Below, piece after piece: positions 1 to 64,000 of a DNA stretch of 64,000 bases. The notes under the pieces are model-generated. The model saw only the letters and a list, made by a program, of their open reading frames with translations. It did no database searches and had not been told where the DNA came from. Location of the stretch: positions 3,721 through 67,720 of IMG/VR virus record IMGVR_UViG_3300009170_000006. One strand, given 5' to 3'. Numbering within the stretch: position 1 is the first letter of the stretch; each line of letters begins with the position of its first letter. The translations under genes and the position numbers were made by a program. The stretch comes from a virus. Its lineage: Duplodnaviria; Caudoviricetes.

Positions 1-1337
1 ATTGACTTAATTTTAGCATCATCTACATTTTCAGCATATAAATCATCTTCTGTCCAGCCTAGTTCTTCAAGTAATTCTTCTTTTTTAAACTTTACATAAT
101 CATCAATACTATTTTTAAATTCTTCAGTATAGTCATGAAATTTACTTTCAACTCTTTTGTACTTAACTTTAGCCCAAGCTGCCTTTGCTTCTTCAGGACT
201 GTTAAAGTTATTAGCTTTAATATAATCTGTTGGTACACCATAAGCATACAATAAACTAGTTATTAACTTACGTAACTGAGTTGAGAATGTAGATTGTTGT
301 TTAAAGTAAGTATTAACTGCTGTTTGGTTTTTTAAGTAAGCAATATAAATAGTATTTGGTGTAAAAGTAAAGTCAGTTTTAAGATTACTTGTATCTCCTT
401 CAAATATAGAATCTCCAGTACTTTCAGGACTAGACTTTATATGTGATCTTTTAGAACCAGATGTGAATGTAATATAATCAATGTTTTGAGAAATCATTGC
501 TTTATGTAAATTATTAGCAGGAAAGTCTTTAATAACACTTGGTATTAATGGAAATAATGAATATTTATGAAAAGCTTGTATAGGAAATCTACCAACTTCT
601 GTAGCAAGAGGTCCATTGTATTGTAATTTATATACAGGGAACATGTTGTTTAATTCAGTAGCAGTAATTGTTTCTCCATTTATAACTCTAAAGTACAAAG
701 CATCTTGTTCATCTGACCAGTTACCTTCAGCTTGTCTAAGTATTCTATAAGTATCAAAAGTAATTAAAGCTTGACCATCAGCATCTTGAATGTCAATAAA
801 GGCTTTCATTTTACCACCTTTAAATACATTACTATATTTACCATTTTCATCAACCTCAGCATTACCTGGCTTACCTGTTCCAGGATCAACACCATATAAA
901 GCTACATTAATTTCATTATCAGTTAATCCTTTATCAGTATAATCTCTTTTAAATAAATCTCTATACATAGTAAAGTAAACTGAAGTAACTTCACTTTCTT
1001 GTATAATTGCTGAATTAAGAGTAGGACTATAAGTTCTTACTTCTTTTTCTGCAATAATCTTATCAGCTATAAGTTTTTGTTCATAAGGTCTTCCTACTTT
1101 AGCATCAATAAAGATCTTAGTTAATTTATCTACTGGAAATATAGTACCTCCAGATTGAGAACCAGGAGCTCTCTTACTCATCTCATCTTTAGTATGATCA
1201 AATTGAAAGCCATCTCCTTGTAATAAAAAAGTAGTTTCAGTCTTATGTATAAAATTATTAAGCATGTAAGATCTTACAGCTGCTTTTTTAATATTCAACT
1301 CTACATCTAATGGAGTAGCTCCATAAATATTATTTTT
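1..1337 (-). CDS. Virion RNA polymerase, conserved core segment (in-frame continuation after TAA at 1338-1340; truncated at left edge)
   Basis: Not in the ORF track. Hand translation of most of this stretch in the same frame as 1338..6203 gives ...RSYMLNNFIHKTETTFLLQGDGFQF...KRAPG..., DADGQALITFDTYRILRQAEGNW, HKYSLFPLIP, FTSGSK and STQLRKLI, which resemble crAss-like (phi14:2 gp66-type) RNAP motifs. The catalytic Asp triad would lie beyond the window. Confidence 0.8.
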
Positions 1338-4300
1338 TTATTTTGCATTATTTGCTAAATCTTTTAAGATAAGATCTTTTAATATTGCAGGTAAAGGTTG
1401 ATCAACTCCAAAAATTGGATCAAATAAATCTTTATTATAACTTTCTTCTAGCTTATCAAAAAACTTAACAATATTATTATCTAGTTGTTTCTTTAATGCT
1501 GGATTATCATTTAATACTTTATATAAGTCACCTTGCTCATTTAATTTTTCAAATATTTCTTCAGACTTTAAAGCCTCTTTAAGACCTGGAGCACCATCAA
1601 GTATCTCATCAAAAATGTCAAACTCAGTACCTCTTTCAAATCCTTTAATATTGTTATAGTATTCAGGGTCAGCTTTAATCATTGCAATTCTTCTGATCTC
1701 ACCTTCTAACTTAGGATATAGCATATCTAATACTTTTTGCATTGGATTATACCCCATTATAGATTTACCAGCAGCATCTTTCATAAAAGCTACAGTATCT
1801 ACATATAAACCTTTATTTATTTTTTCATCATAAGTATTAATAATATCAACTTTAATTCCAAAGTTAGAACTTTTATCACCAGCTTGAATTCCATCCATAT
1901 AACCTCCACCAAGAGTAGAAATAAATACAGATAATGTTTTATCTAAAAAACCCATTTTAGCACTAGTAGTACCATCACTAACAAAAGTTTCATCTATATA
2001 ACTAACACCACTAAGATCACGGTAGTTAATATCATTATTCTTAATTTTTTCATTTTCTCCAACAGTAGAGAATAAAGACTTTATAATAATAGAACCTTTT
2101 GTTAAAGGATTACTTCTAGGATTAAGAAAGTTCATGTGAACAAGTTCAGGATTATTTGAATATAAATCTCCTTGTTTATTAGCTTTTTTAAGACCATTTA
2201 TTTTTTGAGTATCACTACTGTTAAGACCAAATAAAGATTTTAACTTTTTAGCAGCATTAAATCTCATAGAGTTTGCATATTCTGTAGAATAAGTAGCTTC
2301 TATTTCAGCTAACTTGTTTACAGCAAAAGCATTTTTAGGAAGTTTTGTACCATTGCTTAATGTTCTAGCTTTACCTAAGTAAGCAACAATATTATCAATT
2401 TTTTGTATATCATTTTCTTTTACTGCTTGACTATTACTCTCTTCAGTTTTACCAATAGCATCAGCAATAAAGTCTATATCATTAGGTATAAGACTATCTC
2501 TAATTTCTGAAATATCAGATAAGTATAAACCAATACTATTTAAGAAAGGAATATAGTTTTCTCTTGAAACACTATAAGTATTTTTATTTTCATTATTTAC
2601 TCCTTTAATAAGATATCTACTAGCTACAGCTTCTAAGTCTATATAATTAACTTGATCTTTTTTATAAGTAAAGCTATCAATTTCTTTTTGTTGAAAAGCT
2701 AAAGGCCAATCAGTATTTACAATTCCTAGATATTCTGCAGTTGTTTTACCAACTCTTATTTCAGTAGGTTTATCTTTATATTCTTGAACAATAGCAACAA
2801 CTTGATCAATTTTATGCAAGTTAGCAGATTGTACAAATTTCATCCATAAAGATCCTATATCACTGCCTTGTCTAAACATTTCACCTATTGAATCTTCTGG
2901 AGAAAGCATTTTGCCATCTTCTGTTTGTTGTACATATATTTTACCTAGTAATTGTTTGAACAAAGGAGATACAGTATCTCCAGCAAGTTTAAGTTTGTTA
3001 AATAAACCTAGTACAGAAGTTTCACCTGAAGCTTTATCCATTAAAACTCTCCAGAAAGGTAAAAACTCAATTGGTTCAGCAAACCCTAATTCATTTAATT
3101 CAGCTTTTCCATCTTTAGTTTGTTTAGTTAAACTTTTTATTACATATAATACTAACTTATTAGCTAATTTTTCTGAAGCAACATCATTACTAGAAGCATC
3201 AAGACTTGTAGCTAACTCTTGTTGAGCAGTATCACTTGTTTCTTCATAGTCATCACTATCTTTTTCATCTGCTATAGGTTTGAATGTAGAGAATAAATCT
3301 TTAAATGTACTGTTATTTTTATGAAAAGACACAACTGAAACATCAGAAGTTTGACCAGCTAATGCTTTATTAATATTTCCAAAAACTTCATCATCAACAG
3401 CTTTAGTTAATAAAGTAATTTTATCATTGATAATAGTTAAGGCTTGTTCATCAGTAGGAGCAAGTTTAGATCTTTCAGCAGTTAACTCAATTATTCTATC
3501 ATTAAGTTCTTTCTTTGCTCTATTATAAATATTAGTTAAAGCATTTCTACTTGAGAATACTTTTGTTACTGCACTAAACTTACCTTTTCCAACTTGTTCA
3601 TTTACAAATTTAGATAATATACCATCAATAGTTCTAGTTAATAATAAACCTTCAGATATAGTTAAGTTTTTTTCAGCATTGCTTGTTATAATACCTCCAC
3701 TATTTAATGAACCAAACTCAGCATTTTTTAGATTAGCTGCATATGGTAATAGGTCTTTAGAAGATTTAGCTGTATACAATGCCTTAAACATGTCACCTAA
3801 GACACCTTCTGAACTTGTATTAGAATATACATCAGAATTCCCTACTAGAGCTTTTAAAGCTTTCCATATTCTATCAAATATTCTACCTAATGCAGTCTTT
3901 GCTTTAGAGTTAGTTTTAAACTTGCCACCATTCATAGCATACTTTCTAAATTCTTCAGCTATAAATTCTTCTAGTACTAATCTATCTTCTCTCTTATTTA
4001 CATCAAGATCTTTAAAGTTTAAAGTAACCATTCTATAAGAAACACCACCACCGGGTTCTACAAATTTCTTAACAACATTAAAGCTGCCTGGAAGTTTTGA
4101 TACAGGTTTGTATAACAACTCAGTTCTTTGATCTTTAGTTAAATACACCTGACTAAAAGCATGCCAACTCTCATGATAAACTTGAGTAAAACTAGCTCCT
4201 TTAAATAAAGTAATAGTTGAATTACTAAAATTGGCCCATGCATCAGAGTTTACAACATTTCTTAATAAGGATAGATTGAAAAGAGGTTTTCCAGCACTAT

Positions 4301-6203
4301 CCACTTCTTTAGCCAATGCTGATTCTTCTCTCCACCATTTTTCTGCTCTAGCATCTTGTTTAGGTGTAGCAGAGTTCTCCATTAACTTAGAAGCTTTTAA
4401 CTCATCAAATAAGTCTTCTTCTTCAGTATTAGTTACTGGTATGTTTTCAGCTACAGTATTAGCTCTAGTTTCAATTACTTGTTGTTTAACTTCAGCTTGA
4501 GTTAACTCAGCTTCAAATCTTAAATAACCATTTGATACCATTGGTAACCCTGTATTCTTATCTCTTACAACTCTAGGTGTAAACTTGTTGAATATAAATG
4601 GTTTATAAGCTAATTGATTATTAGCAACTATTCTGTAACCAACTGCTGTATCTTCAATGGTATATTTAGTATATTGTTGCTTTGTATAAAGCTTATCATT
4701 AAAATGAATATATACACTATTAGTAAAGAAGTCTTTAAGCATTTGCTTAGATAACTCTTTATTTTCTAAAGGTACAGCTACATTATTAAGATTAATATAA
4801 AGTTTTTTATTATTATCAGTTTTTATACCAATAATATAAGGTAAAAGTTTTGCATCAGATTCAGTACTATCTCTATAAAGATTAATAAATTGACTAACAT
4901 ATTGTTCTTTTTCTACATCAGTTAATCCAACATCTTCAGTAAGTACAGTTATAAGATGATCCATTAATTCAGGATCTTGATTACCAAGAGTTGTTGAATT
5001 TTTTAATGTTATTAAATTTTCTGCAGTATAAAACTTAACTGCTGGTAAAGTTCTTGTAACACCTTTTAATACTTTTCTTACAAAAACTACATTTGGATCA
5101 AAAGAATCTGCATCAAATTCTGATAAAGTAGCTCCTCCTTCTTTTTGTTCTTTCTCTGTTAAAGTATCTAAGTCTTGAGCTACTCCAACTGAGCCTCCAA
5201 TTAAATTAACTATAACAGGACCATTACTTAATTTATTTTTAAGATTTGTAAGATCTTCAGCATCTTTTGCAATTTTTTTATCAATTTCTTGTTCTTCCTC
5301 AGCTGTTAAATCTTTAATATTTTTAAGTATACTATTCTTAATTTTTTTATTATTTGCAACACTTACTGCTTTTAATACAAAGTAAATAGCTTTACCTTTA
5401 TTAATATCAGTAATTTTATGATTTTCATCAAAGTACATTACTTCACCTTGATTATTTGTTAAAGCAAGTACAGGTACTCTGCTTTTTGCAAACTGTTCTC
5501 TATTAGCTCTTCTGGTTCCTAGGATGTCATATTCATACATAACTTTTCCTTTGAAACCTCTATGCTCATCATATTCAAGTTCTGTAAAATCTTGGTCAGC
5601 ACTTGTTCTAGCTAATAAAATCTTAGCTAAACCATCTTGATAAAAAGCTTTATCTGCATCTCTAGCTGTTCTACTAGAAATAAGTTTACCATTTACTTTT
5701 TCTTCTTCAGCTGTTTGTTGAGCTGTTACACTGTATCCATCAACAGATAAGATATTATCTATAGCAAGTTCTTCTGAACCTTCTACTTTAAAATAAATCT
5801 TATCTTGGTTTGTAGCTTGTTGAGCTATTACTTTTTCTACTTCTTCAATACTTGTATTTTCTATACCTAGTAAAGTAGCAATAGCAGCCATTTTATCTTC
5901 AGCTTTCTTTAAAGTATTTATATCTTTAATTAACTGAGTTGAATCATAGCCTTTTTCTACAAGCTCATTTTCACTAAACTCAGGATTATTTCTTATTGTA
6001 TCAAAGATAATTTGAGGCACATGATAGGCAATACCCAATGATTGTTGAACATCATTTTTTGCACCTGCTACTTTTTTCTGAATAGTAATAATTATATCTT
6101 TATAATTAAACTTTTCCTCATTTAAAAGTTGACCTTCAATTAAAAGGTTTACATAATTTTCAAGATTCTCTTTTAAATTATTTTTACTTAAATCACATAC
6201 CAT
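1338..6203 (-). CDS. Giant virion RNA polymerase/cargo protein, N-terminal part with zincin-like domain
   Basis: 1621-aa ORF at the end of the cargo cluster; HESWH (HExxH) followed by EEFIAEEF; in frame with the RNAP motifs downstream. Confidence 0.75.
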   Translation of the reverse strand: MVCDLSKNNLKENLENYVNLLIEGQLLNEEKFNYKDIIITIQKKVAGAKNDVQQSLGIAYHVPQIIFDTIRNNPEFSENELVEKGYDSTQLIKDINTLKKAEDKMAAIATLLGIENTSIEEVEKVIAQQATNQDKIYFKVEGSEELAIDNILSVDGYSVTAQQTAEEEKVNGKLISSRTARDADKAFYQDGLAKILLARTSADQDFTELEYDEHRGFKGKVMYEYDILGTRRANREQFAKSRVPVLALTNNQGEVMYFDENHKITDINKGKAIYFVLKAVSVANNKKIKNSILKNIKDLTAEEEQEIDKKIAKDAEDLTNLKNKLSNGPVIVNLIGGSVGVAQDLDTLTEKEQKEGGATLSEFDADSFDPNVVFVRKVLKGVTRTLPAVKFYTAENLITLKNSTTLGNQDPELMDHLITVLTEDVGLTDVEKEQYVSQFINLYRDSTESDAKLLPYIIGIKTDNNKKLYINLNNVAVPLENKELSKQMLKDFFTNSVYIHFNDKLYTKQQYTKYTIEDTAVGYRIVANNQLAYKPFIFNKFTPRVVRDKNTGLPMVSNGYLRFEAELTQAEVKQQVIETRANTVAENIPVTNTEEEDLFDELKASKLMENSATPKQDARAEKWWREESALAKEVDSAGKPLFNLSLLRNVVNSDAWANFSNSTITLFKGASFTQVYHESWHAFSQVYLTKDQRTELLYKPVSKLPGSFNVVKKFVEPGGGVSYRMVTLNFKDLDVNKREDRLVLEEFIAEEFRKYAMNGGKFKTNSKAKTALGRIFDRIWKALKALVGNSDVYSNTSSEGVLGDMFKALYTAKSSKDLLPYAANLKNAEFGSLNSGGIITSNAEKNLTISEGLLLTRTIDGILSKFVNEQVGKGKFSAVTKVFSSRNALTNIYNRAKKELNDRIIELTAERSKLAPTDEQALTIINDKITLLTKAVDDEVFGNINKALAGQTSDVSVVSFHKNNSTFKDLFSTFKPIADEKDSDDYEETSDTAQQELATSLDASSNDVASEKLANKLVLYVIKSLTKQTKDGKAELNELGFAEPIEFLPFWRVLMDKASGETSVLGLFNKLKLAGDTVSPLFKQLLGKIYVQQTEDGKMLSPEDSIGEMFRQGSDIGSLWMKFVQSANLHKIDQVVAIVQEYKDKPTEIRVGKTTAEYLGIVNTDWPLAFQQKEIDSFTYKKDQVNYIDLEAVASRYLIKGVNNENKNTYSVSRENYIPFLNSIGLYLSDISEIRDSLIPNDIDFIADAIGKTEESNSQAVKENDIQKIDNIVAYLGKARTLSNGTKLPKNAFAVNKLAEIEATYSTEYANSMRFNAAKKLKSLFGLNSSDTQKINGLKKANKQGDLYSNNPELVHMNFLNPRSNPLTKGSIIIKSLFSTVGENEKIKNNDINYRDLSGVSYIDETFVSDGTTSAKMGFLDKTLSVFISTLGGGYMDGIQAGDKSSNFGIKVDIINTYDEKINKGLYVDTVAFMKDAAGKSIMGYNPMQKVLDMLYPKLEGEIRRIAMIKADPEYYNNIKGFERGTEFDIFDEILDGAPGLKEALKSEEIFEKLNEQGDLYKVLNDNPALKKQLDNNIVKFFDKLEESYNKDLFDPIFGVDQPLPAILKDLILKDLANNAK

Positions 6204-6204
6204 A

Positions 6205-9200
6205 TTAACAAAGGTTTTCTATAAAAGTTTCTTCTCCTGTTTTTAATCTTTTTTCATAATCTTCTTTATCTGCAGTTTTAGTCTTTTTAAACTCTTTAGG
6301 CTCTTCAGAAACAAGTTTCTCATTAGCCTTAATAGTTTCATTTTCCTCTACAGTTGATTCCTCAATACCTGGTTGTACAATTCTAAGATCTCTAACTAAA
6401 TTATCTTCATTTATTGTTACCTTTGCACCAAGGGCACTTTTCAAAGTTACTGAATTTGTTCCAACTTTCTCAATTTTATACTGAATATTATTATAAATAA
6501 CTTCAAATTTATTAGTTTGAGCAATCTTTAAACTTTTTAAATTTAAATTCTCATTTAACTGTTGACTATTTACTTTTGTTGGCCCTAATGTTGAAACAAC
6601 TACTTCTGTTTCAGGAACTATAACTAGCTCAGCCTGAGCAACATCTCTAGCTGCAAGCTTAGCTTCTTTAATTCTTGATTGAATTCTAGCATTCTTTCTA
6701 CTGATAGTAACAGGATATTCTTTTTGTTTACTAGCAACAACTTCTTTAGTATTAAGATTCATTGTAGTAGTAGTAAACTTATTTCCTATATTGTTTTCTT
6801 TATAGTTATCAATTAGTTCACTTAAGTATCTTACTTGATCTTGATATCTTAATAAAGCACTTAATAGTTGAGCTTGTCTTTCTTCTTCTTTAGTTTTTAC
6901 TGATTCAAGAAATTCAGCTGAGTTTATGTTATTTAATACTTCATTTTGAAGACTCTCAAGTTTATTTTTTATTGCAGGGTATTGAAAATTTTCATACTCA
7001 TTATCTGATATAAAAGTCTTAAGATTGTTTTCTTTATAAAATAAGTAACTAACATGTTCTTTAATATATCTTATTGAATCAGCAATAGCTCTTTTAACAG
7101 CTTCAAGTAGTTTACCTATAGTATCTATCTTAGAGTTTATCTTATTTCTTCTACCAATTAACTCGTCTCTTGTATAAGTACTAATTGTAGGGTCACTAAT
7201 TAATGAAGAGTAGTATTGAGCTTGTTTTTGTAAGTCTTGTTGTACAGCTTGAACATCAGATAATTCTTCTTGAAGTTCTTTTACTCTATCTGTAATATCA
7301 TTTAATAACTGAAACTCTGCTCTATAAGAAGCTTTAAGTTCAGCTATTTTTTCCTGAGCTTTAACACCTTTTGCAGTTTTTTTAGAACTTTTAGATTTAG
7401 TAGCAGCAGTTAAAGTTTTAATCTGGTTATCTATATTCTTAAGATTGTTTTGAATACCTTCAGTACTTGTATTTAATATACCATCTAAGTAAGAAAGAGT
7501 ATCAGTTATCTCAATAGCATCCAAACTTAAAGCCTCAGCTTTTTTCTCTAGTAACTCTATTCTTTTTTCAATAAATTCTTTTCTAGTTTCTAAAGTAGAA
7601 GTACCAGGTAAACCAAATCTTAATGCTTTTTCTTCAGCAGCTGTAAGACTTTCTCTAGGTTGCATTAATAATCTTTTAGTCTCAGCTTCAATAGCTTGAG
7701 TCTTAGCCTCTTTTTCAGTTGTTGGTGTCTCTGCTTTTGTAGGCCCTAATGTAGATACTACTTGTTCAGTTTGTTTTCTTAAAGGAAGTAATTTAGCATC
7801 TTTAATTTGATCTAAAGGTGTTAACTTTACACCAGGTAATAAGTTTAATTCAGTAGTAGATGTCTCACCAGCTTGATAGTTTATTTCAATAGGCATTACA
7901 CCTAAAGTAGTAGCTCTTAAGTTGTGAGTATTGTTTAATAAAATTCTATATAATGATAATTGCTTTTGATGTTTTAATTTATTAGAATCTTTTCCTTTAC
8001 CATAAGCATTTTCATATTTAGTTTTTCCTTTATTTTCACCACTATTATAAGTATCAGTAAACTGATTACCTCTCATAGTCTTCATATCATAAATACGGAT
8101 ATTACCTTGATCATCATAAGTAAGTAAATCTACAGTACCTGCAACACCTATCTTATCATCATACAATACAACATCATTAGCTAAAACCTTTTCACCTCTA
8201 GCATCCATTACAGCCTTAACTTTTTTCAAGTCTTCAACAAAAGATTCAATATCTTCTTGAGAAGCTACATCATAACTAGTCAAGTCTTTAAGTTCTCCAT
8301 TAAAGAAATCTCTTACTAGACCATCCACTTTTGTACCAATAACTTGAGAAGATGCTACTATAAGTTTATTTTCTATATCTCTATCAGTATAACCTAAAGC
8401 AGCTAATCTTTTTTCATAGTCTTCAAAAGATTCATCTTTTTTCATAGGATCTTTAAACTCATCTTCTGAAATATAAGTAGTAACCCTTTTATAAGTTTTA
8501 CCAGTCTTGCTGTTTACATATTGAGTACCATCTTCAGATAACTTAATAAATTCTTTATTAGAAACTATTTCTTGAATAGCCTCTTCTAATGTTTGTATTG
8601 GTGCATTTTTAAGCTCATCTTCTTTTTCTTTAGCAGCAATAGCTGTAAAGTTGCTGAATAATTTTAAAGCAATATCAAATTGAGGACCTGCAGTTACTTT
8701 ATTACCTTGAGCATCCATAAAGTATGTAGCTACTGGCATTTCTGTATCATTATCTAAAGCATTAGCATATGCTTCTATTAATTCATTAGGGATATTTAAA
8801 CCTGAGTCTTTAGTAACTAAATTTAATATACCATTGATACTAGTTAATCTATTAATTAACTTTTGATTTTCTTCAATAATACTTTCTTTATTATTAAGAA
8901 TTTCACTATAAGCATCATTTAATCTAGTGTGTAATTTAAAAAAATTCTGAGGAGCCATCAATATATTAATACTTTCAGCAAGACCTTTCATATCATCTCT
9001 AAGACTCATATGATCTTTAACTACACTATAAGCTTTTTCTATATCATCATTAAATACAATATGATCATTCTTTTTAGCTAAGAATTTAACATGCTCCATA
9101 AAAGCTTTCTTAGCTATTTCATCTTTAGCTTCTTTTTCTTCAGGAGTTTTTGCTTCTTTAACAGCTTTAACAGCTTCATAGAAATTATTTATAGTTTCTA

Positions 9201-11664
9201 GCTGTTTAGTTTTTTCTGCTTTAAGCTTTTTTTGTTCAGGAACATTATCATCTAGAACAGAAAGCTCTTGTCTTAGTGCTAAGATTTCACCTTTTGTTGA
9301 TGCAGGGCTAAGTAATGTCATTAAGTTTTGAGCATCAGCTTTAGCTAAGTCATTAGAAATATTTGAGAATATATTAGCTACATCTGCTATTCTTTTACTG
9401 TGAGAAGTATAAGTAGCTTTAGCAAATGTTAAGTTATACTTGGCAGTTTCCCAAGCTTTGTAAGCAATTTCTGCAGCTTTTCTTTCAGAAGTTCCCAATA
9501 TAAATTTATTAGGAGTAAATGGATTAGGATATTTTTCGGCAACATCTTCATAGTCTTTTTTAAGTTGGTTAGCTCTTGCAACAATACCATCTATTTTACC
9601 TAGGGCACTGTCTACATCTTGTTCTTTAATACCATATTTACCAAATGCTTCAACAACTTCAGCTCTACTTAAGTTTTTATATTGAGCAACTTTGTTAATC
9701 ATAATATCTAATTTACCAGTTTGAAGGGCTACTAGTATTTTATTATCTTTAATATTTTCTATAGCATCAATAGCTTCTTTCTTTTTACCATTTCTAGCAG
9801 CTGTATACATATCATCAGCTAATCTACCTGTTGTTATAGAATTATCTATATCAGGAGCTAATGTAATTAATGCTTTATCATAAAAGTCATTTAAATATTG
9901 TACATTTTTAGCTTTAAATTCTTTGTTTAATTTTTCAGCAGCAGCATAATTTTCAGTACCCCAAGCTTTAACTAGCTTACTTATAGCAACAGAAGGTGCA
10001 GCCATTACAGGTTGAGCAAACATACCCATAGCAAAACCACCAGCAAATGTTTCAGCTCCTTGTGCAGAAAACTGTTCACCAAGACCTTGCATAAAATGAG
10101 GCATATAACCTTCATAACCTGCTCTAATAGGATCTGTATATAATTGCATTGCATGTTTAGCAGCTCCACTAGATATAGCTTCTTGTAAGTTTTCTTGAAT
10201 ACCTTCAGCAAAATTTGCTTTAAGATAGTTCATACCAAACTGACCATAAAATTTAGGTTTTGTAAAAGATTGTAATGCAGCTTTACCTTTAGATAAAAAT
10301 CCTTCACCTACAGCTGAGAATGTTTTACCATTAAACAAGTAGTCATCTACTAATTTAACAGCACCTTCTCTTCCCATAACACTTCTTAAAGGAGCAAGCA
10401 TTGTAGCATACATTAATTTATTACTAGTAGTAATTGCAGGTAAGTTCCAAAAAGCAGTTCTATAAGCTTCTTCATTAGCAATAGCTTCTATCTTTAGCAT
10501 CTCTGCTCCATCAGGATCTTTACCATTATCAGCTCTGTATTTTGCAACAAGATCTTCTGTAATATTAATCTTAACCATTCCTCCTTCAAGCTTAGCTTCA
10601 GAAACAGCTCCTTTCATCATTAGCATATCATCAGCAAAAGCTCCAAAAGTTTTGGTCATCTTAGCATAGTTACTTGCATAGTCAGTAGCTCTTAATGCAT
10701 CAACAGTTTGATCTAAAGGATTTAAAATATTAGCAGTTTCTCTTACAACACCTTTTGCTCCTTGACTCATCTTAGTCCAAAGACTTTTCATTTCAGGAAC
10801 ACTGTTTATAGCACGAAGATTTTCCATTCTTTTTGACCCAGCAAAAGCAGTTTTAGCTCCTTGAAAAACATTTTCAACAGCATTCAAACCTTTACCTACC
10901 ATCATAGAAGCACCAGTTGCTCCCATTAGTCCACCAGTAGCAGCAGTTAATCCCATTAAAGCTAATTCTTCAGCTAAAAAATCTGCACCAATACCAATAG
11001 TATATCCTGAGTTTAAAAAAGTATTTACAAAAAATCCACCAACACCACCTTTTGAAGATGAACCAATAGCCATTGCTCTTTCCATTTCTCTAGCTCCTTC
11101 TAAATCTGGAGCTAAAGGATCAGTAAATAAAGTACTCCAAGACTTGATCCCGGATCTAAAACCTGTACCTACTAAATTATCCCATTGTGATGCAGCTCTT
11201 ACAAACTCATCACCAAATGTCATCTTATCATTATATAAAGATTCATTATCTCTATAAGGAGAAAAGCCAATTTTATTATATAAGTCACCAGAAGAATGGT
11301 ATCTTTCAAAGTTAGCTCCATCAGTATCACCATTATAACTAAATGGTCTCATTGCTCCATAGATAGCACTTTCCTTTTTAGGCATAGCTGATAAAGCTTT
11401 ATCCATGCTTGTAAAAAAGTCAACAGAACTATTTGGATTTTTTGATGCAGGATTAGATCCAGTTATAGGATTACCTGCTATATTTTTATAAGCATCAATA
11501 CTATTTGGTCTAGCTGGTAAATTTAAAGATTCTTCAATTTGTCTTATTCTATCAACAGCAGAATTATTTAAAGCTTGTAAAGCAGGAGCTCCATTAGTTA
11601 ATTCACTTTCTTGAGGAGCAAGTTGTTCTTGTTCTTGTCCTTGACTAGCTAATTCTTCTGCCAT
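6205..11664 (-). CDS. Large ejected cargo protein with hydrophobic segments, an internal PD-(D/E)XK nuclease domain and a coiled coil
   Basis: 1819 aa; Gly/Ala-rich hydrophobic stretches (ALMGLTAATGGLMG, FAGGFAMGMFA); AGTVDLL...IYDMKT...QLSLY; lies just before the RNAP gene as in crAss-like phages. Confidence 0.7.
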   Translation of the reverse strand: MAEELASQGQEQEQLAPQESELTNGAPALQALNNSAVDRIRQIEESLNLPARPNSIDAYKNIAGNPITGSNPASKNPNSSVDFFTSMDKALSAMPKKESAIYGAMRPFSYNGDTDGANFERYHSSGDLYNKIGFSPYRDNESLYNDKMTFGDEFVRAASQWDNLVGTGFRSGIKSWSTLFTDPLAPDLEGAREMERAMAIGSSSKGGVGGFFVNTFLNSGYTIGIGADFLAEELALMGLTAATGGLMGATGASMMVGKGLNAVENVFQGAKTAFAGSKRMENLRAINSVPEMKSLWTKMSQGAKGVVRETANILNPLDQTVDALRATDYASNYAKMTKTFGAFADDMLMMKGAVSEAKLEGGMVKINITEDLVAKYRADNGKDPDGAEMLKIEAIANEEAYRTAFWNLPAITTSNKLMYATMLAPLRSVMGREGAVKLVDDYLFNGKTFSAVGEGFLSKGKAALQSFTKPKFYGQFGMNYLKANFAEGIQENLQEAISSGAAKHAMQLYTDPIRAGYEGYMPHFMQGLGEQFSAQGAETFAGGFAMGMFAQPVMAAPSVAISKLVKAWGTENYAAAEKLNKEFKAKNVQYLNDFYDKALITLAPDIDNSITTGRLADDMYTAARNGKKKEAIDAIENIKDNKILVALQTGKLDIMINKVAQYKNLSRAEVVEAFGKYGIKEQDVDSALGKIDGIVARANQLKKDYEDVAEKYPNPFTPNKFILGTSERKAAEIAYKAWETAKYNLTFAKATYTSHSKRIADVANIFSNISNDLAKADAQNLMTLLSPASTKGEILALRQELSVLDDNVPEQKKLKAEKTKQLETINNFYEAVKAVKEAKTPEEKEAKDEIAKKAFMEHVKFLAKKNDHIVFNDDIEKAYSVVKDHMSLRDDMKGLAESINILMAPQNFFKLHTRLNDAYSEILNNKESIIEENQKLINRLTSINGILNLVTKDSGLNIPNELIEAYANALDNDTEMPVATYFMDAQGNKVTAGPQFDIALKLFSNFTAIAAKEKEDELKNAPIQTLEEAIQEIVSNKEFIKLSEDGTQYVNSKTGKTYKRVTTYISEDEFKDPMKKDESFEDYEKRLAALGYTDRDIENKLIVASSQVIGTKVDGLVRDFFNGELKDLTSYDVASQEDIESFVEDLKKVKAVMDARGEKVLANDVVLYDDKIGVAGTVDLLTYDDQGNIRIYDMKTMRGNQFTDTYNSGENKGKTKYENAYGKGKDSNKLKHQKQLSLYRILLNNTHNLRATTLGVMPIEINYQAGETSTTELNLLPGVKLTPLDQIKDAKLLPLRKQTEQVVSTLGPTKAETPTTEKEAKTQAIEAETKRLLMQPRESLTAAEEKALRFGLPGTSTLETRKEFIEKRIELLEKKAEALSLDAIEITDTLSYLDGILNTSTEGIQNNLKNIDNQIKTLTAATKSKSSKKTAKGVKAQEKIAELKASYRAEFQLLNDITDRVKELQEELSDVQAVQQDLQKQAQYYSSLISDPTISTYTRDELIGRRNKINSKIDTIGKLLEAVKRAIADSIRYIKEHVSYLFYKENNLKTFISDNEYENFQYPAIKNKLESLQNEVLNNINSAEFLESVKTKEEERQAQLLSALLRYQDQVRYLSELIDNYKENNIGNKFTTTTMNLNTKEVVASKQKEYPVTISRKNARIQSRIKEAKLAARDVAQAELVIVPETEVVVSTLGPTKVNSQQLNENLNLKSLKIAQTNKFEVIYNNIQYKIEKVGTNSVTLKSALGAKVTINEDNLVRDLRIVQPGIEESTVEENETIKANEKLVSEEPKEFKKTKTADKEDYEKRLKTGEETFIENLC

Positions 11665-11665
11665 C

Positions 11666-14443
11666 TTATTTATTTTTACTTTGATTTATTAATCTTTGTC
11701 TTTCATCAACTAAATCATTAGTTCTTTGACCATTTGCTAATCCATTAATGTATATATTAACTGTTTCATCTACAGCTTTAATATCATCAACAATATATGG
11801 ATTACCTTTAAGATCTATAATTTTATCACCATCATGTGATATATAATAAGGTTGTATTATAGTTGATTTTGTATCAGGATCATAATTAACTTCTATTCTA
11901 CCAGAAGTCTCTGAAAAGTTATTTACTGTATAAGAACCTTTTTCTAAAAGTACTTTCTCTATAGGCTGAACTTTTAAAGCTTTAGTAATATCTGTTTTAA
12001 TAGCAGTATTATCATAGAATAATGATATACCTCTTGTAAGAATATCAGGACTTACTAACCCTGGATTTTTTTCATTTTTAGTCATATAATCTTGAATATA
12101 TGCTTGAGAAGGTCTTATTGTAAAACCACTTTGAGTTAAATCATCAGCAGCAGTTCCGTTAACAACAACACTATAAATAGGTCTTTTGGCATCTGTTTTA
12201 TCAGCCTTATTCATGTCAATAAGAAGCTGTCTAAAAAATGCATCAGCTCCTGGATCACTATCTTTACTACTTGCATAATTTTCTGCATCAAGACCTCCTA
12301 TTAAAGCTTTGTATTTACCTGGGTTAGCAAAAGCTTGACTTAATGTGTTAGATATCTGTTTATTTATATCAGGATTTTGTGAAGCATCTACTCTATTAAA
12401 AAGTAATGAATTACTACTCTTCATACCAGAACCTTCATTCTTAGTAATATCAATCATTTGGTCAAAGCCTATTTTAGGTTGTCTATTGTAATCATATAAA
12501 AACTGACTCTTAGCTTTTTGGAAAGCATTTTCAATATCACCTTTACTACCATTAGGTCTTGTTTTTAAAAATTCAGTTATAAACTTTGCATTTGGTTTAT
12601 CATCATGATCTAAAACACCATACTCATTCACTAAATATTTTGCTAATTTAAAATCAGGATCTACTGAATTAGCTACTTTTTCAGCAGTAGTTTTAATTCC
12701 TTTTTTAAAATTATTTAATTGAGCAACACCTGCAGCAGCATCTATATCTACTTGTGCTAATGCAACACTATTACTTTTTAATACCTCTTTTCCCCAACTA
12801 GTGTTTGGATTATCTTTTATATAAGTTTGTGTTTTTTTTAAAGACTGTAAAGGTTGATCTTTAATAGCAGCTTTAACTTGTTCAGCTGTTTCCATAGTTT
12901 GCCATTTACCTTTACCATAAGTTTTATCTAAATAATCAATGGCTCCAGCACCTGTTGTAGGATCAGCAAGAGCAGCTTTTTTAGCAGCTTTAAAAGTTGT
13001 ATATAAAAGATTCATAGAACCATCATTAGCTTTTTTAAATACATCAGAACTTTCAGCAGCTTGTAACATGTATACTCCTTCAGGATGATCTACTAAATTT
13101 AAAGGTACATTTGATCCAACAGCTCCTGGAAATAATTCTGTAGTTGAATTTGTTTGTTCATTAGCTGTTGTTTTATCAAGATCTTTTTTATATTTTTCTA
13201 ATTCTTTATCTATATTGCTTTGAATAACTTTTTCAAAAATATTTAAATCACTTTTATATTTTTCAAGATTTTTTTTAAGAGCTAAATCATAAGCAGCAGT
13301 TTCTTTAACTATTGTATGTTCTGCACCTTGCATAGACATTATCTTAGCCATTTTGCTTAAGTCTTCATGTTGAAATGCTGCAGAATTAGATTGATCAAAC
13401 TTGTTGATTAAAGATCTCATATCACCAGAATCCATGTTTGTTTGAATACTAGTTAATCTAGATTGTAAGTTATCTCTAGTGACAGTAGCAGCTTCTCTTC
13501 TTTGTTTAATAACTTCTAATTCTTGTTTTTCTCTACTAGTTAAAGCTCCTTTTTTACGCTCAAGTTCAATCTGTCTACCTTTTAATTGGTTGTGGTTGTT
13601 ATTTACAATAGTTAAATCTTTATTTAAAGCTTTAATACCATTGTTCATATTTTTTTCAATGAAAGCTCTTTCAGCTGCTTTCTCATCATTATTATATTGA
13701 GGCATTAAACCTCTTACTGAATCTTTTCTAAAAACATAAGCTTTAGTATCATAATTATTAGAAACTCTAGGGTCATTACTATAAATTTGATCAAACATAT
13801 TATATAAAGCATTCTCTACTAATACACCATTTTTGTCTCTTACAATATAATGACCAGATTCACTATCTTGAGTAACAGTCATACCTTGATCTTTAAGATT
13901 TTTTGCAGCATCTTTTTGCCAGTTATAGTAAGCATCATAACTACCCATGTCAAAATTTAAAGCTTCATCATCAGAAGTAGCTTTGAACTCTTCCATTTTA
14001 TATTGAAGCTTTCTCATTGATGTTTCATTATATGTACCACCACATTTATCTTGGTCATAACAATATTTAGAATTTTCACCTTTGTCTAGTTCATTCATAT
14101 GGTTTTTAGTCTTGACCATGTCACTAACTAAATACTTATCATCATAGAATCCTTTAAATACATTTTGTGCTTGATCTACATTTTGCTGTAATGACAAGTC
14201 TAATCCTGATATTCTTTTAATATCATTATCAATTACCTTAAAGAACTCATCTCTTCTTTTAATATTAGTCTCTTTACTTAATGGTCCATTCAATAGGGAG
14301 CCATATAACTCACTTATTTGTTTCTTAGAAGCATCATACTTAGTTTGTCTTGTCTGTAAAACATTGCCCAAAAAGTTATAATCTGGGCGGAATGGTTGTA
14401 TCTGAGGTATGTAGTCTGTTACTCCTTGTAAGTAGGTTGCCAT
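11666..14443 (-). CDS. Putative ejected cargo/internal virion protein
   Basis: 925 aa, helical/coiled-coil N-terminus (MATYLQGVTDYIPQIQPFRPD), located in the cargo cluster. Confidence 0.6.
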   Translation of the reverse strand: MATYLQGVTDYIPQIQPFRPDYNFLGNVLQTRQTKYDASKKQISELYGSLLNGPLSKETNIKRRDEFFKVIDNDIKRISGLDLSLQQNVDQAQNVFKGFYDDKYLVSDMVKTKNHMNELDKGENSKYCYDQDKCGGTYNETSMRKLQYKMEEFKATSDDEALNFDMGSYDAYYNWQKDAAKNLKDQGMTVTQDSESGHYIVRDKNGVLVENALYNMFDQIYSNDPRVSNNYDTKAYVFRKDSVRGLMPQYNNDEKAAERAFIEKNMNNGIKALNKDLTIVNNNHNQLKGRQIELERKKGALTSREKQELEVIKQRREAATVTRDNLQSRLTSIQTNMDSGDMRSLINKFDQSNSAAFQHEDLSKMAKIMSMQGAEHTIVKETAAYDLALKKNLEKYKSDLNIFEKVIQSNIDKELEKYKKDLDKTTANEQTNSTTELFPGAVGSNVPLNLVDHPEGVYMLQAAESSDVFKKANDGSMNLLYTTFKAAKKAALADPTTGAGAIDYLDKTYGKGKWQTMETAEQVKAAIKDQPLQSLKKTQTYIKDNPNTSWGKEVLKSNSVALAQVDIDAAAGVAQLNNFKKGIKTTAEKVANSVDPDFKLAKYLVNEYGVLDHDDKPNAKFITEFLKTRPNGSKGDIENAFQKAKSQFLYDYNRQPKIGFDQMIDITKNEGSGMKSSNSLLFNRVDASQNPDINKQISNTLSQAFANPGKYKALIGGLDAENYASSKDSDPGADAFFRQLLIDMNKADKTDAKRPIYSVVVNGTAADDLTQSGFTIRPSQAYIQDYMTKNEKNPGLVSPDILTRGISLFYDNTAIKTDITKALKVQPIEKVLLEKGSYTVNNFSETSGRIEVNYDPDTKSTIIQPYYISHDGDKIIDLKGNPYIVDDIKAVDETVNIYINGLANGQRTNDLVDERQRLINQSKNK

Positions 14444-14460
14444 AGTAAAATATTATGTTT

Positions 14461-14473
14461 TAAATATACAAAA
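14461..14473 (-). promoter_or_regulatory. Probable promoter variant
   Basis: TTTTGTATATTTA upstream of 11666..14443; the same 13-mer occurs at 31558-31570. Confidence 0.4.
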
Positions 14474-14514
14474 TTTATTTGAGGTTGTAATACACTTTTA
14501 AAGTTTATTTGCTT

Positions 14515-15813
14515 TTATCCAACACCTTGTGGATTATTATGATAACCTTCATAAGCTCCAGAATTTGAATCTGCAGCTGCTCCTTTACCTAACATAGTTT
14601 TAAATATTTCTTTTTGTATTTCTGGATTAGGAGAATATTGTTGTGCTTTTTGCCATAAAGCATCATATTGATCATATCTAGTTGCAGGATTTATTGGAGT
14701 ATTATTTGGTTTAAAATAAGCAAAACCTCCACTAGAAGGATCAACAGCATACTGAGGATACAATGTATTTAAGTTAGCAGTATTAGCTCTATTAGTAATA
14801 GCATCAATATAAGATTGTCTTATTTGTTGTCTAGCTTGTGCTTTAGAATTATCAAATTGTTGATTAGCTACTGTATATTTATCAAACAATTGAGTATCAA
14901 GATTAGCTTTATTTTGGGAAGCTTGATTTAAAATACCTGTTTGTTGTTCAGATAATTGATTAGCTAACCCAACATTTAAGTTATTATATCTTCCCATTAC
15001 ATCAGCAGCAGCTTTAGCCATTTGACCTTGAGCAACTGTATTAGCAGCAGCTTGTTGTTGAGGATTAGTAAATGCTGCAGAATTTTGCATAGCCATGTTA
15101 GCCATTTCAGTATTAGCAGCAAGTTCTCTAGTAGGATCATAGAAAGTAGCTTCTGGTAATCTTACTTGAGGAGTAGCTTGCCAAGGTAAATACTTTTTAA
15201 GTCTAGCTTTATCTCCTACAGCACCAGCTGTTTTAATAATATCTTGTAACCACCAAGGAGCATTTTGATCTTCACCATAAGCAACAGGAGTATTTTGTTC
15301 AAAAGGTTTTCTTTCAACAACAGGTTTTTCAGCAGCAGGAGGAATAACTTTATCTTCTTCTGGAACTGTAAGCTTTTCCATTATCTTATCCCATCTTTCA
15401 CCAAGAAAATTATCATCAGGTCTATCAGCATAAGGCATTCCTAAATCTGTATGTATCTGTAATACTCTATCTTTAAATTTATCATTTTTAAGCAAGTATT
15501 CTTGAAACTCTTTATTTTGACCAGCTACTGTTCTGCTTTTAGGTTTAAATCCTGTTTCTGCAGCCCATTTTTCCCACTGAGCTTTATCATATTTTGAATG
15601 ATGAAGTTTATTACTACCATAACCATAAGGTTCTATTAATAAAGGAACATCCCCTGTAGCAGCTGCAGCTTTAGCGAGTCTTGTTTCAGGTCCTGATTTA
15701 GGAGTTGTTGTAGATACTACAACAGCATTTGGATGTGTCTGTTTAAAAGCTGACACTTTATCTTCAGGTATCTTATAAGTTTTATCACCTACTTTAAATG
15801 TTATATCGGCCAT
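14515..15813 (-). CDS. Putative cargo/internal virion protein
   Basis: 432 aa, Q/N/A-rich helical C-terminal half, no Cys, located in the cargo cluster. Confidence 0.55.
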   Translation of the reverse strand: MADITFKVGDKTYKIPEDKVSAFKQTHPNAVVVSTTTPKSGPETRLAKAAAATGDVPLLIEPYGYGSNKLHHSKYDKAQWEKWAAETGFKPKSRTVAGQNKEFQEYLLKNDKFKDRVLQIHTDLGMPYADRPDDNFLGERWDKIMEKLTVPEEDKVIPPAAEKPVVERKPFEQNTPVAYGEDQNAPWWLQDIIKTAGAVGDKARLKKYLPWQATPQVRLPEATFYDPTRELAANTEMANMAMQNSAAFTNPQQQAAANTVAQGQMAKAAADVMGRYNNLNVGLANQLSEQQTGILNQASQNKANLDTQLFDKYTVANQQFDNSKAQARQQIRQSYIDAITNRANTANLNTLYPQYAVDPSSGGFAYFKPNNTPINPATRYDQYDALWQKAQQYSPNPEIQKEIFKTMLGKGAAADSNSGAYEGYHNNPQGVG

Positions 15814-15825
15814 AGTTTTTTATTT

Positions 15826-17658
15826 TTATTTTTTTACTTCATATTGATCCCAATTTTCTTCTACAGGAGCTACTGTAGCTGTAGGGGCTATTGTTGCACT
15901 AGGTGCTGCAGCAGGTTTATCTTTAATAATTTTTATATTATCTTCTTTAGATGGGTTTCTTTTAATATATCTGTTTATATTTTTATCAAGATAGAATAAT
16001 TGACCAGGATACTTAGGATGTGCATATAAATCTTGATTAGCATCTTTATCAAAACCTACACTTTGCATTAAATCAGGACTATCATCTTTTTGAGTTCTAG
16101 TTAATACTTGTTTTAAAACAGGAGCTTTTAGTGGAGCTACTGTTGGAGAATATTTTCTAGTAAAGTCTGCAGCATCTTCTAATTTTTCAGCTACTACAGG
16201 TGCATATTTTCTAATTTTTTCATTAGTCCATTTAGCAGCTTGTGTTACTTTTTCACCAACCATTTCAGGTAATATTTTTGATGTTTCTTTTACAGATGTT
16301 TTACTTGCAGTTTTCAATGCTACAGGATCTATTTTAGAAATAAGTTTAGCTGGTTGTGTTTTTAATATGGGTTTTTTAATAAGCAAATCTACAGCTTTAT
16401 TAGCTGCTGTCTTATATGTTTTTTCAGCTATAGCAAAATTTCTTTCAGTAAGTTTTCTTCCTGAAGATTTTAAAAGTTCTTCAGCCATTTGTTTATTAAG
16501 TACTAATTTACTAGCTCCTTTTTTAAAACCTTCTGTTGCAACATGCCTAGCAGCATCTTGAGCAGCTTGTCTTGCAATCTCTGAAGCTATAGTTTTAACA
16601 CCTATTCTTGAAGCTGATTTTACAACACCAGCTACTAAACCTGGACTTATTAAATCTGCAGCAAAAGTTAATGCAGGAGATGCTTGTGGATAATTTCTTA
16701 AAATAGCTTCTGATGGCATTTCATATCTAGCTTTGTCACCAAACATTCCTGTACCTGCATACATTGCAGCTCTTTGTGGAAATTCTAATACACCTAAAGA
16801 AAAATCAGCAAGATCATTTAACACACCATTTTTTGTGTATTCCATATCAGCTTTATTAATTTGTAAAGGAGTATTATAAGAAGTTGCTGCAGTAAGTGAT
16901 CCAGTTGGTGCAGGTTTATTAATTGCACCTATTTGAGCTTTCATTAAACCTCCACCATATCTAGATACACCCATATCTTCATCAGATTGTTCTTCTTGAC
17001 CTTGTGTATCTACTTGTAAAAGTTCTTCAGGATTCATACCAGAAGCCATTACATAAGGCATAGCTACTACAGGAATACCTTGAGGAAATCCTTTAGATGA
17101 TTCTTGCACTAAAGCAAGTTTAGCTAACTTCATATTGTAGTTAGATATCATTAACTCTGCTGTGCTTCTATCAACATCTTCAGAATTAGGATCAGCTAAT
17201 ACTTGTCTAAATTTATTAATATCATACTTCTTAGCAATCTCAGCTGGAGTGTATCCAGACTTCTTTGGTACCATACCAAATTGTGCAAGCATGATAGGAT
17301 CTTTAATCTTCATCTTAGCTGTGTCACTAAAGATGAAAGAGTTATCAGGAAGGTTTAATGGAGTACCACCTTCACTATGTCTTTCACCACCAATTTTAAA
17401 ATGAGCAGGAATACCATCAATGTTTACCATTGCAGTTTCACCTCTTTCAGCTTCTAAGTTTGCATCTTCTCTAGCTACAGGTTGTAAAGTATCTCTTACT
17501 TCTGTAGGTTGTTGAGATATTTTTCCAGCTTCTAAGTGGCCATTTTTTCTAAATTGGCTATTACCATTTGTACCTTTACCATACAAACCAGCACTCATTT
17601 TCATTTCAAGTCCTGATAATGCTTTTGGTACTCTTTTAGTTATTCTAACTCTTGCCAT
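15826..17658 (-). CDS. Putative cargo protein with an EAExGE/HxxGG domain
   Basis: 610 aa; ANLEAERGE...GGERHSEGG...FIFSD motif block typical of crAss-like cargo proteins; hydrophobic central segment. Confidence 0.55.
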   Translation of the reverse strand: MARVRITKRVPKALSGLEMKMSAGLYGKGTNGNSQFRKNGHLEAGKISQQPTEVRDTLQPVAREDANLEAERGETAMVNIDGIPAHFKIGGERHSEGGTPLNLPDNSFIFSDTAKMKIKDPIMLAQFGMVPKKSGYTPAEIAKKYDINKFRQVLADPNSEDVDRSTAELMISNYNMKLAKLALVQESSKGFPQGIPVVAMPYVMASGMNPEELLQVDTQGQEEQSDEDMGVSRYGGGLMKAQIGAINKPAPTGSLTAATSYNTPLQINKADMEYTKNGVLNDLADFSLGVLEFPQRAAMYAGTGMFGDKARYEMPSEAILRNYPQASPALTFAADLISPGLVAGVVKSASRIGVKTIASEIARQAAQDAARHVATEGFKKGASKLVLNKQMAEELLKSSGRKLTERNFAIAEKTYKTAANKAVDLLIKKPILKTQPAKLISKIDPVALKTASKTSVKETSKILPEMVGEKVTQAAKWTNEKIRKYAPVVAEKLEDAADFTRKYSPTVAPLKAPVLKQVLTRTQKDDSPDLMQSVGFDKDANQDLYAHPKYPGQLFYLDKNINRYIKRNPSKEDNIKIIKDKPAAAPSATIAPTATVAPVEENWDQYEVKK

Positions 17659-17667
17659 AATATTTAT

Positions 17668-20600
17668 TTAAATATATTCTACATCATATCCTTGTGCTCT
17701 TAACTCAGCAATCTCATCTTCATTTAAATCTTCTTCATAAGATTCTTCTTCAGCTGCACCACCTGTTGCATAACCACCATATCTCATTGGTTGTTGTTGA
17801 GGTTCTTGACCACCTTGTAATTGTTGCATTACAGCTTGTATGATTTGTATTACTTGTTCTTGAGGTATACCCATTTCAACTAATTGCTTAGCAACTTGTT
17901 CTGGTTGTGCACCTTGTTGTAACATAGTAGCAACACCTTGCATGATTTGTTCTTGTTGAGGTTGAGCTTGCATACCACCATTTTGGAAAGATCCACCATA
18001 AGCACTATATCCCATATAACCAGGGAATTGTACTGGTACCATTGAGTTAGGTCTAAACATTCCAGAGTTAGGATCATAATCACCTCTACTACCACCATAT
18101 TGTGCATTAGCTGGAGTAGATACAAAAGCATTATCTGCTAATCTTAGTTCTCCTAATTTTTGTTCATTCTCAGCATTTTGACCAGCCTCTAAAAAACCAG
18201 ATGCAAGATTAGTTCCTGCAATCATAGCATTAGCCATTCCTTCCCCACTAAATCCTGGTCTTCCTTTTTGAGTAATAGTAGCTGTTTTATTTACACCATC
18301 CTTTTTCATCATGGTATTTTTTTGTTGTATACCTACTGACTCAGGTGTAGAAAAAGCTGGTTGAGGAGTTCCTTGATAAGAAATATTTGAAGGAGCTGCT
18401 CCTGGTGCATTACCTATTGGAGTAAAAGAACCTTGATTAGTCATAGGATTAGAACTTAATCCCATATTACCAGTAGCTGAACTTAAGCCTATTGCATTAC
18501 CAAAATTATCATAAGTACCATCAGCAGCATTTGTACTCATATGATCTTTACCATATTGAGCTTTTGATAATCCACCATATTTTTTAGGTATTGTTTCACT
18601 ATCCTTTAAAATTTGCTTAGGTATAAAACCTTGCATTGCATCTGTTGTTGGAGTATTATCAACTCTTGGTCCAACTAATGGAAGAGCAGCTTGTTCTTCA
18701 AATGAAGGTTGAGTAGTATTATTCTTTAAATCTACTTGAATAGGATCTTGTTTATTTTCAGTAAAAGGAGCTTGATCTTTATAACCAAAAGTCATTTTAG
18801 TTTTACTCCAAGGACCAAAGTGTCTATGACTAAATTCTTTAAGATTAGTTGAAGGATTATCTGCAAGTTGTTGCATCATTCCTACATCTTTTTTAGAAAT
18901 TTTATTATAAGGACTATAGTTCATAGGAATATAATTCATTCCTCTTGTTCCTTGAGAACCAAAGTATTTATTATACTGAGCTTGATTTTCTTTAGCCTTT
19001 CTTTGTTCATCCATCCACTCCCATTCTTCTGCTGACATGTTTCTTTGACCAGTTTGAATTCCATCAGCAGCATAAGAAACAGAAGTTTTAGTATATGGAT
19101 TAGCAGTAGCTCCTAAATAATTCATAGACTGTCCAAAATTACTAAAGTCATTTTTTAAATTAGATTGTGTATCATCTATTCTTTGTTGATACATGCTCTG
19201 CATTGCTTGATTCTGTTTATTAAACTGAGGTTCTTGATTATAACCACCAGCATAACCACCCATTTGTTTAATAACATCAGAAACAACATCTTGTTCTTCA
19301 TTCATTAAAGCATTCATAGTATTAGCTTGAATACCTTTTTTAAAAGCATTAGTAATACCTTGACCATAATTATCAGAATTACCACCTTGAGTTACAGTAT
19401 CTCCACCGTAAGCTTTCTTCATCTTCTTTGAAGCAGCCTTAATAAGGTTCAACAAATTATATTTTCCTCCATCTTCAAAAGTAGGATAAGACATGTTATT
19501 GCTAGGATCAATTACTCCTCCTTCTTCTTTAAAAGGATATGTAGCATTATGGGCATAATCAGAATATAGGTCATAACCTTTTTGAATTATGTTACCTTTA
19601 TTAAAAGCTTCAGCCTCTTTTCTTGATTTTTTAGTATCAAGTGCATTTCCTACAATTACTTTATCTCCTTTAAATATGGTTTTAAGATTAGGATTTCCTG
19701 GAAAAACATGACTAGAATCAGGCCCTATTACTTTAGTTTCAGGATTCATATACTGATTTATATCACTATTTGGATCAAATGTATCAAATGCAGAAGAACC
19801 TATATCTACCCTTGATCCAACAGTTATAGGTTTTTTACCAAATCTATTTGCTAATCTTATTTGTTCTTCAGCTGCAAATTTTTCATCAGGAGTTAAATCT
19901 TTTCCTCTTGTATTAAAAAATTTATTAATATTTGGACCTTCAGGAGAATAAGGAGTTTTAGGATTAATAAATTCACCAGCTGTTTGGTATTGTTTTATAC
20001 CACCATTTTTCATAGGTACATTGAATGATCCATAGTTAGTAGGAGAAGCTGTGTTACCACCCATATCCATATACCCACCGTATTCTTTATAACTAGTATT
20101 CTTAAAATAAGGATTAGCTTTATTTTCAAATTTATTTAAATTTTGTGGTTCATTTTTTTGCATATAAGGAATACTTGCTCCACTAAGGTTTTCCTTTTTA
20201 TATATTAAGTTTTTATTATATTCTTTATTTGGGTTAAAAATAGTATTAAAAGGAACATCTTCAAAACCTTCATTTACTGTAGGATATACTTTATTTAAAG
20301 AATCTATTTTACTAACAATATCATATTTAGGATTTCTATAAAGACTATCAATTTGTGCTTTATAAGCAGTATTAGCATTCTCATCATCTTGACCTCTTGT
20401 TGAATAATGATCTATTCTACCAAAAGCTTGATCTGCAGCAGCAACTTGTTGAGGAGTAAGTGTTACTTGACTTCCTTGTTTATCACCTTGATATTTTTGT
20501 AAACCTCCACCATATGCATAAGGTCTAGTAGGTCCACCATAATAAGGTGTTCCACCTTCAGCAGCATAATAAGGATTACCCATAGGTACATTTACTGAGT

Positions 20601-20775
20601 CATTGTAATGAGATCCATAACTAAAAAACTCATTAGCAGTAGGTTGACCATTATGAGGTGCACCACTTAAGCCACCAAGTTTCATTTGTTGAGCATTAGC
20701 CCAATCTTCTTGTGTAGGGTACATGTCATAGAACTCTTGTTCAGACATACCATTTAACATTTCTTCTTTAGTCAT
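17668..20775 (-). CDS. Low-complexity internal virion protein with many xxGG repeats
   Basis: ORF-track TTG start (20790) overlaps a promoter, so the ATG at 20775 (MTKEEML) is preferred; Q/G/M-rich, at least 15 GG motifs, acidic C-terminus. Confidence 0.6.
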   Translation of the reverse strand: MTKEEMLNGMSEQEFYDMYPTQEDWANAQQMKLGGLSGAPHNGQPTANEFFSYGSHYNDSVNVPMGNPYYAAEGGTPYYGGPTRPYAYGGGLQKYQGDKQGSQVTLTPQQVAAADQAFGRIDHYSTRGQDDENANTAYKAQIDSLYRNPKYDIVSKIDSLNKVYPTVNEGFEDVPFNTIFNPNKEYNKNLIYKKENLSGASIPYMQKNEPQNLNKFENKANPYFKNTSYKEYGGYMDMGGNTASPTNYGSFNVPMKNGGIKQYQTAGEFINPKTPYSPEGPNINKFFNTRGKDLTPDEKFAAEEQIRLANRFGKKPITVGSRVDIGSSAFDTFDPNSDINQYMNPETKVIGPDSSHVFPGNPNLKTIFKGDKVIVGNALDTKKSRKEAEAFNKGNIIQKGYDLYSDYAHNATYPFKEEGGVIDPSNNMSYPTFEDGGKYNLLNLIKAASKKMKKAYGGDTVTQGGNSDNYGQGITNAFKKGIQANTMNALMNEEQDVVSDVIKQMGGYAGGYNQEPQFNKQNQAMQSMYQQRIDDTQSNLKNDFSNFGQSMNYLGATANPYTKTSVSYAADGIQTGQRNMSAEEWEWMDEQRKAKENQAQYNKYFGSQGTRGMNYIPMNYSPYNKISKKDVGMMQQLADNPSTNLKEFSHRHFGPWSKTKMTFGYKDQAPFTENKQDPIQVDLKNNTTQPSFEEQAALPLVGPRVDNTPTTDAMQGFIPKQILKDSETIPKKYGGLSKAQYGKDHMSTNAADGTYDNFGNAIGLSSATGNMGLSSNPMTNQGSFTPIGNAPGAAPSNISYQGTPQPAFSTPESVGIQQKNTMMKKDGVNKTATITQKGRPGFSGEGMANAMIAGTNLASGFLEAGQNAENEQKLGELRLADNAFVSTPANAQYGGSRGDYDPNSGMFRPNSMVPVQFPGYMGYSAYGGSFQNGGMQAQPQQEQIMQGVATMLQQGAQPEQVAKQLVEMGIPQEQVIQIIQAVMQQLQGGQEPQQQPMRYGGYATGGAAEEESYEEDLNEDEIAELRAQGYDVEYI

Positions 20776-20779
20776 AATA

Positions 20780-20791
20780 CAAATATACAAA
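20780..20791 (-). promoter_or_regulatory. Probable -7 promoter element
   Basis: TTTTGTATATTTG directly upstream of 17668..20775; no canonical -33 box. Confidence 0.5.
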
Positions 20792-20798
20792 AATTAAA

Positions 20799-21413
20799 TC
20801 AAATTATTATGTTTTTCCAAGATTTATTAGCTTTGATACTCTTATAAATATGCTTAGAAATGTTATATGTTTTTATAATAATATCTTTAGGTATATTATT
20901 ATAAATATCAATTTTTATTAATCTAGCTATTTTATTAGTAATAGTAGATTGAGGATGATTTTCCCCTGTATTTTTATCTTTAACCATTTTAGCAAATACA
21001 GGATCAGACCATTTATGTGTTATATATTTACTTCTATTTAAAGATTGAATTAATCTTTGATTAGGGTCTTTAAATCTTTTTTTATGAGATTTTGACATTT
21101 TATTTTTAGTTTTTTCAGAACACTTCCTACCCAAAACACCAATTGCTGTAGTTAAAATATTATAATCATATTTTTGAGTATCTAAAAACCATTGTTCAAG
21201 TTTAAATTTATATTCTATAGGGCAAGTTGCTAATATAGTAAATACAAAAAATTTTTCACCATTTTTATTATAAGCTCTTTGTAAATGTATATTAGCATGT
21301 TTATTAGTTCTAAGTTTATAAAGATGTGTCATTTTTCTTTGATTAAAAGAATTAGTACTTCCAATATAACATTTGTTATTTATTATATTTGTTATTTTAT
21401 AAATTACTGCCAT
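20799..21413 (-). mobile_element. Free-standing GIY-YIG homing endonuclease gene (NUMOD3-like DNA-binding region)
   Basis: VIYKITN...YIGST...R...H catalytic motif, EQWFLD...YN, GRKCSEKTKNKMSKSHK, GENHPQS; very AT-rich. Confidence 0.9.
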
Positions 21414-21415
21414 AT

Positions 21416-24058
21416 TTAATCTAATAAATTATCAAGCCATCCGCCATCTTTATACTTTAATCCTGGCTTAAATCTTCTCTTACCAGCAGGTCCAAATAAA
21501 GTTTCATTTCTTAGCATTATATCATTAACACTAGATTGAATATTTTTAGATGTATACTTCTTTAATCCTTTCTGACCACCTCTTTTAAATTCATTATCTA
21601 ACCAACCTCCAAGTTTTTCTTGTTGTAAAGCTGCTGCTCCTAAACCTATTGGTACAACTGCTGGTATTTTATTTAGTAAAGTTGATAAAGTTTTATGTGC
21701 TTCAGGAGTATTCTGCATAAAAGACATAACTCTATCTTTATTTCCTGTTTTGTCAATAAAAGCTTTTAAATGTTCAGGAGTTACAGTTTCTTGAATATCA
21801 TTTATAACTCCTTCATTTTTTAAATTTCTTTTTAACTCTCTTAGATGAGCTAAAGGTTCTCTTCCTGATTCACTATTAAAAAAATATTCAGCACTTCTTA
21901 AGTCATGTTTATTACCTTTAAACATATTTGCAAGTTCTTCTGGGGATTTTTGTAAAGCTTGTTCTTTAAAAAAAGTAGATACTTTATTTGTAGTATGAGG
22001 TAATAATTTATCTACAGCTTCCATATCAATATCTGTTGGTGCATTATAAGGATTTTTTAAACTAGGATATACCTTACCTTTTTTCTTTAAATAATATTGT
22101 ATAGCATGTCCTAACTCATGATCAATAACTGTTTCAGGTACTGCAAATGGAGCTTTTGTAGATCTATATAATTTTAATTCTTCTGGATTTATATTTATAG
22201 CTCCTTGCCCTACTGGATAAAAAGAATTACCAAGTTCATTTGATCCTGCTTTTTTTATATCATTTAAATATTTTAAAAAGTCATCTGTATCATCAATACC
22301 TAAATTTTTTAATCTAGTAAGGCCTTCTGGAGTAGTCATTTCTTTTACAGCATTTTTATACTGAGCAGGAAGTTTTTTTAACTCTGAATAATTATTTATT
22401 TTATATTTTAAATTTTTAGGTATTTGTTTTAACTCAGATACTATACCTTTTCCTAAAGCTTTAGTTTCTTCAAAAAAACCATTAGGAGATCCTGGTAATT
22501 CTACAGGAACTTCTGGATAACCTTTTAACCAATGAGGGTCACTATTATACATTTTTACATCTGCTCCTGGTACATTAGTTACAGTAGCTCCAGTTTTAGG
22601 ATCTATAACTCTATGAGCATAATGTCTTCCTTTAATAGGAAAACCTGTTACTGGATTTAATTCTCCTCTTTTAAAAGTAGGAAGATCAGTTTTAAATATA
22701 ACACCTCCTTCATCAGGAAGATAATTTAAATCAGCATATCCTTTTTGAAAAGAAGGAAAAGCAGTAGGTCTACTCATTGCTCTTTCTTGCAAGGTGGCTC
22801 CTTTTGGAACATCAGGTGTTTGACTTCTTAAAATACCTGTTTTTTTAAAATCTTCAGCAGCATCTAAACCTGCTACTCTATAAGAGCTGTTTGGATTTTT
22901 TAATTTTTCTGCCCAAGGGTTTATTTTATAAGTATTTTTAACAGCAGGTGTTACAGCAGGTAATGCTGTTAAAGCATCAAAAGCTGCAGCTGAATAATCA
23001 CCTTTAGCAACATCTGGTCCTACATTAGCTAATCCTTTTATAGCACCAATAGCCATACCTTCCGGTGTAAAATATTGTGCAGTATTAAACATAGGATGCT
23101 CTAAAGTTTTTTTCATACTATCTTTTACATAGTCTTGATAATGTTCTTTAGTAGCTTGTTTTCTAGAAGCAGTTTCAGCTTTTGCATTTGCTTCTTTAGC
23201 ATCAAGATAAGCAGTTCTTTCTTGAGCAGTCATTTCTCCCCAAGGTTTTTGACCTCCTACTTGCATAGTATCTAACCAACCTCCTGTTGCCATATGAGTA
23301 TCAGTCTTAGTATGTATTCCACCAAAAGGATACATATCAGAAGATCCTCCATAAGCAAAATCTCCATGTTCACCTAAATCTGCTTGTGGAAATATATTTC
23401 TTCCTCCATACTTAGGAACTTCTCCATGTCTTAAATCCCAAGTAAAACCTGAATTATCTTTAGCTCCTAATAAAGCTTGTACAGCATCTGTACCTCTACC
23501 AGTTTTAGAAGCAACATTAGCAGCTCTTGATAAAGATTTATTTCTAGGTAAAGTATTTCTTAATATTTTATCTATTCCTGAATATTTTATAAGATGTATT
23601 CCTGGTTCTGTTACTTTAGATATTTTTCCTAAAAGAGGAATAGCACCAAAAGCTTCTAATGCTGTTTCTTTACTAAGTCCTGTATTTTTATAAGCTCTAT
23701 ATACATCATCCCAAGATGATATACCTGTAGGATCTATAATTTCTCCAACATTTTCTAACCATGAATCATTGTCTTCTACTTGTCTACCTTTTTGAGCCAT
23801 AGGATACTCTGTAACATACTCTCCTGGAAAAGTATAGTCCATACCTGGATACATCATTTGAGAGTAACCTGTGTCATCTATACCTTGTACTGGATAGTTT
23901 ACACCTTGCATAGTAATCTGGTTACTAGGAATCTTAGTTACCTGACCCGGATATTTCCATTGGCCAAGATTACTATATACCACATCATGTTTATAAGGAT
24001 TAGTTTTTCCTTTAGGTTTTATGATGTACTCATTTCTAGGTATCTTGTTTTGCTTCAT
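21416..24058 (-). CDS. Modular internal virion protein with pre-toxin-like segments and an HExxH metallopeptidase-like domain
   Basis: 880 aa; N-terminal IPSNQITMQGVNYPV...FPGEYVTEYP domain; three GGWLD repeats; DHELGHAIQ...EPLAHLRE. Confidence 0.55.
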   Translation of the reverse strand: MKQNKIPRNEYIIKPKGKTNPYKHDVVYSNLGQWKYPGQVTKIPSNQITMQGVNYPVQGIDDTGYSQMMYPGMDYTFPGEYVTEYPMAQKGRQVEDNDSWLENVGEIIDPTGISSWDDVYRAYKNTGLSKETALEAFGAIPLLGKISKVTEPGIHLIKYSGIDKILRNTLPRNKSLSRAANVASKTGRGTDAVQALLGAKDNSGFTWDLRHGEVPKYGGRNIFPQADLGEHGDFAYGGSSDMYPFGGIHTKTDTHMATGGWLDTMQVGGQKPWGEMTAQERTAYLDAKEANAKAETASRKQATKEHYQDYVKDSMKKTLEHPMFNTAQYFTPEGMAIGAIKGLANVGPDVAKGDYSAAAFDALTALPAVTPAVKNTYKINPWAEKLKNPNSSYRVAGLDAAEDFKKTGILRSQTPDVPKGATLQERAMSRPTAFPSFQKGYADLNYLPDEGGVIFKTDLPTFKRGELNPVTGFPIKGRHYAHRVIDPKTGATVTNVPGADVKMYNSDPHWLKGYPEVPVELPGSPNGFFEETKALGKGIVSELKQIPKNLKYKINNYSELKKLPAQYKNAVKEMTTPEGLTRLKNLGIDDTDDFLKYLNDIKKAGSNELGNSFYPVGQGAININPEELKLYRSTKAPFAVPETVIDHELGHAIQYYLKKKGKVYPSLKNPYNAPTDIDMEAVDKLLPHTTNKVSTFFKEQALQKSPEELANMFKGNKHDLRSAEYFFNSESGREPLAHLRELKRNLKNEGVINDIQETVTPEHLKAFIDKTGNKDRVMSFMQNTPEAHKTLSTLLNKIPAVVPIGLGAAALQQEKLGGWLDNEFKRGGQKGLKKYTSKNIQSSVNDIMLRNETLFGPAGKRRFKPGLKYKDGGWLDNLLD

Positions 24059-27000
24059 TATCTTGGGGATAAAAGGTTTTTAGTTTCTGCTAACATTACC
24101 AACATTTTTCTATTTCCTGATACTAACTTTCTTAATAACACAGTAACTTTATAATGTCTGAATTTCTTTCTTTGAAAAGGATCTTTATTATAGTTTAAGT
24201 TAAAAGAATTAAGTACTCTAATATAACCATTACTTGCAGTATCCCAAATAGGTCTTTCTGCAAATCCTGGAATCAAAGCATTAAAGTATTCTCCTCTATC
24301 TTCTGTAATATCCCAGAACTGATTAAATCTATATTTGTTTTCTTCTTTAGAGAATAGAACATTTATATTAGTAGGGTTAATAATAGGATAAGTTAATATA
24401 GCAGTAGGATTTTCTTTAGGATTAAGTATTAGTTTTAATAAACCTGAAGTTTGTTCAGTGTTATAAATTGTAGCTTCATCAAAGTTATAATCTAATACAT
24501 GAAATCTATCATAACCATTAGGAGAATACTTATAACACTCTAAGTAATATTGGATACTTCTTAGAGAAGTTATTTCCTGACCAGTAGTAACTTGAAACTC
24601 AACTTCAAAAGGTTTATCTTCTCCATAGTAATTACAGTATAGATCAAATCTTTCATTATGGATCCAGATACTTTTACCATCTAAAGGACTAACAGTCATA
24701 AAGGTGTTCTTACCTGGAAGACAGAAGTTAGGGTGCCAGTCATGATAACTTAACCAACCTTGAGTTTTAGGGTCAAAGCTTATAGTCCATGATGCCTCAT
24801 CAAAATATAATGGCCAGTAAGCATCATTAGGGTTTCCTAATTGAATATTTAACATACCATCTACTAAGAATTTATTACCACCTATATAAACAGGTTTTGA
24901 TGCAAGATCTTTCTTTAAAGAATAATCTTTTTTACTAAAGTATAATAAACCATTTTCATTATCATATACTGATTGACAAGAAACACCAATAACAGGATTA
25001 TCTAATAATTGAAAATCTGGATAATCATCAATTAACTTATAAGGTAAGTATTGATTAAACCACCATTTTAAATTTATATTAGATACTTCTTTAATACCTT
25101 GACCTGCAACAGTAAATATTTTACCTTGATTTTGACTTATCCAATATATACCTGCAGGAGTATTAATAACACTCATTCTATTTTGACAAGATCCATACTC
25201 ATGAGAAGAATCTACATTAATAAGAGCTTGCAAAGGTTGTGAAAATAATCCACCATCACCAATAGTAAGTTTAGTTCCTAAGCCTGTTTCTAATTGATCA
25301 GTACCTTGGAATTGAACCGGGCTTGCTGCATCAAAGAATATAATAGCACCACTTTTATTTATAGGTTTAATACAAGTAACTACATTATCAAAATCATAAT
25401 AGTTATTTGCTAAGAATACTTTCCAAGCATCTTTTAAACCTTCATACTGAGCTGGTAAAGAATAGATAACTCTAGTAGGTATATATACAAAACAAGTTTC
25501 TGCTATATAAGGATTATAAGTACTAGCTTGCATACTAGCCCAAGAAGTATAATTTTTAAATAATTTAGTTACACTTAATGATATATCATATTTGTAATAG
25601 TTACCTGCTTTAATTATAGCAGTATTAAATAAAGTTTTAGTATCACTACCTGCATAAGGATCATAAAATTTTTGTGAATCTAAATTTCCTTGATCTCTAT
25701 AAGCTACATTAATTTCACTCTCTACAAAAAAGTTTCTTACACCAGAATTAAATAAATAAAACCAACCTCTTTTATCAAATCTAAAATTATCAGGATTAAA
25801 TACACCTAATGAACCTTGATTAACCACCTCGCCATCTAAAGCATAATAACTACTAGGTAATGTTAAACTAGCTAAACTACCAATTGAACCAGAATAAACT
25901 GAAGCAAATAAACTTGTACTAAATTCACTTGTTTGAAATTCATTAAAGTTAGCCCAATAATGAGGATAAGGAAGCATTACATGTTGAGAATAATCTAACT
26001 GTGCACCATCAGGTTGGCCTTCTAACCACTCATAAAAAAAGAAAAATGTATTTTTTTCAGTATACTTGTTTATATAAACATCTCCACCAAATAATGTTTC
26101 TGTAGAAGAATATAATGTAGCATTAGCACCATTAGAATCAAGAAAGTTACCATCATTATCAATATATACTCTAGTATAACATGGTGAAGTAGGTAACTGA
26201 ACAATATTATTTAATTGACTATACTGATTTTTTATTCTAACTTTTAATGCTCCATATAAAGATGAACAAGTTCTAACATATTCTTTGTTAAGTAAATTAT
26301 CAATTGTTTTTTTATCAGCAGGTAATCCAGTTTGAGCTTCTGCTCCTGTAAATCTTGAGTCATCTGTTATAAGGGGAAAACCAAAACTTGAAATAGATTC
26401 AAAATGTACTGTTCTACTTCTGAATAAATTGTTTATTTTATAGGTACTGTTTAAATCTAAAATTTCAGGATTTAAATATTGTTGACTAACAAGTGAACTT
26501 CTAAATAAAGAACCTCTTGCATTAATATTATTATAGTAACCATATGAATGATATCTTACAGCAAAATCTCTATATCTAATTAATGCTTTCATTAATCTTA
26601 ATATACTATCTGTACCATCACTGAAGTAATTTAAAAATAAAGGAATATTACCAAGAGCACCAAAACCAGGACCAAGATTATCTAAATAACCATTTTCTTG
26701 ATTAAGTCTAATTGGTTTAATAATTGAATAAGGTGATGCACTATATGAAGCATTAATAGCAATTTGAGCTGTACTATAAACATCATTTGTACTTGTTCCA
26801 AGCAAAGTAGTAGGAAGTCTTGCAATATCTGCAATTGATCTTATGGTTTTAGGAATTAATGCTAAAGCATCTGCTATGGGTATAGCTGCCATATCAAGAG
26901 CACTAGGTATAGTACCAGCACCTGTACCTAACAAAGTTCCTGATAGGCCTCCTGTAGTTGGATCAACATATGGAGTTTGTCTTTTACCATTAGCTGCTAA

Positions 27001-29250
27001 TACAGCAATTCCAATACCACCAATACCGGCTATAACAAATGATAAGTTACTTACTAATTTTTCTTTAGGATGTTTTTCAGATAAATCAAATTTACCTATA
27101 GTGTTTCCTGAAATATTAGTATATACTCTAAATTCTTTAGCAGCTAAAAAAGGATTAGAGAAGTTTGTATCAGGTGAATGAAAAGTATAATGTTTATCAT
27201 TAAATGCTGACTCCCCAATAAATCCACCAGGCATAGGATTAAAACCTGTAATATTACCACTTACAGCATCTGTTTTTGTTTCTCCCATACTTAAATAATC
27301 ATCAGCTCTTAAATCATTGTAAGGATAGTTAGGCATTAAACCATTTTTACTAGATCCTGGTATATTATACTCTCTCATGTTATTAATGATACCTTTAGCA
27401 ATAACTGTTTTATTACCATTTCTTGTACTTCTTAATATTCTATAACCAATAATACCTGGAATCAACTGACCATCATTTGTTCTTGGAGCTCTAATATTTT
27501 CAAAAGTAACTCCCATTACTCTTATAGTAGTTCCACTACCTGAATTAAATAATGTAGCACTTCCTGAAGGATCACCTGAAACAATATCTTCAGGAAATTT
27601 ATGATGTCTTATAAGTTTACCACAAAGATCATAGTCATCATTAGGGGTACCTACATAGGGAGGAGGTAAAACAGGACCAATACAAGGAGCAATAGGATTT
27701 AATGTTGACCAACAATAAAAACTAGCATCCCAAATCTCAGGATGTTTGTCTGGATAGTATTCAGTAGATTGCCAATAACCCATTATACCTTCAGCAATAA
27801 CAACACCACCATCAGATAATACAGTTCCCGGAGCACCTGTCCATCTTGCAGTATTATAAGTTTCAAATACCATTGTATCACCAACTAAAGCATTGTTAGT
27901 ACTACCAGGAGGGGGAATATAATTCCAATCAGCTATTTCAGATATTGTAATAGATGGAATACTATAAGGAATAGTATAAAGTAAAGGAGGTCTTCCAGGT
28001 ATATGATATGAAGCAGATGTATCACCTGTATCATAAATCCATTCAATAAAGAAAGCATAAACCTCATCTCTCATGTAACCAGTTTTGTTACCTCCTTTAT
28101 GATAGTAGTCTGAAGGATATTCTACTGATTGCCATTTAGTTACAATTTGATTTGCTAATGGTTGATAGTTAAAGTTCTCTTTAGATGTAGGCCCAACTCT
28201 TATTAAGTAATCTCCCACACTATACATAGCATCAGTCTTATTAACTATTGGAGTCATGATAGGTAACTGTTCAACAGGAATAGTTGGCCATGTATCAAAA
28301 ATTGTATCAAAACTTAATCTTCTTTGTCTTGTGCTATATAAGCCTGCTTGTCTTACAACAGTTTGTTGATTAACAGTAGTAACAGTAGCAACTATGATTT
28401 GATCAAAAGTTTGATCTATACTATCAATAAAAACATCTAAAGAACAAGAACTATTATTAGGATCAAATAATCCTTGAGTATTAGATACATACCAATCACT
28501 CATCTTTTGACCATTTACAGAGTAGGCCATAGCAACCATGTATGATCCATTTAATAAGTTACCACCACTGTATCCTTTTTCTACTCTTGGACATATAGGT
28601 AATATATATTGAGCAAGTCTTAATTTATCACAATCTAATACAGGAGTGTTTGTACAAATTATACAACCACCAGGATCAGTACCATTACTATCTACACAAG
28701 TTTGTACCCAAGGAATAGTACTTGTATATTGACCATTTACTTCAGAATCAAAAAGATTTGGATTAAAGTAATCTAGACTAGTAGGATCAGTATCAATATA
28801 ATCAACATTGATTTCCATAACCCTAGAAGGATTGATACTATCATCCCAATATATATTATAAGTACAAGTACTTAAAGATCTTGATACACCAATTACTAAA
28901 TTTTCTAATTGAAAACTAAGACAAGGATCACTTACTAAAGGATCATATCTACAAGTTCCTTCTTTAAATAAACCTATTTCACAATTACCATATCCATCAG
29001 TAGAAAATATTACCCACTTATCAGTAATAATATGTATAGTTCCAATAACAATATTTGTTATATCTACACATTTTAAATTAGCTGGTTCATTACCTAGTTT
29101 ACCTAAGTCACCAGTAACAGAATTATTAATTGCATTTCTAGCCTGGGTCCATTCATTTGAGGGCAAATGAAAGTCATTGACATCTTCATTTAAAGCTTTG
29201 TCAAAAGTCCTTGGTTGTGAATTAGGTGTAGTATCTTGTTCTTGTGCCAT
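24058..29250 (-). CDS. Tail stabilization/muzzle protein
   Basis: 1730 aa, beta-rich; GYMRDEVYAFFIEW, IRHHKFP, FHSPD, FGGDVYI, WTISF...W.SYHDW; lies between the ring proteins and the cargo genes. Confidence 0.8.
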   Translation of the reverse strand: MAQEQDTTPNSQPRTFDKALNEDVNDFHLPSNEWTQARNAINNSVTGDLGKLGNEPANLKCVDITNIVIGTIHIITDKWVIFSTDGYGNCEIGLFKEGTCRYDPLVSDPCLSFQLENLVIGVSRSLSTCTYNIYWDDSINPSRVMEINVDYIDTDPTSLDYFNPNLFDSEVNGQYTSTIPWVQTCVDSNGTDPGGCIICTNTPVLDCDKLRLAQYILPICPRVEKGYSGGNLLNGSYMVAMAYSVNGQKMSDWYVSNTQGLFDPNNSSCSLDVFIDSIDQTFDQIIVATVTTVNQQTVVRQAGLYSTRQRRLSFDTIFDTWPTIPVEQLPIMTPIVNKTDAMYSVGDYLIRVGPTSKENFNYQPLANQIVTKWQSVEYPSDYYHKGGNKTGYMRDEVYAFFIEWIYDTGDTSASYHIPGRPPLLYTIPYSIPSITISEIADWNYIPPPGSTNNALVGDTMVFETYNTARWTGAPGTVLSDGGVVIAEGIMGYWQSTEYYPDKHPEIWDASFYCWSTLNPIAPCIGPVLPPPYVGTPNDDYDLCGKLIRHHKFPEDIVSGDPSGSATLFNSGSGTTIRVMGVTFENIRAPRTNDGQLIPGIIGYRILRSTRNGNKTVIAKGIINNMREYNIPGSSKNGLMPNYPYNDLRADDYLSMGETKTDAVSGNITGFNPMPGGFIGESAFNDKHYTFHSPDTNFSNPFLAAKEFRVYTNISGNTIGKFDLSEKHPKEKLVSNLSFVIAGIGGIGIAVLAANGKRQTPYVDPTTGGLSGTLLGTGAGTIPSALDMAAIPIADALALIPKTIRSIADIARLPTTLLGTSTNDVYSTAQIAINASYSASPYSIIKPIRLNQENGYLDNLGPGFGALGNIPLFLNYFSDGTDSILRLMKALIRYRDFAVRYHSYGYYNNINARGSLFRSSLVSQQYLNPEILDLNSTYKINNLFRSRTVHFESISSFGFPLITDDSRFTGAEAQTGLPADKKTIDNLLNKEYVRTCSSLYGALKVRIKNQYSQLNNIVQLPTSPCYTRVYIDNDGNFLDSNGANATLYSSTETLFGGDVYINKYTEKNTFFFFYEWLEGQPDGAQLDYSQHVMLPYPHYWANFNEFQTSEFSTSLFASVYSGSIGSLASLTLPSSYYALDGEVVNQGSLGVFNPDNFRFDKRGWFYLFNSGVRNFFVESEINVAYRDQGNLDSQKFYDPYAGSDTKTLFNTAIIKAGNYYKYDISLSVTKLFKNYTSWASMQASTYNPYIAETCFVYIPTRVIYSLPAQYEGLKDAWKVFLANNYYDFDNVVTCIKPINKSGAIIFFDAASPVQFQGTDQLETGLGTKLTIGDGGLFSQPLQALINVDSSHEYGSCQNRMSVINTPAGIYWISQNQGKIFTVAGQGIKEVSNINLKWWFNQYLPYKLIDDYPDFQLLDNPVIGVSCQSVYDNENGLLYFSKKDYSLKKDLASKPVYIGGNKFLVDGMLNIQLGNPNDAYWPLYFDEASWTISFDPKTQGWLSYHDWHPNFCLPGKNTFMTVSPLDGKSIWIHNERFDLYCNYYGEDKPFEVEFQVTTGQEITSLRSIQYYLECYKYSPNGYDRFHVLDYNFDEATIYNTEQTSGLLKLILNPKENPTAILTYPIINPTNINVLFSKEENKYRFNQFWDITEDRGEYFNALIPGFAERPIWDTASNGYIRVLNSFNLNYNKDPFQRKKFRHYKVTVLLRKLVSGNRKMLVMLAETKNLLSPR

Positions 29251-30269
29251 TAGAATCTGTTCATTTGATTATTAACATTAATATTATAACCTTGATTCCA
29301 AGGGTAAGATTTAAATGGTTCATAGTATTTAGCATACATTGCTTTTCTATTAGCTTCCCATACTTGTTTCATCTCTGCAAAGTTAGGAGTATTTACAATA
29401 CTTTTAGCATAATTTCTTGCAACTTTTAATCTTTGTTCAACTAAATTTAATTTAGCTGTAACAGGTTCATCATTCATTAATAAGTTTTCAAGAATTCTTT
29501 GCTTAACTGCATACTCATAATACTCATTAATTTCTGGATGATCTGGTACTAACAAGTTACCATCTTCATCTTCTAATTGTCCTTGATAAGTAATATATAC
29601 TTTACCATTTTCAAAATTAGTAAATAAGAAACCATCTCTGATCCAAGCTTCTTCTGCAGATCTAGCATATAAATTAGGACAATCACAATCAATACTTTGA
29701 GCATTGTTAATCATTCTTAATGGCCATAATCTTTTATAAGTTCTTTCTTGAGATTTAACTACTTGAACAAGTTCATAAGTATCACCTTTACAATTTATTT
29801 GTATTTTAGGTTTAACACAGTATTGAGTCTCAGGAGGATTAACACATGCAGCAGGACTTGATGCACAATTACATCCACCACAAGCAGTTCCACAAGTTTG
29901 ACAATTAACTGATCCATCAGTACAAGGACTAATTATATCAGGTGTTTGTCTATATGTTGGAGTAAGTCTAACTTCCTCAATATGAGTACCTTGACTAACT
30001 GGTTCATGTATAGTAACTTCATCACAAATTAATGCATAGTTTAATACAAAAAAATCATCTGGTAATTTTACTCTATTCTTTTTAACATCAAGCATGACTT
30101 CTTTAGTCATCATGATTCTTAAACCTAAATCATAAGTAACTCTCTTAGCAACCTTGATAAGTTGTTGAGGTTCAATCATGTTCTGTAAAGACAAGTTTTG
30201 AAAATCAACTTGAACATCATCAAGTAGTTGATCAAAGGTTCTATATTTTATAGTATAATTATATGACAT
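29250..30269 (-). CDS. Tail tubular/ring protein
   Basis: 339 aa; VKLPDDF, FTNFENGKVYITY...DEDGNLLVPD; directly before the muzzle gene; Cys-rich insertion. Confidence 0.7.
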   Translation of the reverse strand: MSYNYTIKYRTFDQLLDDVQVDFQNLSLQNMIEPQQLIKVAKRVTYDLGLRIMMTKEVMLDVKKNRVKLPDDFFVLNYALICDEVTIHEPVSQGTHIEEVRLTPTYRQTPDIISPCTDGSVNCQTCGTACGGCNCASSPAACVNPPETQYCVKPKIQINCKGDTYELVQVVKSQERTYKRLWPLRMINNAQSIDCDCPNLYARSAEEAWIRDGFLFTNFENGKVYITYQGQLEDEDGNLLVPDHPEINEYYEYAVKQRILENLLMNDEPVTAKLNLVEQRLKVARNYAKSIVNTPNFAEMKQVWEANRKAMYAKYYEPFKSYPWNQGYNINVNNQMNRF

Positions 30270-30274
30270 GACTT

Positions 30275-30946
30275 TTAGGTTCTAAGTGGGTTTTGATTAT
30301 CATCATTATTTTCAATAGGTACTTGCATTAACATTCCTAAATCTTTCATTACAAATTGTTCTATTTCAGCAAACAAGTATTCTGGTATATGAGTATCACT
30401 ATCTTGTCTTGGCATACAAACATCACCATCACATAAATACATCTGAATACTCTCAGCCCATAATCCTTCAATAGAAACAGCTTCCCAAACTATATTAGGA
30501 AAATATAAGTAACCACCTAAATACCAATAGTATGAATTTTTATTGTATTTGTAAGATGGTAAGTTAGCCATATTTGTATATGTACTTGGGTAAGTTTTGT
30601 AACACTGAATAGATCCATCAATAGAACTGATAGTTCTAAACAAAGGACCATAAGCTCCTTCTAATACTGTTGGCAATTTATCTTTAGTTCTCATGATAGT
30701 ACAGTTAGTCTTGATACCACCACAACAAGCTTCAATCTTATCTATCTCAATAAGTTCAACACAAGGAAGTTTTTCAAATAAACTTTGAAACCTCATAATC
30801 TTGTTTTCATTATCTTGTCTTCTAATTAAAGACTTTGCATACTTTAATACTAAAGAATATAGAAACCTGTCTGTAAGAAAGGCATCTTCTTTGACACCCT
30901 TTACAATGTTTCTTAATCTTGATACTGTATCCCCAATTGTAGTCAT
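30275..30946 (-). CDS. Tail tubular/ring protein
   Basis: 223 aa; LPCVEL...CC...C.IMRTKDKLP, YYWYLGGYLYF; crAss-like synteny. Confidence 0.65.
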   Translation of the reverse strand: MTTIGDTVSRLRNIVKGVKEDAFLTDRFLYSLVLKYAKSLIRRQDNENKIMRFQSLFEKLPCVELIEIDKIEACCGGIKTNCTIMRTKDKLPTVLEGAYGPLFRTISSIDGSIQCYKTYPSTYTNMANLPSYKYNKNSYYWYLGGYLYFPNIVWEAVSIEGLWAESIQMYLCDGDVCMPRQDSDTHIPEYLFAEIEQFVMKDLGMLMQVPIENNDDNQNPLRT

Positions 30947-30952
30947 GTTGTA

Positions 30953-31549
30953 TTAATTTAAATCAAATTCATTATATAAAGAATCAACAACATAATTTTC
31001 AGCTATGTTTTTGAACCAATCATTTTTAAGAGCATTTCTTAAATACTTAGTTATATGCTTACCATTCTCAACTTGAATAAAGATCTTCCACTTTTCAGGA
31101 TAAACTTTTGCTACTCCTCTTTTAAATTCTCTTACTCCAGTGAAAGACCACAGATCTCTATGTTTAAACTTATATTTTGCAGCATAATTAGTATAGAAGA
31201 TTTTAGCTAGGAAATTATCTGATTCAAAGTTTCTATGTCTTAATCTAGTATCATTTTTTATAGAACCACCAAAATCAGTATTATACTTCTTTGGACTAAA
31301 ACAAGTACCTATAAATAAAAAACCTAAACTTTCAGGTAACTCAACACCATCTCTATTATTTATAGCATGATTCCATAATTTAGAATGAAAAGAATTAAGA
31401 ATTTTTCTTACATCAGCTATGTCCAAGTTTTTATATTGAGGATGCTTTTCTACAAACTCAGCTACAAACTTTTTATTTAGCACTGTATGAACCTTTTCTC
31501 TACATCTTGGTGCATTAAGATCAGGCTTCTTGAATTCTTTCATAATCAT
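30953..31549 (-). CDS. IHF/HU-like DNA-binding protein
   Basis: 198 aa, basic; helices followed by GVELPESLGFLFI (HU-like turn); position within the tail genes as in crAss-like phages. Confidence 0.6.
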   Translation of the reverse strand: MIMKEFKKPDLNAPRCREKVHTVLNKKFVAEFVEKHPQYKNLDIADVRKILNSFHSKLWNHAINNRDGVELPESLGFLFIGTCFSPKKYNTDFGGSIKNDTRLRHRNFESDNFLAKIFYTNYAAKYKFKHRDLWSFTGVREFKRGVAKVYPEKWKIFIQVENGKHITKYLRNALKNDWFKNIAENYVVDSLYNEFDLN

Positions 31550-31557
31550 ATCACCTA

Positions 31558-31570
31558 TAAATATACAAAA
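31558..31570 (-). promoter_or_regulatory. Probable promoter variant
   Basis: TTTTGTATATTTA after the terminator, upstream of the IHF-like gene. Confidence 0.45.
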
Positions 31571-31627
31571 TATTTTTCAAATTTTAAAGATAAACTTTTA
31601 TTATCTGTTATGCAACTCCTATATAGT

Positions 31628-31657
31628 AAAAACCCCCAGTATATATTTAACTGGGGG
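31628..31657 (-). terminator. Intrinsic terminator
   Basis: Minus strand CCCCCAGT-loop-ACTGGGGG followed by TTTTT. Confidence 0.85.
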
Positions 31658-31662
31658 CTCAC

Positions 31663-31703
31663 TTGTTAGATCACGTTTAAACCAACAAACCGTGATATTA
31701 CAA
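31663..31703 (-). ncRNA. Candidate 3'-UTR hairpin/sRNA with a UUGGUU loop
   Basis: ATCAC-G-GTTTG-TTGGTT-TAAAC-GTGAT stem between the stop codon at 31709 and the terminator. Confidence 0.4.
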
Positions 31704-31708
31704 TATTT

Positions 31709-32404
31709 TTAGCAAGAACCTATATCAGTAATAGTAAGAGTAAGATTATTGACAGCATAAGTTAATGAATCTTTTACCATACATATATCTAAAGGAAGAC
31801 TTGCAAATGTTATAGGTAAAACAGTAAATTCTCTTGTTGTACAGTTTATATAATATAATGTACCTACAGGCATTGCACCTGTAACCACACCTGTAATTCT
31901 ATAAGTATTACAAGTATAACAACAAAGATTTGTAGGTGTAACATCATAGTCAGTTACAATACCTGCTGGCATATTAGATATACCACATAAGTTAATAACT
32001 TGGCCGGCTACTAATTGTGTAGCTGGTCTTACTGTTCCATTACAGTTTAAACCTAAATCAGCAGAAGATAGATCAAGAACTAAGTCTGTTGTATTACTTA
32101 ATCTATAACCAGTACAAGTTGGTGTTGGTGTATAAATTACTTCAAAAGGAACTCTATCAACAAGACTACCTTCTTCATTACAACTAGCTTGAATGTATCC
32201 TTCAAAAATTACAGGATCACAACTTTCTGGATCAACCATTACTGAAACAATTGTTGAACACATGTTTCCTCCACCTACACATGTAACTATATTAGTACAA
32301 GCATAAGTACCTGGAGTTATTAAGTTTTGAACTCTCCAACACACTCTGTGTTGACCTGCATAATTTGCTATAAATTCTACATTTATTGTTGCTGGTGTTA
32401 ACAT
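31709..32404 (-). CDS. Cys-rich putative structural protein
   Basis: 231 aa, T/V/C-rich; C-terminal units similar to the end of the 1066-aa protein. Confidence 0.5.
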   Translation of the reverse strand: MLTPATINVEFIANYAGQHRVCWRVQNLITPGTYACTNIVTCVGGGNMCSTIVSVMVDPESCDPVIFEGYIQASCNEEGSLVDRVPFEVIYTPTPTCTGYRLSNTTDLVLDLSSADLGLNCNGTVRPATQLVAGQVINLCGISNMPAGIVTDYDVTPTNLCCYTCNTYRITGVVTGAMPVGTLYYINCTTREFTVLPITFASLPLDICMVKDSLTYAVNNLTLTITDIGSC

Positions 32405-32415
32405 ATTTTTTTATT

Positions 32416-33630
32416 TTAAGTTAGTGAACAAGGTACATAGCATAAACATCCACTTTGTGCAGCTGTTAAGAAAGTAATATAAGTATCTACACTAGATATA
32501 ATAGTAGCTTCTGGGCGGCATTGAACTACAAAACCTGTATTCAAGAATGCTATTAATATTAAAGATTTATCAGCTTCAGTTAAAGTTGCTGGTAAATTAG
32601 TTAAGAAGTTGGAAACTATACACATATCAGTTAAGCCAGTAAAAGTAGATTCTTCTACAACACCAGCTGTATTTAATATAGTAGTTATTTGAGTAGGGAA
32701 CTGATCTTTAACTTGTTGCATACACTCATTAAAGTTAGTACCACAACAATTAGTTATAGGTGGTACAGCAGCAAAAGCAGCTGCTAATGTAAGAACTAAA
32801 GGCTCAGGACTTGTACTCATAGCAATAATACTAGCATCAACTTCTATACAACAAGGAGGTGTACAAGTTAAACTATATACTGAAGTATAATATAAAGCAT
32901 AAGTTGAAGCAGATGCTAAAACATATCTATTTGTTGTTGTACAATCAGGACAACAGAAATTACAATTAGTTAAAAACTCACCATTATTTAAAGCAGTTTC
33001 AATTATAGTTATAACACCAGCTGCTGTAGGAGGACTAAGTTCTTCAATATTAATGTTTACTTTATCAAAAAAGTTTGTTAAAGGATTAACACAAATATCT
33101 GCTTTTGTTGTAAAAGAAAAAGTAGGACAAACATTAGTTGTAGCTCCTGCTGCATTCTTTGAAACAATCTTCCAGTAGTAAGTAGTATTTGGTAATAAAG
33201 GATAAAGAGGAGTATAAGTAGTTAAGATTTGACCTAATGAAACTAAAGGTAATGTTACACTACTAGTTCCAAAATACACATCATAAGATGTTGCACCGGC
33301 TACCATGTTCCAAGTTAAAGTTTGATCATAAGCAATATTTGTAGCAGCATTTGCTGGTACAGCTAAGCTTGGACATTCAAGACATAAAAAAGGAGTAAGT
33401 TGTAAAGCTAAGCTTTCAATAACTTCTTCTACAGTCAGACCACTTTCAATATTCATACATGCAATCTCAGCTCCAGTATAATATACACATTTGCTATCAA
33501 ATGTTTCATTACATGGACTTGGGTCAGGGCATGATGGTAAATCAGCAGGACAATAATTTGGGGTTGTTAGACCTTGTGGAATACATCCGCAATCTCCATC
33601 ACAACTATTTGTACAACTTGTGCAGCTCAT
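32416..33630 (-). CDS. Cys-rich fibre/decoration protein with an FN3-like domain
   Basis: Probable start MSCTSC at 33630; LTWNMVAGATSYDVYFGT...PNTTYYWKIV is FN3-like; N-terminal CVYYTG.I.C motif. Confidence 0.55.
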   Translation of the reverse strand: MSCTSCTNSCDGDCGCIPQGLTTPNYCPADLPSCPDPSPCNETFDSKCVYYTGAEIACMNIESGLTVEEVIESLALQLTPFLCLECPSLAVPANAATNIAYDQTLTWNMVAGATSYDVYFGTSSVTLPLVSLGQILTTYTPLYPLLPNTTYYWKIVSKNAAGATTNVCPTFSFTTKADICVNPLTNFFDKVNINIEELSPPTAAGVITIIETALNNGEFLTNCNFCCPDCTTTNRYVLASASTYALYYTSVYSLTCTPPCCIEVDASIIAMSTSPEPLVLTLAAAFAAVPPITNCCGTNFNECMQQVKDQFPTQITTILNTAGVVEESTFTGLTDMCIVSNFLTNLPATLTEADKSLILIAFLNTGFVVQCRPEATIISSVDTYITFLTAAQSGCLCYVPCSLT

Positions 33631-33641
33631 ATTTTTATTTT

Positions 33642-35147
33642 TTAAAGGGTTGTTTCTACTGTAAATGCACATGTAGTTATTACATTTGCTATATCTATTG
33701 TAACTCTAAGTTTGTATGTTGTTGCTGTAGTCAATCCTACAAATGAACCAGTATAATTATTTACACCAGTTGATATAAATGATTGACTTGAAAGAATTCC
33801 TAAACCTAAACTATCCCATAACTCAACTGTATAAGTTTGAGTATTTGCATCACTTGTAAAGGCAAAGCCAATAGTAGTTACTGCTGGTGTATAAGTTACT
33901 ACAGGACAAGATCCTTGATTTACAATAGTATAAGATAATACAGATTGACATTGAGAACTACTTGCTGTATTAGTAAAATTAGGTTGAGCAAGAATAGATA
34001 AATTTGTTAATCCATTTAATAAAGTATTACCTAAAGTAACAGTAAAACCACCTTGTGTATTAAGAATACTAAGTATATCAATGTTAGTTGTTGTTGATGC
34101 ATTATTAGCATCTGTAATCGTAAATGGAGTTCCTGCATTATAAGTATTTACAAAGCCCATTGGTATAGTTCCATTAACATATATAGTTACTGAGTTTGCA
34201 TTTGAATCATAAGTTCCAAACATAGTTAAACCTATACTTGAACATACACTAGGAATATAATTATTTACAATGTTTTGTACTGCTAATCTCATATCAGAAA
34301 GGGTAACCCATATATTACTAATAGTGTCAGATTCATTTTGAACTGTACTAACAAATCCAGGTAAAGCACTCATTACTGTTAAAGGATTAGCTAATGAAGG
34401 TGAATTTGCTAAACCTGCAGGTTGTTGACCTACACTAGTAAATATTTGATTAGGTGTTCCTGTAGCAGTTCTTAACTGACAAAATTGTTGTTCTAAAGAA
34501 GCTAATACTAAAGTGATAGTTGTACTAACTTGAGGTAATACACATACTGGAGTTATAGTTGGTATTACAAATACTGGAGCTGGAGCAAGTTCTAATGCTG
34601 TAATTCTAGCATTGTATTGTATCAATGTACCTTGAATAGCTGTGATAGTTGTTACTAAACTGTTTACTTTATTACCAATAGCTATTACATAATCAGTAAG
34701 AGGCATCATAGTAACTAAGTCACCAAATTGATTAGTATAATAAAATACTGGTGCAATAGGAACTATAGTGTCCCCTGGTAGAGAATAAGATTGTAATGAA
34801 GCAGTTTTAGCTGAAGTACCCATAACAACGGGTGTAGTTCCACAAGGGTAACAATCATCCTTACAACCAGAACAATCTTGTATAAAACAAATCTTGTTTA
34901 TTACTAATTGCATTAAAGCTTTAAAGTCTGCAGGATTACAAGGACCTGAACCAAAACAACCAAGATCATAATTATCTAAGTTGAATGTATCCATTACAAT
35001 ACAAAGTTCAGTAGCCATTTTATAAACTACATCTGTAATTGAGTCTCCTTTACAAAGAGAAATACATGCAATGTCTGGACCTTGCCATACAACACAATTT
35101 GATGATGTATTAGTACATCCTGATTTATCTAGATTTAAAGGTTTCAT
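33642..35147 (-). CDS. Fibre-like structural protein (Cys-rich N-terminus, coiled coil, C-terminal FN3-like domain)
   Basis: 501 aa; SNCVVWQGPDIAC; YNARITALE coiled coil; FVGLTTATTYKLRV. Confidence 0.55.
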   Translation of the reverse strand: MKPLNLDKSGCTNTSSNCVVWQGPDIACISLCKGDSITDVVYKMATELCIVMDTFNLDNYDLGCFGSGPCNPADFKALMQLVINKICFIQDCSGCKDDCYPCGTTPVVMGTSAKTASLQSYSLPGDTIVPIAPVFYYTNQFGDLVTMMPLTDYVIAIGNKVNSLVTTITAIQGTLIQYNARITALELAPAPVFVIPTITPVCVLPQVSTTITLVLASLEQQFCQLRTATGTPNQIFTSVGQQPAGLANSPSLANPLTVMSALPGFVSTVQNESDTISNIWVTLSDMRLAVQNIVNNYIPSVCSSIGLTMFGTYDSNANSVTIYVNGTIPMGFVNTYNAGTPFTITDANNASTTTNIDILSILNTQGGFTVTLGNTLLNGLTNLSILAQPNFTNTASSSQCQSVLSYTIVNQGSCPVVTYTPAVTTIGFAFTSDANTQTYTVELWDSLGLGILSSQSFISTGVNNYTGSFVGLTTATTYKLRVTIDIANVITTCAFTVETTL

Positions 35148-35197
35148 ATTCTTATTTTATAGTTAATATACATAAATTATTTCTTATTTGCAATCTT

Positions 35198-38100
35198 TTA
35201 AGGTAAACATTCACAAGAGCTATTAAAAGTGTACTGAATTGGTAAAGGAGAAACACTAGTAGCCCAAGGTGTACCAATTGCACACACAGTTATACTATTT
35301 GTAACAGTTAAATAAATTATATCTCCATTACAGTTTTTATAAGCAAAGTCACAACTTTCTCCAGAAGCTCCTACTAATTCAATATATACACATCTACAAG
35401 CAATATTACTTATACACGGTACATCATCACAATTCCCTTCAAGAGCAACATCTATATTTATAGTACTTACAATAGGAATTGTTCTAGAGCAAAGAAGATA
35501 CCAAGTTTTACCACGAATTGGACTAATTGTAACTGCATTTCCATAACAGTCAGTTGATGTTGCACTTGTTCCAAATGATTGAGCATTGTTATATAATGAA
35601 TAACAATAACAAGGTATAGGTAATGGTGGTGGTGGAAATGGAGGATCACAAGTTTCATCACCACAAGTTCCAGTAGCAGAAATTACTAAAGGCTCTACAT
35701 CATAATTAACAGGAGGAAATAAAGCACAGAATTGTACAGCATCTGTTATTGTACTTGTTTGTAATTTACAACAACAATCTATATAAACAATAGTAATAGG
35801 AGACTCTGGTGCAGCTACTGAATAACAGTTGCAGTCAACAGGAGTTAATTCAACAATTACTTCTCCACTAACAAATACAGGAGCTCCACAAAGTGTGTCT
35901 ATATAAGATGAAGTAATGATTGGTGGATAACAAGTTGCACCTAATATAAATGTAGCACTAACCAAACAAGGTTTTTTACAAGTACATACTGTAGATTTAC
36001 ATAATTCTGGGTCTGTTAATAGTTCAAAGTCTAAACCTTGTTTTTTAATATCCCACTGATCAAGATCATTATCACAACATACTGTAACTCCATATCTTTT
36101 TATAATCATTTGATTATAAACTTGTAATGCAAAAGTACAGTTTACTCTTTCAATATACTCAGTAGTAAGACATGAGTTAGTACTAAAGTATCCGGGTTTA
36201 ATTCTTCTTGAATGTAAAACAAAAGGATCTGGAGTTGGTGGTACAGGTAAACAATCTAAACAAGTTTCAAATTCTGTAATGGCTCCATTAAGACAAATAC
36301 TATTATTACAAGTAATAGACAAAGTAACCAACCAACATGTGTCTCCACAGCCTTCAATCTTAATTACTAAATCAAGATAAGCACTTAAATCATCACATAC
36401 AATAAATGGATCAACTACATCTTGACAGTCAGTTAATAAATAACATACTGGAGGTGGTGGTAAACAAGTAAGACAAGTTGCTGTAATAGGACCCAGTGTT
36501 ACAAGTTCAATAGCACCATCACATGATGTAGCTTCTGATATTGTAAAACATACACAGTCTAGTAATTCAGGTATTATGATTACACCACATGGAAAAACAT
36601 CCATACATGGTCCACAGTTATCATAAACATAACCACCAACTAAGTCAAGAAGACCCATTGATGTACCAACAGTTGTAAATTTTGTAACTGTCCAACAATT
36701 ATTACCTAATATAGGTAAAGTAATTATTTGGTCTATGTAAGCTTCTAATGTATTTGATACAATAAGAATATCTAAAGGATCACAACAATTTATAAGATTG
36801 TATTGAGATATGCCAGGATCTTCAATTATTATATCAATTGGTACTCCTGTATTAATGCCTGTAGGGGTAGGATCAGGTAAGTCACTAGGGCAAACCTTTA
36901 TTACTTGACCTAATGATAAACTTAGATCATTACTTACTACAAAAGATATTCCACTGTCTGTACACTCATCTGTTAATAAATAACAAGGAGACACAGAAGC
37001 TGCACAAGATGTACAATCAGCAAAAGACTCAATCAATGTTACAACTAAAGCTCCTTCACAACTAAGAGCTATATCTGTTACTAATAAACAACCTGGTATT
37101 TCATTAAGGCTAACAGTTAACCCAACATAAGTTGACAAATCAGCACTAACAATATAATTTGCTCCTGTAACACAATCAGTTAAATTATAACAACAAGGTG
37201 AACCCGGAACTTGTGTAATTTGTGTACAAACAATACCATCACATGTAGACAATAAATAACCTGGAGGACATGTATAACCACTTGTTTCACCTACATCAAA
37301 GAAAGATACAGGATTAGGTGGTAATAAATTCTTAGTACTAAATACAATATAAGGTGCTAAATCAAATTGAGTGTTAACAGCTAGTATTTCAGTAGGTGTA
37401 GCATTATATATTTCTGCTCCGAATCCTGCAAAAAGATTATCATTATAACCTTCAAGAGTTATTATGTTTGTTCCAGCATTTAAAGTAAGTGGTATAATAT
37501 GCCATACAGTAAAAGCAAAAGAACTATAAACATCAAAGTTAACAGTTAATACACCATTAACACTAAATCTCATTCTGTTATCAGCAGCAAGTCCTATACA
37601 ATAAGTTTTTGTTTCAGGTACTACTACACAAACACTAAAACCTATCCATTCTTCAATAGGTAACCAACCACCAGCTGTTGTCCATACAGCAACATCAATT
37701 AATCTTTGTTGCCATAAAGGATAATAACTAGGAAATGGAAACTGATTTGTAGCAGTAAGTATTGTTCCTGCACCATTATTATCATAAAGAGCAGAACCTA
37801 CTTGAGCAATAGGAAGAGTTTTTGCTGTTATATCTTCATATATATTAGCACCATAAGTTCCGGCTGATACTGAAACTTCTCCTGGCCCAACTTGATATAT
37901 AGTAGGAGTAGCTGTAGCTGCAACAGTTAATATTTGTTGACAAGTTACACCATCAGGTAATAATACATATCCTTCGGGACAACCACAACCTGGTGTACAA
38001 TCACATAAAGTTATATTACTAACAATAATTGAATCAGTACATAATATTGCATCAAAAGTACCTACTACAGTAAAACATTCTCCAGGATATTCTTCTACTG

Positions 38101-38398
38101 CAATATTGGATCCTATATAACTTGATAAATCAGTTATTACAGAAATTGGTCCTATTGTACCATCACAATTAGTTATACTAAAACAAGGATAAAGACATTG
38201 AGAACAAGTATTAAAAGTACTAACTACAGTAACAGCAACTGGAGAAATAGGAGTTAATGTTTCTTCATGAGTATAACAAGTTCCAACTTGCCCAGTAAGT
38301 GATAAAACAGGAACAGCCACATATCCACTTAAATCAGTATTTGTGTATATTACATCTGTACCTGGAAAACACTCTGTTAATTTATAGTAAGTGGGCAT
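35198..38398 (-). CDS. Large Cys-rich repeat structural protein (hub/fibre) with EGF-like and PA14/CBM-like segments
   Basis: 1066 aa, about 79 Cys by hand count; repeats of CYxLTxC...DLS.Y.G...C; CGCPEGYVLLPDGVTC. Confidence 0.55.
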   Translation of the reverse strand: MPTYYKLTECFPGTDVIYTNTDLSGYVAVPVLSLTGQVGTCYTHEETLTPISPVAVTVVSTFNTCSQCLYPCFSITNCDGTIGPISVITDLSSYIGSNIAVEEYPGECFTVVGTFDAILCTDSIIVSNITLCDCTPGCGCPEGYVLLPDGVTCQQILTVAATATPTIYQVGPGEVSVSAGTYGANIYEDITAKTLPIAQVGSALYDNNGAGTILTATNQFPFPSYYPLWQQRLIDVAVWTTAGGWLPIEEWIGFSVCVVVPETKTYCIGLAADNRMRFSVNGVLTVNFDVYSSFAFTVWHIIPLTLNAGTNIITLEGYNDNLFAGFGAEIYNATPTEILAVNTQFDLAPYIVFSTKNLLPPNPVSFFDVGETSGYTCPPGYLLSTCDGIVCTQITQVPGSPCCYNLTDCVTGANYIVSADLSTYVGLTVSLNEIPGCLLVTDIALSCEGALVVTLIESFADCTSCAASVSPCYLLTDECTDSGISFVVSNDLSLSLGQVIKVCPSDLPDPTPTGINTGVPIDIIIEDPGISQYNLINCCDPLDILIVSNTLEAYIDQIITLPILGNNCWTVTKFTTVGTSMGLLDLVGGYVYDNCGPCMDVFPCGVIIIPELLDCVCFTISEATSCDGAIELVTLGPITATCLTCLPPPPVCYLLTDCQDVVDPFIVCDDLSAYLDLVIKIEGCGDTCWLVTLSITCNNSICLNGAITEFETCLDCLPVPPTPDPFVLHSRRIKPGYFSTNSCLTTEYIERVNCTFALQVYNQMIIKRYGVTVCCDNDLDQWDIKKQGLDFELLTDPELCKSTVCTCKKPCLVSATFILGATCYPPIITSSYIDTLCGAPVFVSGEVIVELTPVDCNCYSVAAPESPITIVYIDCCCKLQTSTITDAVQFCALFPPVNYDVEPLVISATGTCGDETCDPPFPPPPLPIPCYCYSLYNNAQSFGTSATSTDCYGNAVTISPIRGKTWYLLCSRTIPIVSTINIDVALEGNCDDVPCISNIACRCVYIELVGASGESCDFAYKNCNGDIIYLTVTNSITVCAIGTPWATSVSPLPIQYTFNSSCECLP

Positions 38399-38416
38399 CT
38401 CTATATGTTTTAGTAG

Positions 38417-38605
38417 TTACTTTGGTTTCTGATATATTATATTTTTATTTGGTACTGCATTAGGTACAGTAGTCCCTGCTAACTTAGCAGATTTTAATTT
38501 AATTTCATAGGCAGCTAAACAGATGCTGCATGCATTTTTACCATCAGTAGCTACTCTTTTTTGACAGCCACATGATAATTTACTTCCACAATTTAAACAG
38601 TTCAT
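38417..38605 (-). CDS. Small Cys-rich (zinc-finger-like) protein
   Basis: 62 aa; CLNC...CGC...CSIC; TAAACCAAC leader. Confidence 0.6.
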   Translation of the reverse strand: MNCLNCGSKLSCGCQKRVATDGKNACSICLAAYEIKLKSAKLAGTTVPNAVPNKNIIYQKPK

Positions 38606-38623
38606 AGTTGGTTTATTTTTAGT

Positions 38624-39187
38624 TTAACAGGTTTTACAGGAAGAACTACAAGACATCTTATCTAATAATTTGACAGCATATCTATATAATTCCATTCCTC
38701 TATTTGGATCTCTACAATCTTCTACATAAGCTTTAGCAGCTAATAAGTATTGTTGTATTAATCTGATTTGATTTAATTTATCTTTAATATTTGCTGGAGG
38801 ATCACAGGCTCCTAGCTGTAAGTCACAGTAAACTGCTTTAATTTTAGTATTAGCACATGTAATACGCAAGTGATTATATTCAACATATACAAGATCTTTT
38901 GGCTCAACACTATATTTTATAATATATATTCCATCAGGAACATCATAAAATACTGTACCACAATCAGTTGTTTGTAACTCTAAATCACAAGCAGTAATAT
39001 TTAAGCTAAACCCAGGAGTTACCGAAGGTGTAGAAAAGTTCACAGGATGCATAAATCCTGGAGCTGTAATTTGTAATAGAGGACATGTAACAGGAATACC
39101 AGTAGAATAGACACTTGTGTCTACTACTCTTAGTATACATTTGTTCATTGTATCAGGTATTTCTAAACTTAGAATATGTTTTGACAT
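38624..39187 (-). CDS. Putative tail hub protein
   Basis: 187 aa; LRVVDTSVY, VPDGIYIIKYSV; follows the auxiliary capsid gene as in crAss-like phages. Confidence 0.5.
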   Translation of the reverse strand: MSKHILSLEIPDTMNKCILRVVDTSVYSTGIPVTCPLLQITAPGFMHPVNFSTPSVTPGFSLNITACDLELQTTDCGTVFYDVPDGIYIIKYSVEPKDLVYVEYNHLRITCANTKIKAVYCDLQLGACDPPANIKDKLNQIRLIQQYLLAAKAYVEDCRDPNRGMELYRYAVKLLDKMSCSSSCKTC

Positions 39188-39201
39188 AATTTTTTATATT
39201 A

Positions 39202-39213
39202 CAAATATACAAA
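39202..39213 (-). promoter_or_regulatory. Probable -7 promoter element overlapping the terminator tail
   Basis: TTTGTATATTTG upstream of 38624..39187. Confidence 0.5.
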
Positions 39214-39248
39214 AAAAAAGGGAAGAAGTTAATCTCCTTCCCTCTTTT
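39211..39248 (-). terminator. Intrinsic terminator
   Basis: Minus strand AGGGAAG..loop..CTTCCCT followed by a poly-T run, downstream of 39268..40623. Confidence 0.8.
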
Positions 39249-39267
39249 ATTAAAAGTTAATTATTTA

Positions 39268-40623
39268 TTATAGACCTGCATCAGGAATTACCACACATGG
39301 TACACAAGATTCAGTTTCTAATTCAACACAGTCAACACAAGAATCTAACCAGTAACCTAAGAATTGGTCTAACAATGCATTGTCAGTTGAAGGTACTACT
39401 ATCTCTAATAAGTAACGGTCATTGTCAAATACACCAGTTGGGTTATTAAATCTTGGTACACTATGTAATAAGAAGTATCTTACATATAATGCATTTCTGT
39501 CAACAGAGTTCAAGATATCAAAACCTTGAGTGATCTCTCTAATACGTATATCAGAGTGGAAGAAGTTTTGTAAGTAAGATTCAGCTTTAATTAAATCTCT
39601 TACTACTTGCTCACCAAAGCCCATTCCTTGTAATCCTAAACAATCTGTGTAAACACAAATTCCTTCAAATACACATGGATCTCCTGTGTAATCAACCATT
39701 GAAGCATAAACCTTAATTGGTTCTTTTTCAAAGAAGTCAGTTACTTGGAAAGAACAGTTACCAAACTTAGTCTCTACAAAAGCACCATATAAACGTAAAC
39801 CTGCACATAAGCCCGGTACATGTCCTGGAGATACATAAGAATCCCACCATTGAGTAGATAAAACTGGAGTTAAAGTACCATCTAATGTAACAGTAGTTCC
39901 TGGAGCATACCAAGCAACACCTGCTTCATCAAATACTACTGGAGCAACAAATCCTTTTAAGTAGTTGTTGATTACTAAAGCTTTAGCCCATTCAATCATT
40001 ACTAAAGTTGAATCAACTGCAGTTGGAACTACACCTGAACAACATCCTGTATAAGCAGATAATGTTTGGTAAGCATTGTGATTAAGTACACGTAATACTG
40101 GAGAACCTTTAACATCAATTCTTAAGTAGTAAGTTTCACCACATAAAAATTCAAAACAACAAGTTGCATCAGTAGTACCACCTTGAAAATTGTTAGGGTC
40201 TAAACCACCAGCAGAAGTTTGAGGAGTGTTACCTACTGAAACTACAGTTTGTGTAGGAATACAAGTAGTTACTTTGTATGCACGTTGTACATACTTAGGA
40301 TTGATTACTTTAGACTTGTTAGTCTCTTTGTAACCACCATGAAAAGGACCAATTTTATCATTAGCTAATAAAGAAGAACTAGCTAAGATTAATGGACAAC
40401 ATCCATAAGTAGTTAAACTTGGGTTGATTGATTGATAATTTTTATCAAAAAATCCAAAGTAACCTGGAGATAATGTTGATAATGTAGCAGTAGTTGTACC
40501 TGCTGTACTGATAAATCCACCTGTTGAGTATGGATTAGTCACTGATTCTGGCCCAATTGCCATGTTTCTAGTTGCACCTGTTCCTAAGAACATCTTGGTA
40601 AATGCGTGATTAAAATAAGCCAT
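39268..40623 (-). CDS. Putative auxiliary capsid protein
   Basis: 451 aa; strong A-rich leader and its own terminator; ETYYLRIDVKG, GFGEQV; crAss-like synteny. Confidence 0.55.
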   Translation of the reverse strand: MAYFNHAFTKMFLGTGATRNMAIGPESVTNPYSTGGFISTAGTTTATLSTLSPGYFGFFDKNYQSINPSLTTYGCCPLILASSSLLANDKIGPFHGGYKETNKSKVINPKYVQRAYKVTTCIPTQTVVSVGNTPQTSAGGLDPNNFQGGTTDATCCFEFLCGETYYLRIDVKGSPVLRVLNHNAYQTLSAYTGCCSGVVPTAVDSTLVMIEWAKALVINNYLKGFVAPVVFDEAGVAWYAPGTTVTLDGTLTPVLSTQWWDSYVSPGHVPGLCAGLRLYGAFVETKFGNCSFQVTDFFEKEPIKVYASMVDYTGDPCVFEGICVYTDCLGLQGMGFGEQVVRDLIKAESYLQNFFHSDIRIREITQGFDILNSVDRNALYVRYFLLHSVPRFNNPTGVFDNDRYLLEIVVPSTDNALLDQFLGYWLDSCVDCVELETESCVPCVVIPDAGL

Positions 40624-40694
40624 TTTGTTTTTTGTTTTAGTTTATGAATAAAAAGTTAATACTAATATATGTAATTATTTTTGATTATACAAAT

Positions 40695-41150
40695 TTATTT
40701 TAAGAAAAGTAATTTATACTTACCTGAATTTATTGTAGACTTAATAGTATCTAAGTCATTAACAATTTCAGAATAAGGCATTTTAGCTTGTAAGCCATCT
40801 ACCATCTTAGTTATATCTCTTAAATATTCAATAGCTTCTGCTACACTGTTTAATGTTTTAGGTGCTACTTCAGTATAACTAAGTAACTTTTCTGAAGCTC
40901 CTTGAAAACTTTCAGCTAAATCATCAGCATGATCAGGTAATGCATCATACAATTCATTCAAAGCTTTATGAGCAGCATAAGATCCTGTACTAGTTATCTT
41001 TAAATGTAATTTATGAATAGATGTTGAAGCATTCAGTAATTCAGATACACAAGCTGATACCATAGAATCTAATGATCCAGTAGAAGGTGCACTGTAGCTT
41101 TTTGTAGCTGACCCACTATCTCTTTTTAAAAATCTTGATTTCTCTTCCAT
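40695..41150 (-). CDS. Ferritin/Dps-like four-helix protein (DUF5856-like)
   Basis: HKLHL...SYAAHKALNELYD...DDLAESFQG...KYKL pattern of Dps-like bundles. Confidence 0.75.
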   Translation of the reverse strand: MEEKSRFLKRDSGSATKSYSAPSTGSLDSMVSACVSELLNASTSIHKLHLKITSTGSYAAHKALNELYDALPDHADDLAESFQGASEKLLSYTEVAPKTLNSVAEAIEYLRDITKMVDGLQAKMPYSEIVNDLDTIKSTINSGKYKLLFLK

Positions 41151-41167
41151 TATTTCTTTTTTATATT

Positions 41168-41872
41168 TTAATTATTGTTTTCTACTGCTTGAGTCATTCT
41201 TTGATACTGGTTCATAGATTCAATATCTCCAGCTAATATCTTAACTGCTTCATCTACAAATAGTTCTACTAAATCATCTTTAAATTCAGATGGTACATCA
41301 ACAGTAGAAGTTATTCCTGTATAAGGATTAGCTACTCCTGCAATTTGAATATAAGTTGGTTGTCTATAATAATGCAATCTTGATTCAGTTATGTCAAATA
41401 AGTTATTAGTATATAACTGAACTTGATTATTAGAAACAGTTGCAAAAGTTTCACCCCACTCATAGCTTGGTTGCTTATTCTTATCTCTAAGAAGTTCATC
41501 CACATTGGCAACTTCACCTAGATATACAACCATAATTTTTGGAGTAGGACAACAGTTTTGAGCAGCTTTAACAGAGACTCTTTTCCACTGTAAGTAATTG
41601 GCAGGAAAGTTAGTACTCTCATAATAAGTTTGCTTGTTATTAAGAGTTAACAATGTTGAACCCAATAATATTTGCAAATCATCTATTCTTCTAGTAGACT
41701 GTTCATCACCTTCTTTACTCATATTAGTACCATGAAGATTTCTCCGGCACCAATCTACTTGACCCTTATTAAAAGCTTCAATAATCTGCCAAGCTTCTAT
41801 GTTATCATAATCGTTTGAGGCCAACTTGTTCAACCTCTGTTTCACTTTGATTAATATAGTTGAATTTAACAT
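41168..41872 (-). CDS. Tail tubular/ring protein (crAss conserved structural gene)
   Basis: 234 aa; FNKGQ, RRIDDLQIL, FPANYL, HYYRQP, ELFVDEAVKILAG. Confidence 0.7.
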   Translation of the reverse strand: MLNSTILIKVKQRLNKLASNDYDNIEAWQIIEAFNKGQVDWCRRNLHGTNMSKEGDEQSTRRIDDLQILLGSTLLTLNNKQTYYESTNFPANYLQWKRVSVKAAQNCCPTPKIMVVYLGEVANVDELLRDKNKQPSYEWGETFATVSNNQVQLYTNNLFDITESRLHYYRQPTYIQIAGVANPYTGITSTVDVPSEFKDDLVELFVDEAVKILAGDIESMNQYQRMTQAVENNN

Positions 41873-41878
41873 TTACTA

Positions 41879-42127
41879 TTATTTTTTCTTAGTTTTTACT
41901 GCACCACCTGTTTTCTTAACATCTTTTTTAACTCCAGCAAATTCTTTCTTTCCAATAAGTGGAATTTTTCTTTTACTCATATAAGAAACATCTGATGTAT
42001 CAGTTAAACCAGCTTTAGCTGCACCAGCTTGATCAGGTTTCCATTTAGCTTCTTTTCCTGCTTTTATTTTTTCAGCAGCAGTTATTATAACACCTACTTG
42101 AGCTTTTTTTAATATTTTCTTTGCCAT
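41879..42127 (-). CDS. Small Lys-rich protein
   Basis: 82 aa, MAKKILKKAQVG...KKTGGAVKTKKK. Confidence 0.65.
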   Translation of the reverse strand: MAKKILKKAQVGVIITAAEKIKAGKEAKWKPDQAGAAKAGLTDTSDVSYMSKRKIPLIGKKEFAGVKKDVKKTGGAVKTKKK

Positions 42128-42128
42128 G

Positions 42129-42299
42129 TTATTTTTTCTTTTTAGCCTTAGCTTTTGGGTTAAAAAATTCTTGCATTACTTCAACTCTAGGTTGTTTCTT
42201 TTTTTTATTATTGTCCTCTACATTTTTATTGTAGATACCAATCATCTTCTTATCAGTAGATAAGACAGATTTACCTTTTACACTTGATGTCTTTTTCAT
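42129..42299 (-). CDS. Small Lys-rich protein (not in ORF track)
   Basis: 56 aa by hand translation, MKKTSSVKGKSVLSTDKKM...NPKAKAKKKK; abuts the next start. Confidence 0.6.
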   Translation of the reverse strand: MKKTSSVKGKSVLSTDKKMIGIYNKNVEDNNKKKKQPRVEVMQEFFNPKAKAKKKK

Positions 42300-42346
42300 A
42301 GTTTTTATTTTATATTAATTTCTCCTCCTAGTACAAGTTTTAACTA

Positions 42347-42592
42347 CTAACATTTCCATTTTTTTCTTGCTAATCTTAATCTACTGTTTGGATCTTTTGC
42401 AGCTTTAGGAAACTTAGCCATTTGCCCTGCAGATCTAGCACAAAAAGATTTTTTTCTAGAACCTCCTTCAGGCTGTGGAGCTTTAAGGTTTGATCCTGGA
42501 TTAGCTTTATTATAAGAAGCTCTGCCTTTAGCATTTAAACCTCCACTAGGAGACTTACCTTCTTTTCTTGTCCAAGCTGGAGTCTTTGCCAT
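42347..42592 (-). CDS. Small basic protein, DUF6321-like
   Basis: GGLNAKGRASY...NLKAP...RKKSFCAR...DPNSRL...WKC. Confidence 0.75.
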   Translation of the reverse strand: MAKTPAWTRKEGKSPSGGLNAKGRASYNKANPGSNLKAPQPEGGSRKKSFCARSAGQMAKFPKAAKDPNSRLRLARKKWKC

Positions 42593-42741
42593 TATTTCTT
42601 AGTTTTAGCTTTAATATTTTTTTCTTGTTTAAGCATTTCTTTAGAAGGAGCTTTACCAGAACCTTTGTTGGCTCGGATATTGTCCCATAAACCTCTTTGA
42701 GAGGTGCTACCATCTTTTCTTTTAATCATCTGTTTAGCCAT
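42592..42741 (-). CDS. Small Lys-rich protein (not in ORF track)
   Basis: 49 aa, MAKQMIKRKDGSTSQRGLWDNIRANKGSGKAPSKEMLKQEKNIKAKTKK; TAATG coupling to the next gene. Confidence 0.7.
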   Translation of the reverse strand: MAKQMIKRKDGSTSQRGLWDNIRANKGSGKAPSKEMLKQEKNIKAKTKK

Positions 42742-42742
42742 A

Positions 42743-42892
42743 CTATTTCTTTTTAGCCATTTTTTTGAAAGTCATAGCCAAAGCTTTTCTCTTTGGAGTA
42801 CAAGTGGCTTTAGTCATTGGAGTACAATAACCTTTATGAGCAGGATTAACTGCTTTTTGAATCCACTTTTTGTCTTTCTTTTCAGCAGCCAT
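42743..42892 (-). CDS. Small Lys-rich protein (not in ORF track)
   Basis: 49 aa, MAAEKKDKKWIQKAVNPAHKGYCTPMTKATCTPKRKALAMTFKKMAKKK; tightly packed. Confidence 0.7.
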   Translation of the reverse strand: MAAEKKDKKWIQKAVNPAHKGYCTPMTKATCTPKRKALAMTFKKMAKKK

Positions 42893-42894
42893 TA

Positions 42895-43305
42895 CTATTT
42901 CTTTTTAGTTGAACCACCCATTTTTTTCTTAGCACCTGCAATTTTATCTGCAAATGTTACTTTATTATAAGGAGGTGCTAATTTAGCAAACTTAGAAATT
43001 GCTCCACCTTTTTTAGCAACAATAGGTCTAGTTACAGTTGGAATAACAGCCTTTTTTGAAACAGCATCTGGAGCATAAGTTCCACTTGGACCAGAAGTTC
43101 CTTTAACAGCTTTTGATGGACCAGCATAACCTGATTTACGAGTATACACAGCCTCACCTGTAGGATTTGTAATACTAGTTTTTCTGTAGTTAGGATTTTG
43201 TGCTACATCCATATTTATTTGCTTAGCTTTTATAGTGTTAGCTGGAGTTGAATCACTACCTCCATAATTTTTTTTAACTAATTTTTTTACTACTTTCTTT
43301 GCCAT
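42895..43305 (-). CDS. Small Lys-rich protein with GG motifs
   Basis: 136 aa; KNYGG, AKKGG, KKMGGSTKKK. Confidence 0.65.
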   Translation of the reverse strand: MAKKVVKKLVKKNYGGSDSTPANTIKAKQINMDVAQNPNYRKTSITNPTGEAVYTRKSGYAGPSKAVKGTSGPSGTYAPDAVSKKAVIPTVTRPIVAKKGGAISKFAKLAPPYNKVTFADKIAGAKKKMGGSTKKK

Positions 43306-43323
43306 GTTTTTATTTTTTATAGA

Positions 43324-43518
43324 TTAACACTTAGACTTTTTAGAACCACCCATTTTCATCTTCATAGGTACAGCTCTTTTTGGAGAAGTACTTTTAGGAC
43401 CTTCAAATTTAACACTTGCTTTTTTTGCAACTGTTGCAGGTTTGTTAGGTTTTTTATTACCAGTAGCTACAGTAGCTGCAGTAGCTTTAGGATTTGCAGA
43501 TTTCATTGTTCCAGCCAT
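43324..43518 (-). CDS. Small Lys/Ala-rich protein
   Basis: 64 aa, histone-H1-like composition, ends MKMGGSKKSKC. Confidence 0.65.
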   Translation of the reverse strand: MAGTMKSANPKATAATVATGNKKPNKPATVAKKASVKFEGPKSTSPKRAVPMKMKMGGSKKSKC

Positions 43519-43524
43519 GTTTTC

Positions 43525-43695
43525 TTATTTTTTTAATTTACCATTAGGTACATCACATGCAGCAATGTTCATGCCTCCAGTGTACTTTGTAGGGTTAGTT
43601 ACTACTATAGGGTATGCATTCATACCTCCTTTGTATCTTGTAGGAGTTGTTACTACTACAGGAAAAGTGTTTGCGGTTTTCATTTGTCCAGCCAT
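43525..43695 (-). CDS. Small basic protein with an internal duplication (not in ORF track)
   Basis: 56 aa, MAGQMKTANTF-PVVVTTPTRYKGGMN-AY-PIVVTNPTKYTGGMN-IAACDVPNGKLKK. Confidence 0.65.
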   Translation of the reverse strand: MAGQMKTANTFPVVVTTPTRYKGGMNAYPIVVTNPTKYTGGMNIAACDVPNGKLKK

Positions 43696-43726
43696 GATAT
43701 TTATTTTTTAGTTTTAATTATTAATA

Positions 43727-44743
43727 TTATGCATTCCAATATCTCTCAACTGTTTTAGTTAACTGTAATAGAATACTGTCATTTAAAGGATTCTTTAAAA
43801 ACTCTATACAGTCAGCTGCATTTCTTCCCATTAGTGCACTTGTCTCAGTATGGTAAATAAAACCATCAGACTTAGCAATAATGAATTTGTAATAAGTTGA
43901 ATCTTTAACCAAAGCTTTAATTTTTAATGTTTCCATATCTAAATTACAAGCATCAATAAACTGTTGTGCAGCTCTCTTGATATTTGATTCAACACCTTCT
44001 CCTCTGATATACTTATCCATGTTATCATAAACAACATCATTAGGAGTAGATTTCTTATATTGAACACTATTAGCATCTACAGCTTTTGCTACATAGAATA
44101 ACTTGTTTTGATTCTTATCAAATAACTTAGTAAGTTCAGAGACAGCTTTGTTTCTTAATTTACTAACTTCAGTTTTAGTAGAAACTGTATCAACAAATTT
44201 ATCTAAATAAAACTTAGGAGCTACTGATCTACTTCTTGCATCATCAAAACTTTTTGAGATTAAAGAGAAACCACCATTTTCAATTGCATAAATCTTAATA
44301 AGATCTAATGCATCTTTAGTAGGATCTAAGTATAATGGTTCATTACCACATCTGATAGTTAGCTTACTCCAAAAATCATCATTGTTAGGTTGTAACAAAA
44401 CAACTTTATTCCAAAAATCAGGATCTTCAGGATTAACCATATTTGCAGCTAACTCTCTTTCAAGTTCTGATACAACTTTTCTGATTTCTTTAACTTTTGC
44501 TTCTCTCTCTTCTGGATCTTTAATTAGTTTTACTTCAGGAGCAAATTCATTTAATCCTGTTAAGTATCTCTTAATTCCATTTCTTTCTATACATGCTAAT
44601 TGTTCTTCATGAAATACCCCATCAAACAAAGCCATGCCATATTTTTCAAGGCCTAGATTAGATTTGTTAGGGTCAAAGAACGGTTTAACAGATATACTGC
44701 CAGTTTTTGCTGTTTCAGCTAATGATACAATTGAATAACTCAT
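43727..44743 (-). CDS. Conserved crAss-like protein downstream of the capsid gene (putative assembly factor)
   Basis: 338 aa; RYLTGLNE, FWS, FLKNPLND; synteny. Confidence 0.6.
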   Translation of the reverse strand: MSYSIVSLAETAKTGSISVKPFFDPNKSNLGLEKYGMALFDGVFHEEQLACIERNGIKRYLTGLNEFAPEVKLIKDPEEREAKVKEIRKVVSELERELAANMVNPEDPDFWNKVVLLQPNNDDFWSKLTIRCGNEPLYLDPTKDALDLIKIYAIENGGFSLISKSFDDARSRSVAPKFYLDKFVDTVSTKTEVSKLRNKAVSELTKLFDKNQNKLFYVAKAVDANSVQYKKSTPNDVVYDNMDKYIRGEGVESNIKRAAQQFIDACNLDMETLKIKALVKDSTYYKFIIAKSDGFIYHTETSALMGRNAADCIEFLKNPLNDSILLQLTKTVERYWNA

Positions 44744-44826
44744 GTGTTGGTTTTTTTTGTTGGTTTATATTTATGTAAATGTACTATTTAAATAGTTATA
44801 TTACTATTTGTAAGATAATTATTTAT

Positions 44827-45447
44827 TTAGTATGGAAGATTAATATCAACTTTGTAAAATCTTATTTCTATAAAATTATCATTAAGTAAATCAGAAAGTA
44901 CAACAGGTGTTGCTGAAAGATCAGCTGTTTTAAGATCATAAACATAATCACTTACTTTTCTATATCCTGCTTGATACCAAGGTTGATTTAAACCTGCTGG
45001 AACAAATACAGCATTACCTGGAGTAACAAAGCTAAATAAAGTAGGATCAAAAGTAATTCTATAATGACCCGCTGCTATTATTTCAACAGATGATATAACA
45101 TCAGAAATAATACCTGCTGGATCATCCGCAATGGTTCTATAACAACCAATACAAGCTGCTTCATTACAATTATTCCAACAACCAGTTCCATCAGGTTCCT
45201 TTCCACAATAATGATTACAACTAGCACCTCCACCTGCAATAGAATATTCAAGTTGAGGATTCTCACCTGAAGAATACTTAAATTTAGCTAAAAGACCTAC
45301 ATATTGAACAGAATTATCTAAACCTCCAGATATTCTATTAACTTCATCTATTACTTGATTAACTTGTGCTATTTTTACTAAACCATTATCTCCAATTTGT
45401 TTTCTAAAGTTAAAGATTGTTTTTGTAAGAGCTGTAAATTTTTCCAT
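44827..45447 (-). CDS. Hypothetical structural (decoration-like) protein with a Cys cluster
   Basis: 206 aa directly after the MCP gene; CNHYC...CWNNC...CIGC insertion. Confidence 0.5.
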   Translation of the reverse strand: MEKFTALTKTIFNFRKQIGDNGLVKIAQVNQVIDEVNRISGGLDNSVQYVGLLAKFKYSSGENPQLEYSIAGGGASCNHYCGKEPDGTGCWNNCNEAACIGCYRTIADDPAGIISDVISSVEIIAAGHYRITFDPTLFSFVTPGNAVFVPAGLNQPWYQAGYRKVSDYVYDLKTADLSATPVVLSDLLNDNFIEIRFYKVDINLPY

Positions 45448-45484
45448 GATCTTTTTTTTTATTTTTAGTTTATAATTTAGTTAG

Positions 45485-45577
45485 TCCCATATATGAGTTG
45501 CGAGCTCAACAAAAGTCTTACACTTAATATGGGAGGAAGTACATGTGGCCAGGATGTTTATAACCCTGGCCTTGTAC
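45485..45577 (-). other. Structured intergenic RNA element downstream of the major capsid gene
   Basis: GTACA..GGCCAGG/CCTGGCC..TGTAC stem, then a TCCCATAT/ATATGGGA stem enclosing two short hairpins; no U-tract directly after either stem. Confidence 0.55.
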
Positions 45578-45585
45578 AAGTTTGA

Positions 45586-47211
45586 CTAGAATGATCCTCC
45601 AGTGATTGGGTTTCTCATTACAATCTTTAACACCTTAGTTGGATCTTTAACCCAAATAGCTGGCATTGTTTGTGTCATCATTACACGGTATCCATTGAAG
45701 TTACCATTTGATTGGAACCCTTGAGTTCTTCCCATGTAATCCATAGTACCATTTTGGTAGAACCATTTTAATTGGTTATCCCAAGATAATTTTAACATAA
45801 AGATGTTATCATTTCCTGTATCAGTGATATCAAATATAACAAATGAGTAAGAACTTAATGGGTTACCATCAATAATTGGGTTCTCAATATCATTAGTATG
45901 TAAGTTATCAAATGCTGGATTTAATACAAACTTCACATTTGCTAAGAATGGAATCACATAAGATGTGAAAGCAAATCCAAAGTTTAAGTCCATTCCTTGA
46001 CCAGAGATAGCACCAATACCATTGTTGCTTGCAGCTTGGATTACTAAACCAGAGTTAACAGCTTCACGCTTGATAGCCTCATTTACTAATCTCATACCAC
46101 CCATACCTGTTTGAACAATTAATTGTCTCTTAGGATCTGGACCTTGGAATTCAACACGACCTGCATAGAAGTTATATAATTCACTTCTGAACAATTCTAA
46201 GCTGAAACTAGATTTGTTATATACTCTCTTGTAAGAGTTATCTAACTGTTTCCATAAACCTACAGATAATCTCATATCATCTGGACCATCTTGCTTAATT
46301 CTACCACCATGACCCCACATTAAGTAAGTTTCAATGTCAGTAGCAATTTTAGTTAAGTGAGCAGATTCCATGCTAGTTAAGAAAGTTCTTGTTAAAGTAC
46401 CATTTCCTACTGCACGCTTCATGTAGTCTTTACCCATTTTAGATGCAACATCTTCAATTTTAGAAATAGAAGGATCTACATTCTTATCAAAGTTTCTCCA
46501 GATCTCAGTTACAGGAACTGTACCATCTGCATTCATTCCACCTTTTAACATTAAGTCAGCTCTTGAAGAGATTGAATAATGTACATGAGCTTCAGCACCA
46601 CCTACAAAGTTATAGAATTCACGGAACCCTGATCTAGTTTGAATATCAGAGAATCTTTCTCCATACTCACCTCTAGCAGAACCTTTTCTAAATAACTTAG
46701 TTTGAGGAACTAAATACTTGTTCTCTAAAAACTTGTAGTTATCATTGTTTACTAATTGTACAGTGTAGATAAAACCATCACCCATTGGTAAGATATCATC
46801 AGCTGTAATGTACATCTCAACACCATTGTATTTGTCATAAGTGATGATATCACCATGTCCAAATTCTCTTTTGTTGATTTTGATTTTGAAGGTTGTACCA
46901 TCAATACCTTTAGTAGCATTTCCTGACTCAATATCTTCCATGATATATGGTAAATCTTGAGATACTGGAGTTTGCCATTTGTACTCACCACGTGCATTAT
47001 CTACATTGATGATGTTCTTACCACCAAAAGATGATAATTGGTAAAGAGGCATCTCTACTTTTTGAGACATAGCCCAAATGTCCACTGGACCTAAATCCAT
47101 TGGTTCTGCATCTTTTAACATGTTTACTAAGTGGTAAGAATCCACATGAGAACTAGCTTGGTAGTTTGTATCACGTAGGAATATACCATTGTTTAATACT
47201 GGAGTTGACAT
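45586..47211 (-). CDS. Major capsid protein (crAss-like)
   Basis: 541 aa after portal and scaffold; ETYLMWG, GLWKQL, VQTGMGG, NPAFD, IWVKDPTK; very A-rich leader. Confidence 0.88.
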   Translation of the reverse strand: MSTPVLNNGIFLRDTNYQASSHVDSYHLVNMLKDAEPMDLGPVDIWAMSQKVEMPLYQLSSFGGKNIINVDNARGEYKWQTPVSQDLPYIMEDIESGNATKGIDGTTFKIKINKREFGHGDIITYDKYNGVEMYITADDILPMGDGFIYTVQLVNNDNYKFLENKYLVPQTKLFRKGSARGEYGERFSDIQTRSGFREFYNFVGGAEAHVHYSISSRADLMLKGGMNADGTVPVTEIWRNFDKNVDPSISKIEDVASKMGKDYMKRAVGNGTLTRTFLTSMESAHLTKIATDIETYLMWGHGGRIKQDGPDDMRLSVGLWKQLDNSYKRVYNKSSFSLELFRSELYNFYAGRVEFQGPDPKRQLIVQTGMGGMRLVNEAIKREAVNSGLVIQAASNNGIGAISGQGMDLNFGFAFTSYVIPFLANVKFVLNPAFDNLHTNDIENPIIDGNPLSSYSFVIFDITDTGNDNIFMLKLSWDNQLKWFYQNGTMDYMGRTQGFQSNGNFNGYRVMMTQTMPAIWVKDPTKVLKIVMRNPITGGSF

Positions 47212-47261
47212 TTTTTTTGTTTTTTTGTTTTTAGTTTATACTTATTAATTTATTTGTTTGT

Positions 47262-48536
47262 TTATCTTTTAAAGAAGCTGCCACCTGTAGGTCTTGCAAC
47301 TCCTGTTGTTTTTCTTTTTTCTTGAGAATCATGATCTTCACTTCCTACACCTGAAGTAATTTTATTACTTTGTTCAGTTTTAAGTTGTCTTACTGTTTTT
47401 TCTACAGCTTCTTTTTTCCCACCTTCTTTTACTTTACTTCTGTATCCTTCAGGATCAGATAATAACCAAAGAGCTTCACTAATCAATTCATGATTTGGTT
47501 CTGCATATTGGTACTTTTCTAGTAGATGGCCTAATAAATTTGTAGCTCTACCAGACATTGATGGATAATTAGCTTGAGTTAAACCAGCAAATAAAGTATT
47601 CTGAGTTTTCTTATCAAGTTTTAATCCATTTAATTCACCTGGTGAAAGAGCTTTATAAATATTATCTGTATACTTCTGAGCCTGAGCTTGTTGCTGTTTT
47701 CTCATTTGCTCTTGTTGCTGTATTTGTCTAGCAACAATTTGCTCCTGCATAGCATCTAACTTAGGTTTAAATTGATTAGCTTTAGCTTCTAATTTAGCTC
47801 CATCTTTATACTCTTCAATTTCAGCTTCAATTTCATCAGCATCACCAAATTGTGTAGCATGTAAATAGCTTCTAACAATTTGTTCTTGGCTAGTTTCATC
47901 TTTAGTATCTAACTCTCTAATTTCTTCTACTGCTGCTAAAGATCTAAATAAACTTTTTAGATCAGTACCACCATTAGCTACATAGTGAGCAGCTACTTGA
48001 AGTTCATTAGGTAAAGATTCAAAGAACTCAGCAGATACATCTTCTTTAGTTTTTGTAGCTTTTTCATTTGTATTAGCTTCAAATAACTCTTCAAAATCTT
48101 TAAGACTATATTTAGTTACATCTTCTTCACCATCAAAAGGAGTTAATAAACCTTTCTCAATTAACTTGTTAGTTAATTCTACTAGGCCATTATGTCTACC
48201 ACCTTTTTTAGTAGTTTCTGTAGACTCTTCAGAATTGTCATCAAGAATACTTTCAAAGTCTTCTTTGCTGATTTTTTCTTTAGGCTTACTAGTCTCTTCT
48301 GAAGTAGAAGCATCTCCTTCATCTTCAGCTTTTGAGCTGGTGTCAGATGTATTTTCATCATCATCATCATTATTGTCAAGGAACGATAAGTCTACATTCT
48401 CCTTCCTAGAAAAGAGGCTAGGCTTTTGTTCAGTTTTAGTTTGTGGTACAGTGATGTTTTCAGCACCAGGTGTACCTAACAGTTCATCAAGATTGATATC
48501 AACTTCATTAACTGTTGTGTTATCTTTGTTTGTCAT
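47262..48536 (-). CDS. Putative capsid scaffolding protein
   Basis: 424 aa; acidic disordered N-terminus and coiled coils; between portal and MCP. Confidence 0.65.
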   Translation of the reverse strand: MTNKDNTTVNEVDINLDELLGTPGAENITVPQTKTEQKPSLFSRKENVDLSFLDNNDDDDENTSDTSSKAEDEGDASTSEETSKPKEKISKEDFESILDDNSEESTETTKKGGRHNGLVELTNKLIEKGLLTPFDGEEDVTKYSLKDFEELFEANTNEKATKTKEDVSAEFFESLPNELQVAAHYVANGGTDLKSLFRSLAAVEEIRELDTKDETSQEQIVRSYLHATQFGDADEIEAEIEEYKDGAKLEAKANQFKPKLDAMQEQIVARQIQQQEQMRKQQQAQAQKYTDNIYKALSPGELNGLKLDKKTQNTLFAGLTQANYPSMSGRATNLLGHLLEKYQYAEPNHELISEALWLLSDPEGYRSKVKEGGKKEAVEKTVRQLKTEQSNKITSGVGSEDHDSQEKRKTTGVARPTGGSFFKR

Positions 48537-48607
48537 ATTGGGTTGGTTTAATATTATAATATAAGCAAATTTACAGAAATAAACTTTAAAAATTAAGATT
48601 TTTCTAC

Positions 48608-48632
48608 ACTGCCTATTAAAATAAATGGCAGT
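48608..48632. other. Small intergenic hairpin after the portal gene
   Basis: ACTGCC...GGCAGT inverted repeat. Confidence 0.35.
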
Positions 48633-48645
48633 ATATGGCTATCCC

Positions 48646-51414
48646 CTATTTTTTCTTTTTATCACTTTTGCTTTTCACATCAAATTTATTTTTATTTTCT
48701 CTAGCTATATCCATATCCATTTGCTTCATTCTCATATCTGCTTGCATTTTTTCTCTTTCAATTTGAGCTTTCTCTCTATCATTAGTCATTCTATTTGACT
48801 CTTTAGAGCTTTGTAAGTTCATAGTATCTTGAAATTGTTCAGACTTTTGAATTTGGGCAAGAGAATCCATATAATCAGATTGCTTGTTTTCATTAATATC
48901 CTGCATAGCACCAAAGCCTGCAGACTTAATCTCAGCAACAAGGATATCTTTTCTTCTATCTTTCTCAGCCTCTTGCATTTTAGAATCAAGATCAAGTTGT
49001 TTTTCTTGAAGTCTAGTTTGCATTTCTTGCTGTTGCATTTCTTGTTCATGCTGCATTTGCTCTTGTCTTTGTTCTGTAGACTTTCTTTCAATAGATTTTA
49101 AAGCATTTGTAAGCTCTCCTAAAGATTCAGTTTGCATAATATTACCAAGATCATAGATAGAAGCACCAGCTGTGTTATTAGATACAGCTAAGTTTTTCAT
49201 TTGTTCTAGTATAGCTCTTTGATTAGCTTTAGTTGTACAGTAAATGTTTATGTCTCTAAGTAACAAGTCAGTACCATTCATCTCAAAATTAACCTTCTCA
49301 TCTGTAGAACTCATGTATTGAAGTCTTAATGATGGTTTCTTTGAATGATAGTATTGAGCTAAGTCAGTTCTCATTTGGTGTACTCTTGGCATTAGGTAAT
49401 CTGAATGCTGCATAAAGTATACTTCTGTTTGAGCATAAGAACCAGCCATAGCTTGTTCTACTCCTTTAGCTGTATCAGTTTGACCTATTTGTTGTCCAAG
49501 TCTCTGAGGAGTGATCCCTATCACTTCAAAGCACTGTTGTTTAAAATAGTTAGCCATTTGAATCCTAGATAACATTCTTTGAGTTTGCTCTAAGTTCATT
49601 ACTTGAAAATGTTGGAAGTTTAAAGCATTCTCTGTATTGTTAATACTTGTATCAAGTGGTAACATTTGAAAGTTCTTCATTGCAACATAAGCTTTGGCCA
49701 AGTTATTCTTACCCCAGTCTTCACCTAATGAATGTTGAGGTAATGCATTTTGATCTAACATAATTACAGTACCTAATTCATCTACTAGGATATCTGCAAT
49801 TTGATTATTAACAATGTTGTACCCTATTTGAAAAGGCTTCATTAAATCTACCATAGAAGTAGATCTTGTATTTCTATCATTAAATACAGCTCCTTCTACA
49901 GGAAGTTTACAACCATAAAGAGTATTATCTCCTTTAAATTGGAACTTTAATGGCCCAATAGTATTTCTATCAACACCTAAGTACATAGGATTAATACCAC
50001 CTGGGTTGTTCATACCCCAAAAAGATGGATGATTAGGTCCAATTTTTACACCACCCCAAACTTGATTAATCCATACCCAATCAATATGCTCACCAAAGAT
50101 TAAGTTATCTTTAGTTTTATTCTTGATTAATGTAGTATCATAAATAGGTTTATCAGTGATCTTATATTCTTCTCCAATGATGTCAGTTATTACTTCACCT
50201 TCTTCATTAATTTTAGTTAAGTGTCCAACTTTTCTTTGAGATTTCCAATATGCTGTAGTTGCTCTTAATAAAAAAGCTGCACCCATAGGAGCATAATCTT
50301 CATTCTCTGACATGATCCAGTTAACAATATCTCCACCATTGTAGATAAAGTTATCATACATAGATACAAATTGTCTGTAGGCTAAGCCCGGCATGTTAGT
50401 ATTAAACTCATGAGACTTAGTAGCATCATAGTAAGATCCATCATTTTGGTAACCTTGTAATGGATAACCTGCAGATCTTACAGGATAAATTGCTTCTATT
50501 GACTCTAACTGTTCTTGAGTCATCAAGTAACCATACTTATCAATAACATCAGCAATAGTTAACATTTCAATTTTACCTACCCAGTTTCCTTGAGATATAT
50601 ATCTTGCATCAGGTGACTTATGATAGAATGTAGTTACAGGATTCCATAACTCTACGTCATAATCATCTTCATTCATCTTCATGTGCCAGAACTCACGGTC
50701 AGTAATAAGCATATCTCTAAACCCTCTTTCCTCAAGTTCATCCATTCTAAATCTATCTTCATCAATCTTAAACTGATGAGTAGCCCATTGTTCACATAAG
50801 CTTTTATAACTTTTATCAAAAAAGTTTTGTATTTCTGGTAAAGATTTAAGAGCTTCTGGAGAAGTTTGTTGTTGCATTTGTTGTTGAACTTCAGGATCTT
50901 CCGGATCCATACCTTGATCTATCATCTTAGCCATAAGCTTTTGTTCAGCTTTTTGCATTAAGACTTGTTCAATTTGTGATCTTTTTTCTTCAAGCATCTC
51001 ATTATGAGAGTACTCATCTACACCACGGAAGGTAATCTTAGTATTTCTTTTAGCAAACTCAGCAACTAGTACATTAACCACATTTGGGATAATAGGATAG
51101 AACTTAAGCTCTAAAGCACTAGCATCTTCTTGAGCTAAAGAGTCAACTATGTCTCTCATCTCATTGTCAGCTTCTACAAGATAATCAGTTTTATCAATAG
51201 TACCTTTAGCTAGTTTGTAGTTTTTCATTAACCTTCTAGCATTTCTTCTGATCTGTTTAAGGCCATTCCACTCTAACCAGTCAAGATTCCAGGCTGTCCA
51301 CTCAGGATTTTTATCTTTCTTTGATAAAAACTGCAGAGGCTGTGTAATAGAACCCATTCTATTATACTCGGCTTTCTTGCCTGACTTCATCTGCATTGCA
51401 TTAAGAACTTGCAT
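48646..51414 (-). CDS. Portal protein
   Basis: 922 aa directly after TerL; YPIIPNVVNVLVAE, CKLP, SMVDLMKPFQIGYN, GITPQRLG; Q-rich C-terminal coiled coil. Confidence 0.88.
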   Translation of the reverse strand: MQVLNAMQMKSGKKAEYNRMGSITQPLQFLSKKDKNPEWTAWNLDWLEWNGLKQIRRNARRLMKNYKLAKGTIDKTDYLVEADNEMRDIVDSLAQEDASALELKFYPIIPNVVNVLVAEFAKRNTKITFRGVDEYSHNEMLEEKRSQIEQVLMQKAEQKLMAKMIDQGMDPEDPEVQQQMQQQTSPEALKSLPEIQNFFDKSYKSLCEQWATHQFKIDEDRFRMDELEERGFRDMLITDREFWHMKMNEDDYDVELWNPVTTFYHKSPDARYISQGNWVGKIEMLTIADVIDKYGYLMTQEQLESIEAIYPVRSAGYPLQGYQNDGSYYDATKSHEFNTNMPGLAYRQFVSMYDNFIYNGGDIVNWIMSENEDYAPMGAAFLLRATTAYWKSQRKVGHLTKINEEGEVITDIIGEEYKITDKPIYDTTLIKNKTKDNLIFGEHIDWVWINQVWGGVKIGPNHPSFWGMNNPGGINPMYLGVDRNTIGPLKFQFKGDNTLYGCKLPVEGAVFNDRNTRSTSMVDLMKPFQIGYNIVNNQIADILVDELGTVIMLDQNALPQHSLGEDWGKNNLAKAYVAMKNFQMLPLDTSINNTENALNFQHFQVMNLEQTQRMLSRIQMANYFKQQCFEVIGITPQRLGQQIGQTDTAKGVEQAMAGSYAQTEVYFMQHSDYLMPRVHQMRTDLAQYYHSKKPSLRLQYMSSTDEKVNFEMNGTDLLLRDINIYCTTKANQRAILEQMKNLAVSNNTAGASIYDLGNIMQTESLGELTNALKSIERKSTEQRQEQMQHEQEMQQQEMQTRLQEKQLDLDSKMQEAEKDRRKDILVAEIKSAGFGAMQDINENKQSDYMDSLAQIQKSEQFQDTMNLQSSKESNRMTNDREKAQIEREKMQADMRMKQMDMDIARENKNKFDVKSKSDKKKK

Positions 51415-51420
51415 ATTTTT

Positions 51421-53622
51421 TTATTTTAAATTTTTAAATGGTGTTCTTGGTGGTCTTCTATCACTTCCTCCAGAATTCTTTCCCATATGTCTGAAAGGGC
51501 TGTTAGTAAATTTATACAAATTTTTTGAATTATCCAAGCTTTTTTTACCTGTATCTTCAAATCTTTTCATTACTCCTCTGTTTGCTTCTTGCACTTTTGC
51601 AAAAGCAATTAATGCTCCTAGTGCAATTAACCTATCCACATTGAGTCCATCTCTATAATGTTGCATTTCTACCATAGCCATTATATCAGGAATTCTCTCA
51701 ATGCCATATATAGTTTTATATATCTTTCCATCTTCTCCAACTTCGGTATCTAGTTCTTCTCTACAGAAATCTACAAGATAAGGAAGCATGTGAGCTCTAA
51801 ATATACTACCTGTATTTCTCCAACCATATTCTTGATATGTAGAATTAACATACTCAATATCTTTTCTAAAGGTCATCTGGTCTTTAGGAACCAGATACTT
51901 CTGTTTTTTCTTTTTAACCATATGAGTGATAAATCCAGGAACATTGCTTTCAACTAATGTCCAAGCATTATACCACTCAATGATATGTTCTAACCTTTCA
52001 TGTGTCTTATTAACATCATCAAACCTTCCACACCAAGAAGCTACAATCTTATCTTGTTCTACATGAGTAGTTACTTCATGAGCATCTTTTCTAGTTACTT
52101 CAACTGGAATCTTATATACATAAATTGAACACAAAGAGTCTGAACTAGTAGTCTTACCTTGAGCCACCGGGTCAATAGAAGCATAATAAGTTCCCCATTT
52201 AGCATCTTTAATAGGCCTCTCATAAACTACAATCACACCTGTTTTATCTTCAGTATTCTTAGTAATAGGAAATTCAGTAATAGGAATCTTTCTACTTTTT
52301 TCTGCAACAAAACTACCATCAGCATTCTTGTTAAGATCTATAAACTCTGTTACATAATCTTTTTCTTCAATTCTCCTCTTTTGAGCAGCAACCAGATGAC
52401 TAGGAAATATGGATACAGTTCTTGTAGCAAAAGCCTCTTCAATATTTCTAGGATGCTGAGACAACTCTAATTGATATTCTTCCGGAGCTAAATCTTTTTT
52501 CTTTCTATCAAAGTATTCATCTAGCATTTTTAAAGCTTCCTCTACTTGAGAATTACCAAACTCATCCACACATGGTGGCATTGACCATTGCTCAGGAATA
52601 AATAAGCCAGATCTACCAAAGGTATCTTTAGCATCAAGCAAGTTAGACTCTACATAAAATATATCATTAGCTTCTGGATGTAAGATCATCTTTCTTAATG
52701 GATCACATTGATCAAGATCACCCACTGAACCTGCTGCAATAAATGTACCTGTTGTAATCATACCAGATTTTAAAGCTGGCTTCATATATCCAAAAGTCTC
52801 ATTCATCTTAGGAGCAATTCCAGCCTCTTCATGAAAGAAGTAAGTACACGGCCCACCTACACCTGCAGTTGCATCTTTCTCAAAAGATGTTCCTTTAAGC
52901 ACACCTTTCAAACCTTTATTAGTTTTTCTATTTTGGCCAGGTACTGAAGTCTCAATTTGCTGTTGCCAATCAAGAACTTTTCCTGGATTCATAGGTCTAT
53001 ACCAAGCAGTATTATCATCCAAGAAGTTTCTGTATTCATTTAAGAATCTCCAAGTATCATTTACATATGTCTTAAGACTAGCTCCTATTTTTAAAATAGG
53101 TGTTTCTTCAAACCATATAGCATTAATAAGTTTAGCTGCATGAAAGTATGAAGAAGCAATCTGTCTTTTCTTTAGGATAGCCACATGCTTATAAAATAAT
53201 TCTGCTAAGACTTCATACAAAGCCATATGATACTGAGCATCTCTAATATCAGGAAAAGAAAACTTTCGTATTTCTTTATTGTTAATTGGTAGGAAGTTGA
53301 GCCACATATAGTACTCTCTAGTGAGGTACCAAGTTTTTCCTTTATTCTTGTAGATAACTCCTTTTCTACATCTGGTTTTTTGTTCATCCCAATAAGTAAT
53401 ATAATCTTTACTCTTTACAGGAGCAGCTACATAAAATTTAAAATCATTATATTTATTAGCTTCTTCTCTAAAGACAATAGAAGTTTCATCAAACTCATAT
53501 TTACCCGGTTCTTTAAATACAGACAATACAAAGTCTCTAAACTCAGTTCTAGTTGAAAAACTTGTAGTAGTCCATGTACCATTATCCCAGGTAGGTATAT
53601 CAGTATAGAAGAACTTATCCAT
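51421..53622 (-). CDS. terL: Terminase large subunit
   Basis: 733 aa; ILKKRQIASS (Walker A region), FFHEEAG (Walker B), ASIDPV and NVDRLIA (RNase H-like nuclease). Confidence 0.92.
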   Translation of the reverse strand: MDKFFYTDIPTWDNGTWTTTSFSTRTEFRDFVLSVFKEPGKYEFDETSIVFREEANKYNDFKFYVAAPVKSKDYITYWDEQKTRCRKGVIYKNKGKTWYLTREYYMWLNFLPINNKEIRKFSFPDIRDAQYHMALYEVLAELFYKHVAILKKRQIASSYFHAAKLINAIWFEETPILKIGASLKTYVNDTWRFLNEYRNFLDDNTAWYRPMNPGKVLDWQQQIETSVPGQNRKTNKGLKGVLKGTSFEKDATAGVGGPCTYFFHEEAGIAPKMNETFGYMKPALKSGMITTGTFIAAGSVGDLDQCDPLRKMILHPEANDIFYVESNLLDAKDTFGRSGLFIPEQWSMPPCVDEFGNSQVEEALKMLDEYFDRKKKDLAPEEYQLELSQHPRNIEEAFATRTVSIFPSHLVAAQKRRIEEKDYVTEFIDLNKNADGSFVAEKSRKIPITEFPITKNTEDKTGVIVVYERPIKDAKWGTYYASIDPVAQGKTTSSDSLCSIYVYKIPVEVTRKDAHEVTTHVEQDKIVASWCGRFDDVNKTHERLEHIIEWYNAWTLVESNVPGFITHMVKKKKQKYLVPKDQMTFRKDIEYVNSTYQEYGWRNTGSIFRAHMLPYLVDFCREELDTEVGEDGKIYKTIYGIERIPDIMAMVEMQHYRDGLNVDRLIALGALIAFAKVQEANRGVMKRFEDTGKKSLDNSKNLYKFTNSPFRHMGKNSGGSDRRPPRTPFKNLK

Positions 53623-53815
53623 TAATTAATTTTTTAATTTTCTTGGCATCTCCACCAGTTTTATGGATTATGTCAATCAATGTATTATAGTTTTTTGAAC
53701 TTAATACATTTTCTAATTCTCCATTAAAGTACTGGCTACTCTCATCTCTTCTGAAAGCATTCCAAACTTTAGTATAAGGGTTATAATGAAATAACCAGTC
53801 ATATAAGTTTTCCAT
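53615..53815 (-). CDS. Hypothetical protein
   Basis: MENLYDWLFHYNPYTKVWNAF...; alternative start at 53836; overlaps the terL start. Confidence 0.6.
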   Translation of the reverse strand: MENLYDWLFHYNPYTKVWNAFRRDESSQYFNGELENVLSSKNYNTLIDIIHKTGGDAKKIKKLING

Positions 53816-53825
53816 AGTATTTTCT

Positions 53826-54338
53826 TTATTGATCATAAGCTAAAGAGCCTCCACCTCTTGTTCTAGTTTGTTGTTCATCTTGTAAATCTTTATATACTCC
53901 TTTGTAAGATTGTCTTACAGAGTCAAAATCTTTTGCTATTCTTAGTAAAGCTGTAGCAGATCCATCTCTACCAAAAGTAGGTTTAGTCTCAGCCATTACC
54001 TGGGCCATGTTATCTAATGCTATCTTAATACCTACATAAGCTCTTGAAGTAGGAGACTCATGTAATTCTTTACATCTTTTTAATGCTTCCATAATTAAGT
54101 CATCTTCACAAAAGAAATTAGCATTTACATCTTTAAGTATTGTTTCTTCTTTCTCTTCTTCAGGCATATTAAAATAAGGATTAAGATCCTCATTAGGACA
54201 TGTCATATAAAATAAATAAGCATATATGGCCATATGATCTTCAGGGTATTCATCCATTACATCCTTAAGAAACTTTATTGTGTAACAATGTTCAGTAGGT
54301 ATAATCACTCCATTACTTAAATCAAACAGTTTTATCAT
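53826..54338 (-). CDS. Conserved protein upstream of terL (possible terminase small subunit)
   Basis: 170 aa, helical, C-terminal RTRGG; position. Confidence 0.5.
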   Translation of the reverse strand: MIKLFDLSNGVIIPTEHCYTIKFLKDVMDEYPEDHMAIYAYLFYMTCPNEDLNPYFNMPEEEKEETILKDVNANFFCEDDLIMEALKRCKELHESPTSRAYVGIKIALDNMAQVMAETKPTFGRDGSATALLRIAKDFDSVRQSYKGVYKDLQDEQQTRTRGGGSLAYDQ

Positions 54339-54498
54339 TTTTTATTTTATTTAGTTTAGTACAGAACAAGTCTTCTTTTATAGTATCTACAAATTCAAAT
54401 TTAGCATAAGTTATACACTTACCATCTTTGTCTTTTTCTATACAAATTTTTAGTTCATCTTTCCAAAAATTCAAGTGTTGAAACTCATCATTGCTCAT
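54322..54498 (-). CDS. Hypothetical protein (not in ORF track)
   Basis: 58 aa, MSNDEFQHLNFWKDELKIC...; fills the gap and overlaps both neighbours. Confidence 0.45.
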   Translation of the reverse strand: MSNDEFQHLNFWKDELKICIEKDKDGKCITYAKFEFVDTIKEDLFCTKLNKIKNDKTV

Positions 54499-54775
54499 TA
54501 GTAATCTTTTTTATTTTTTTAGGTTTAGGTAATACTTTGCTTTTGTAAATATAATCAAATTCACCATAAGTTACATCTAAACATAAGCTTAAACCTGACT
54601 CTAGGATAATTACTGTATAAGGTTCTTTTTCTCCATCAGTATCTAAAGATTCTCTATAATAACTAATATCAAAAATATTAAATGAGCATCTTGCAAATTG
54701 TAAATGCTCTATACCAAGATCTTCTTTCATCTTGCTATTCTCCATTACTAAATTAAATTCTACTATCTCTTTCAT
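54488..54775 (-). CDS. Hypothetical protein
   Basis: Probable start MKEIV at 54775, right after the upstream stop. Confidence 0.55.
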   Translation of the reverse strand: MKEIVEFNLVMENSKMKEDLGIEHLQFARCSFNIFDISYYRESLDTDGEKEPYTVIILESGLSLCLDVTYGEFDYIYKSKVLPKPKKIKKITNEQ

Positions 54776-54776
54776 A

Positions 54777-55595
54777 TTATTTTTTATTATCATTTAACCA
54801 ATTGATCATTGCAATAACTTCAGACTTCATATAAGGTGTTTCATATGGTACAACAGTTTTAACTATTGGATTACCTTCAGAATTTTTTAAAGGAATTGGG
54901 TTACCAAATTTATCTTCACCCTCTTTCTCAAAAATTACATGATGTAACATAAGTTTACCTGCTTTATATCTTGGGTTATGCTTTAACATAATATACATAT
55001 AAATACTTAATTGTAAGGCATAATGATTATAGTTACAATCATCAAGATGAGCTAGAGGTCCAGACATCTTAACTGATTTACCTTCCCAGTTTACAAAGCT
55101 TGCTACCTTTATTTCTTTGTTAGTTTTGTAGTCAATGATATCTATAACATCCTTAACAACTTCTACTCTATCTGATTGGCCACATACTCCTGCAGATTTT
55201 AAAAATACAAAATGCTCTGGATAGATTCCTTCAGTAAGTCTTTGTACAGGAGCTTTCTTAATTTTACCCTCCCATATTGGTTTGATAATAGGGATATTTA
55301 TCCCCTGTCTTTGTATAGTATCAATACTCATAAGATCAGATTCTCTTTGATCATGATACCAAGATCCAGCTGTTATAGCTCTATCAGTTTCACTTAACCA
55401 ATGACCCTTTATTTCTTCAGGATCTAAACCATACCACTTAGATTTCTTATTCTTAGAAGACTTAATTGCTTGAGCAGCAGCATCAAACTTTTGTTTGAAC
55501 ATTGCCACAAAACTAGTTACACTAGTCCATTCTATTCTATCATCAGGATCAAGACTTTGATACTTATGATTTTCTGCTTGAAATATTACTGACAT
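54777..55595 (-). CDS. PD-(D/E)XK superfamily nuclease (Cas4/exonuclease-like)
   Basis: SVTSFV, GSWYH, GQSD...IIDYKT, HYALQLSIY. Confidence 0.85.
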   Translation of the reverse strand: MSVIFQAENHKYQSLDPDDRIEWTSVTSFVAMFKQKFDAAAQAIKSSKNKKSKWYGLDPEEIKGHWLSETDRAITAGSWYHDQRESDLMSIDTIQRQGINIPIIKPIWEGKIKKAPVQRLTEGIYPEHFVFLKSAGVCGQSDRVEVVKDVIDIIDYKTNKEIKVASFVNWEGKSVKMSGPLAHLDDCNYNHYALQLSIYMYIMLKHNPRYKAGKLMLHHVIFEKEGEDKFGNPIPLKNSEGNPIVKTVVPYETPYMKSEVIAMINWLNDNKK

Positions 55596-55602
55596 GTTAA
55601 GT

Positions 55603-55713
55603 TTATTTAAAAAATTTTGATATTAATTGTGCTATATAAACAGGTATGCAAAGTATAGTAGTTATGATTGGTTTAAATAATAAAGCCACAACTATTAAGA
55701 TAACTAAACTCAT
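55603..55713 (-). CDS. Small hydrophobic membrane peptide (not in ORF track)
   Basis: 36 aa, MSLVILIVVALLFKPIITTILCIPVYIAQLISKFFK; ATGA overlap with the upstream gene. Confidence 0.45.
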   Translation of the reverse strand: MSLVILIVVALLFKPIITTILCIPVYIAQLISKFFK

Positions 55714-55988
55714 AATGTTTCAATTTTCCATCTAGGACCATCAGGATGTGCACACTCTGATTCAAGTGATCTTAGTTTCATAGATAAACTACAGCCACAT
55801 GCTGAACAACAAGGCTGTGTTCCTACTAGCATACATGAAGTTCCTACAGTATCCATAAGAGGACAACCATCACAGATCTTCTTCCTCTTGTTGTATATTA
55901 CTTCTATTGGATCTTTCTTGAAGATCTTGTTCTTGAACCCCTCCCATATTAGGGCTTTGTTCTTCCATATTGTTTTCAAGTTTATCAT
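55710..55988 (-). CDS. Small Cys-rich Zn-binding protein
   Basis: CDGC...C...CCSACGC..K.RS..SEC....W. Confidence 0.65.
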   Translation of the reverse strand: MINLKTIWKNKALIWEGFKNKIFKKDPIEVIYNKRKKICDGCPLMDTVGTSCMLVGTQPCCSACGCSLSMKLRSLESECAHPDGPRWKIETL

Positions 55989-56343
55989 TTTTTCTCTTTT
56001 CTTTTTTGTTGGTTAATCTATTATCTTCTACTGCTTTAAGTTCTTTAATAGTTTTTATTTTTTCTACTTTATCTTTAATGTCTTGTGCCATTTTATACTT
56101 AGAGAAATTACCTTCAATTCTTCCTAGTATTTGTTCATAGTGCTCTACTGCTTCATCTAACTTCCAATGCTTTACTTTAAAAGTTCCCAAACTGGGAATA
56201 TTTATACTTGGATATGTTAAATCACTGATCTCTTTTCTTACACGTGTCCAATAAAAGTCTAATATTGAACATATCAATTCTTCTGAATAACCTGTATCTT
56301 CAGCAGTTGCTTTTCTAAAATCCTTAGCTTTCTTGGGTATCAA
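55870..56343 (-). CDS. HU/IHF-like DNA-binding protein
   Basis: Two helices followed by SINIPSLGTFKV (HU beta-turn). Confidence 0.65.
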   Translation of the reverse strand: MIPKKAKDFRKATAEDTGYSEELICSILDFYWTRVRKEISDLTYPSINIPSLGTFKVKHWKLDEAVEHYEQILGRIEGNFSKYKMAQDIKDKVEKIKTIKELKAVEDNRLTNKKEKRKNDKLENNMEEQSPNMGGVQEQDLQERSNRSNIQQEEEDL

Positions 56344-56737
56344 TGCAGTAAAGTTTATAATCTAATAATATGTTACCTTCAGTTTGAATCTTAAGATCTT
56401 TGTTTAGCTCAATTGTTTTATTATGACCTAATCCATCTTTACTAATAATATTATAGTTAGCCAACTTAGCCAGTGAATTTCTTACTGTCTGAGGTGTTTT
56501 AAATATTGTCTTAGTATGAGATAGAGTTGATTCTTTATCCTTGTTTTCAGGAGCACAACAAGCATTACAAAAATCTGATAACTCTGCTTTTACATTGAGA
56601 CCAAGAAGAGTAAGACAGTTAAGCTCAGAATCACTTATTGTTATTTTGTTTATATAACAATAGGTAATTATCTGAAACTTAATAATCTCATCTAAGGCCA
56701 TAGAGACCTTCTTGTCTACTTTATTAACTTTTGCCAT
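56324..56737 (-). CDS. Hypothetical protein, possible winged-helix DNA-binding
   Basis: ISDSELNCL...FKTPQTVRNSLAKLANYNIISK. Confidence 0.5.
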   Translation of the reverse strand: MAKVNKVDKKVSMALDEIIKFQIITYCYINKITISDSELNCLTLLGLNVKAELSDFCNACCAPENKDKESTLSHTKTIFKTPQTVRNSLAKLANYNIISKDGLGHNKTIELNKDLKIQTEGNILLDYKLYCIDTQES

Positions 56738-56760
56738 GTTGGTTTAATTGACTAATTTAA

Positions 56761-57054
56761 TTAAGCTTTCTTTAATTTTCTTTCTTTAGGTTCTTCAGTA
56801 GGAGGTGCAGGTGTTTCTGAAGGTTCTTCTTCCTCTTCTTCTTGTTGAGGTGCAGCCATCTGAGCTTGTCTCATGATCATGGTCATTCTCTTAACTCTTT
56901 GTTCTTCAATATCAGCTAACATAGTTTCATATGCTAACTGAGCTTTGAGTACATAGACTTGTTTCTCATAGTATTTTACTAGATTAGTTCTTCTTTGCTC
57001 CAGTTGTTCTGGGGTAAGATTCTCTACTGTCTCTTGGTTGGTTTCTTCTGACAT
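56761..57054 (-). CDS. Hypothetical coiled-coil protein
   Basis: 97 aa, acidic tail, own promoter. Confidence 0.6.
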   Translation of the reverse strand: MSEETNQETVENLTPEQLEQRRTNLVKYYEKQVYVLKAQLAYETMLADIEEQRVKRMTMIMRQAQMAAPQQEEEEEEPSETPAPPTEEPKERKLKKA

Positions 57055-57079
57055 TGGTTTAAATTTTAAAAGTTATATG

Positions 57080-57110
57080 CAAATATACTTTAAAGTTTTA
57101 AACTTTCAAA
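57080..57110 (-). promoter_or_regulatory. Bacteroidota sigmaA-type promoter
   Basis: TTTG (57107-57110), 19-nt spacer, TATATTTG (57080-57087). Confidence 0.7.
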
Positions 57111-57121
57111 ATTTATTTTAC

Positions 57122-57520
57122 TTAATTTTCATCTTCATCATCAGATTCTTCTTCAGGTTCTGGATCATCAGGTAAAACTTCTGGTAAGAAAAGCTCCTCT
57201 AAAGGACTCCTTGCAAAGCTTTCAGCCCAAGCACTGTATACAGTTTTGTATTCTGTATTAAATAATTCTACAAACTTATCTATAGAATAAGATCCATATA
57301 AGTGATCTCCATCACTTAAAAATATTTTAATACATCTAACCGGGTTATCTCCATCAAACAATACATACTCTCTAAAAGAAGTAACCTTTACTGCATTAAG
57401 ATCTATATAATAATCAAACCTATACCAGCTACCATCTATAGGCTCAGTTCTTTCTACTCCATCCATGAAATATTGTCTTTCATGTTTATCAAAGATTCTT
57501 ATTTTAAACAGGAAGGTCAT
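57122..57520 (-). CDS. Hypothetical protein
   Basis: 132 aa, acidic tail; ATGA-coupled to the upstream gene. Confidence 0.6.
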   Translation of the reverse strand: MTFLFKIRIFDKHERQYFMDGVERTEPIDGSWYRFDYYIDLNAVKVTSFREYVLFDGDNPVRCIKIFLSDGDHLYGSYSIDKFVELFNTEYKTVYSAWAESFARSPLEELFLPEVLPDDPEPEEESDDEDEN

Positions 57521-58542
57521 AATATATGATTATTATGTATTCTATAATTATTTACAATAGCTACTCCATTGTTCATTTTAATATGTGCAAAACCTACATT
57601 CCATATAGTATGTGCAAAAGGCATATACTGAGGATTAAGATCACACAAGCATCCTACAGAATAAACCTTAGTAAGGTTGTTGTTTAAGTCAGTTTCAATA
57701 TTTTCATGAGTTTTATGCTTATCTCCTGCAATAGCATTTGCTCTTGCTCTCATCCATAAAGCTCTGGCCGGGTTAATTCCACCTGCACCTCTAAACTCAT
57801 TACCATGAATAACATTTAAATCTCCAAATTTAGATAAGGTTTCATTCTCAATCCAAATAATTTTATGCTCAGCAAGCTTTAATATAACAGGTAATTCAAA
57901 CTCAGGACAGCCCATAATTTCTGGAGCTTTTCTCATAAGTAATCTTAACCATCTTCTTTCATGGTTTCCTTCTTTATAATAAATAGTTGCTTTAGGAAAG
58001 ATCTCTCTTAACTGTGTAAAAAACTCTTGAGCTACTTGGAACTCTTCTGTTATCATAGCATTGTTAGGAAGCTTCTCATGAGAGCTGGCACCATACATAT
58101 CCAGTATATCACCATTTAACCATACACAGTCTACATCATTATCAACACCATATTTAATAGCCAGGTTTAAAGCCATATCATCTTGGTAAGGTAAGTGTAT
58201 ATCACTAAGAAATAAAATGTTTTTTATACTTGTGGGTAAGGTGAATATTTTAAGTTTGGTAGAATTGTTCTTAAGTTTAATCTCTGAATTTCTTGTATCA
58301 TAATTCAAAGGTTTTGCAAATTCAGTAACTTTAAGATTATTTTTACCTCCACTATGATGTCTATATCTTCTTATAAGTCCTCTAGCTGATTCAAAGTTTA
58401 AAAAATGTTCTTTGTTTTCATTATACATTTTTTTAGCTAATGTATAATCTTTTACTTCAGGATGTTTTTTTAAATACTTTTCTGCTATTTTTTGAATTGA
58501 ACTTTTTTTTACTTCTGGCTCTACTGGTTTTTTAACGGGCAT
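57517..58542 (-). CDS. Calcineurin-like metallophosphoesterase
   Basis: SDIH, NGDILD, EGNHE, IHG, GDKH motifs. Confidence 0.88.
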   Translation of the reverse strand: MPVKKPVEPEVKKSSIQKIAEKYLKKHPEVKDYTLAKKMYNENKEHFLNFESARGLIRRYRHHSGGKNNLKVTEFAKPLNYDTRNSEIKLKNNSTKLKIFTLPTSIKNILFLSDIHLPYQDDMALNLAIKYGVDNDVDCVWLNGDILDMYGASSHEKLPNNAMITEEFQVAQEFFTQLREIFPKATIYYKEGNHERRWLRLLMRKAPEIMGCPEFELPVILKLAEHKIIWIENETLSKFGDLNVIHGNEFRGAGGINPARALWMRARANAIAGDKHKTHENIETDLNNNLTKVYSVGCLCDLNPQYMPFAHTIWNVGFAHIKMNNGVAIVNNYRIHNNHIL

Positions 58543-58557
58543 AATGTGAGTTTTAAA

Positions 58558-59094
58558 TTATAGTTTAAAATAAGATTTAAAGAACTTAATAAGTAATATT
58601 AATAATAATATAGTAGCTGTAATCCAAAACCACCAGAAGGTAAAGCCATCAAACTTATTTCTGTGTTCTAACTCACATATCTTTTTAACTGTATTTTCTG
58701 TATGACTGTATTTGTCAAGAGTAATTCTATGTTCTAACCATTGTACTCTAGCTTTTAAACTATCTGTTTCACACTCAACTACTAATACATTTCCTACTGA
58801 TTTAACTGTACTCTTTAATCCGCCTTTAGTTGTTGTCTTACTAAAAGGCTTAAGATTACCAAGTGAATCACAAAGTAGCTTACAAGGGTTTTCTAAATAG
58901 ATAGGAGTGTTTACTACTGTAGGAATATATATTAAAGAATCTTTATAGACTACTGAGTCTTTCTTTATAACAACAATACTATCTTTTCTTTCACAGTATT
59001 TAGATAAAAAATTATCTTTTTGTCTTTTAGTAGCTACACATTGTGTAAAAATTATTACTATTAATACTATAAAAATTTTACTTAGCTTTTTCAT
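58558..59094 (-). CDS. Putative unimolecular spanin (lipoprotein with C-terminal TM)
   Basis: MKKLSKIFIVLIVIIFTQC lipoprotein-like signal; C-terminal FWWFWITATILLLILLI; adjacent to holin and amidase. Confidence 0.6.
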   Translation of the reverse strand: MKKLSKIFIVLIVIIFTQCVATKRQKDNFLSKYCERKDSIVVIKKDSVVYKDSLIYIPTVVNTPIYLENPCKLLCDSLGNLKPFSKTTTKGGLKSTVKSVGNVLVVECETDSLKARVQWLEHRITLDKYSHTENTVKKICELEHRNKFDGFTFWWFWITATILLLILLIKFFKSYFKL

Positions 59095-59308
59095 CTGTAA
59101 AAAAATTAGTTAAAAACTTACCTATTATACCTACTAATAAGGCAGTTCCAATCATAACTTTTAATTCATGATCTGTGTATATTTGTTTTAATTGATCAAA
59201 AGCTATCAAGCCTCCTGCACCAAATAGGCCGGCTACAGCCAATAAAGAATCTCCAACTTTTCTCCAGGTCCAGGGAGTTGGCTTTTTATAATTTTTCATT
59301 AAGTTCAT
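59078..59308 (-). CDS. Putative holin
   Basis: 76 aa, two hydrophobic helices, next to the endolysin. Confidence 0.6.
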   Translation of the reverse strand: MNLMKNYKKPTPWTWRKVGDSLLAVAGLFGAGGLIAFDQLKQIYTDHELKVMIGTALLVGIIGKFLTNFFTDEKAK

Positions 59309-59309
59309 A

Positions 59310-59999
59310 TTATAAGGATTTAATTAATTCTAATAACTGAGGATGAGGATACATATCAGATTTATCTTTTCTTACATTAGTATGAGTCCATAAACCAGAC
59401 ATACCTTTAACAGCTGCTTGATTAAATTCAAAACAATCTTCATTACCAAGAATTAATTGTAATCCTTGTTTAAGATCAATTTTAGGATGTCTTTTGGCTA
59501 TATCAAGTAATAAAAGTTTTAAGCTTTCTAATTGTTTAGGTGTATATGCATGCCAATACATATAACCTTTAAAAGGTTTAGTTAATTTAATAACCATCTT
59601 AGCAGGTACTATACTCTTTACATAATTATAATAGTTACCATCTTTGCCTAAAACAATAGGTCCATAATTACATACTTCAATAGCAATAGATTTTTTATTT
59701 AGAATAGAATTATTAGAAGCTGTAGTACCTAAGTGATGAGCCCAGAATTTATCATCAAAAGCTCTTACTATAACACCATCCCATGCAGTATCTTTAGGAT
59801 CTCTAGTAGATAATCCACCTATTACATAAGCAGTAGCTACTTTTAAACTTAAGCCGCTTTTAGTTTTATCATGCTCCCAACAAGCTACAGTCCAATCTGG
59901 CCTATGGCTTCCGGCAGTATGGTGAATAAATACAGTATCTTTTTCATAGACTTCACTGTAGTATTCATCAGATTCAAGTAAACAATTTTTAATTTCCAT
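59310..59999 (-). CDS. Endolysin, N-acetylmuramoyl-L-alanine amidase (Amidase_2)
   Basis: FIHHTAG, WAHHLG, SIAIEVC, YTPKQLESL, WTHTNVRKDKSDMYP. Confidence 0.9.
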   Translation of the reverse strand: MEIKNCLLESDEYYSEVYEKDTVFIHHTAGSHRPDWTVACWEHDKTKSGLSLKVATAYVIGGLSTRDPKDTAWDGVIVRAFDDKFWAHHLGTTASNNSILNKKSIAIEVCNYGPIVLGKDGNYYNYVKSIVPAKMVIKLTKPFKGYMYWHAYTPKQLESLKLLLLDIAKRHPKIDLKQGLQLILGNEDCFEFNQAAVKGMSGLWTHTNVRKDKSDMYPHPQLLELIKSL

Positions 60000-60042
60000 A
60001 ATATTAATCAGACTACATTAATTAATAAATAAACAAACTTGT

Positions 60043-60375
60043 TTACTTTGTTCTTAAAAAGATCTTGTCAATCTTTTCTTCAATTCTTATTTGTGAATTT
60101 TTTACATCAATCACTTGATCTTGAACAGCTTTCATTTGCTCTTGTGTAGCTCCTTGAAATACAGCTGAGTTATTTACTGCATCAGTTAAATCTTTAATAT
60201 TAGTTTTAACATCATTTATTTGTTCAGTATGTTCTGTAAGAGTAAGGGTGGTTTTAAAATAAAAACCATACCCTACAGATACTGCGGCTATTAAAGCTAC
60301 TAATATACTAAGTACATTACTGGTTATTGTTGTTTTTCTTAAATGTTTCTCTAGTACTACAGTATCTATTGCCAT
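60043..60375 (-). CDS. Single-TM coiled-coil protein (lysis-associated?)
   Basis: VLSILVALIAAVSVGYGFYF followed by a coiled coil; directly upstream of the amidase. Confidence 0.5.
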   Translation of the reverse strand: MAIDTVVLEKHLRKTTITSNVLSILVALIAAVSVGYGFYFKTTLTLTEHTEQINDVKTNIKDLTDAVNNSAVFQGATQEQMKAVQDQVIDVKNSQIRIEEKIDKIFLRTK

Positions 60376-60385
60376 AAGTAAATTG

Positions 60386-60604
60386 TTATAAAGGATTCAA
60401 TCCTATTTTAACTGGTTGACCATTTACAGTAACTTGCAAGTCTGTTATGAATGTACAATTATACTTCTTTAAAATTGGCTCAATTTCTTTAGCACATGCT
60501 TCAGCTCTTAACATTTTTGCCTTTTCAATTTCTGCTTGTAATTGTGCTTCATTACTAGATGATGCTGATTCTTCAATTGGTTCTACAGTTGTGATATTTT
60601 CCAT
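60386..60604 (-). CDS. Hypothetical protein
   Basis: Probable start MENITT at 60604 (the track start overlaps the promoter); EIEPILKKYNC. Confidence 0.6.
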   Translation of the reverse strand: MENITTVEPIEESASSSNEAQLQAEIEKAKMLRAEACAKEIEPILKKYNCTFITDLQVTVNGQPVKIGLNPL

Positions 60605-60631
60605 GTTATTTTTTTTAGTTGGTTTATAAAG

Positions 60632-60663
60632 CAAATATAATAATTTCTAAGTTATTATCCAAA
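60632..60663 (-). promoter_or_regulatory. Bacteroidota sigmaA-type promoter of the lysis region
   Basis: TTTG (60660-60663), 20-nt spacer, TATATTTG (60632-60639). Confidence 0.7.
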
Positions 60664-60679
60664 ATTTATTTAAAGTTTT

Positions 60680-62212
60680 TTAGTTATCAAACATTGTTAA
60701 AAAATTACCTGCACTTGGAGAATATGGATAATACCAGTTTATAGTATCTACTAAAACAGCAGTAGGTCCGCAAGCAATAGTTTGACCAAAACCACTATCT
60801 ATTCTTACTGCATCCGTATTAGTAACTATTTGAGTTGCTAAAGGATTTAAAGTAAATATAGCCCTTACAGTGCTAGATGATGATACAATATTAAGCTTAC
60901 TACCTGCACCAAATCCAGTAAAGGTTAAAGCTGAATTTACAGTATAAGTATTAGAATCTTTTAATGTTATTGTTCTAATAGTACTCGGAACAACACTTAA
61001 AATATTTGTAGTAAATCCACTAGATCCTGCAAATATGACATTTCCAGAACTTCCAAGAGTTAAAGTATTACTAACATTTAATGTTGAATCTAAAGTTATG
61101 GTTCCACTAGTTATATTTAGATTAGTAAAAGACATACCAGATGTATTTAAACTGGCCGTACCTGTTATATTAAGAACACCATTTTGAACTATAGTACCTG
61201 ATATATAAGTTATTTTTCCTGTAAAGTAATTTAAATATGAGGTAGTAGGTGTAGATAAAGTAAATGTACCTGTAGTGTTAATAATTAAATCATTTTCTAG
61301 AGTATAATAATAATCAGGAGTTATCCAAGTTCCGGTTCCTGCTATTATTAGTTTAGTTGTACCACTTGATGCAAGAGAAAAGAAACTTCTATAAATAATA
61401 ATATTATTACCAGTTAAAACTGGTCTACTAAGATTTAAATCATTACAATATAAGTCAGATAATATATTAATAGTTTGTGTAGGACTAATAGTGATATTTT
61501 CCCATGTTATAAGTGGTGAAAAATTAACAGTCATAGGTGCTGTAGCCCCTCTAAGATAAAGATAGATATTTCCACTTTTTACTACAGTACCTGAGACATA
61601 TATCAAACTGTTTCCAATTGCCATTGCTCCTATGATAGTAATAGTTCCACTGCCCGCATCAATTACAACAGGATTATAGATTGTATCAAATACACCATTT
61701 CCATTAAAATAGCCAGTTCCTGTTAATTTAATAGTAGTTGTTCCTGATACCTTACAAAACCCCGTATGAATAACATTTTTAGTACAATATACATTATTAC
61801 CATTCATTTGAACATTAGCACCAGATTGAAATAATAGTAAATTTGATATATACATATTATCTACAAGAGTGATAACAACATTATTTAAAGAAAATGCAAG
61901 AAAAGGAATGGCTTTACCATTACTTGTTATACTTGAATTTGCATTAATATTGATATACGTTGTTCCTGTAATAGTCATACTACTACTAAGAGTAATATTA
62001 CCTGAAACTAATAAAGTAATATTAATTGCAAGAGTAGCAGTATATCCTGTAAGATTAATTGACTTACAGTAACCTACGACACCTACTACTGTTAAATTAC
62101 CACTAGTACCTGTTGCTACTACATCATCTGCAGCAGTAGGTACTATACCTTCTACCCAAGTTGATGTTGAATTATAAGTTCCCCCCGTATTTGATATTGT
62201 CCTTATTGCCAT
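60680..62212 (-). CDS. Beta-helical tail fibre/adhesin-like protein
   Basis: 510 aa, T/N/I/G-rich; N-terminal STWVEGIVPTAADDVV; C-terminal GNFLTMF. Confidence 0.6.
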   Translation of the reverse strand: MAIRTISNTGGTYNSTSTWVEGIVPTAADDVVATGTSGNLTVVGVVGYCKSINLTGYTATLAINITLLVSGNITLSSSMTITGTTYININANSSITSNGKAIPFLAFSLNNVVITLVDNMYISNLLLFQSGANVQMNGNNVYCTKNVIHTGFCKVSGTTTIKLTGTGYFNGNGVFDTIYNPVVIDAGSGTITIIGAMAIGNSLIYVSGTVVKSGNIYLYLRGATAPMTVNFSPLITWENITISPTQTINILSDLYCNDLNLSRPVLTGNNIIIYRSFFSLASSGTTKLIIAGTGTWITPDYYYTLENDLIINTTGTFTLSTPTTSYLNYFTGKITYISGTIVQNGVLNITGTASLNTSGMSFTNLNITSGTITLDSTLNVSNTLTLGSSGNVIFAGSSGFTTNILSVVPSTIRTITLKDSNTYTVNSALTFTGFGAGSKLNIVSSSSTVRAIFTLNPLATQIVTNTDAVRIDSGFGQTIACGPTAVLVDTINWYYPYSPSAGNFLTMFDN

Positions 62213-62213
62213 A

Positions 62214-64000
62214 TTATGATTGTTGTGTTGTTACTACACAACCCCATTTAGTTAAAATAGAGTCATATATAAAACCAATTGTTAATATTTTACCTGCAAC
62301 TGTAGATGTTGGTAATGAAGCTCCCATTTGAACAAAAGATGTACCCCAAGCAATTGTTCTACTTGTACCATTATCTTTTATTCTGAATAACAATTTATCA
62401 AAGTTGTTAGGAGATCCTGTTATTGAAATACTAGAAATACCTGTTGCTAAAGCTGTAATACTTACTGCATCATATAAATCTGTATTAATTGCAGGAGTAG
62501 CAGTACTAACAATAGTAACAACTCTTGGTAAAATTCTACCTGTTAAAGTTGTAGCAGTAGCATTACCTAAGTTAGGAGTTATTAATGTTGGACTAGTTAA
62601 TGTTGGACTAGTTCCAAATACTAAAGATCCTGTTCCTGTTTCATCAGTTATTACAGTAGCTAATGCAGCTGAAGTTGTAGTAGCCGTACCAAATTGACTT
62701 AAAGAACTATTAGTATTAGCTTTATTATTAAAAATAGTAAAAAATGTACCTGTTAAGTAACCATTTGTAGTACCATTAGCAGCAGGCATTGAAACAGTTC
62801 CTGCAGTATTAACTAATGGAGCACTGAATGTATAAATTGGAGGTACAACATATGGTATGTTTAAAGTTCCTCCTAAAGTTAATGAAGCAGGACCTGATCC
62901 TGTTGTAGTAACAGTAAGAGCAACTTGTTTATTTGTAAATGTTGTGTAGTCTGTAGAAGTTAAAACACCTCTAGATCCAGCTGAAGCATTTGGAATACTT
63001 AAAGTTATTACAGGAGTTGTAGTTCCTGTAGCTACTGTTGAAGATACATCCGCTCCAGTAGTTCCTAAAGTTAAAGCTGCAACAGATGTTACAGTTCCTA
63101 CTGTCCAAGATCTATTAGCTGATAAATCAAAAGAAGTTCCATTAATAGATAAAGTTCTTGTTGTAGGGACACCTCCTAAACCAGTTAAGCTATAAGTTGG
63201 TACTGTAAGGACACCTGTACCTGCAACATAAGTAGATGATCCACTTGTTGGAGCAGTATTAAGAGTAATAGATGCTCTTGCTCTAGCATCAGTATAATAT
63301 AAATTAGTTAGTTCGGGAACTACACTTGTATTTAATGTTTGAAAAGTTTTATCTCCTCTCCAATATTGAAGAGTAGTTCCTCCTATAATACCCGGTTCTT
63401 TATTAAAAAAAGTATTCCAGTTTGCACTTGTCAAATAACCATTAGTTGCACCATTAGCCATAGGCATAGCAAAAAGCCCTGCACCATTATAAGTCATTGG
63501 ACTAGTTGCTGACAAAGCACTTAAAGAAATACCACCTAAGCCGGCAAGAGTGTATGTAGGAATAGTTAAGACATTATTATTTGGTCCTGTTAATGTAGCT
63601 GGAGCACTTGTAGCTGGAGTTAATAAAGTTCCTAAAGCATTTTGTTTACCACTAAAAATACCATGATCTGTAAAAGTTAAATATCCATTATTTATACCAG
63701 TAGCTGCAGGCATACTAAAAGCTCCTGTAAGATTATTATAGTTTAAAGGATTTGATGCAGACAAAGCTGTTAATCCTACACCACCTAAACCAGCTAATGT
63801 ATAAGTTGGGATAGTTAATACAGATCCAACTAATGTAGATGAACCAGAATTTGGTAGAGTATTTAATGATATAGGATTTTGTTTAGCAGTAAAAGTATTC
63901 CAGTCACCAAAAGTTAAATAACCATCTTGTGATGTATTAGCTACCAACATTGAAATTGTACCAGTTCCACTATTAAATAATACTGGATTAGTAGCACTGC
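62214..64000 (-). CDS. Tail fibre protein (5' truncated)
   Basis: The frame stays open to the window edge (SATNPVLFNSGTGTISM...); T/G/A-rich repeats; GTGSLVFGTSPTL; C-terminal IKDNGTSRTIAW domain. Confidence 0.75.
   Translation of the reverse strand, partial: SATNPVLFNSGTGTISMLVANTSQDGYLTFGDWNTFTAKQNPISLNTLPNSGSSTLVGSVLTIPTYTLAGLGGVGLTALSASNPLNYNNLTGAFSMPAATGINNGYLTFTDHGIFSGKQNALGTLLTPATSAPATLTGPNNNVLTIPTYTLAGLGGISLSALSATSPMTYNGAGLFAMPMANGATNGYLTSANWNTFFNKEPGIIGGTTLQYWRGDKTFQTLNTSVVPELTNLYYTDARARASITLNTAPTSGSSTYVAGTGVLTVPTYSLTGLGGVPTTRTLSINGTSFDLSANRSWTVGTVTSVAALTLGTTGADVSSTVATGTTTPVITLSIPNASAGSRGVLTSTDYTTFTNKQVALTVTTTGSGPASLTLGGTLNIPYVVPPIYTFSAPLVNTAGTVSMPAANGTTNGYLTGTFFTIFNNKANTNSSLSQFGTATTTSAALATVITDETGTGSLVFGTSPTLTSPTLITPNLGNATATTLTGRILPRVVTIVSTATPAINTDLYDAVSITALATGISSISITGSPNNFDKLLFRIKDNGTSRTIAWGTSFVQMGASLPTSTVAGKILTIGFIYDSILTKWGCVVTTQQS
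63170..63950 (-). repeat. Degenerate tandem repeats within the tail fibre
   Basis: LT[IV]PTY[TS]L[AT]GLGG occurs three times; GYLT....F..K[QE] units recur. Confidence 0.7.

Follow-up and report, generated by a model that had tools for sequence, protein, structure and literature searches.

Paired terminal cysteines at the junctions of consecutive virion cargo proteins in crAss-like phages are consistent with a disulfide-linked chain

The window analysed here, a 64,000-nucleotide stretch of a Caudoviricetes virus (IMG/VR record IMGVR_UViG_3300009170_000006, positions 3,721 to 67,720), carries two giant genes side by side on the minus strand, one for an 1819-aa protein (protein A, P0002) and one for a 1621-aa ORF (P0001), with the single base 6204 between them (Table 1). 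The first-pass annotation had noticed that the former has its only Cys as the final residue (C1819) and the latter its only Cys at residue 3, that the genes are 1 nt apart, and that the neighbouring cargo ORFs are nearly free of Cys; each of these observations was confirmed. The interval that it gave, 6195-6210, spans exactly from one Cys codon to the other. Protein A consists of an N-terminal A-head, a nuclease domain, and then a charged linker and a terminal helix. Its residues 1043-1254 matched the phrog_298 exonuclease in PHROGs (E = 1.8e-10), a nuclease domain in common with crAss001 gp47 and its relatives, and tblastn with A retrieved the 'putative RNA-polymerase subunit' of crAss001 and its relatives (48 phage records, 27-33% identity). 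When 24 A-type homologues were aligned, only 20 columns were invariant, and C1819 is among them. A megablast search of phage records with the 5 kb surrounding the junction gave no match, and Pfam returned 0 families for the 4 proteins searched, protein A included. The search for relatives' loci with a single protein gave 0 of 69 candidates and succeeded only from alignment A1.

Table 1. Positions of the cargo genes and junction features (window coordinates unless stated otherwise)
Feature	Position (nt)	Strand	Remark
Protein A, 1819 aa	6205..11664	-	gp47-like first chain link
PD-(D/E)XK-like nuclease domain of A	7903-8538	-	residues 1043-1254
C-terminal tail of A	6208..6366	-	residues 1767-1819; predicted to dock on B head (co-fold)
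Cys1819 codon TGT	6208..6210	-	final residue and sole Cys of A (P0002)
TAA stop of protein A	6205-6207	-
1621-aa ORF (P0001)	1338..6203	-	N-terminal part of protein B (vRNAP giant)
N-terminal head of B	6123..6203	-	residues 1-27, MVCDLSKNNLKENLENYVN...; predicted interface residues (co-fold)
Cys3 codon TGT	6195..6197	-	sole Cys of 1621-aa ORF (MVCDL)
HExxH of 1621-aa ORF	4161-4175	-	residues 677-681
In-frame TAA	1338..1340	-	splits protein B in this assembly
Protein B continuation	3..1298	-	leaves window and contig
DFDVD motif	L002 nt 3018-3032		about 0.7 kb past window base 1; same contig, outside window
925-aa cargo protein	11666..14443	-	upstream of A; internal Cys pair C128, C134
432-, 610-, about 1035- and 880-aa ORFs	14515..24058	-	Cys-free
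Homing-endonuclease ORF	20799-21413		interrupts block; 3 Cys

Over all window ORFs Cys amounts to 1.45%, and the tail-region proteins are very Cys-rich (up to 7.4%). In the cargo block the 432-, 610- and 880-aa ORFs have 0 Cys, and the 925-aa protein has only C128 and C134. This pair was also found in the related loci L003-L008, and comparable internal pairs occur in crAss001 gp45 (C390/C398) and phi14:2 g069 (C369/C378); the 925-aa protein is outside the terminal-Cys chain. A 'Cys4' in a 1040-aa ORF was discounted, since it arises from a TTG-extended start and translation probably begins at MTKEEML.

The 1621-aa ORF had been labelled as an RNAP in the first-pass annotation, a label that did not stand. 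The ORF has an HExxH motif and no DxDxD motif, and it aligns colinearly with the B proteins of L003-L005 (3856-3860 aa) over their residues 1-1617; it covers no more than the N-terminal portion of the RNAP protein. The catalytic motif DFDVD belongs to the following ORF, which is separated by one TAA but unchanged in frame. It is invariant in alignment A3 and agrees with the DFDxD form of the two-barrel Crassvirales virion RNAP. The A3 profile (9 rows, led by the ORF of the window contig) matched PDB 6vr4_A, the phi14:2 gp66 RNAP (E = 1.4e-85). Neither single sequences nor the C-protein profile A2 retrieved anything from the PDB, and PHROGs gave nothing for P0001. In tblastn against the phage collection there was no match for P0001 and only 4 weak records for the RNAP ORF, with no N4-like record among the matches listed for the two. 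On both flanks of the TAA the sequence is homologous to B of L003 and L005, where the protein is unbroken, and position 1340 is C, giving the codon GAA (Glu), in the contigs of 2/2 covering runs (X2 and X7; runs X5 and X10 had no depth at this position). The junction that the TAA makes in the window has Cys on neither side, which would make sense were the TAA an error or of recent mutational origin.

C3 is the sole Cys in both homologues of the 1621-aa ORF in which the N-terminus is present (P0003, 62% identity; P0004, 40%), and it is 1 of 14 invariant columns across B N-termini (9/9). Among the first 22 residues of P0001, P0003 and P0004, 17 are invariant, compared with an overall identity to P0004 of 41%; judged by alignment, the head of B is far better conserved than the remainder of the protein.

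The arrangement was then compared across 16 genomes (the window, 7 IMG/VR lineages, crAss001, Kolpuevirus, cr106_1, DAC15, IAS virus, phi14:2, cr11_1 and cr110_1), scoring Cys within the last 10 residues of the upstream protein and the first 8 residues of the downstream one. Cys was present on both sides in 30/31 junctions between consecutive cargo proteins. At the outer ends of the series, an N-terminal Cys was found in 0/16 first proteins and a C-terminal Cys in 0/13 complete last proteins. The lone exception, the junction of IAS 837 and 2159, has no N-terminal Cys; here the ORFs overlap and the record contains Ns. Co-occurrence of the terminal Cys across Crassvirales had been set beforehand as a check on the first-pass proposal, and the proposal passed it: junctions are paired, chain ends are without Cys, and the pair is lost on gene fusion (see below). 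In phi14:2, g067 has its sole Cys at the last residue, g066 (the crystallised RNAP, 2180 residues) has two Cys, C3 and C2179, and no others, and the only Cys of g065 is C3; all three are annotated as virion proteins detected by MS. In gut phages B and C are not wholly cleared of internal Cys, with totals of 2-7 and, for one IAS piece, 10, and the C-terminal Cys of crAss001 gp50 lies 9 residues from the end. The A gene is on the strand opposite B and C in crAss001, Kolpuevirus, cr106_1, DAC15 and IAS virus, the distance between the genes ranges from 1 to 10 nt in loci where they are adjacent, and L007 has TGC in place of TGT at one junction. Therefore no DNA or translational-coupling motif accounts for the pattern, and gene adjacency is unnecessary for Cys pairing. 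The chain has 2 to 4 members, A followed by B/vRNAP, an optional V, and C, and extends beyond the two proteins of the first-pass annotation.

The placement of Cys was also examined in 150 database representatives clustered at 50% identity, many of which may be fragments or have wrong starts. Profiles were built by phmmer and hmmsearch iterations. Cys occurred in the last 8 residues of 101/150 and in the first 8 residues of 34/150 (expected, 0.91 each), and 136 of the 183 Cys in the set were 10 or fewer residues from an end. Among single-Cys proteins the Cys was terminal in 96/99, at an overall Cys content of 0.053%. The earlier remark that such placement is unlikely to arise by chance was thus upheld by the 101 observed against 0.91 expected and by the invariance of the C1819 and C3 columns. 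Which end carried Cys depended on the type of protein. All A-head proteins had a C-terminal Cys only (43/43), and C-core-only proteins had an N-terminal Cys only in 20/22 and a C-terminal Cys in 0/22; the two exceptions start inside the C-core and are therefore N-truncated. A+B fusions had a C-terminal Cys only. Full fusions, B+C giants of at least 4980 aa with an A-type nuclease, had a terminal Cys in 0/6, and 5/6 of them (4980-5368 aa) had no Cys whatsoever. On a B-core tree of 37 rows, from which 6 fragments were dropped, a long N-terminal extension went with absence of the N-terminal Cys (19 rows with both, 17 with neither, 1 discordant, P0034), and 7 independent pairs gave 6-7 concordant and 0 contrary contrasts (sign test p = 0.016-0.031). 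Similarly, fusion to the C-core went with absence of the C-terminal Cys (6 and 31 rows, 0 discordant), where 3/3 independent pairs agreed, too few for significance (p = 0.25). From these sequences, the junction Cys disappear once the neighbours fuse into one polypeptide. When the fused giants were scanned with HMMs for the A tail and the B head, the former junction could be placed in one case only, in L010, whose 4232-aa protein has a B-head segment at residues 1431-1491. A-head and nuclease were undetected in this protein, which is therefore called an N-terminally extended B and is not counted as an established A+B fusion.

In two cases the C-terminal tail modules track the downstream partner, not the protein that carries them. 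Residues 306-468 of V in L004 matched the B tail of L005 (residues 3701-3860; 38.7%, E = 1e-24), and L004 V and L005 B each stand before an 'MLSCP' protein. The B proteins of L004 and L005 are about 50% identical elsewhere, and their last 170-225 residues do not align. Likewise, the V tail of L008 matched the B tail of L007 (44%, E = 2e-8), both before 'MKG[SA]CP' proteins. These comparisons demonstrated that Cys placement follows a conserved rule, that this rule is coupled to gene fusion and fission, and that tail modules are specific to the partner.

Docking of the window's own tail and head was modelled by co-folding P0001 residues 1-300 with P0002 residues 1690-1819 on their own shallow alignments (9 and 24 rows). 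Three runs scored 0.85, 0.85 and 0.69 and the best of 3 controls 0.00, on the model's own confidence scale, on which a mark of that level was reached by 58/80 solved complexes and 2/110 mismatched pairs. The runs share at least 36% of contacts, with partner pLDDT of at least 66. The predicted interface includes residues 1-17 of P0001 and 1817-1819 of P0002, in an antiparallel register that sets P0001 residues 10-24 against P0002 residues 1817-1807. Co-folding of the two termini, as the first-pass annotation had suggested, thus predicted that they dock, with a score well above the best control, but C3-C1819 was not among the most confident contacts, and the method gives no distances. If the register is extrapolated, C1819 would face P0001 residues of about 8-11, and the first residues must therefore fold back for C3 to reach it.

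From these results a working model can be outlined. The virion-packaged RNAP module would be a linear chain of A (gp47-like), B (the vRNAP, gp50/gp66-like), an optional V, and C (gp49/gp65-like). Each junction would be made of two parts, a C-terminal tail module with Cys 1 to 9 residues from the end and the N-terminal head of the next protein with Cys at residues 3-5, the tail helix being predicted to dock antiparallel on the head helix. The thiols would lock as an inter-protein disulfide after the particle exits the reducing cytoplasm. Because the links would lie at the extreme termini and nearly all other Cys have been removed, the product would have the topology of a single polypeptide chain, unbranched and about 5,000-7,500 residues long. 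It could be packaged 1:1:1 and pass the narrow tail N-to-C, in what would be ordered threading, after which the host cytoplasm would reduce the links and the thread would separate into its subunits. Synthesis and packaging of the cargo take place in a reducing cytoplasm, and gut crassviruses inhabit anoxic surroundings; the bond would have to form late, or the thiols may serve otherwise. The specific link proposed in the first-pass annotation, from the C-terminal Cys of A to the N-terminal Cys of B, survives in modified form: the comparative pattern and the co-fold model favour it, but the 1621-aa ORF is not the whole RNAP and the chain has more than two members. We consider it probable, with substantial room for doubt, that the cargo is held together as a single linear thread by the docking of cognate tails and heads, with a terminal disulfide as the lock. 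To the broader proposal of a disulfide-concatenated pseudo-polyprotein throughout Crassvirales, in which the connectors set order and stoichiometric packaging, transmit an N-to-C pull via the tail and are unlinked by host reductants, making delivery redox-gated, we would give an even chance.

The same observations bear on whether the terminal Cys join gene-order neighbours at all. They could instead anchor the cargo to the portal, the capsid interior or Cys-rich tail proteins, form homotypic dimers, or let B close on itself while A pairs with C. The Cys-rich tail-region proteins of the window and the disulfide-stapled tail of crAss001 fit anchoring, and B cyclisation with A-C pairing is compatible with parity taken alone. 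Anchoring or homodimers would not predict chain ends that are free of Cys at the first N-terminus (0/16) and the last C-terminus (0/13), however, nor would they predict the Cys-free full fusions (5/6) or tail modules that follow the downstream protein; the co-fold model moreover puts the A tail on the B head. We regard partners of this kind as rather unlikely.

Alternatively, tails and heads may dock with a metal ion (Zn, Fe, Cu) or some other bridging group held between their thiols. This would fit the comparative pattern and the docking model equally well, needs no oxidation and so suits anoxic gut hosts, and the residue after the N-terminal Cys is often acidic (MVCD, MICD). With only two Cys per junction and no conserved His or second Cys beside either terminus among the termini listed, the site would have two ligands, which is weak for a link facing packaging pressure, and we judge a metal bridge improbable. 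Comparably improbable is that the thiols act singly, whether in a redox or activation switch, as targets of covalent modification, or as a packaging or processing signal, with the Cys-free interior reflecting selection for unfolding at ejection. The ejected proteins of N4 are wholly Cys-free without any chain, and Cys removal therefore has a separate cause; a zincin-like HExxH in B or A proteins might also process termini. Yet thiols acting alone would leave unexplained the facing Cys pairs, their joint loss on fusion, and the co-variation of tails with partner heads. Chance, shared ancestry or a nucleotide-level junction signal has next to no probability: the genes of the window family do abut, with Cys codons flanking stop and start, and the relatedness of homologues makes raw counts overstate independence, but the excess over expectation at C-termini, the retention of Cys while flanking residues, spacer and codon (TGC in L007) vary, the A gene on the other strand in 5 reference phages, and 7 phylogenetically independent contrasts with 0 contrary contradict all three.

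Crassviruses are the most abundant human-gut phages. The terminal-Cys rule offers a concrete hypothesis that is cheaply testable in cultured phi14:2, crAss001 and DAC15. It names exact residue pairs, predicted to be gp67 C1797 with gp66 C3 and gp66 C2179 with gp65 C3 in phi14:2, and gp47 C2339 with gp50 C5 and gp50 C2404 with gp49 C5 in crAss001, and it would allow chain order and cargo membership to be read directly off metagenomic sequence. Known polyprotein fusions would be recast as covalent counterparts of the split arrangement. The proposed disulfide-concatenated chain would also account for Cys exclusion from ejected phage giants, N4 included. The terminal-Cys rule further suggests how vehicles for protein delivery might be designed, with a body devoid of Cys, connectors bearing terminal Cys, and release by reduction.

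In the literature search, which covered article texts, no description of a terminal-Cys cargo chain in crAss-like phages was found. In its article text, Bayfield 2023 (PMC10172136) reports disulfides in the crAss001 tail and gp57, and detection of the cargo proteins gp45, 46, 47, 49 and 50 in virions by MS; reduced and non-reduced virion samples are described there, and that text reports no disulfide-linked cargo adduct. The word 'cysteine' occurs 0 times in the main texts of PMC10172136 and of the Drobysheva 2020 preprint (10.1101/2020.03.07.982082), and 'disulfide' only for the tail and gp57 in the former and 0 times in the latter. The preprint supposed that the polyprotein is cleaved into parts; our comparisons suggest the opposite, that separate parts may be rejoined.

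Among known systems, N4 (Schitoviridae) gp50 is likewise a giant RNAP stored in the capsid and expelled via a short tail before the DNA, according to a 2026 N4 paper (PMC13434306). Together with the co-ejected gp51 and gp52 it has 0 Cys in 3500 + 644 + 150 residues, like the fully fused crass-like giants; it differs in being one polypeptide with NTD, core and CTD and no terminal Cys. The same text places the N4 RNAP structurally nearer to T7 RNAP, treats a common origin with crassvirus gp66 as not established, and states that structures of crassvirus ejection proteins are still needed (PMC13434306). T7 gp14, gp15 and gp16 and P22 gp7, gp16 and gp20 are also stored in the capsid and exit the tail before the DNA, partly unfolded; they differ in that section 11 of PMC10172136 describes no covalent end-to-end linkage for them. 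The closest systems are crAss001 gp47/gp50/gp49 and phi14:2 gp67/gp66/gp65, homologues of the window proteins, A sharing the gp47 nuclease-like domain and B matching gp66 by profile; both modules are giant helical virion cargo that obeys the terminal-Cys rule. In AB toxins such as diphtheria toxin and the clostridial neurotoxins, a single disulfide holds the cargo chain while it is translocated along a narrow route, until reduction in the target cytosol frees the cargo. There the one link comes from nicking a single precursor, with no end-to-end series of separate genes, and the toxins are non-virion proteins; without any homology, their interchain disulfide may nevertheless work in a manner analogous to that proposed here for the Cys links of the crAss-like cargo.

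In the window, protein A (P0002, gp47-like, the first chain link) and the 1621-aa ORF that follows it (P0001) lie with a single base between the stop codon of A and the next ATG, and positions 6195–6210 span exactly the interval from Cys codon to Cys codon. This spacing, and the single Cys at the final residue of A, were as the first-pass annotation had read them. Its statement that the other cargo proteins are nearly Cys-free also held: the 432-, 610- and 880-aa ORFs have no Cys and the 925-aa ORF has two (C128 and C134). A further candidate, Cys4 of a 1040-aa ORF, was rejected; it falls within a TTG-extended start, and the likely start, MTKEEML, comes after it. Cys content over all window ORFs is 1.45%, reaching 6–7% in some downstream structural ORFs. 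Separately, the ORFs transcribed immediately before the Cys-free cargo block are, by contrast, very rich in Cys and could, by analogy with those reported for crAss001, be disulfide-stapled tail or fibre parts.

Coordinates of the features discussed, in the window unless another record is named
Feature	Record	Positions	Strand	Remarks
Protein A, 1819 aa	window	6205–11664	(-)	sole Cys is the last residue
1621-aa ORF, start MVCDL	window	1338–6203	(-)	sole Cys is residue 3
TAA ending the 1621-aa ORF	window	1338–1340	(-)	in frame with next ORF, inside stretch homologous to unbroken B
HExxH, zincin-like	window	4161–4175	(-)	N-terminal half of B
VVSTLGPTK, first copy	window	7735–7761	(-)	A residues 1302–1310
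VVSTLGPTK, second copy	window	6574–6600	(-)	A residues 1689–1697
Cargo protein upstream of A	window	11666–14443	(-)	internal close Cys pair
GIY-YIG/homing-endonuclease ORF	window	20799–21413	(-)	phrog_314, E 9e-24; 3 Cys
Cys-rich ORFs	window	29250–40623	(-)	1066 aa, 79 Cys (7.4%); 418 aa, 30 Cys; 231 aa, 15 Cys
837- and 2159-aa ORFs	IAS virus (L017)	9756–18738		overlapping; translations contain X from Ns
A-position protein, Intestiviridae	L024/L025	9601–15567		HExxH annotated
Giant protein	cr110_1 (L025)	15645–28898		MSC at residues 15–17

The 1621-aa ORF had been taken for the RNA polymerase with a sole Cys at residue 3. The Cys was found there, but the ORF is not itself the polymerase: it contains HExxH, a search of it for DxDxD found none, and the polymerase motif DFDVD was located in the next ORF, in the same frame after one TAA. 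A profile led by this DFDVD-bearing ORF matched the solved phi14:2 gp66 RNAP (6vr4_A, E 1.4e-85). Because relatives encode both ORFs as one 3856–3860-aa protein, and because in runs X2 and X7 (different studies; two of two with depth there) the contigs have C at position 1340, which makes the TAA a Glu codon, GAA, the 1621-aa ORF is, on homology, the N-terminal part of the giant vRNAP protein B (gp50/gp66-like), and the split reflects either a mistake in assembly or a nonsense mutation particular to this strain. The nuclease domain of A is PD-(D/E)XK-like (phrog_298, E 1.8e-10) and matches genes annotated as "RNA-polymerase subunit" in 48 Crassvirales records, crAss001 among them. The source contig is 67.7 kb (IMG/VR; completeness 56% as estimated by CheckV), and no near relative of the window was found among deposited phages. 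Among the matches listed, near-identical sequence to window 1000–7000 occurred in at least 20 runs from 13 studies, labelled as freshwater sediment, soil, wetland, lake water, and freshwater or sediment metagenomes, and half or more of the sampled words of this interval were present in at least 10 runs.

A sole Cys at residue 3 was also found in the B relatives P0003 (62% identity) and P0004 (40%), against which the first 22 residues are conserved far above the remainder. An alignment-based scan for related loci returned eight IMG/VR loci. All but L010, where one 4232-aa ORF spans the A and B positions, have an A homologue with exactly one Cys, among the final three residues; the B homologues have a Cys at residue 3–4 and a second within the last three residues, and the genes after B repeat the terminal-Cys pattern. 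In all five contigs that were extended, the block closes with a gene carrying just an N-terminal Cys, after which the coding strand switches. The order is A with a C-terminal Cys only, B with both, an optional member V with both, and C (gp49/gp65-like) with an N-terminal Cys only.

The same order was observed in crAss001 (gp47, C2339 of 2341; gp50, C5 and C2404 of 2412; gp49, C5) and phi14:2 (g067, C1797 of 1797; g066, exactly C3 and C2179 of 2180; g065, C3), and the rule is kept in Kolpuevirus, cr106_1, DAC15 and IAS virus; the Intestiviridae cr11_1 and cr110_1 follow it with a two-member chain. In gut phages, B and C retain a few internal Cys. The suggested co-occurrence across Crassvirales neighbours was borne out by a scripted tally of 16 genomes, in which 30 of 31 junctions had Cys on both sides, the first chain protein never had an N-terminal Cys (0/16), and a complete last protein never had a C-terminal one (0/13). 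The only junction breaking the pattern is IAS 837|2159, in a record with Ns, where sequence errors may have divided a single B gene into these two ORFs. For the cr110_1 giant protein, the true start probably lies 14 codons downstream of the annotated one, at an MSC like that of cr11_1. An explanation by the junction DNA is excluded, because A lies on the strand opposite to B and C in five reference phages, spacers between adjacent chain genes vary, and L007 uses a TGC codon.

Other features of the cargo proteins were recorded alongside. The internal Cys pair upstream of A is kept in L003–L008, L016 and L022 (C128/C134 in the window and six loci; C390/C398 in crAss001 gp45; C369/C378 in phi14:2 g069) and may close a small loop or connect subunits, apart from the terminal chain. 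Each copy of VVSTLGPTK stands directly after a domain and ahead of a charged linker, and could serve in processing or docking. The homing-endonuclease ORF, flanked by Cys-free 880-aa and ~1035-aa ORFs, may have interrupted a single gene, or have been inserted between separate ones. HExxH, in B of the window lineage, was placed in gp65 of phi14:2 by Drobysheva (10.1101/2020.03.07.982082); from these positions, domains appear to shift among chain members while the terminal-Cys rule persists.

A full-library search with A residues 920–1819 gave 273 matches. Among the best 150 of these, which are not independent homologues, Cys fell within the last eight residues in 101 and within the first eight in 34, each against 0.91 expected from the proteins' own Cys counts; 136 of 183 Cys lay at most 10 residues from an end, and 96 of 99 single-Cys proteins had it terminally. 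Chance, which the first-pass annotation had already thought unlikely, is thereby dismissed. Architecture classes were assigned by local profiles on the tabulated and reference proteins, some of which, being metagenomic, may be truncated or carry wrong starts. The A-head class had a C-terminal Cys only (43/43), and the C-core-only class an N-terminal Cys only (20/22; the two exceptions begin inside the core) and never a C-terminal one (0/22). B-only proteins had both in 17 cases, a C-terminal Cys only in 12 and none in four (three later removed as fragments, and N-truncated P0005). Most of those with a C-terminal Cys only are long (3–5.5 kaa) and hence probably A+B. Nuclease-bearing B+C giants of at least 4980 aa had no terminal Cys (0/6), and five of the six were wholly Cys-free. 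On a B-core FastTree of 37 rows (fragments P0083, P0005, P0052, P0131, P0121 and P0095 left out), Cys state shifts together with fusion state: on the N side, six to seven of seven independent pairs were concordant and none contrary (p 0.016–0.031; one discordant row, P0034), and on the C side three of three (p 0.25, too few pairs; no discordant rows), contrasts that, on a tree with long branches, partially remedy the non-independence.

The tails follow the partner. V of L004 (residues 306–468) matches the B tail of L005 (E 1e-24), an MLSCP protein coming next in both, whereas the two B proteins, ~50% identical elsewhere, have unalignable tails. Similarly, the V tail of L008 matches the B tail of L007 (E 2e-8), with MKG[SA]CP next in both. 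In these alignments the C-terminal module tracks the downstream protein, not its carrier. Co-folding of P0001 residues 1–300 with P0002 residues 1690–1819, each with its own alignment, scored 0.85, 0.85 and 0.69 (best of three controls, 0.00). Of 80 solved complexes 58 attain this mark, as do 2 of 110 mismatched pairs; the runs share at least 36% of their contacts, and partner pLDDT was at least 66. The A tail is thus predicted to dock on the B head through an antiparallel helix pair, in an interface modelled to include both Cys-bearing ends. The proposed co-fold of the termini therefore predicted docking, but C3–C1819 was absent from the top-confidence contacts; by the register, C1819 sits nearer P0001 residues 8–11.

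These results demonstrated a conserved rule of Cys placement, coupled to fusion and fission and accompanied by partner-tracking tails. We propose that paired terminal thiols would become disulfides once the particle exits the cytoplasm; the linked cargo would form one linear thread, the counterpart of the natural polyproteins, securing 1:1:1 packaging and ordered N-to-C passage, and would be reduced upon reaching the host. Rival explanations are a metal bridge at the paired thiols; anchoring, homotypic pairing or cyclisation of B; and single-thiol roles. A heterotypic chain is favoured over them by the rule at the chain ends, by the full fusions that lack Cys, and by tails that track the partner. 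The module genes and their occasional fusion were already known (10.1101/2020.03.07.982082). Neither the rule on terminal Cys nor its reading as a chain was found described in a literature search of texts outside supplements, in agreement with the earlier remark that no such ejection mechanism was known; "cysteine" does not occur in the main text of the Drobysheva preprint (10.1101/2020.03.07.982082), of Bayfield 2023 (PMC10172136) or of the 2026 N4 paper (PMC13434306). Consistent with a disulfide thread, crAss001 particles contain disulfides and its gp45 was proposed to leave N-to-C (PMC10172136), and the termini of isolated gp66 are disordered (10.1101/2020.03.07.982082). Also consistent, phage N4 ejects its RNAP as a single chain, and this protein and its helpers (gp50, gp51 and gp52; 3500, 644 and 150 aa) contain no Cys; by analogy, proteins that leave through phage tails may generally be marked by Cys exclusion.
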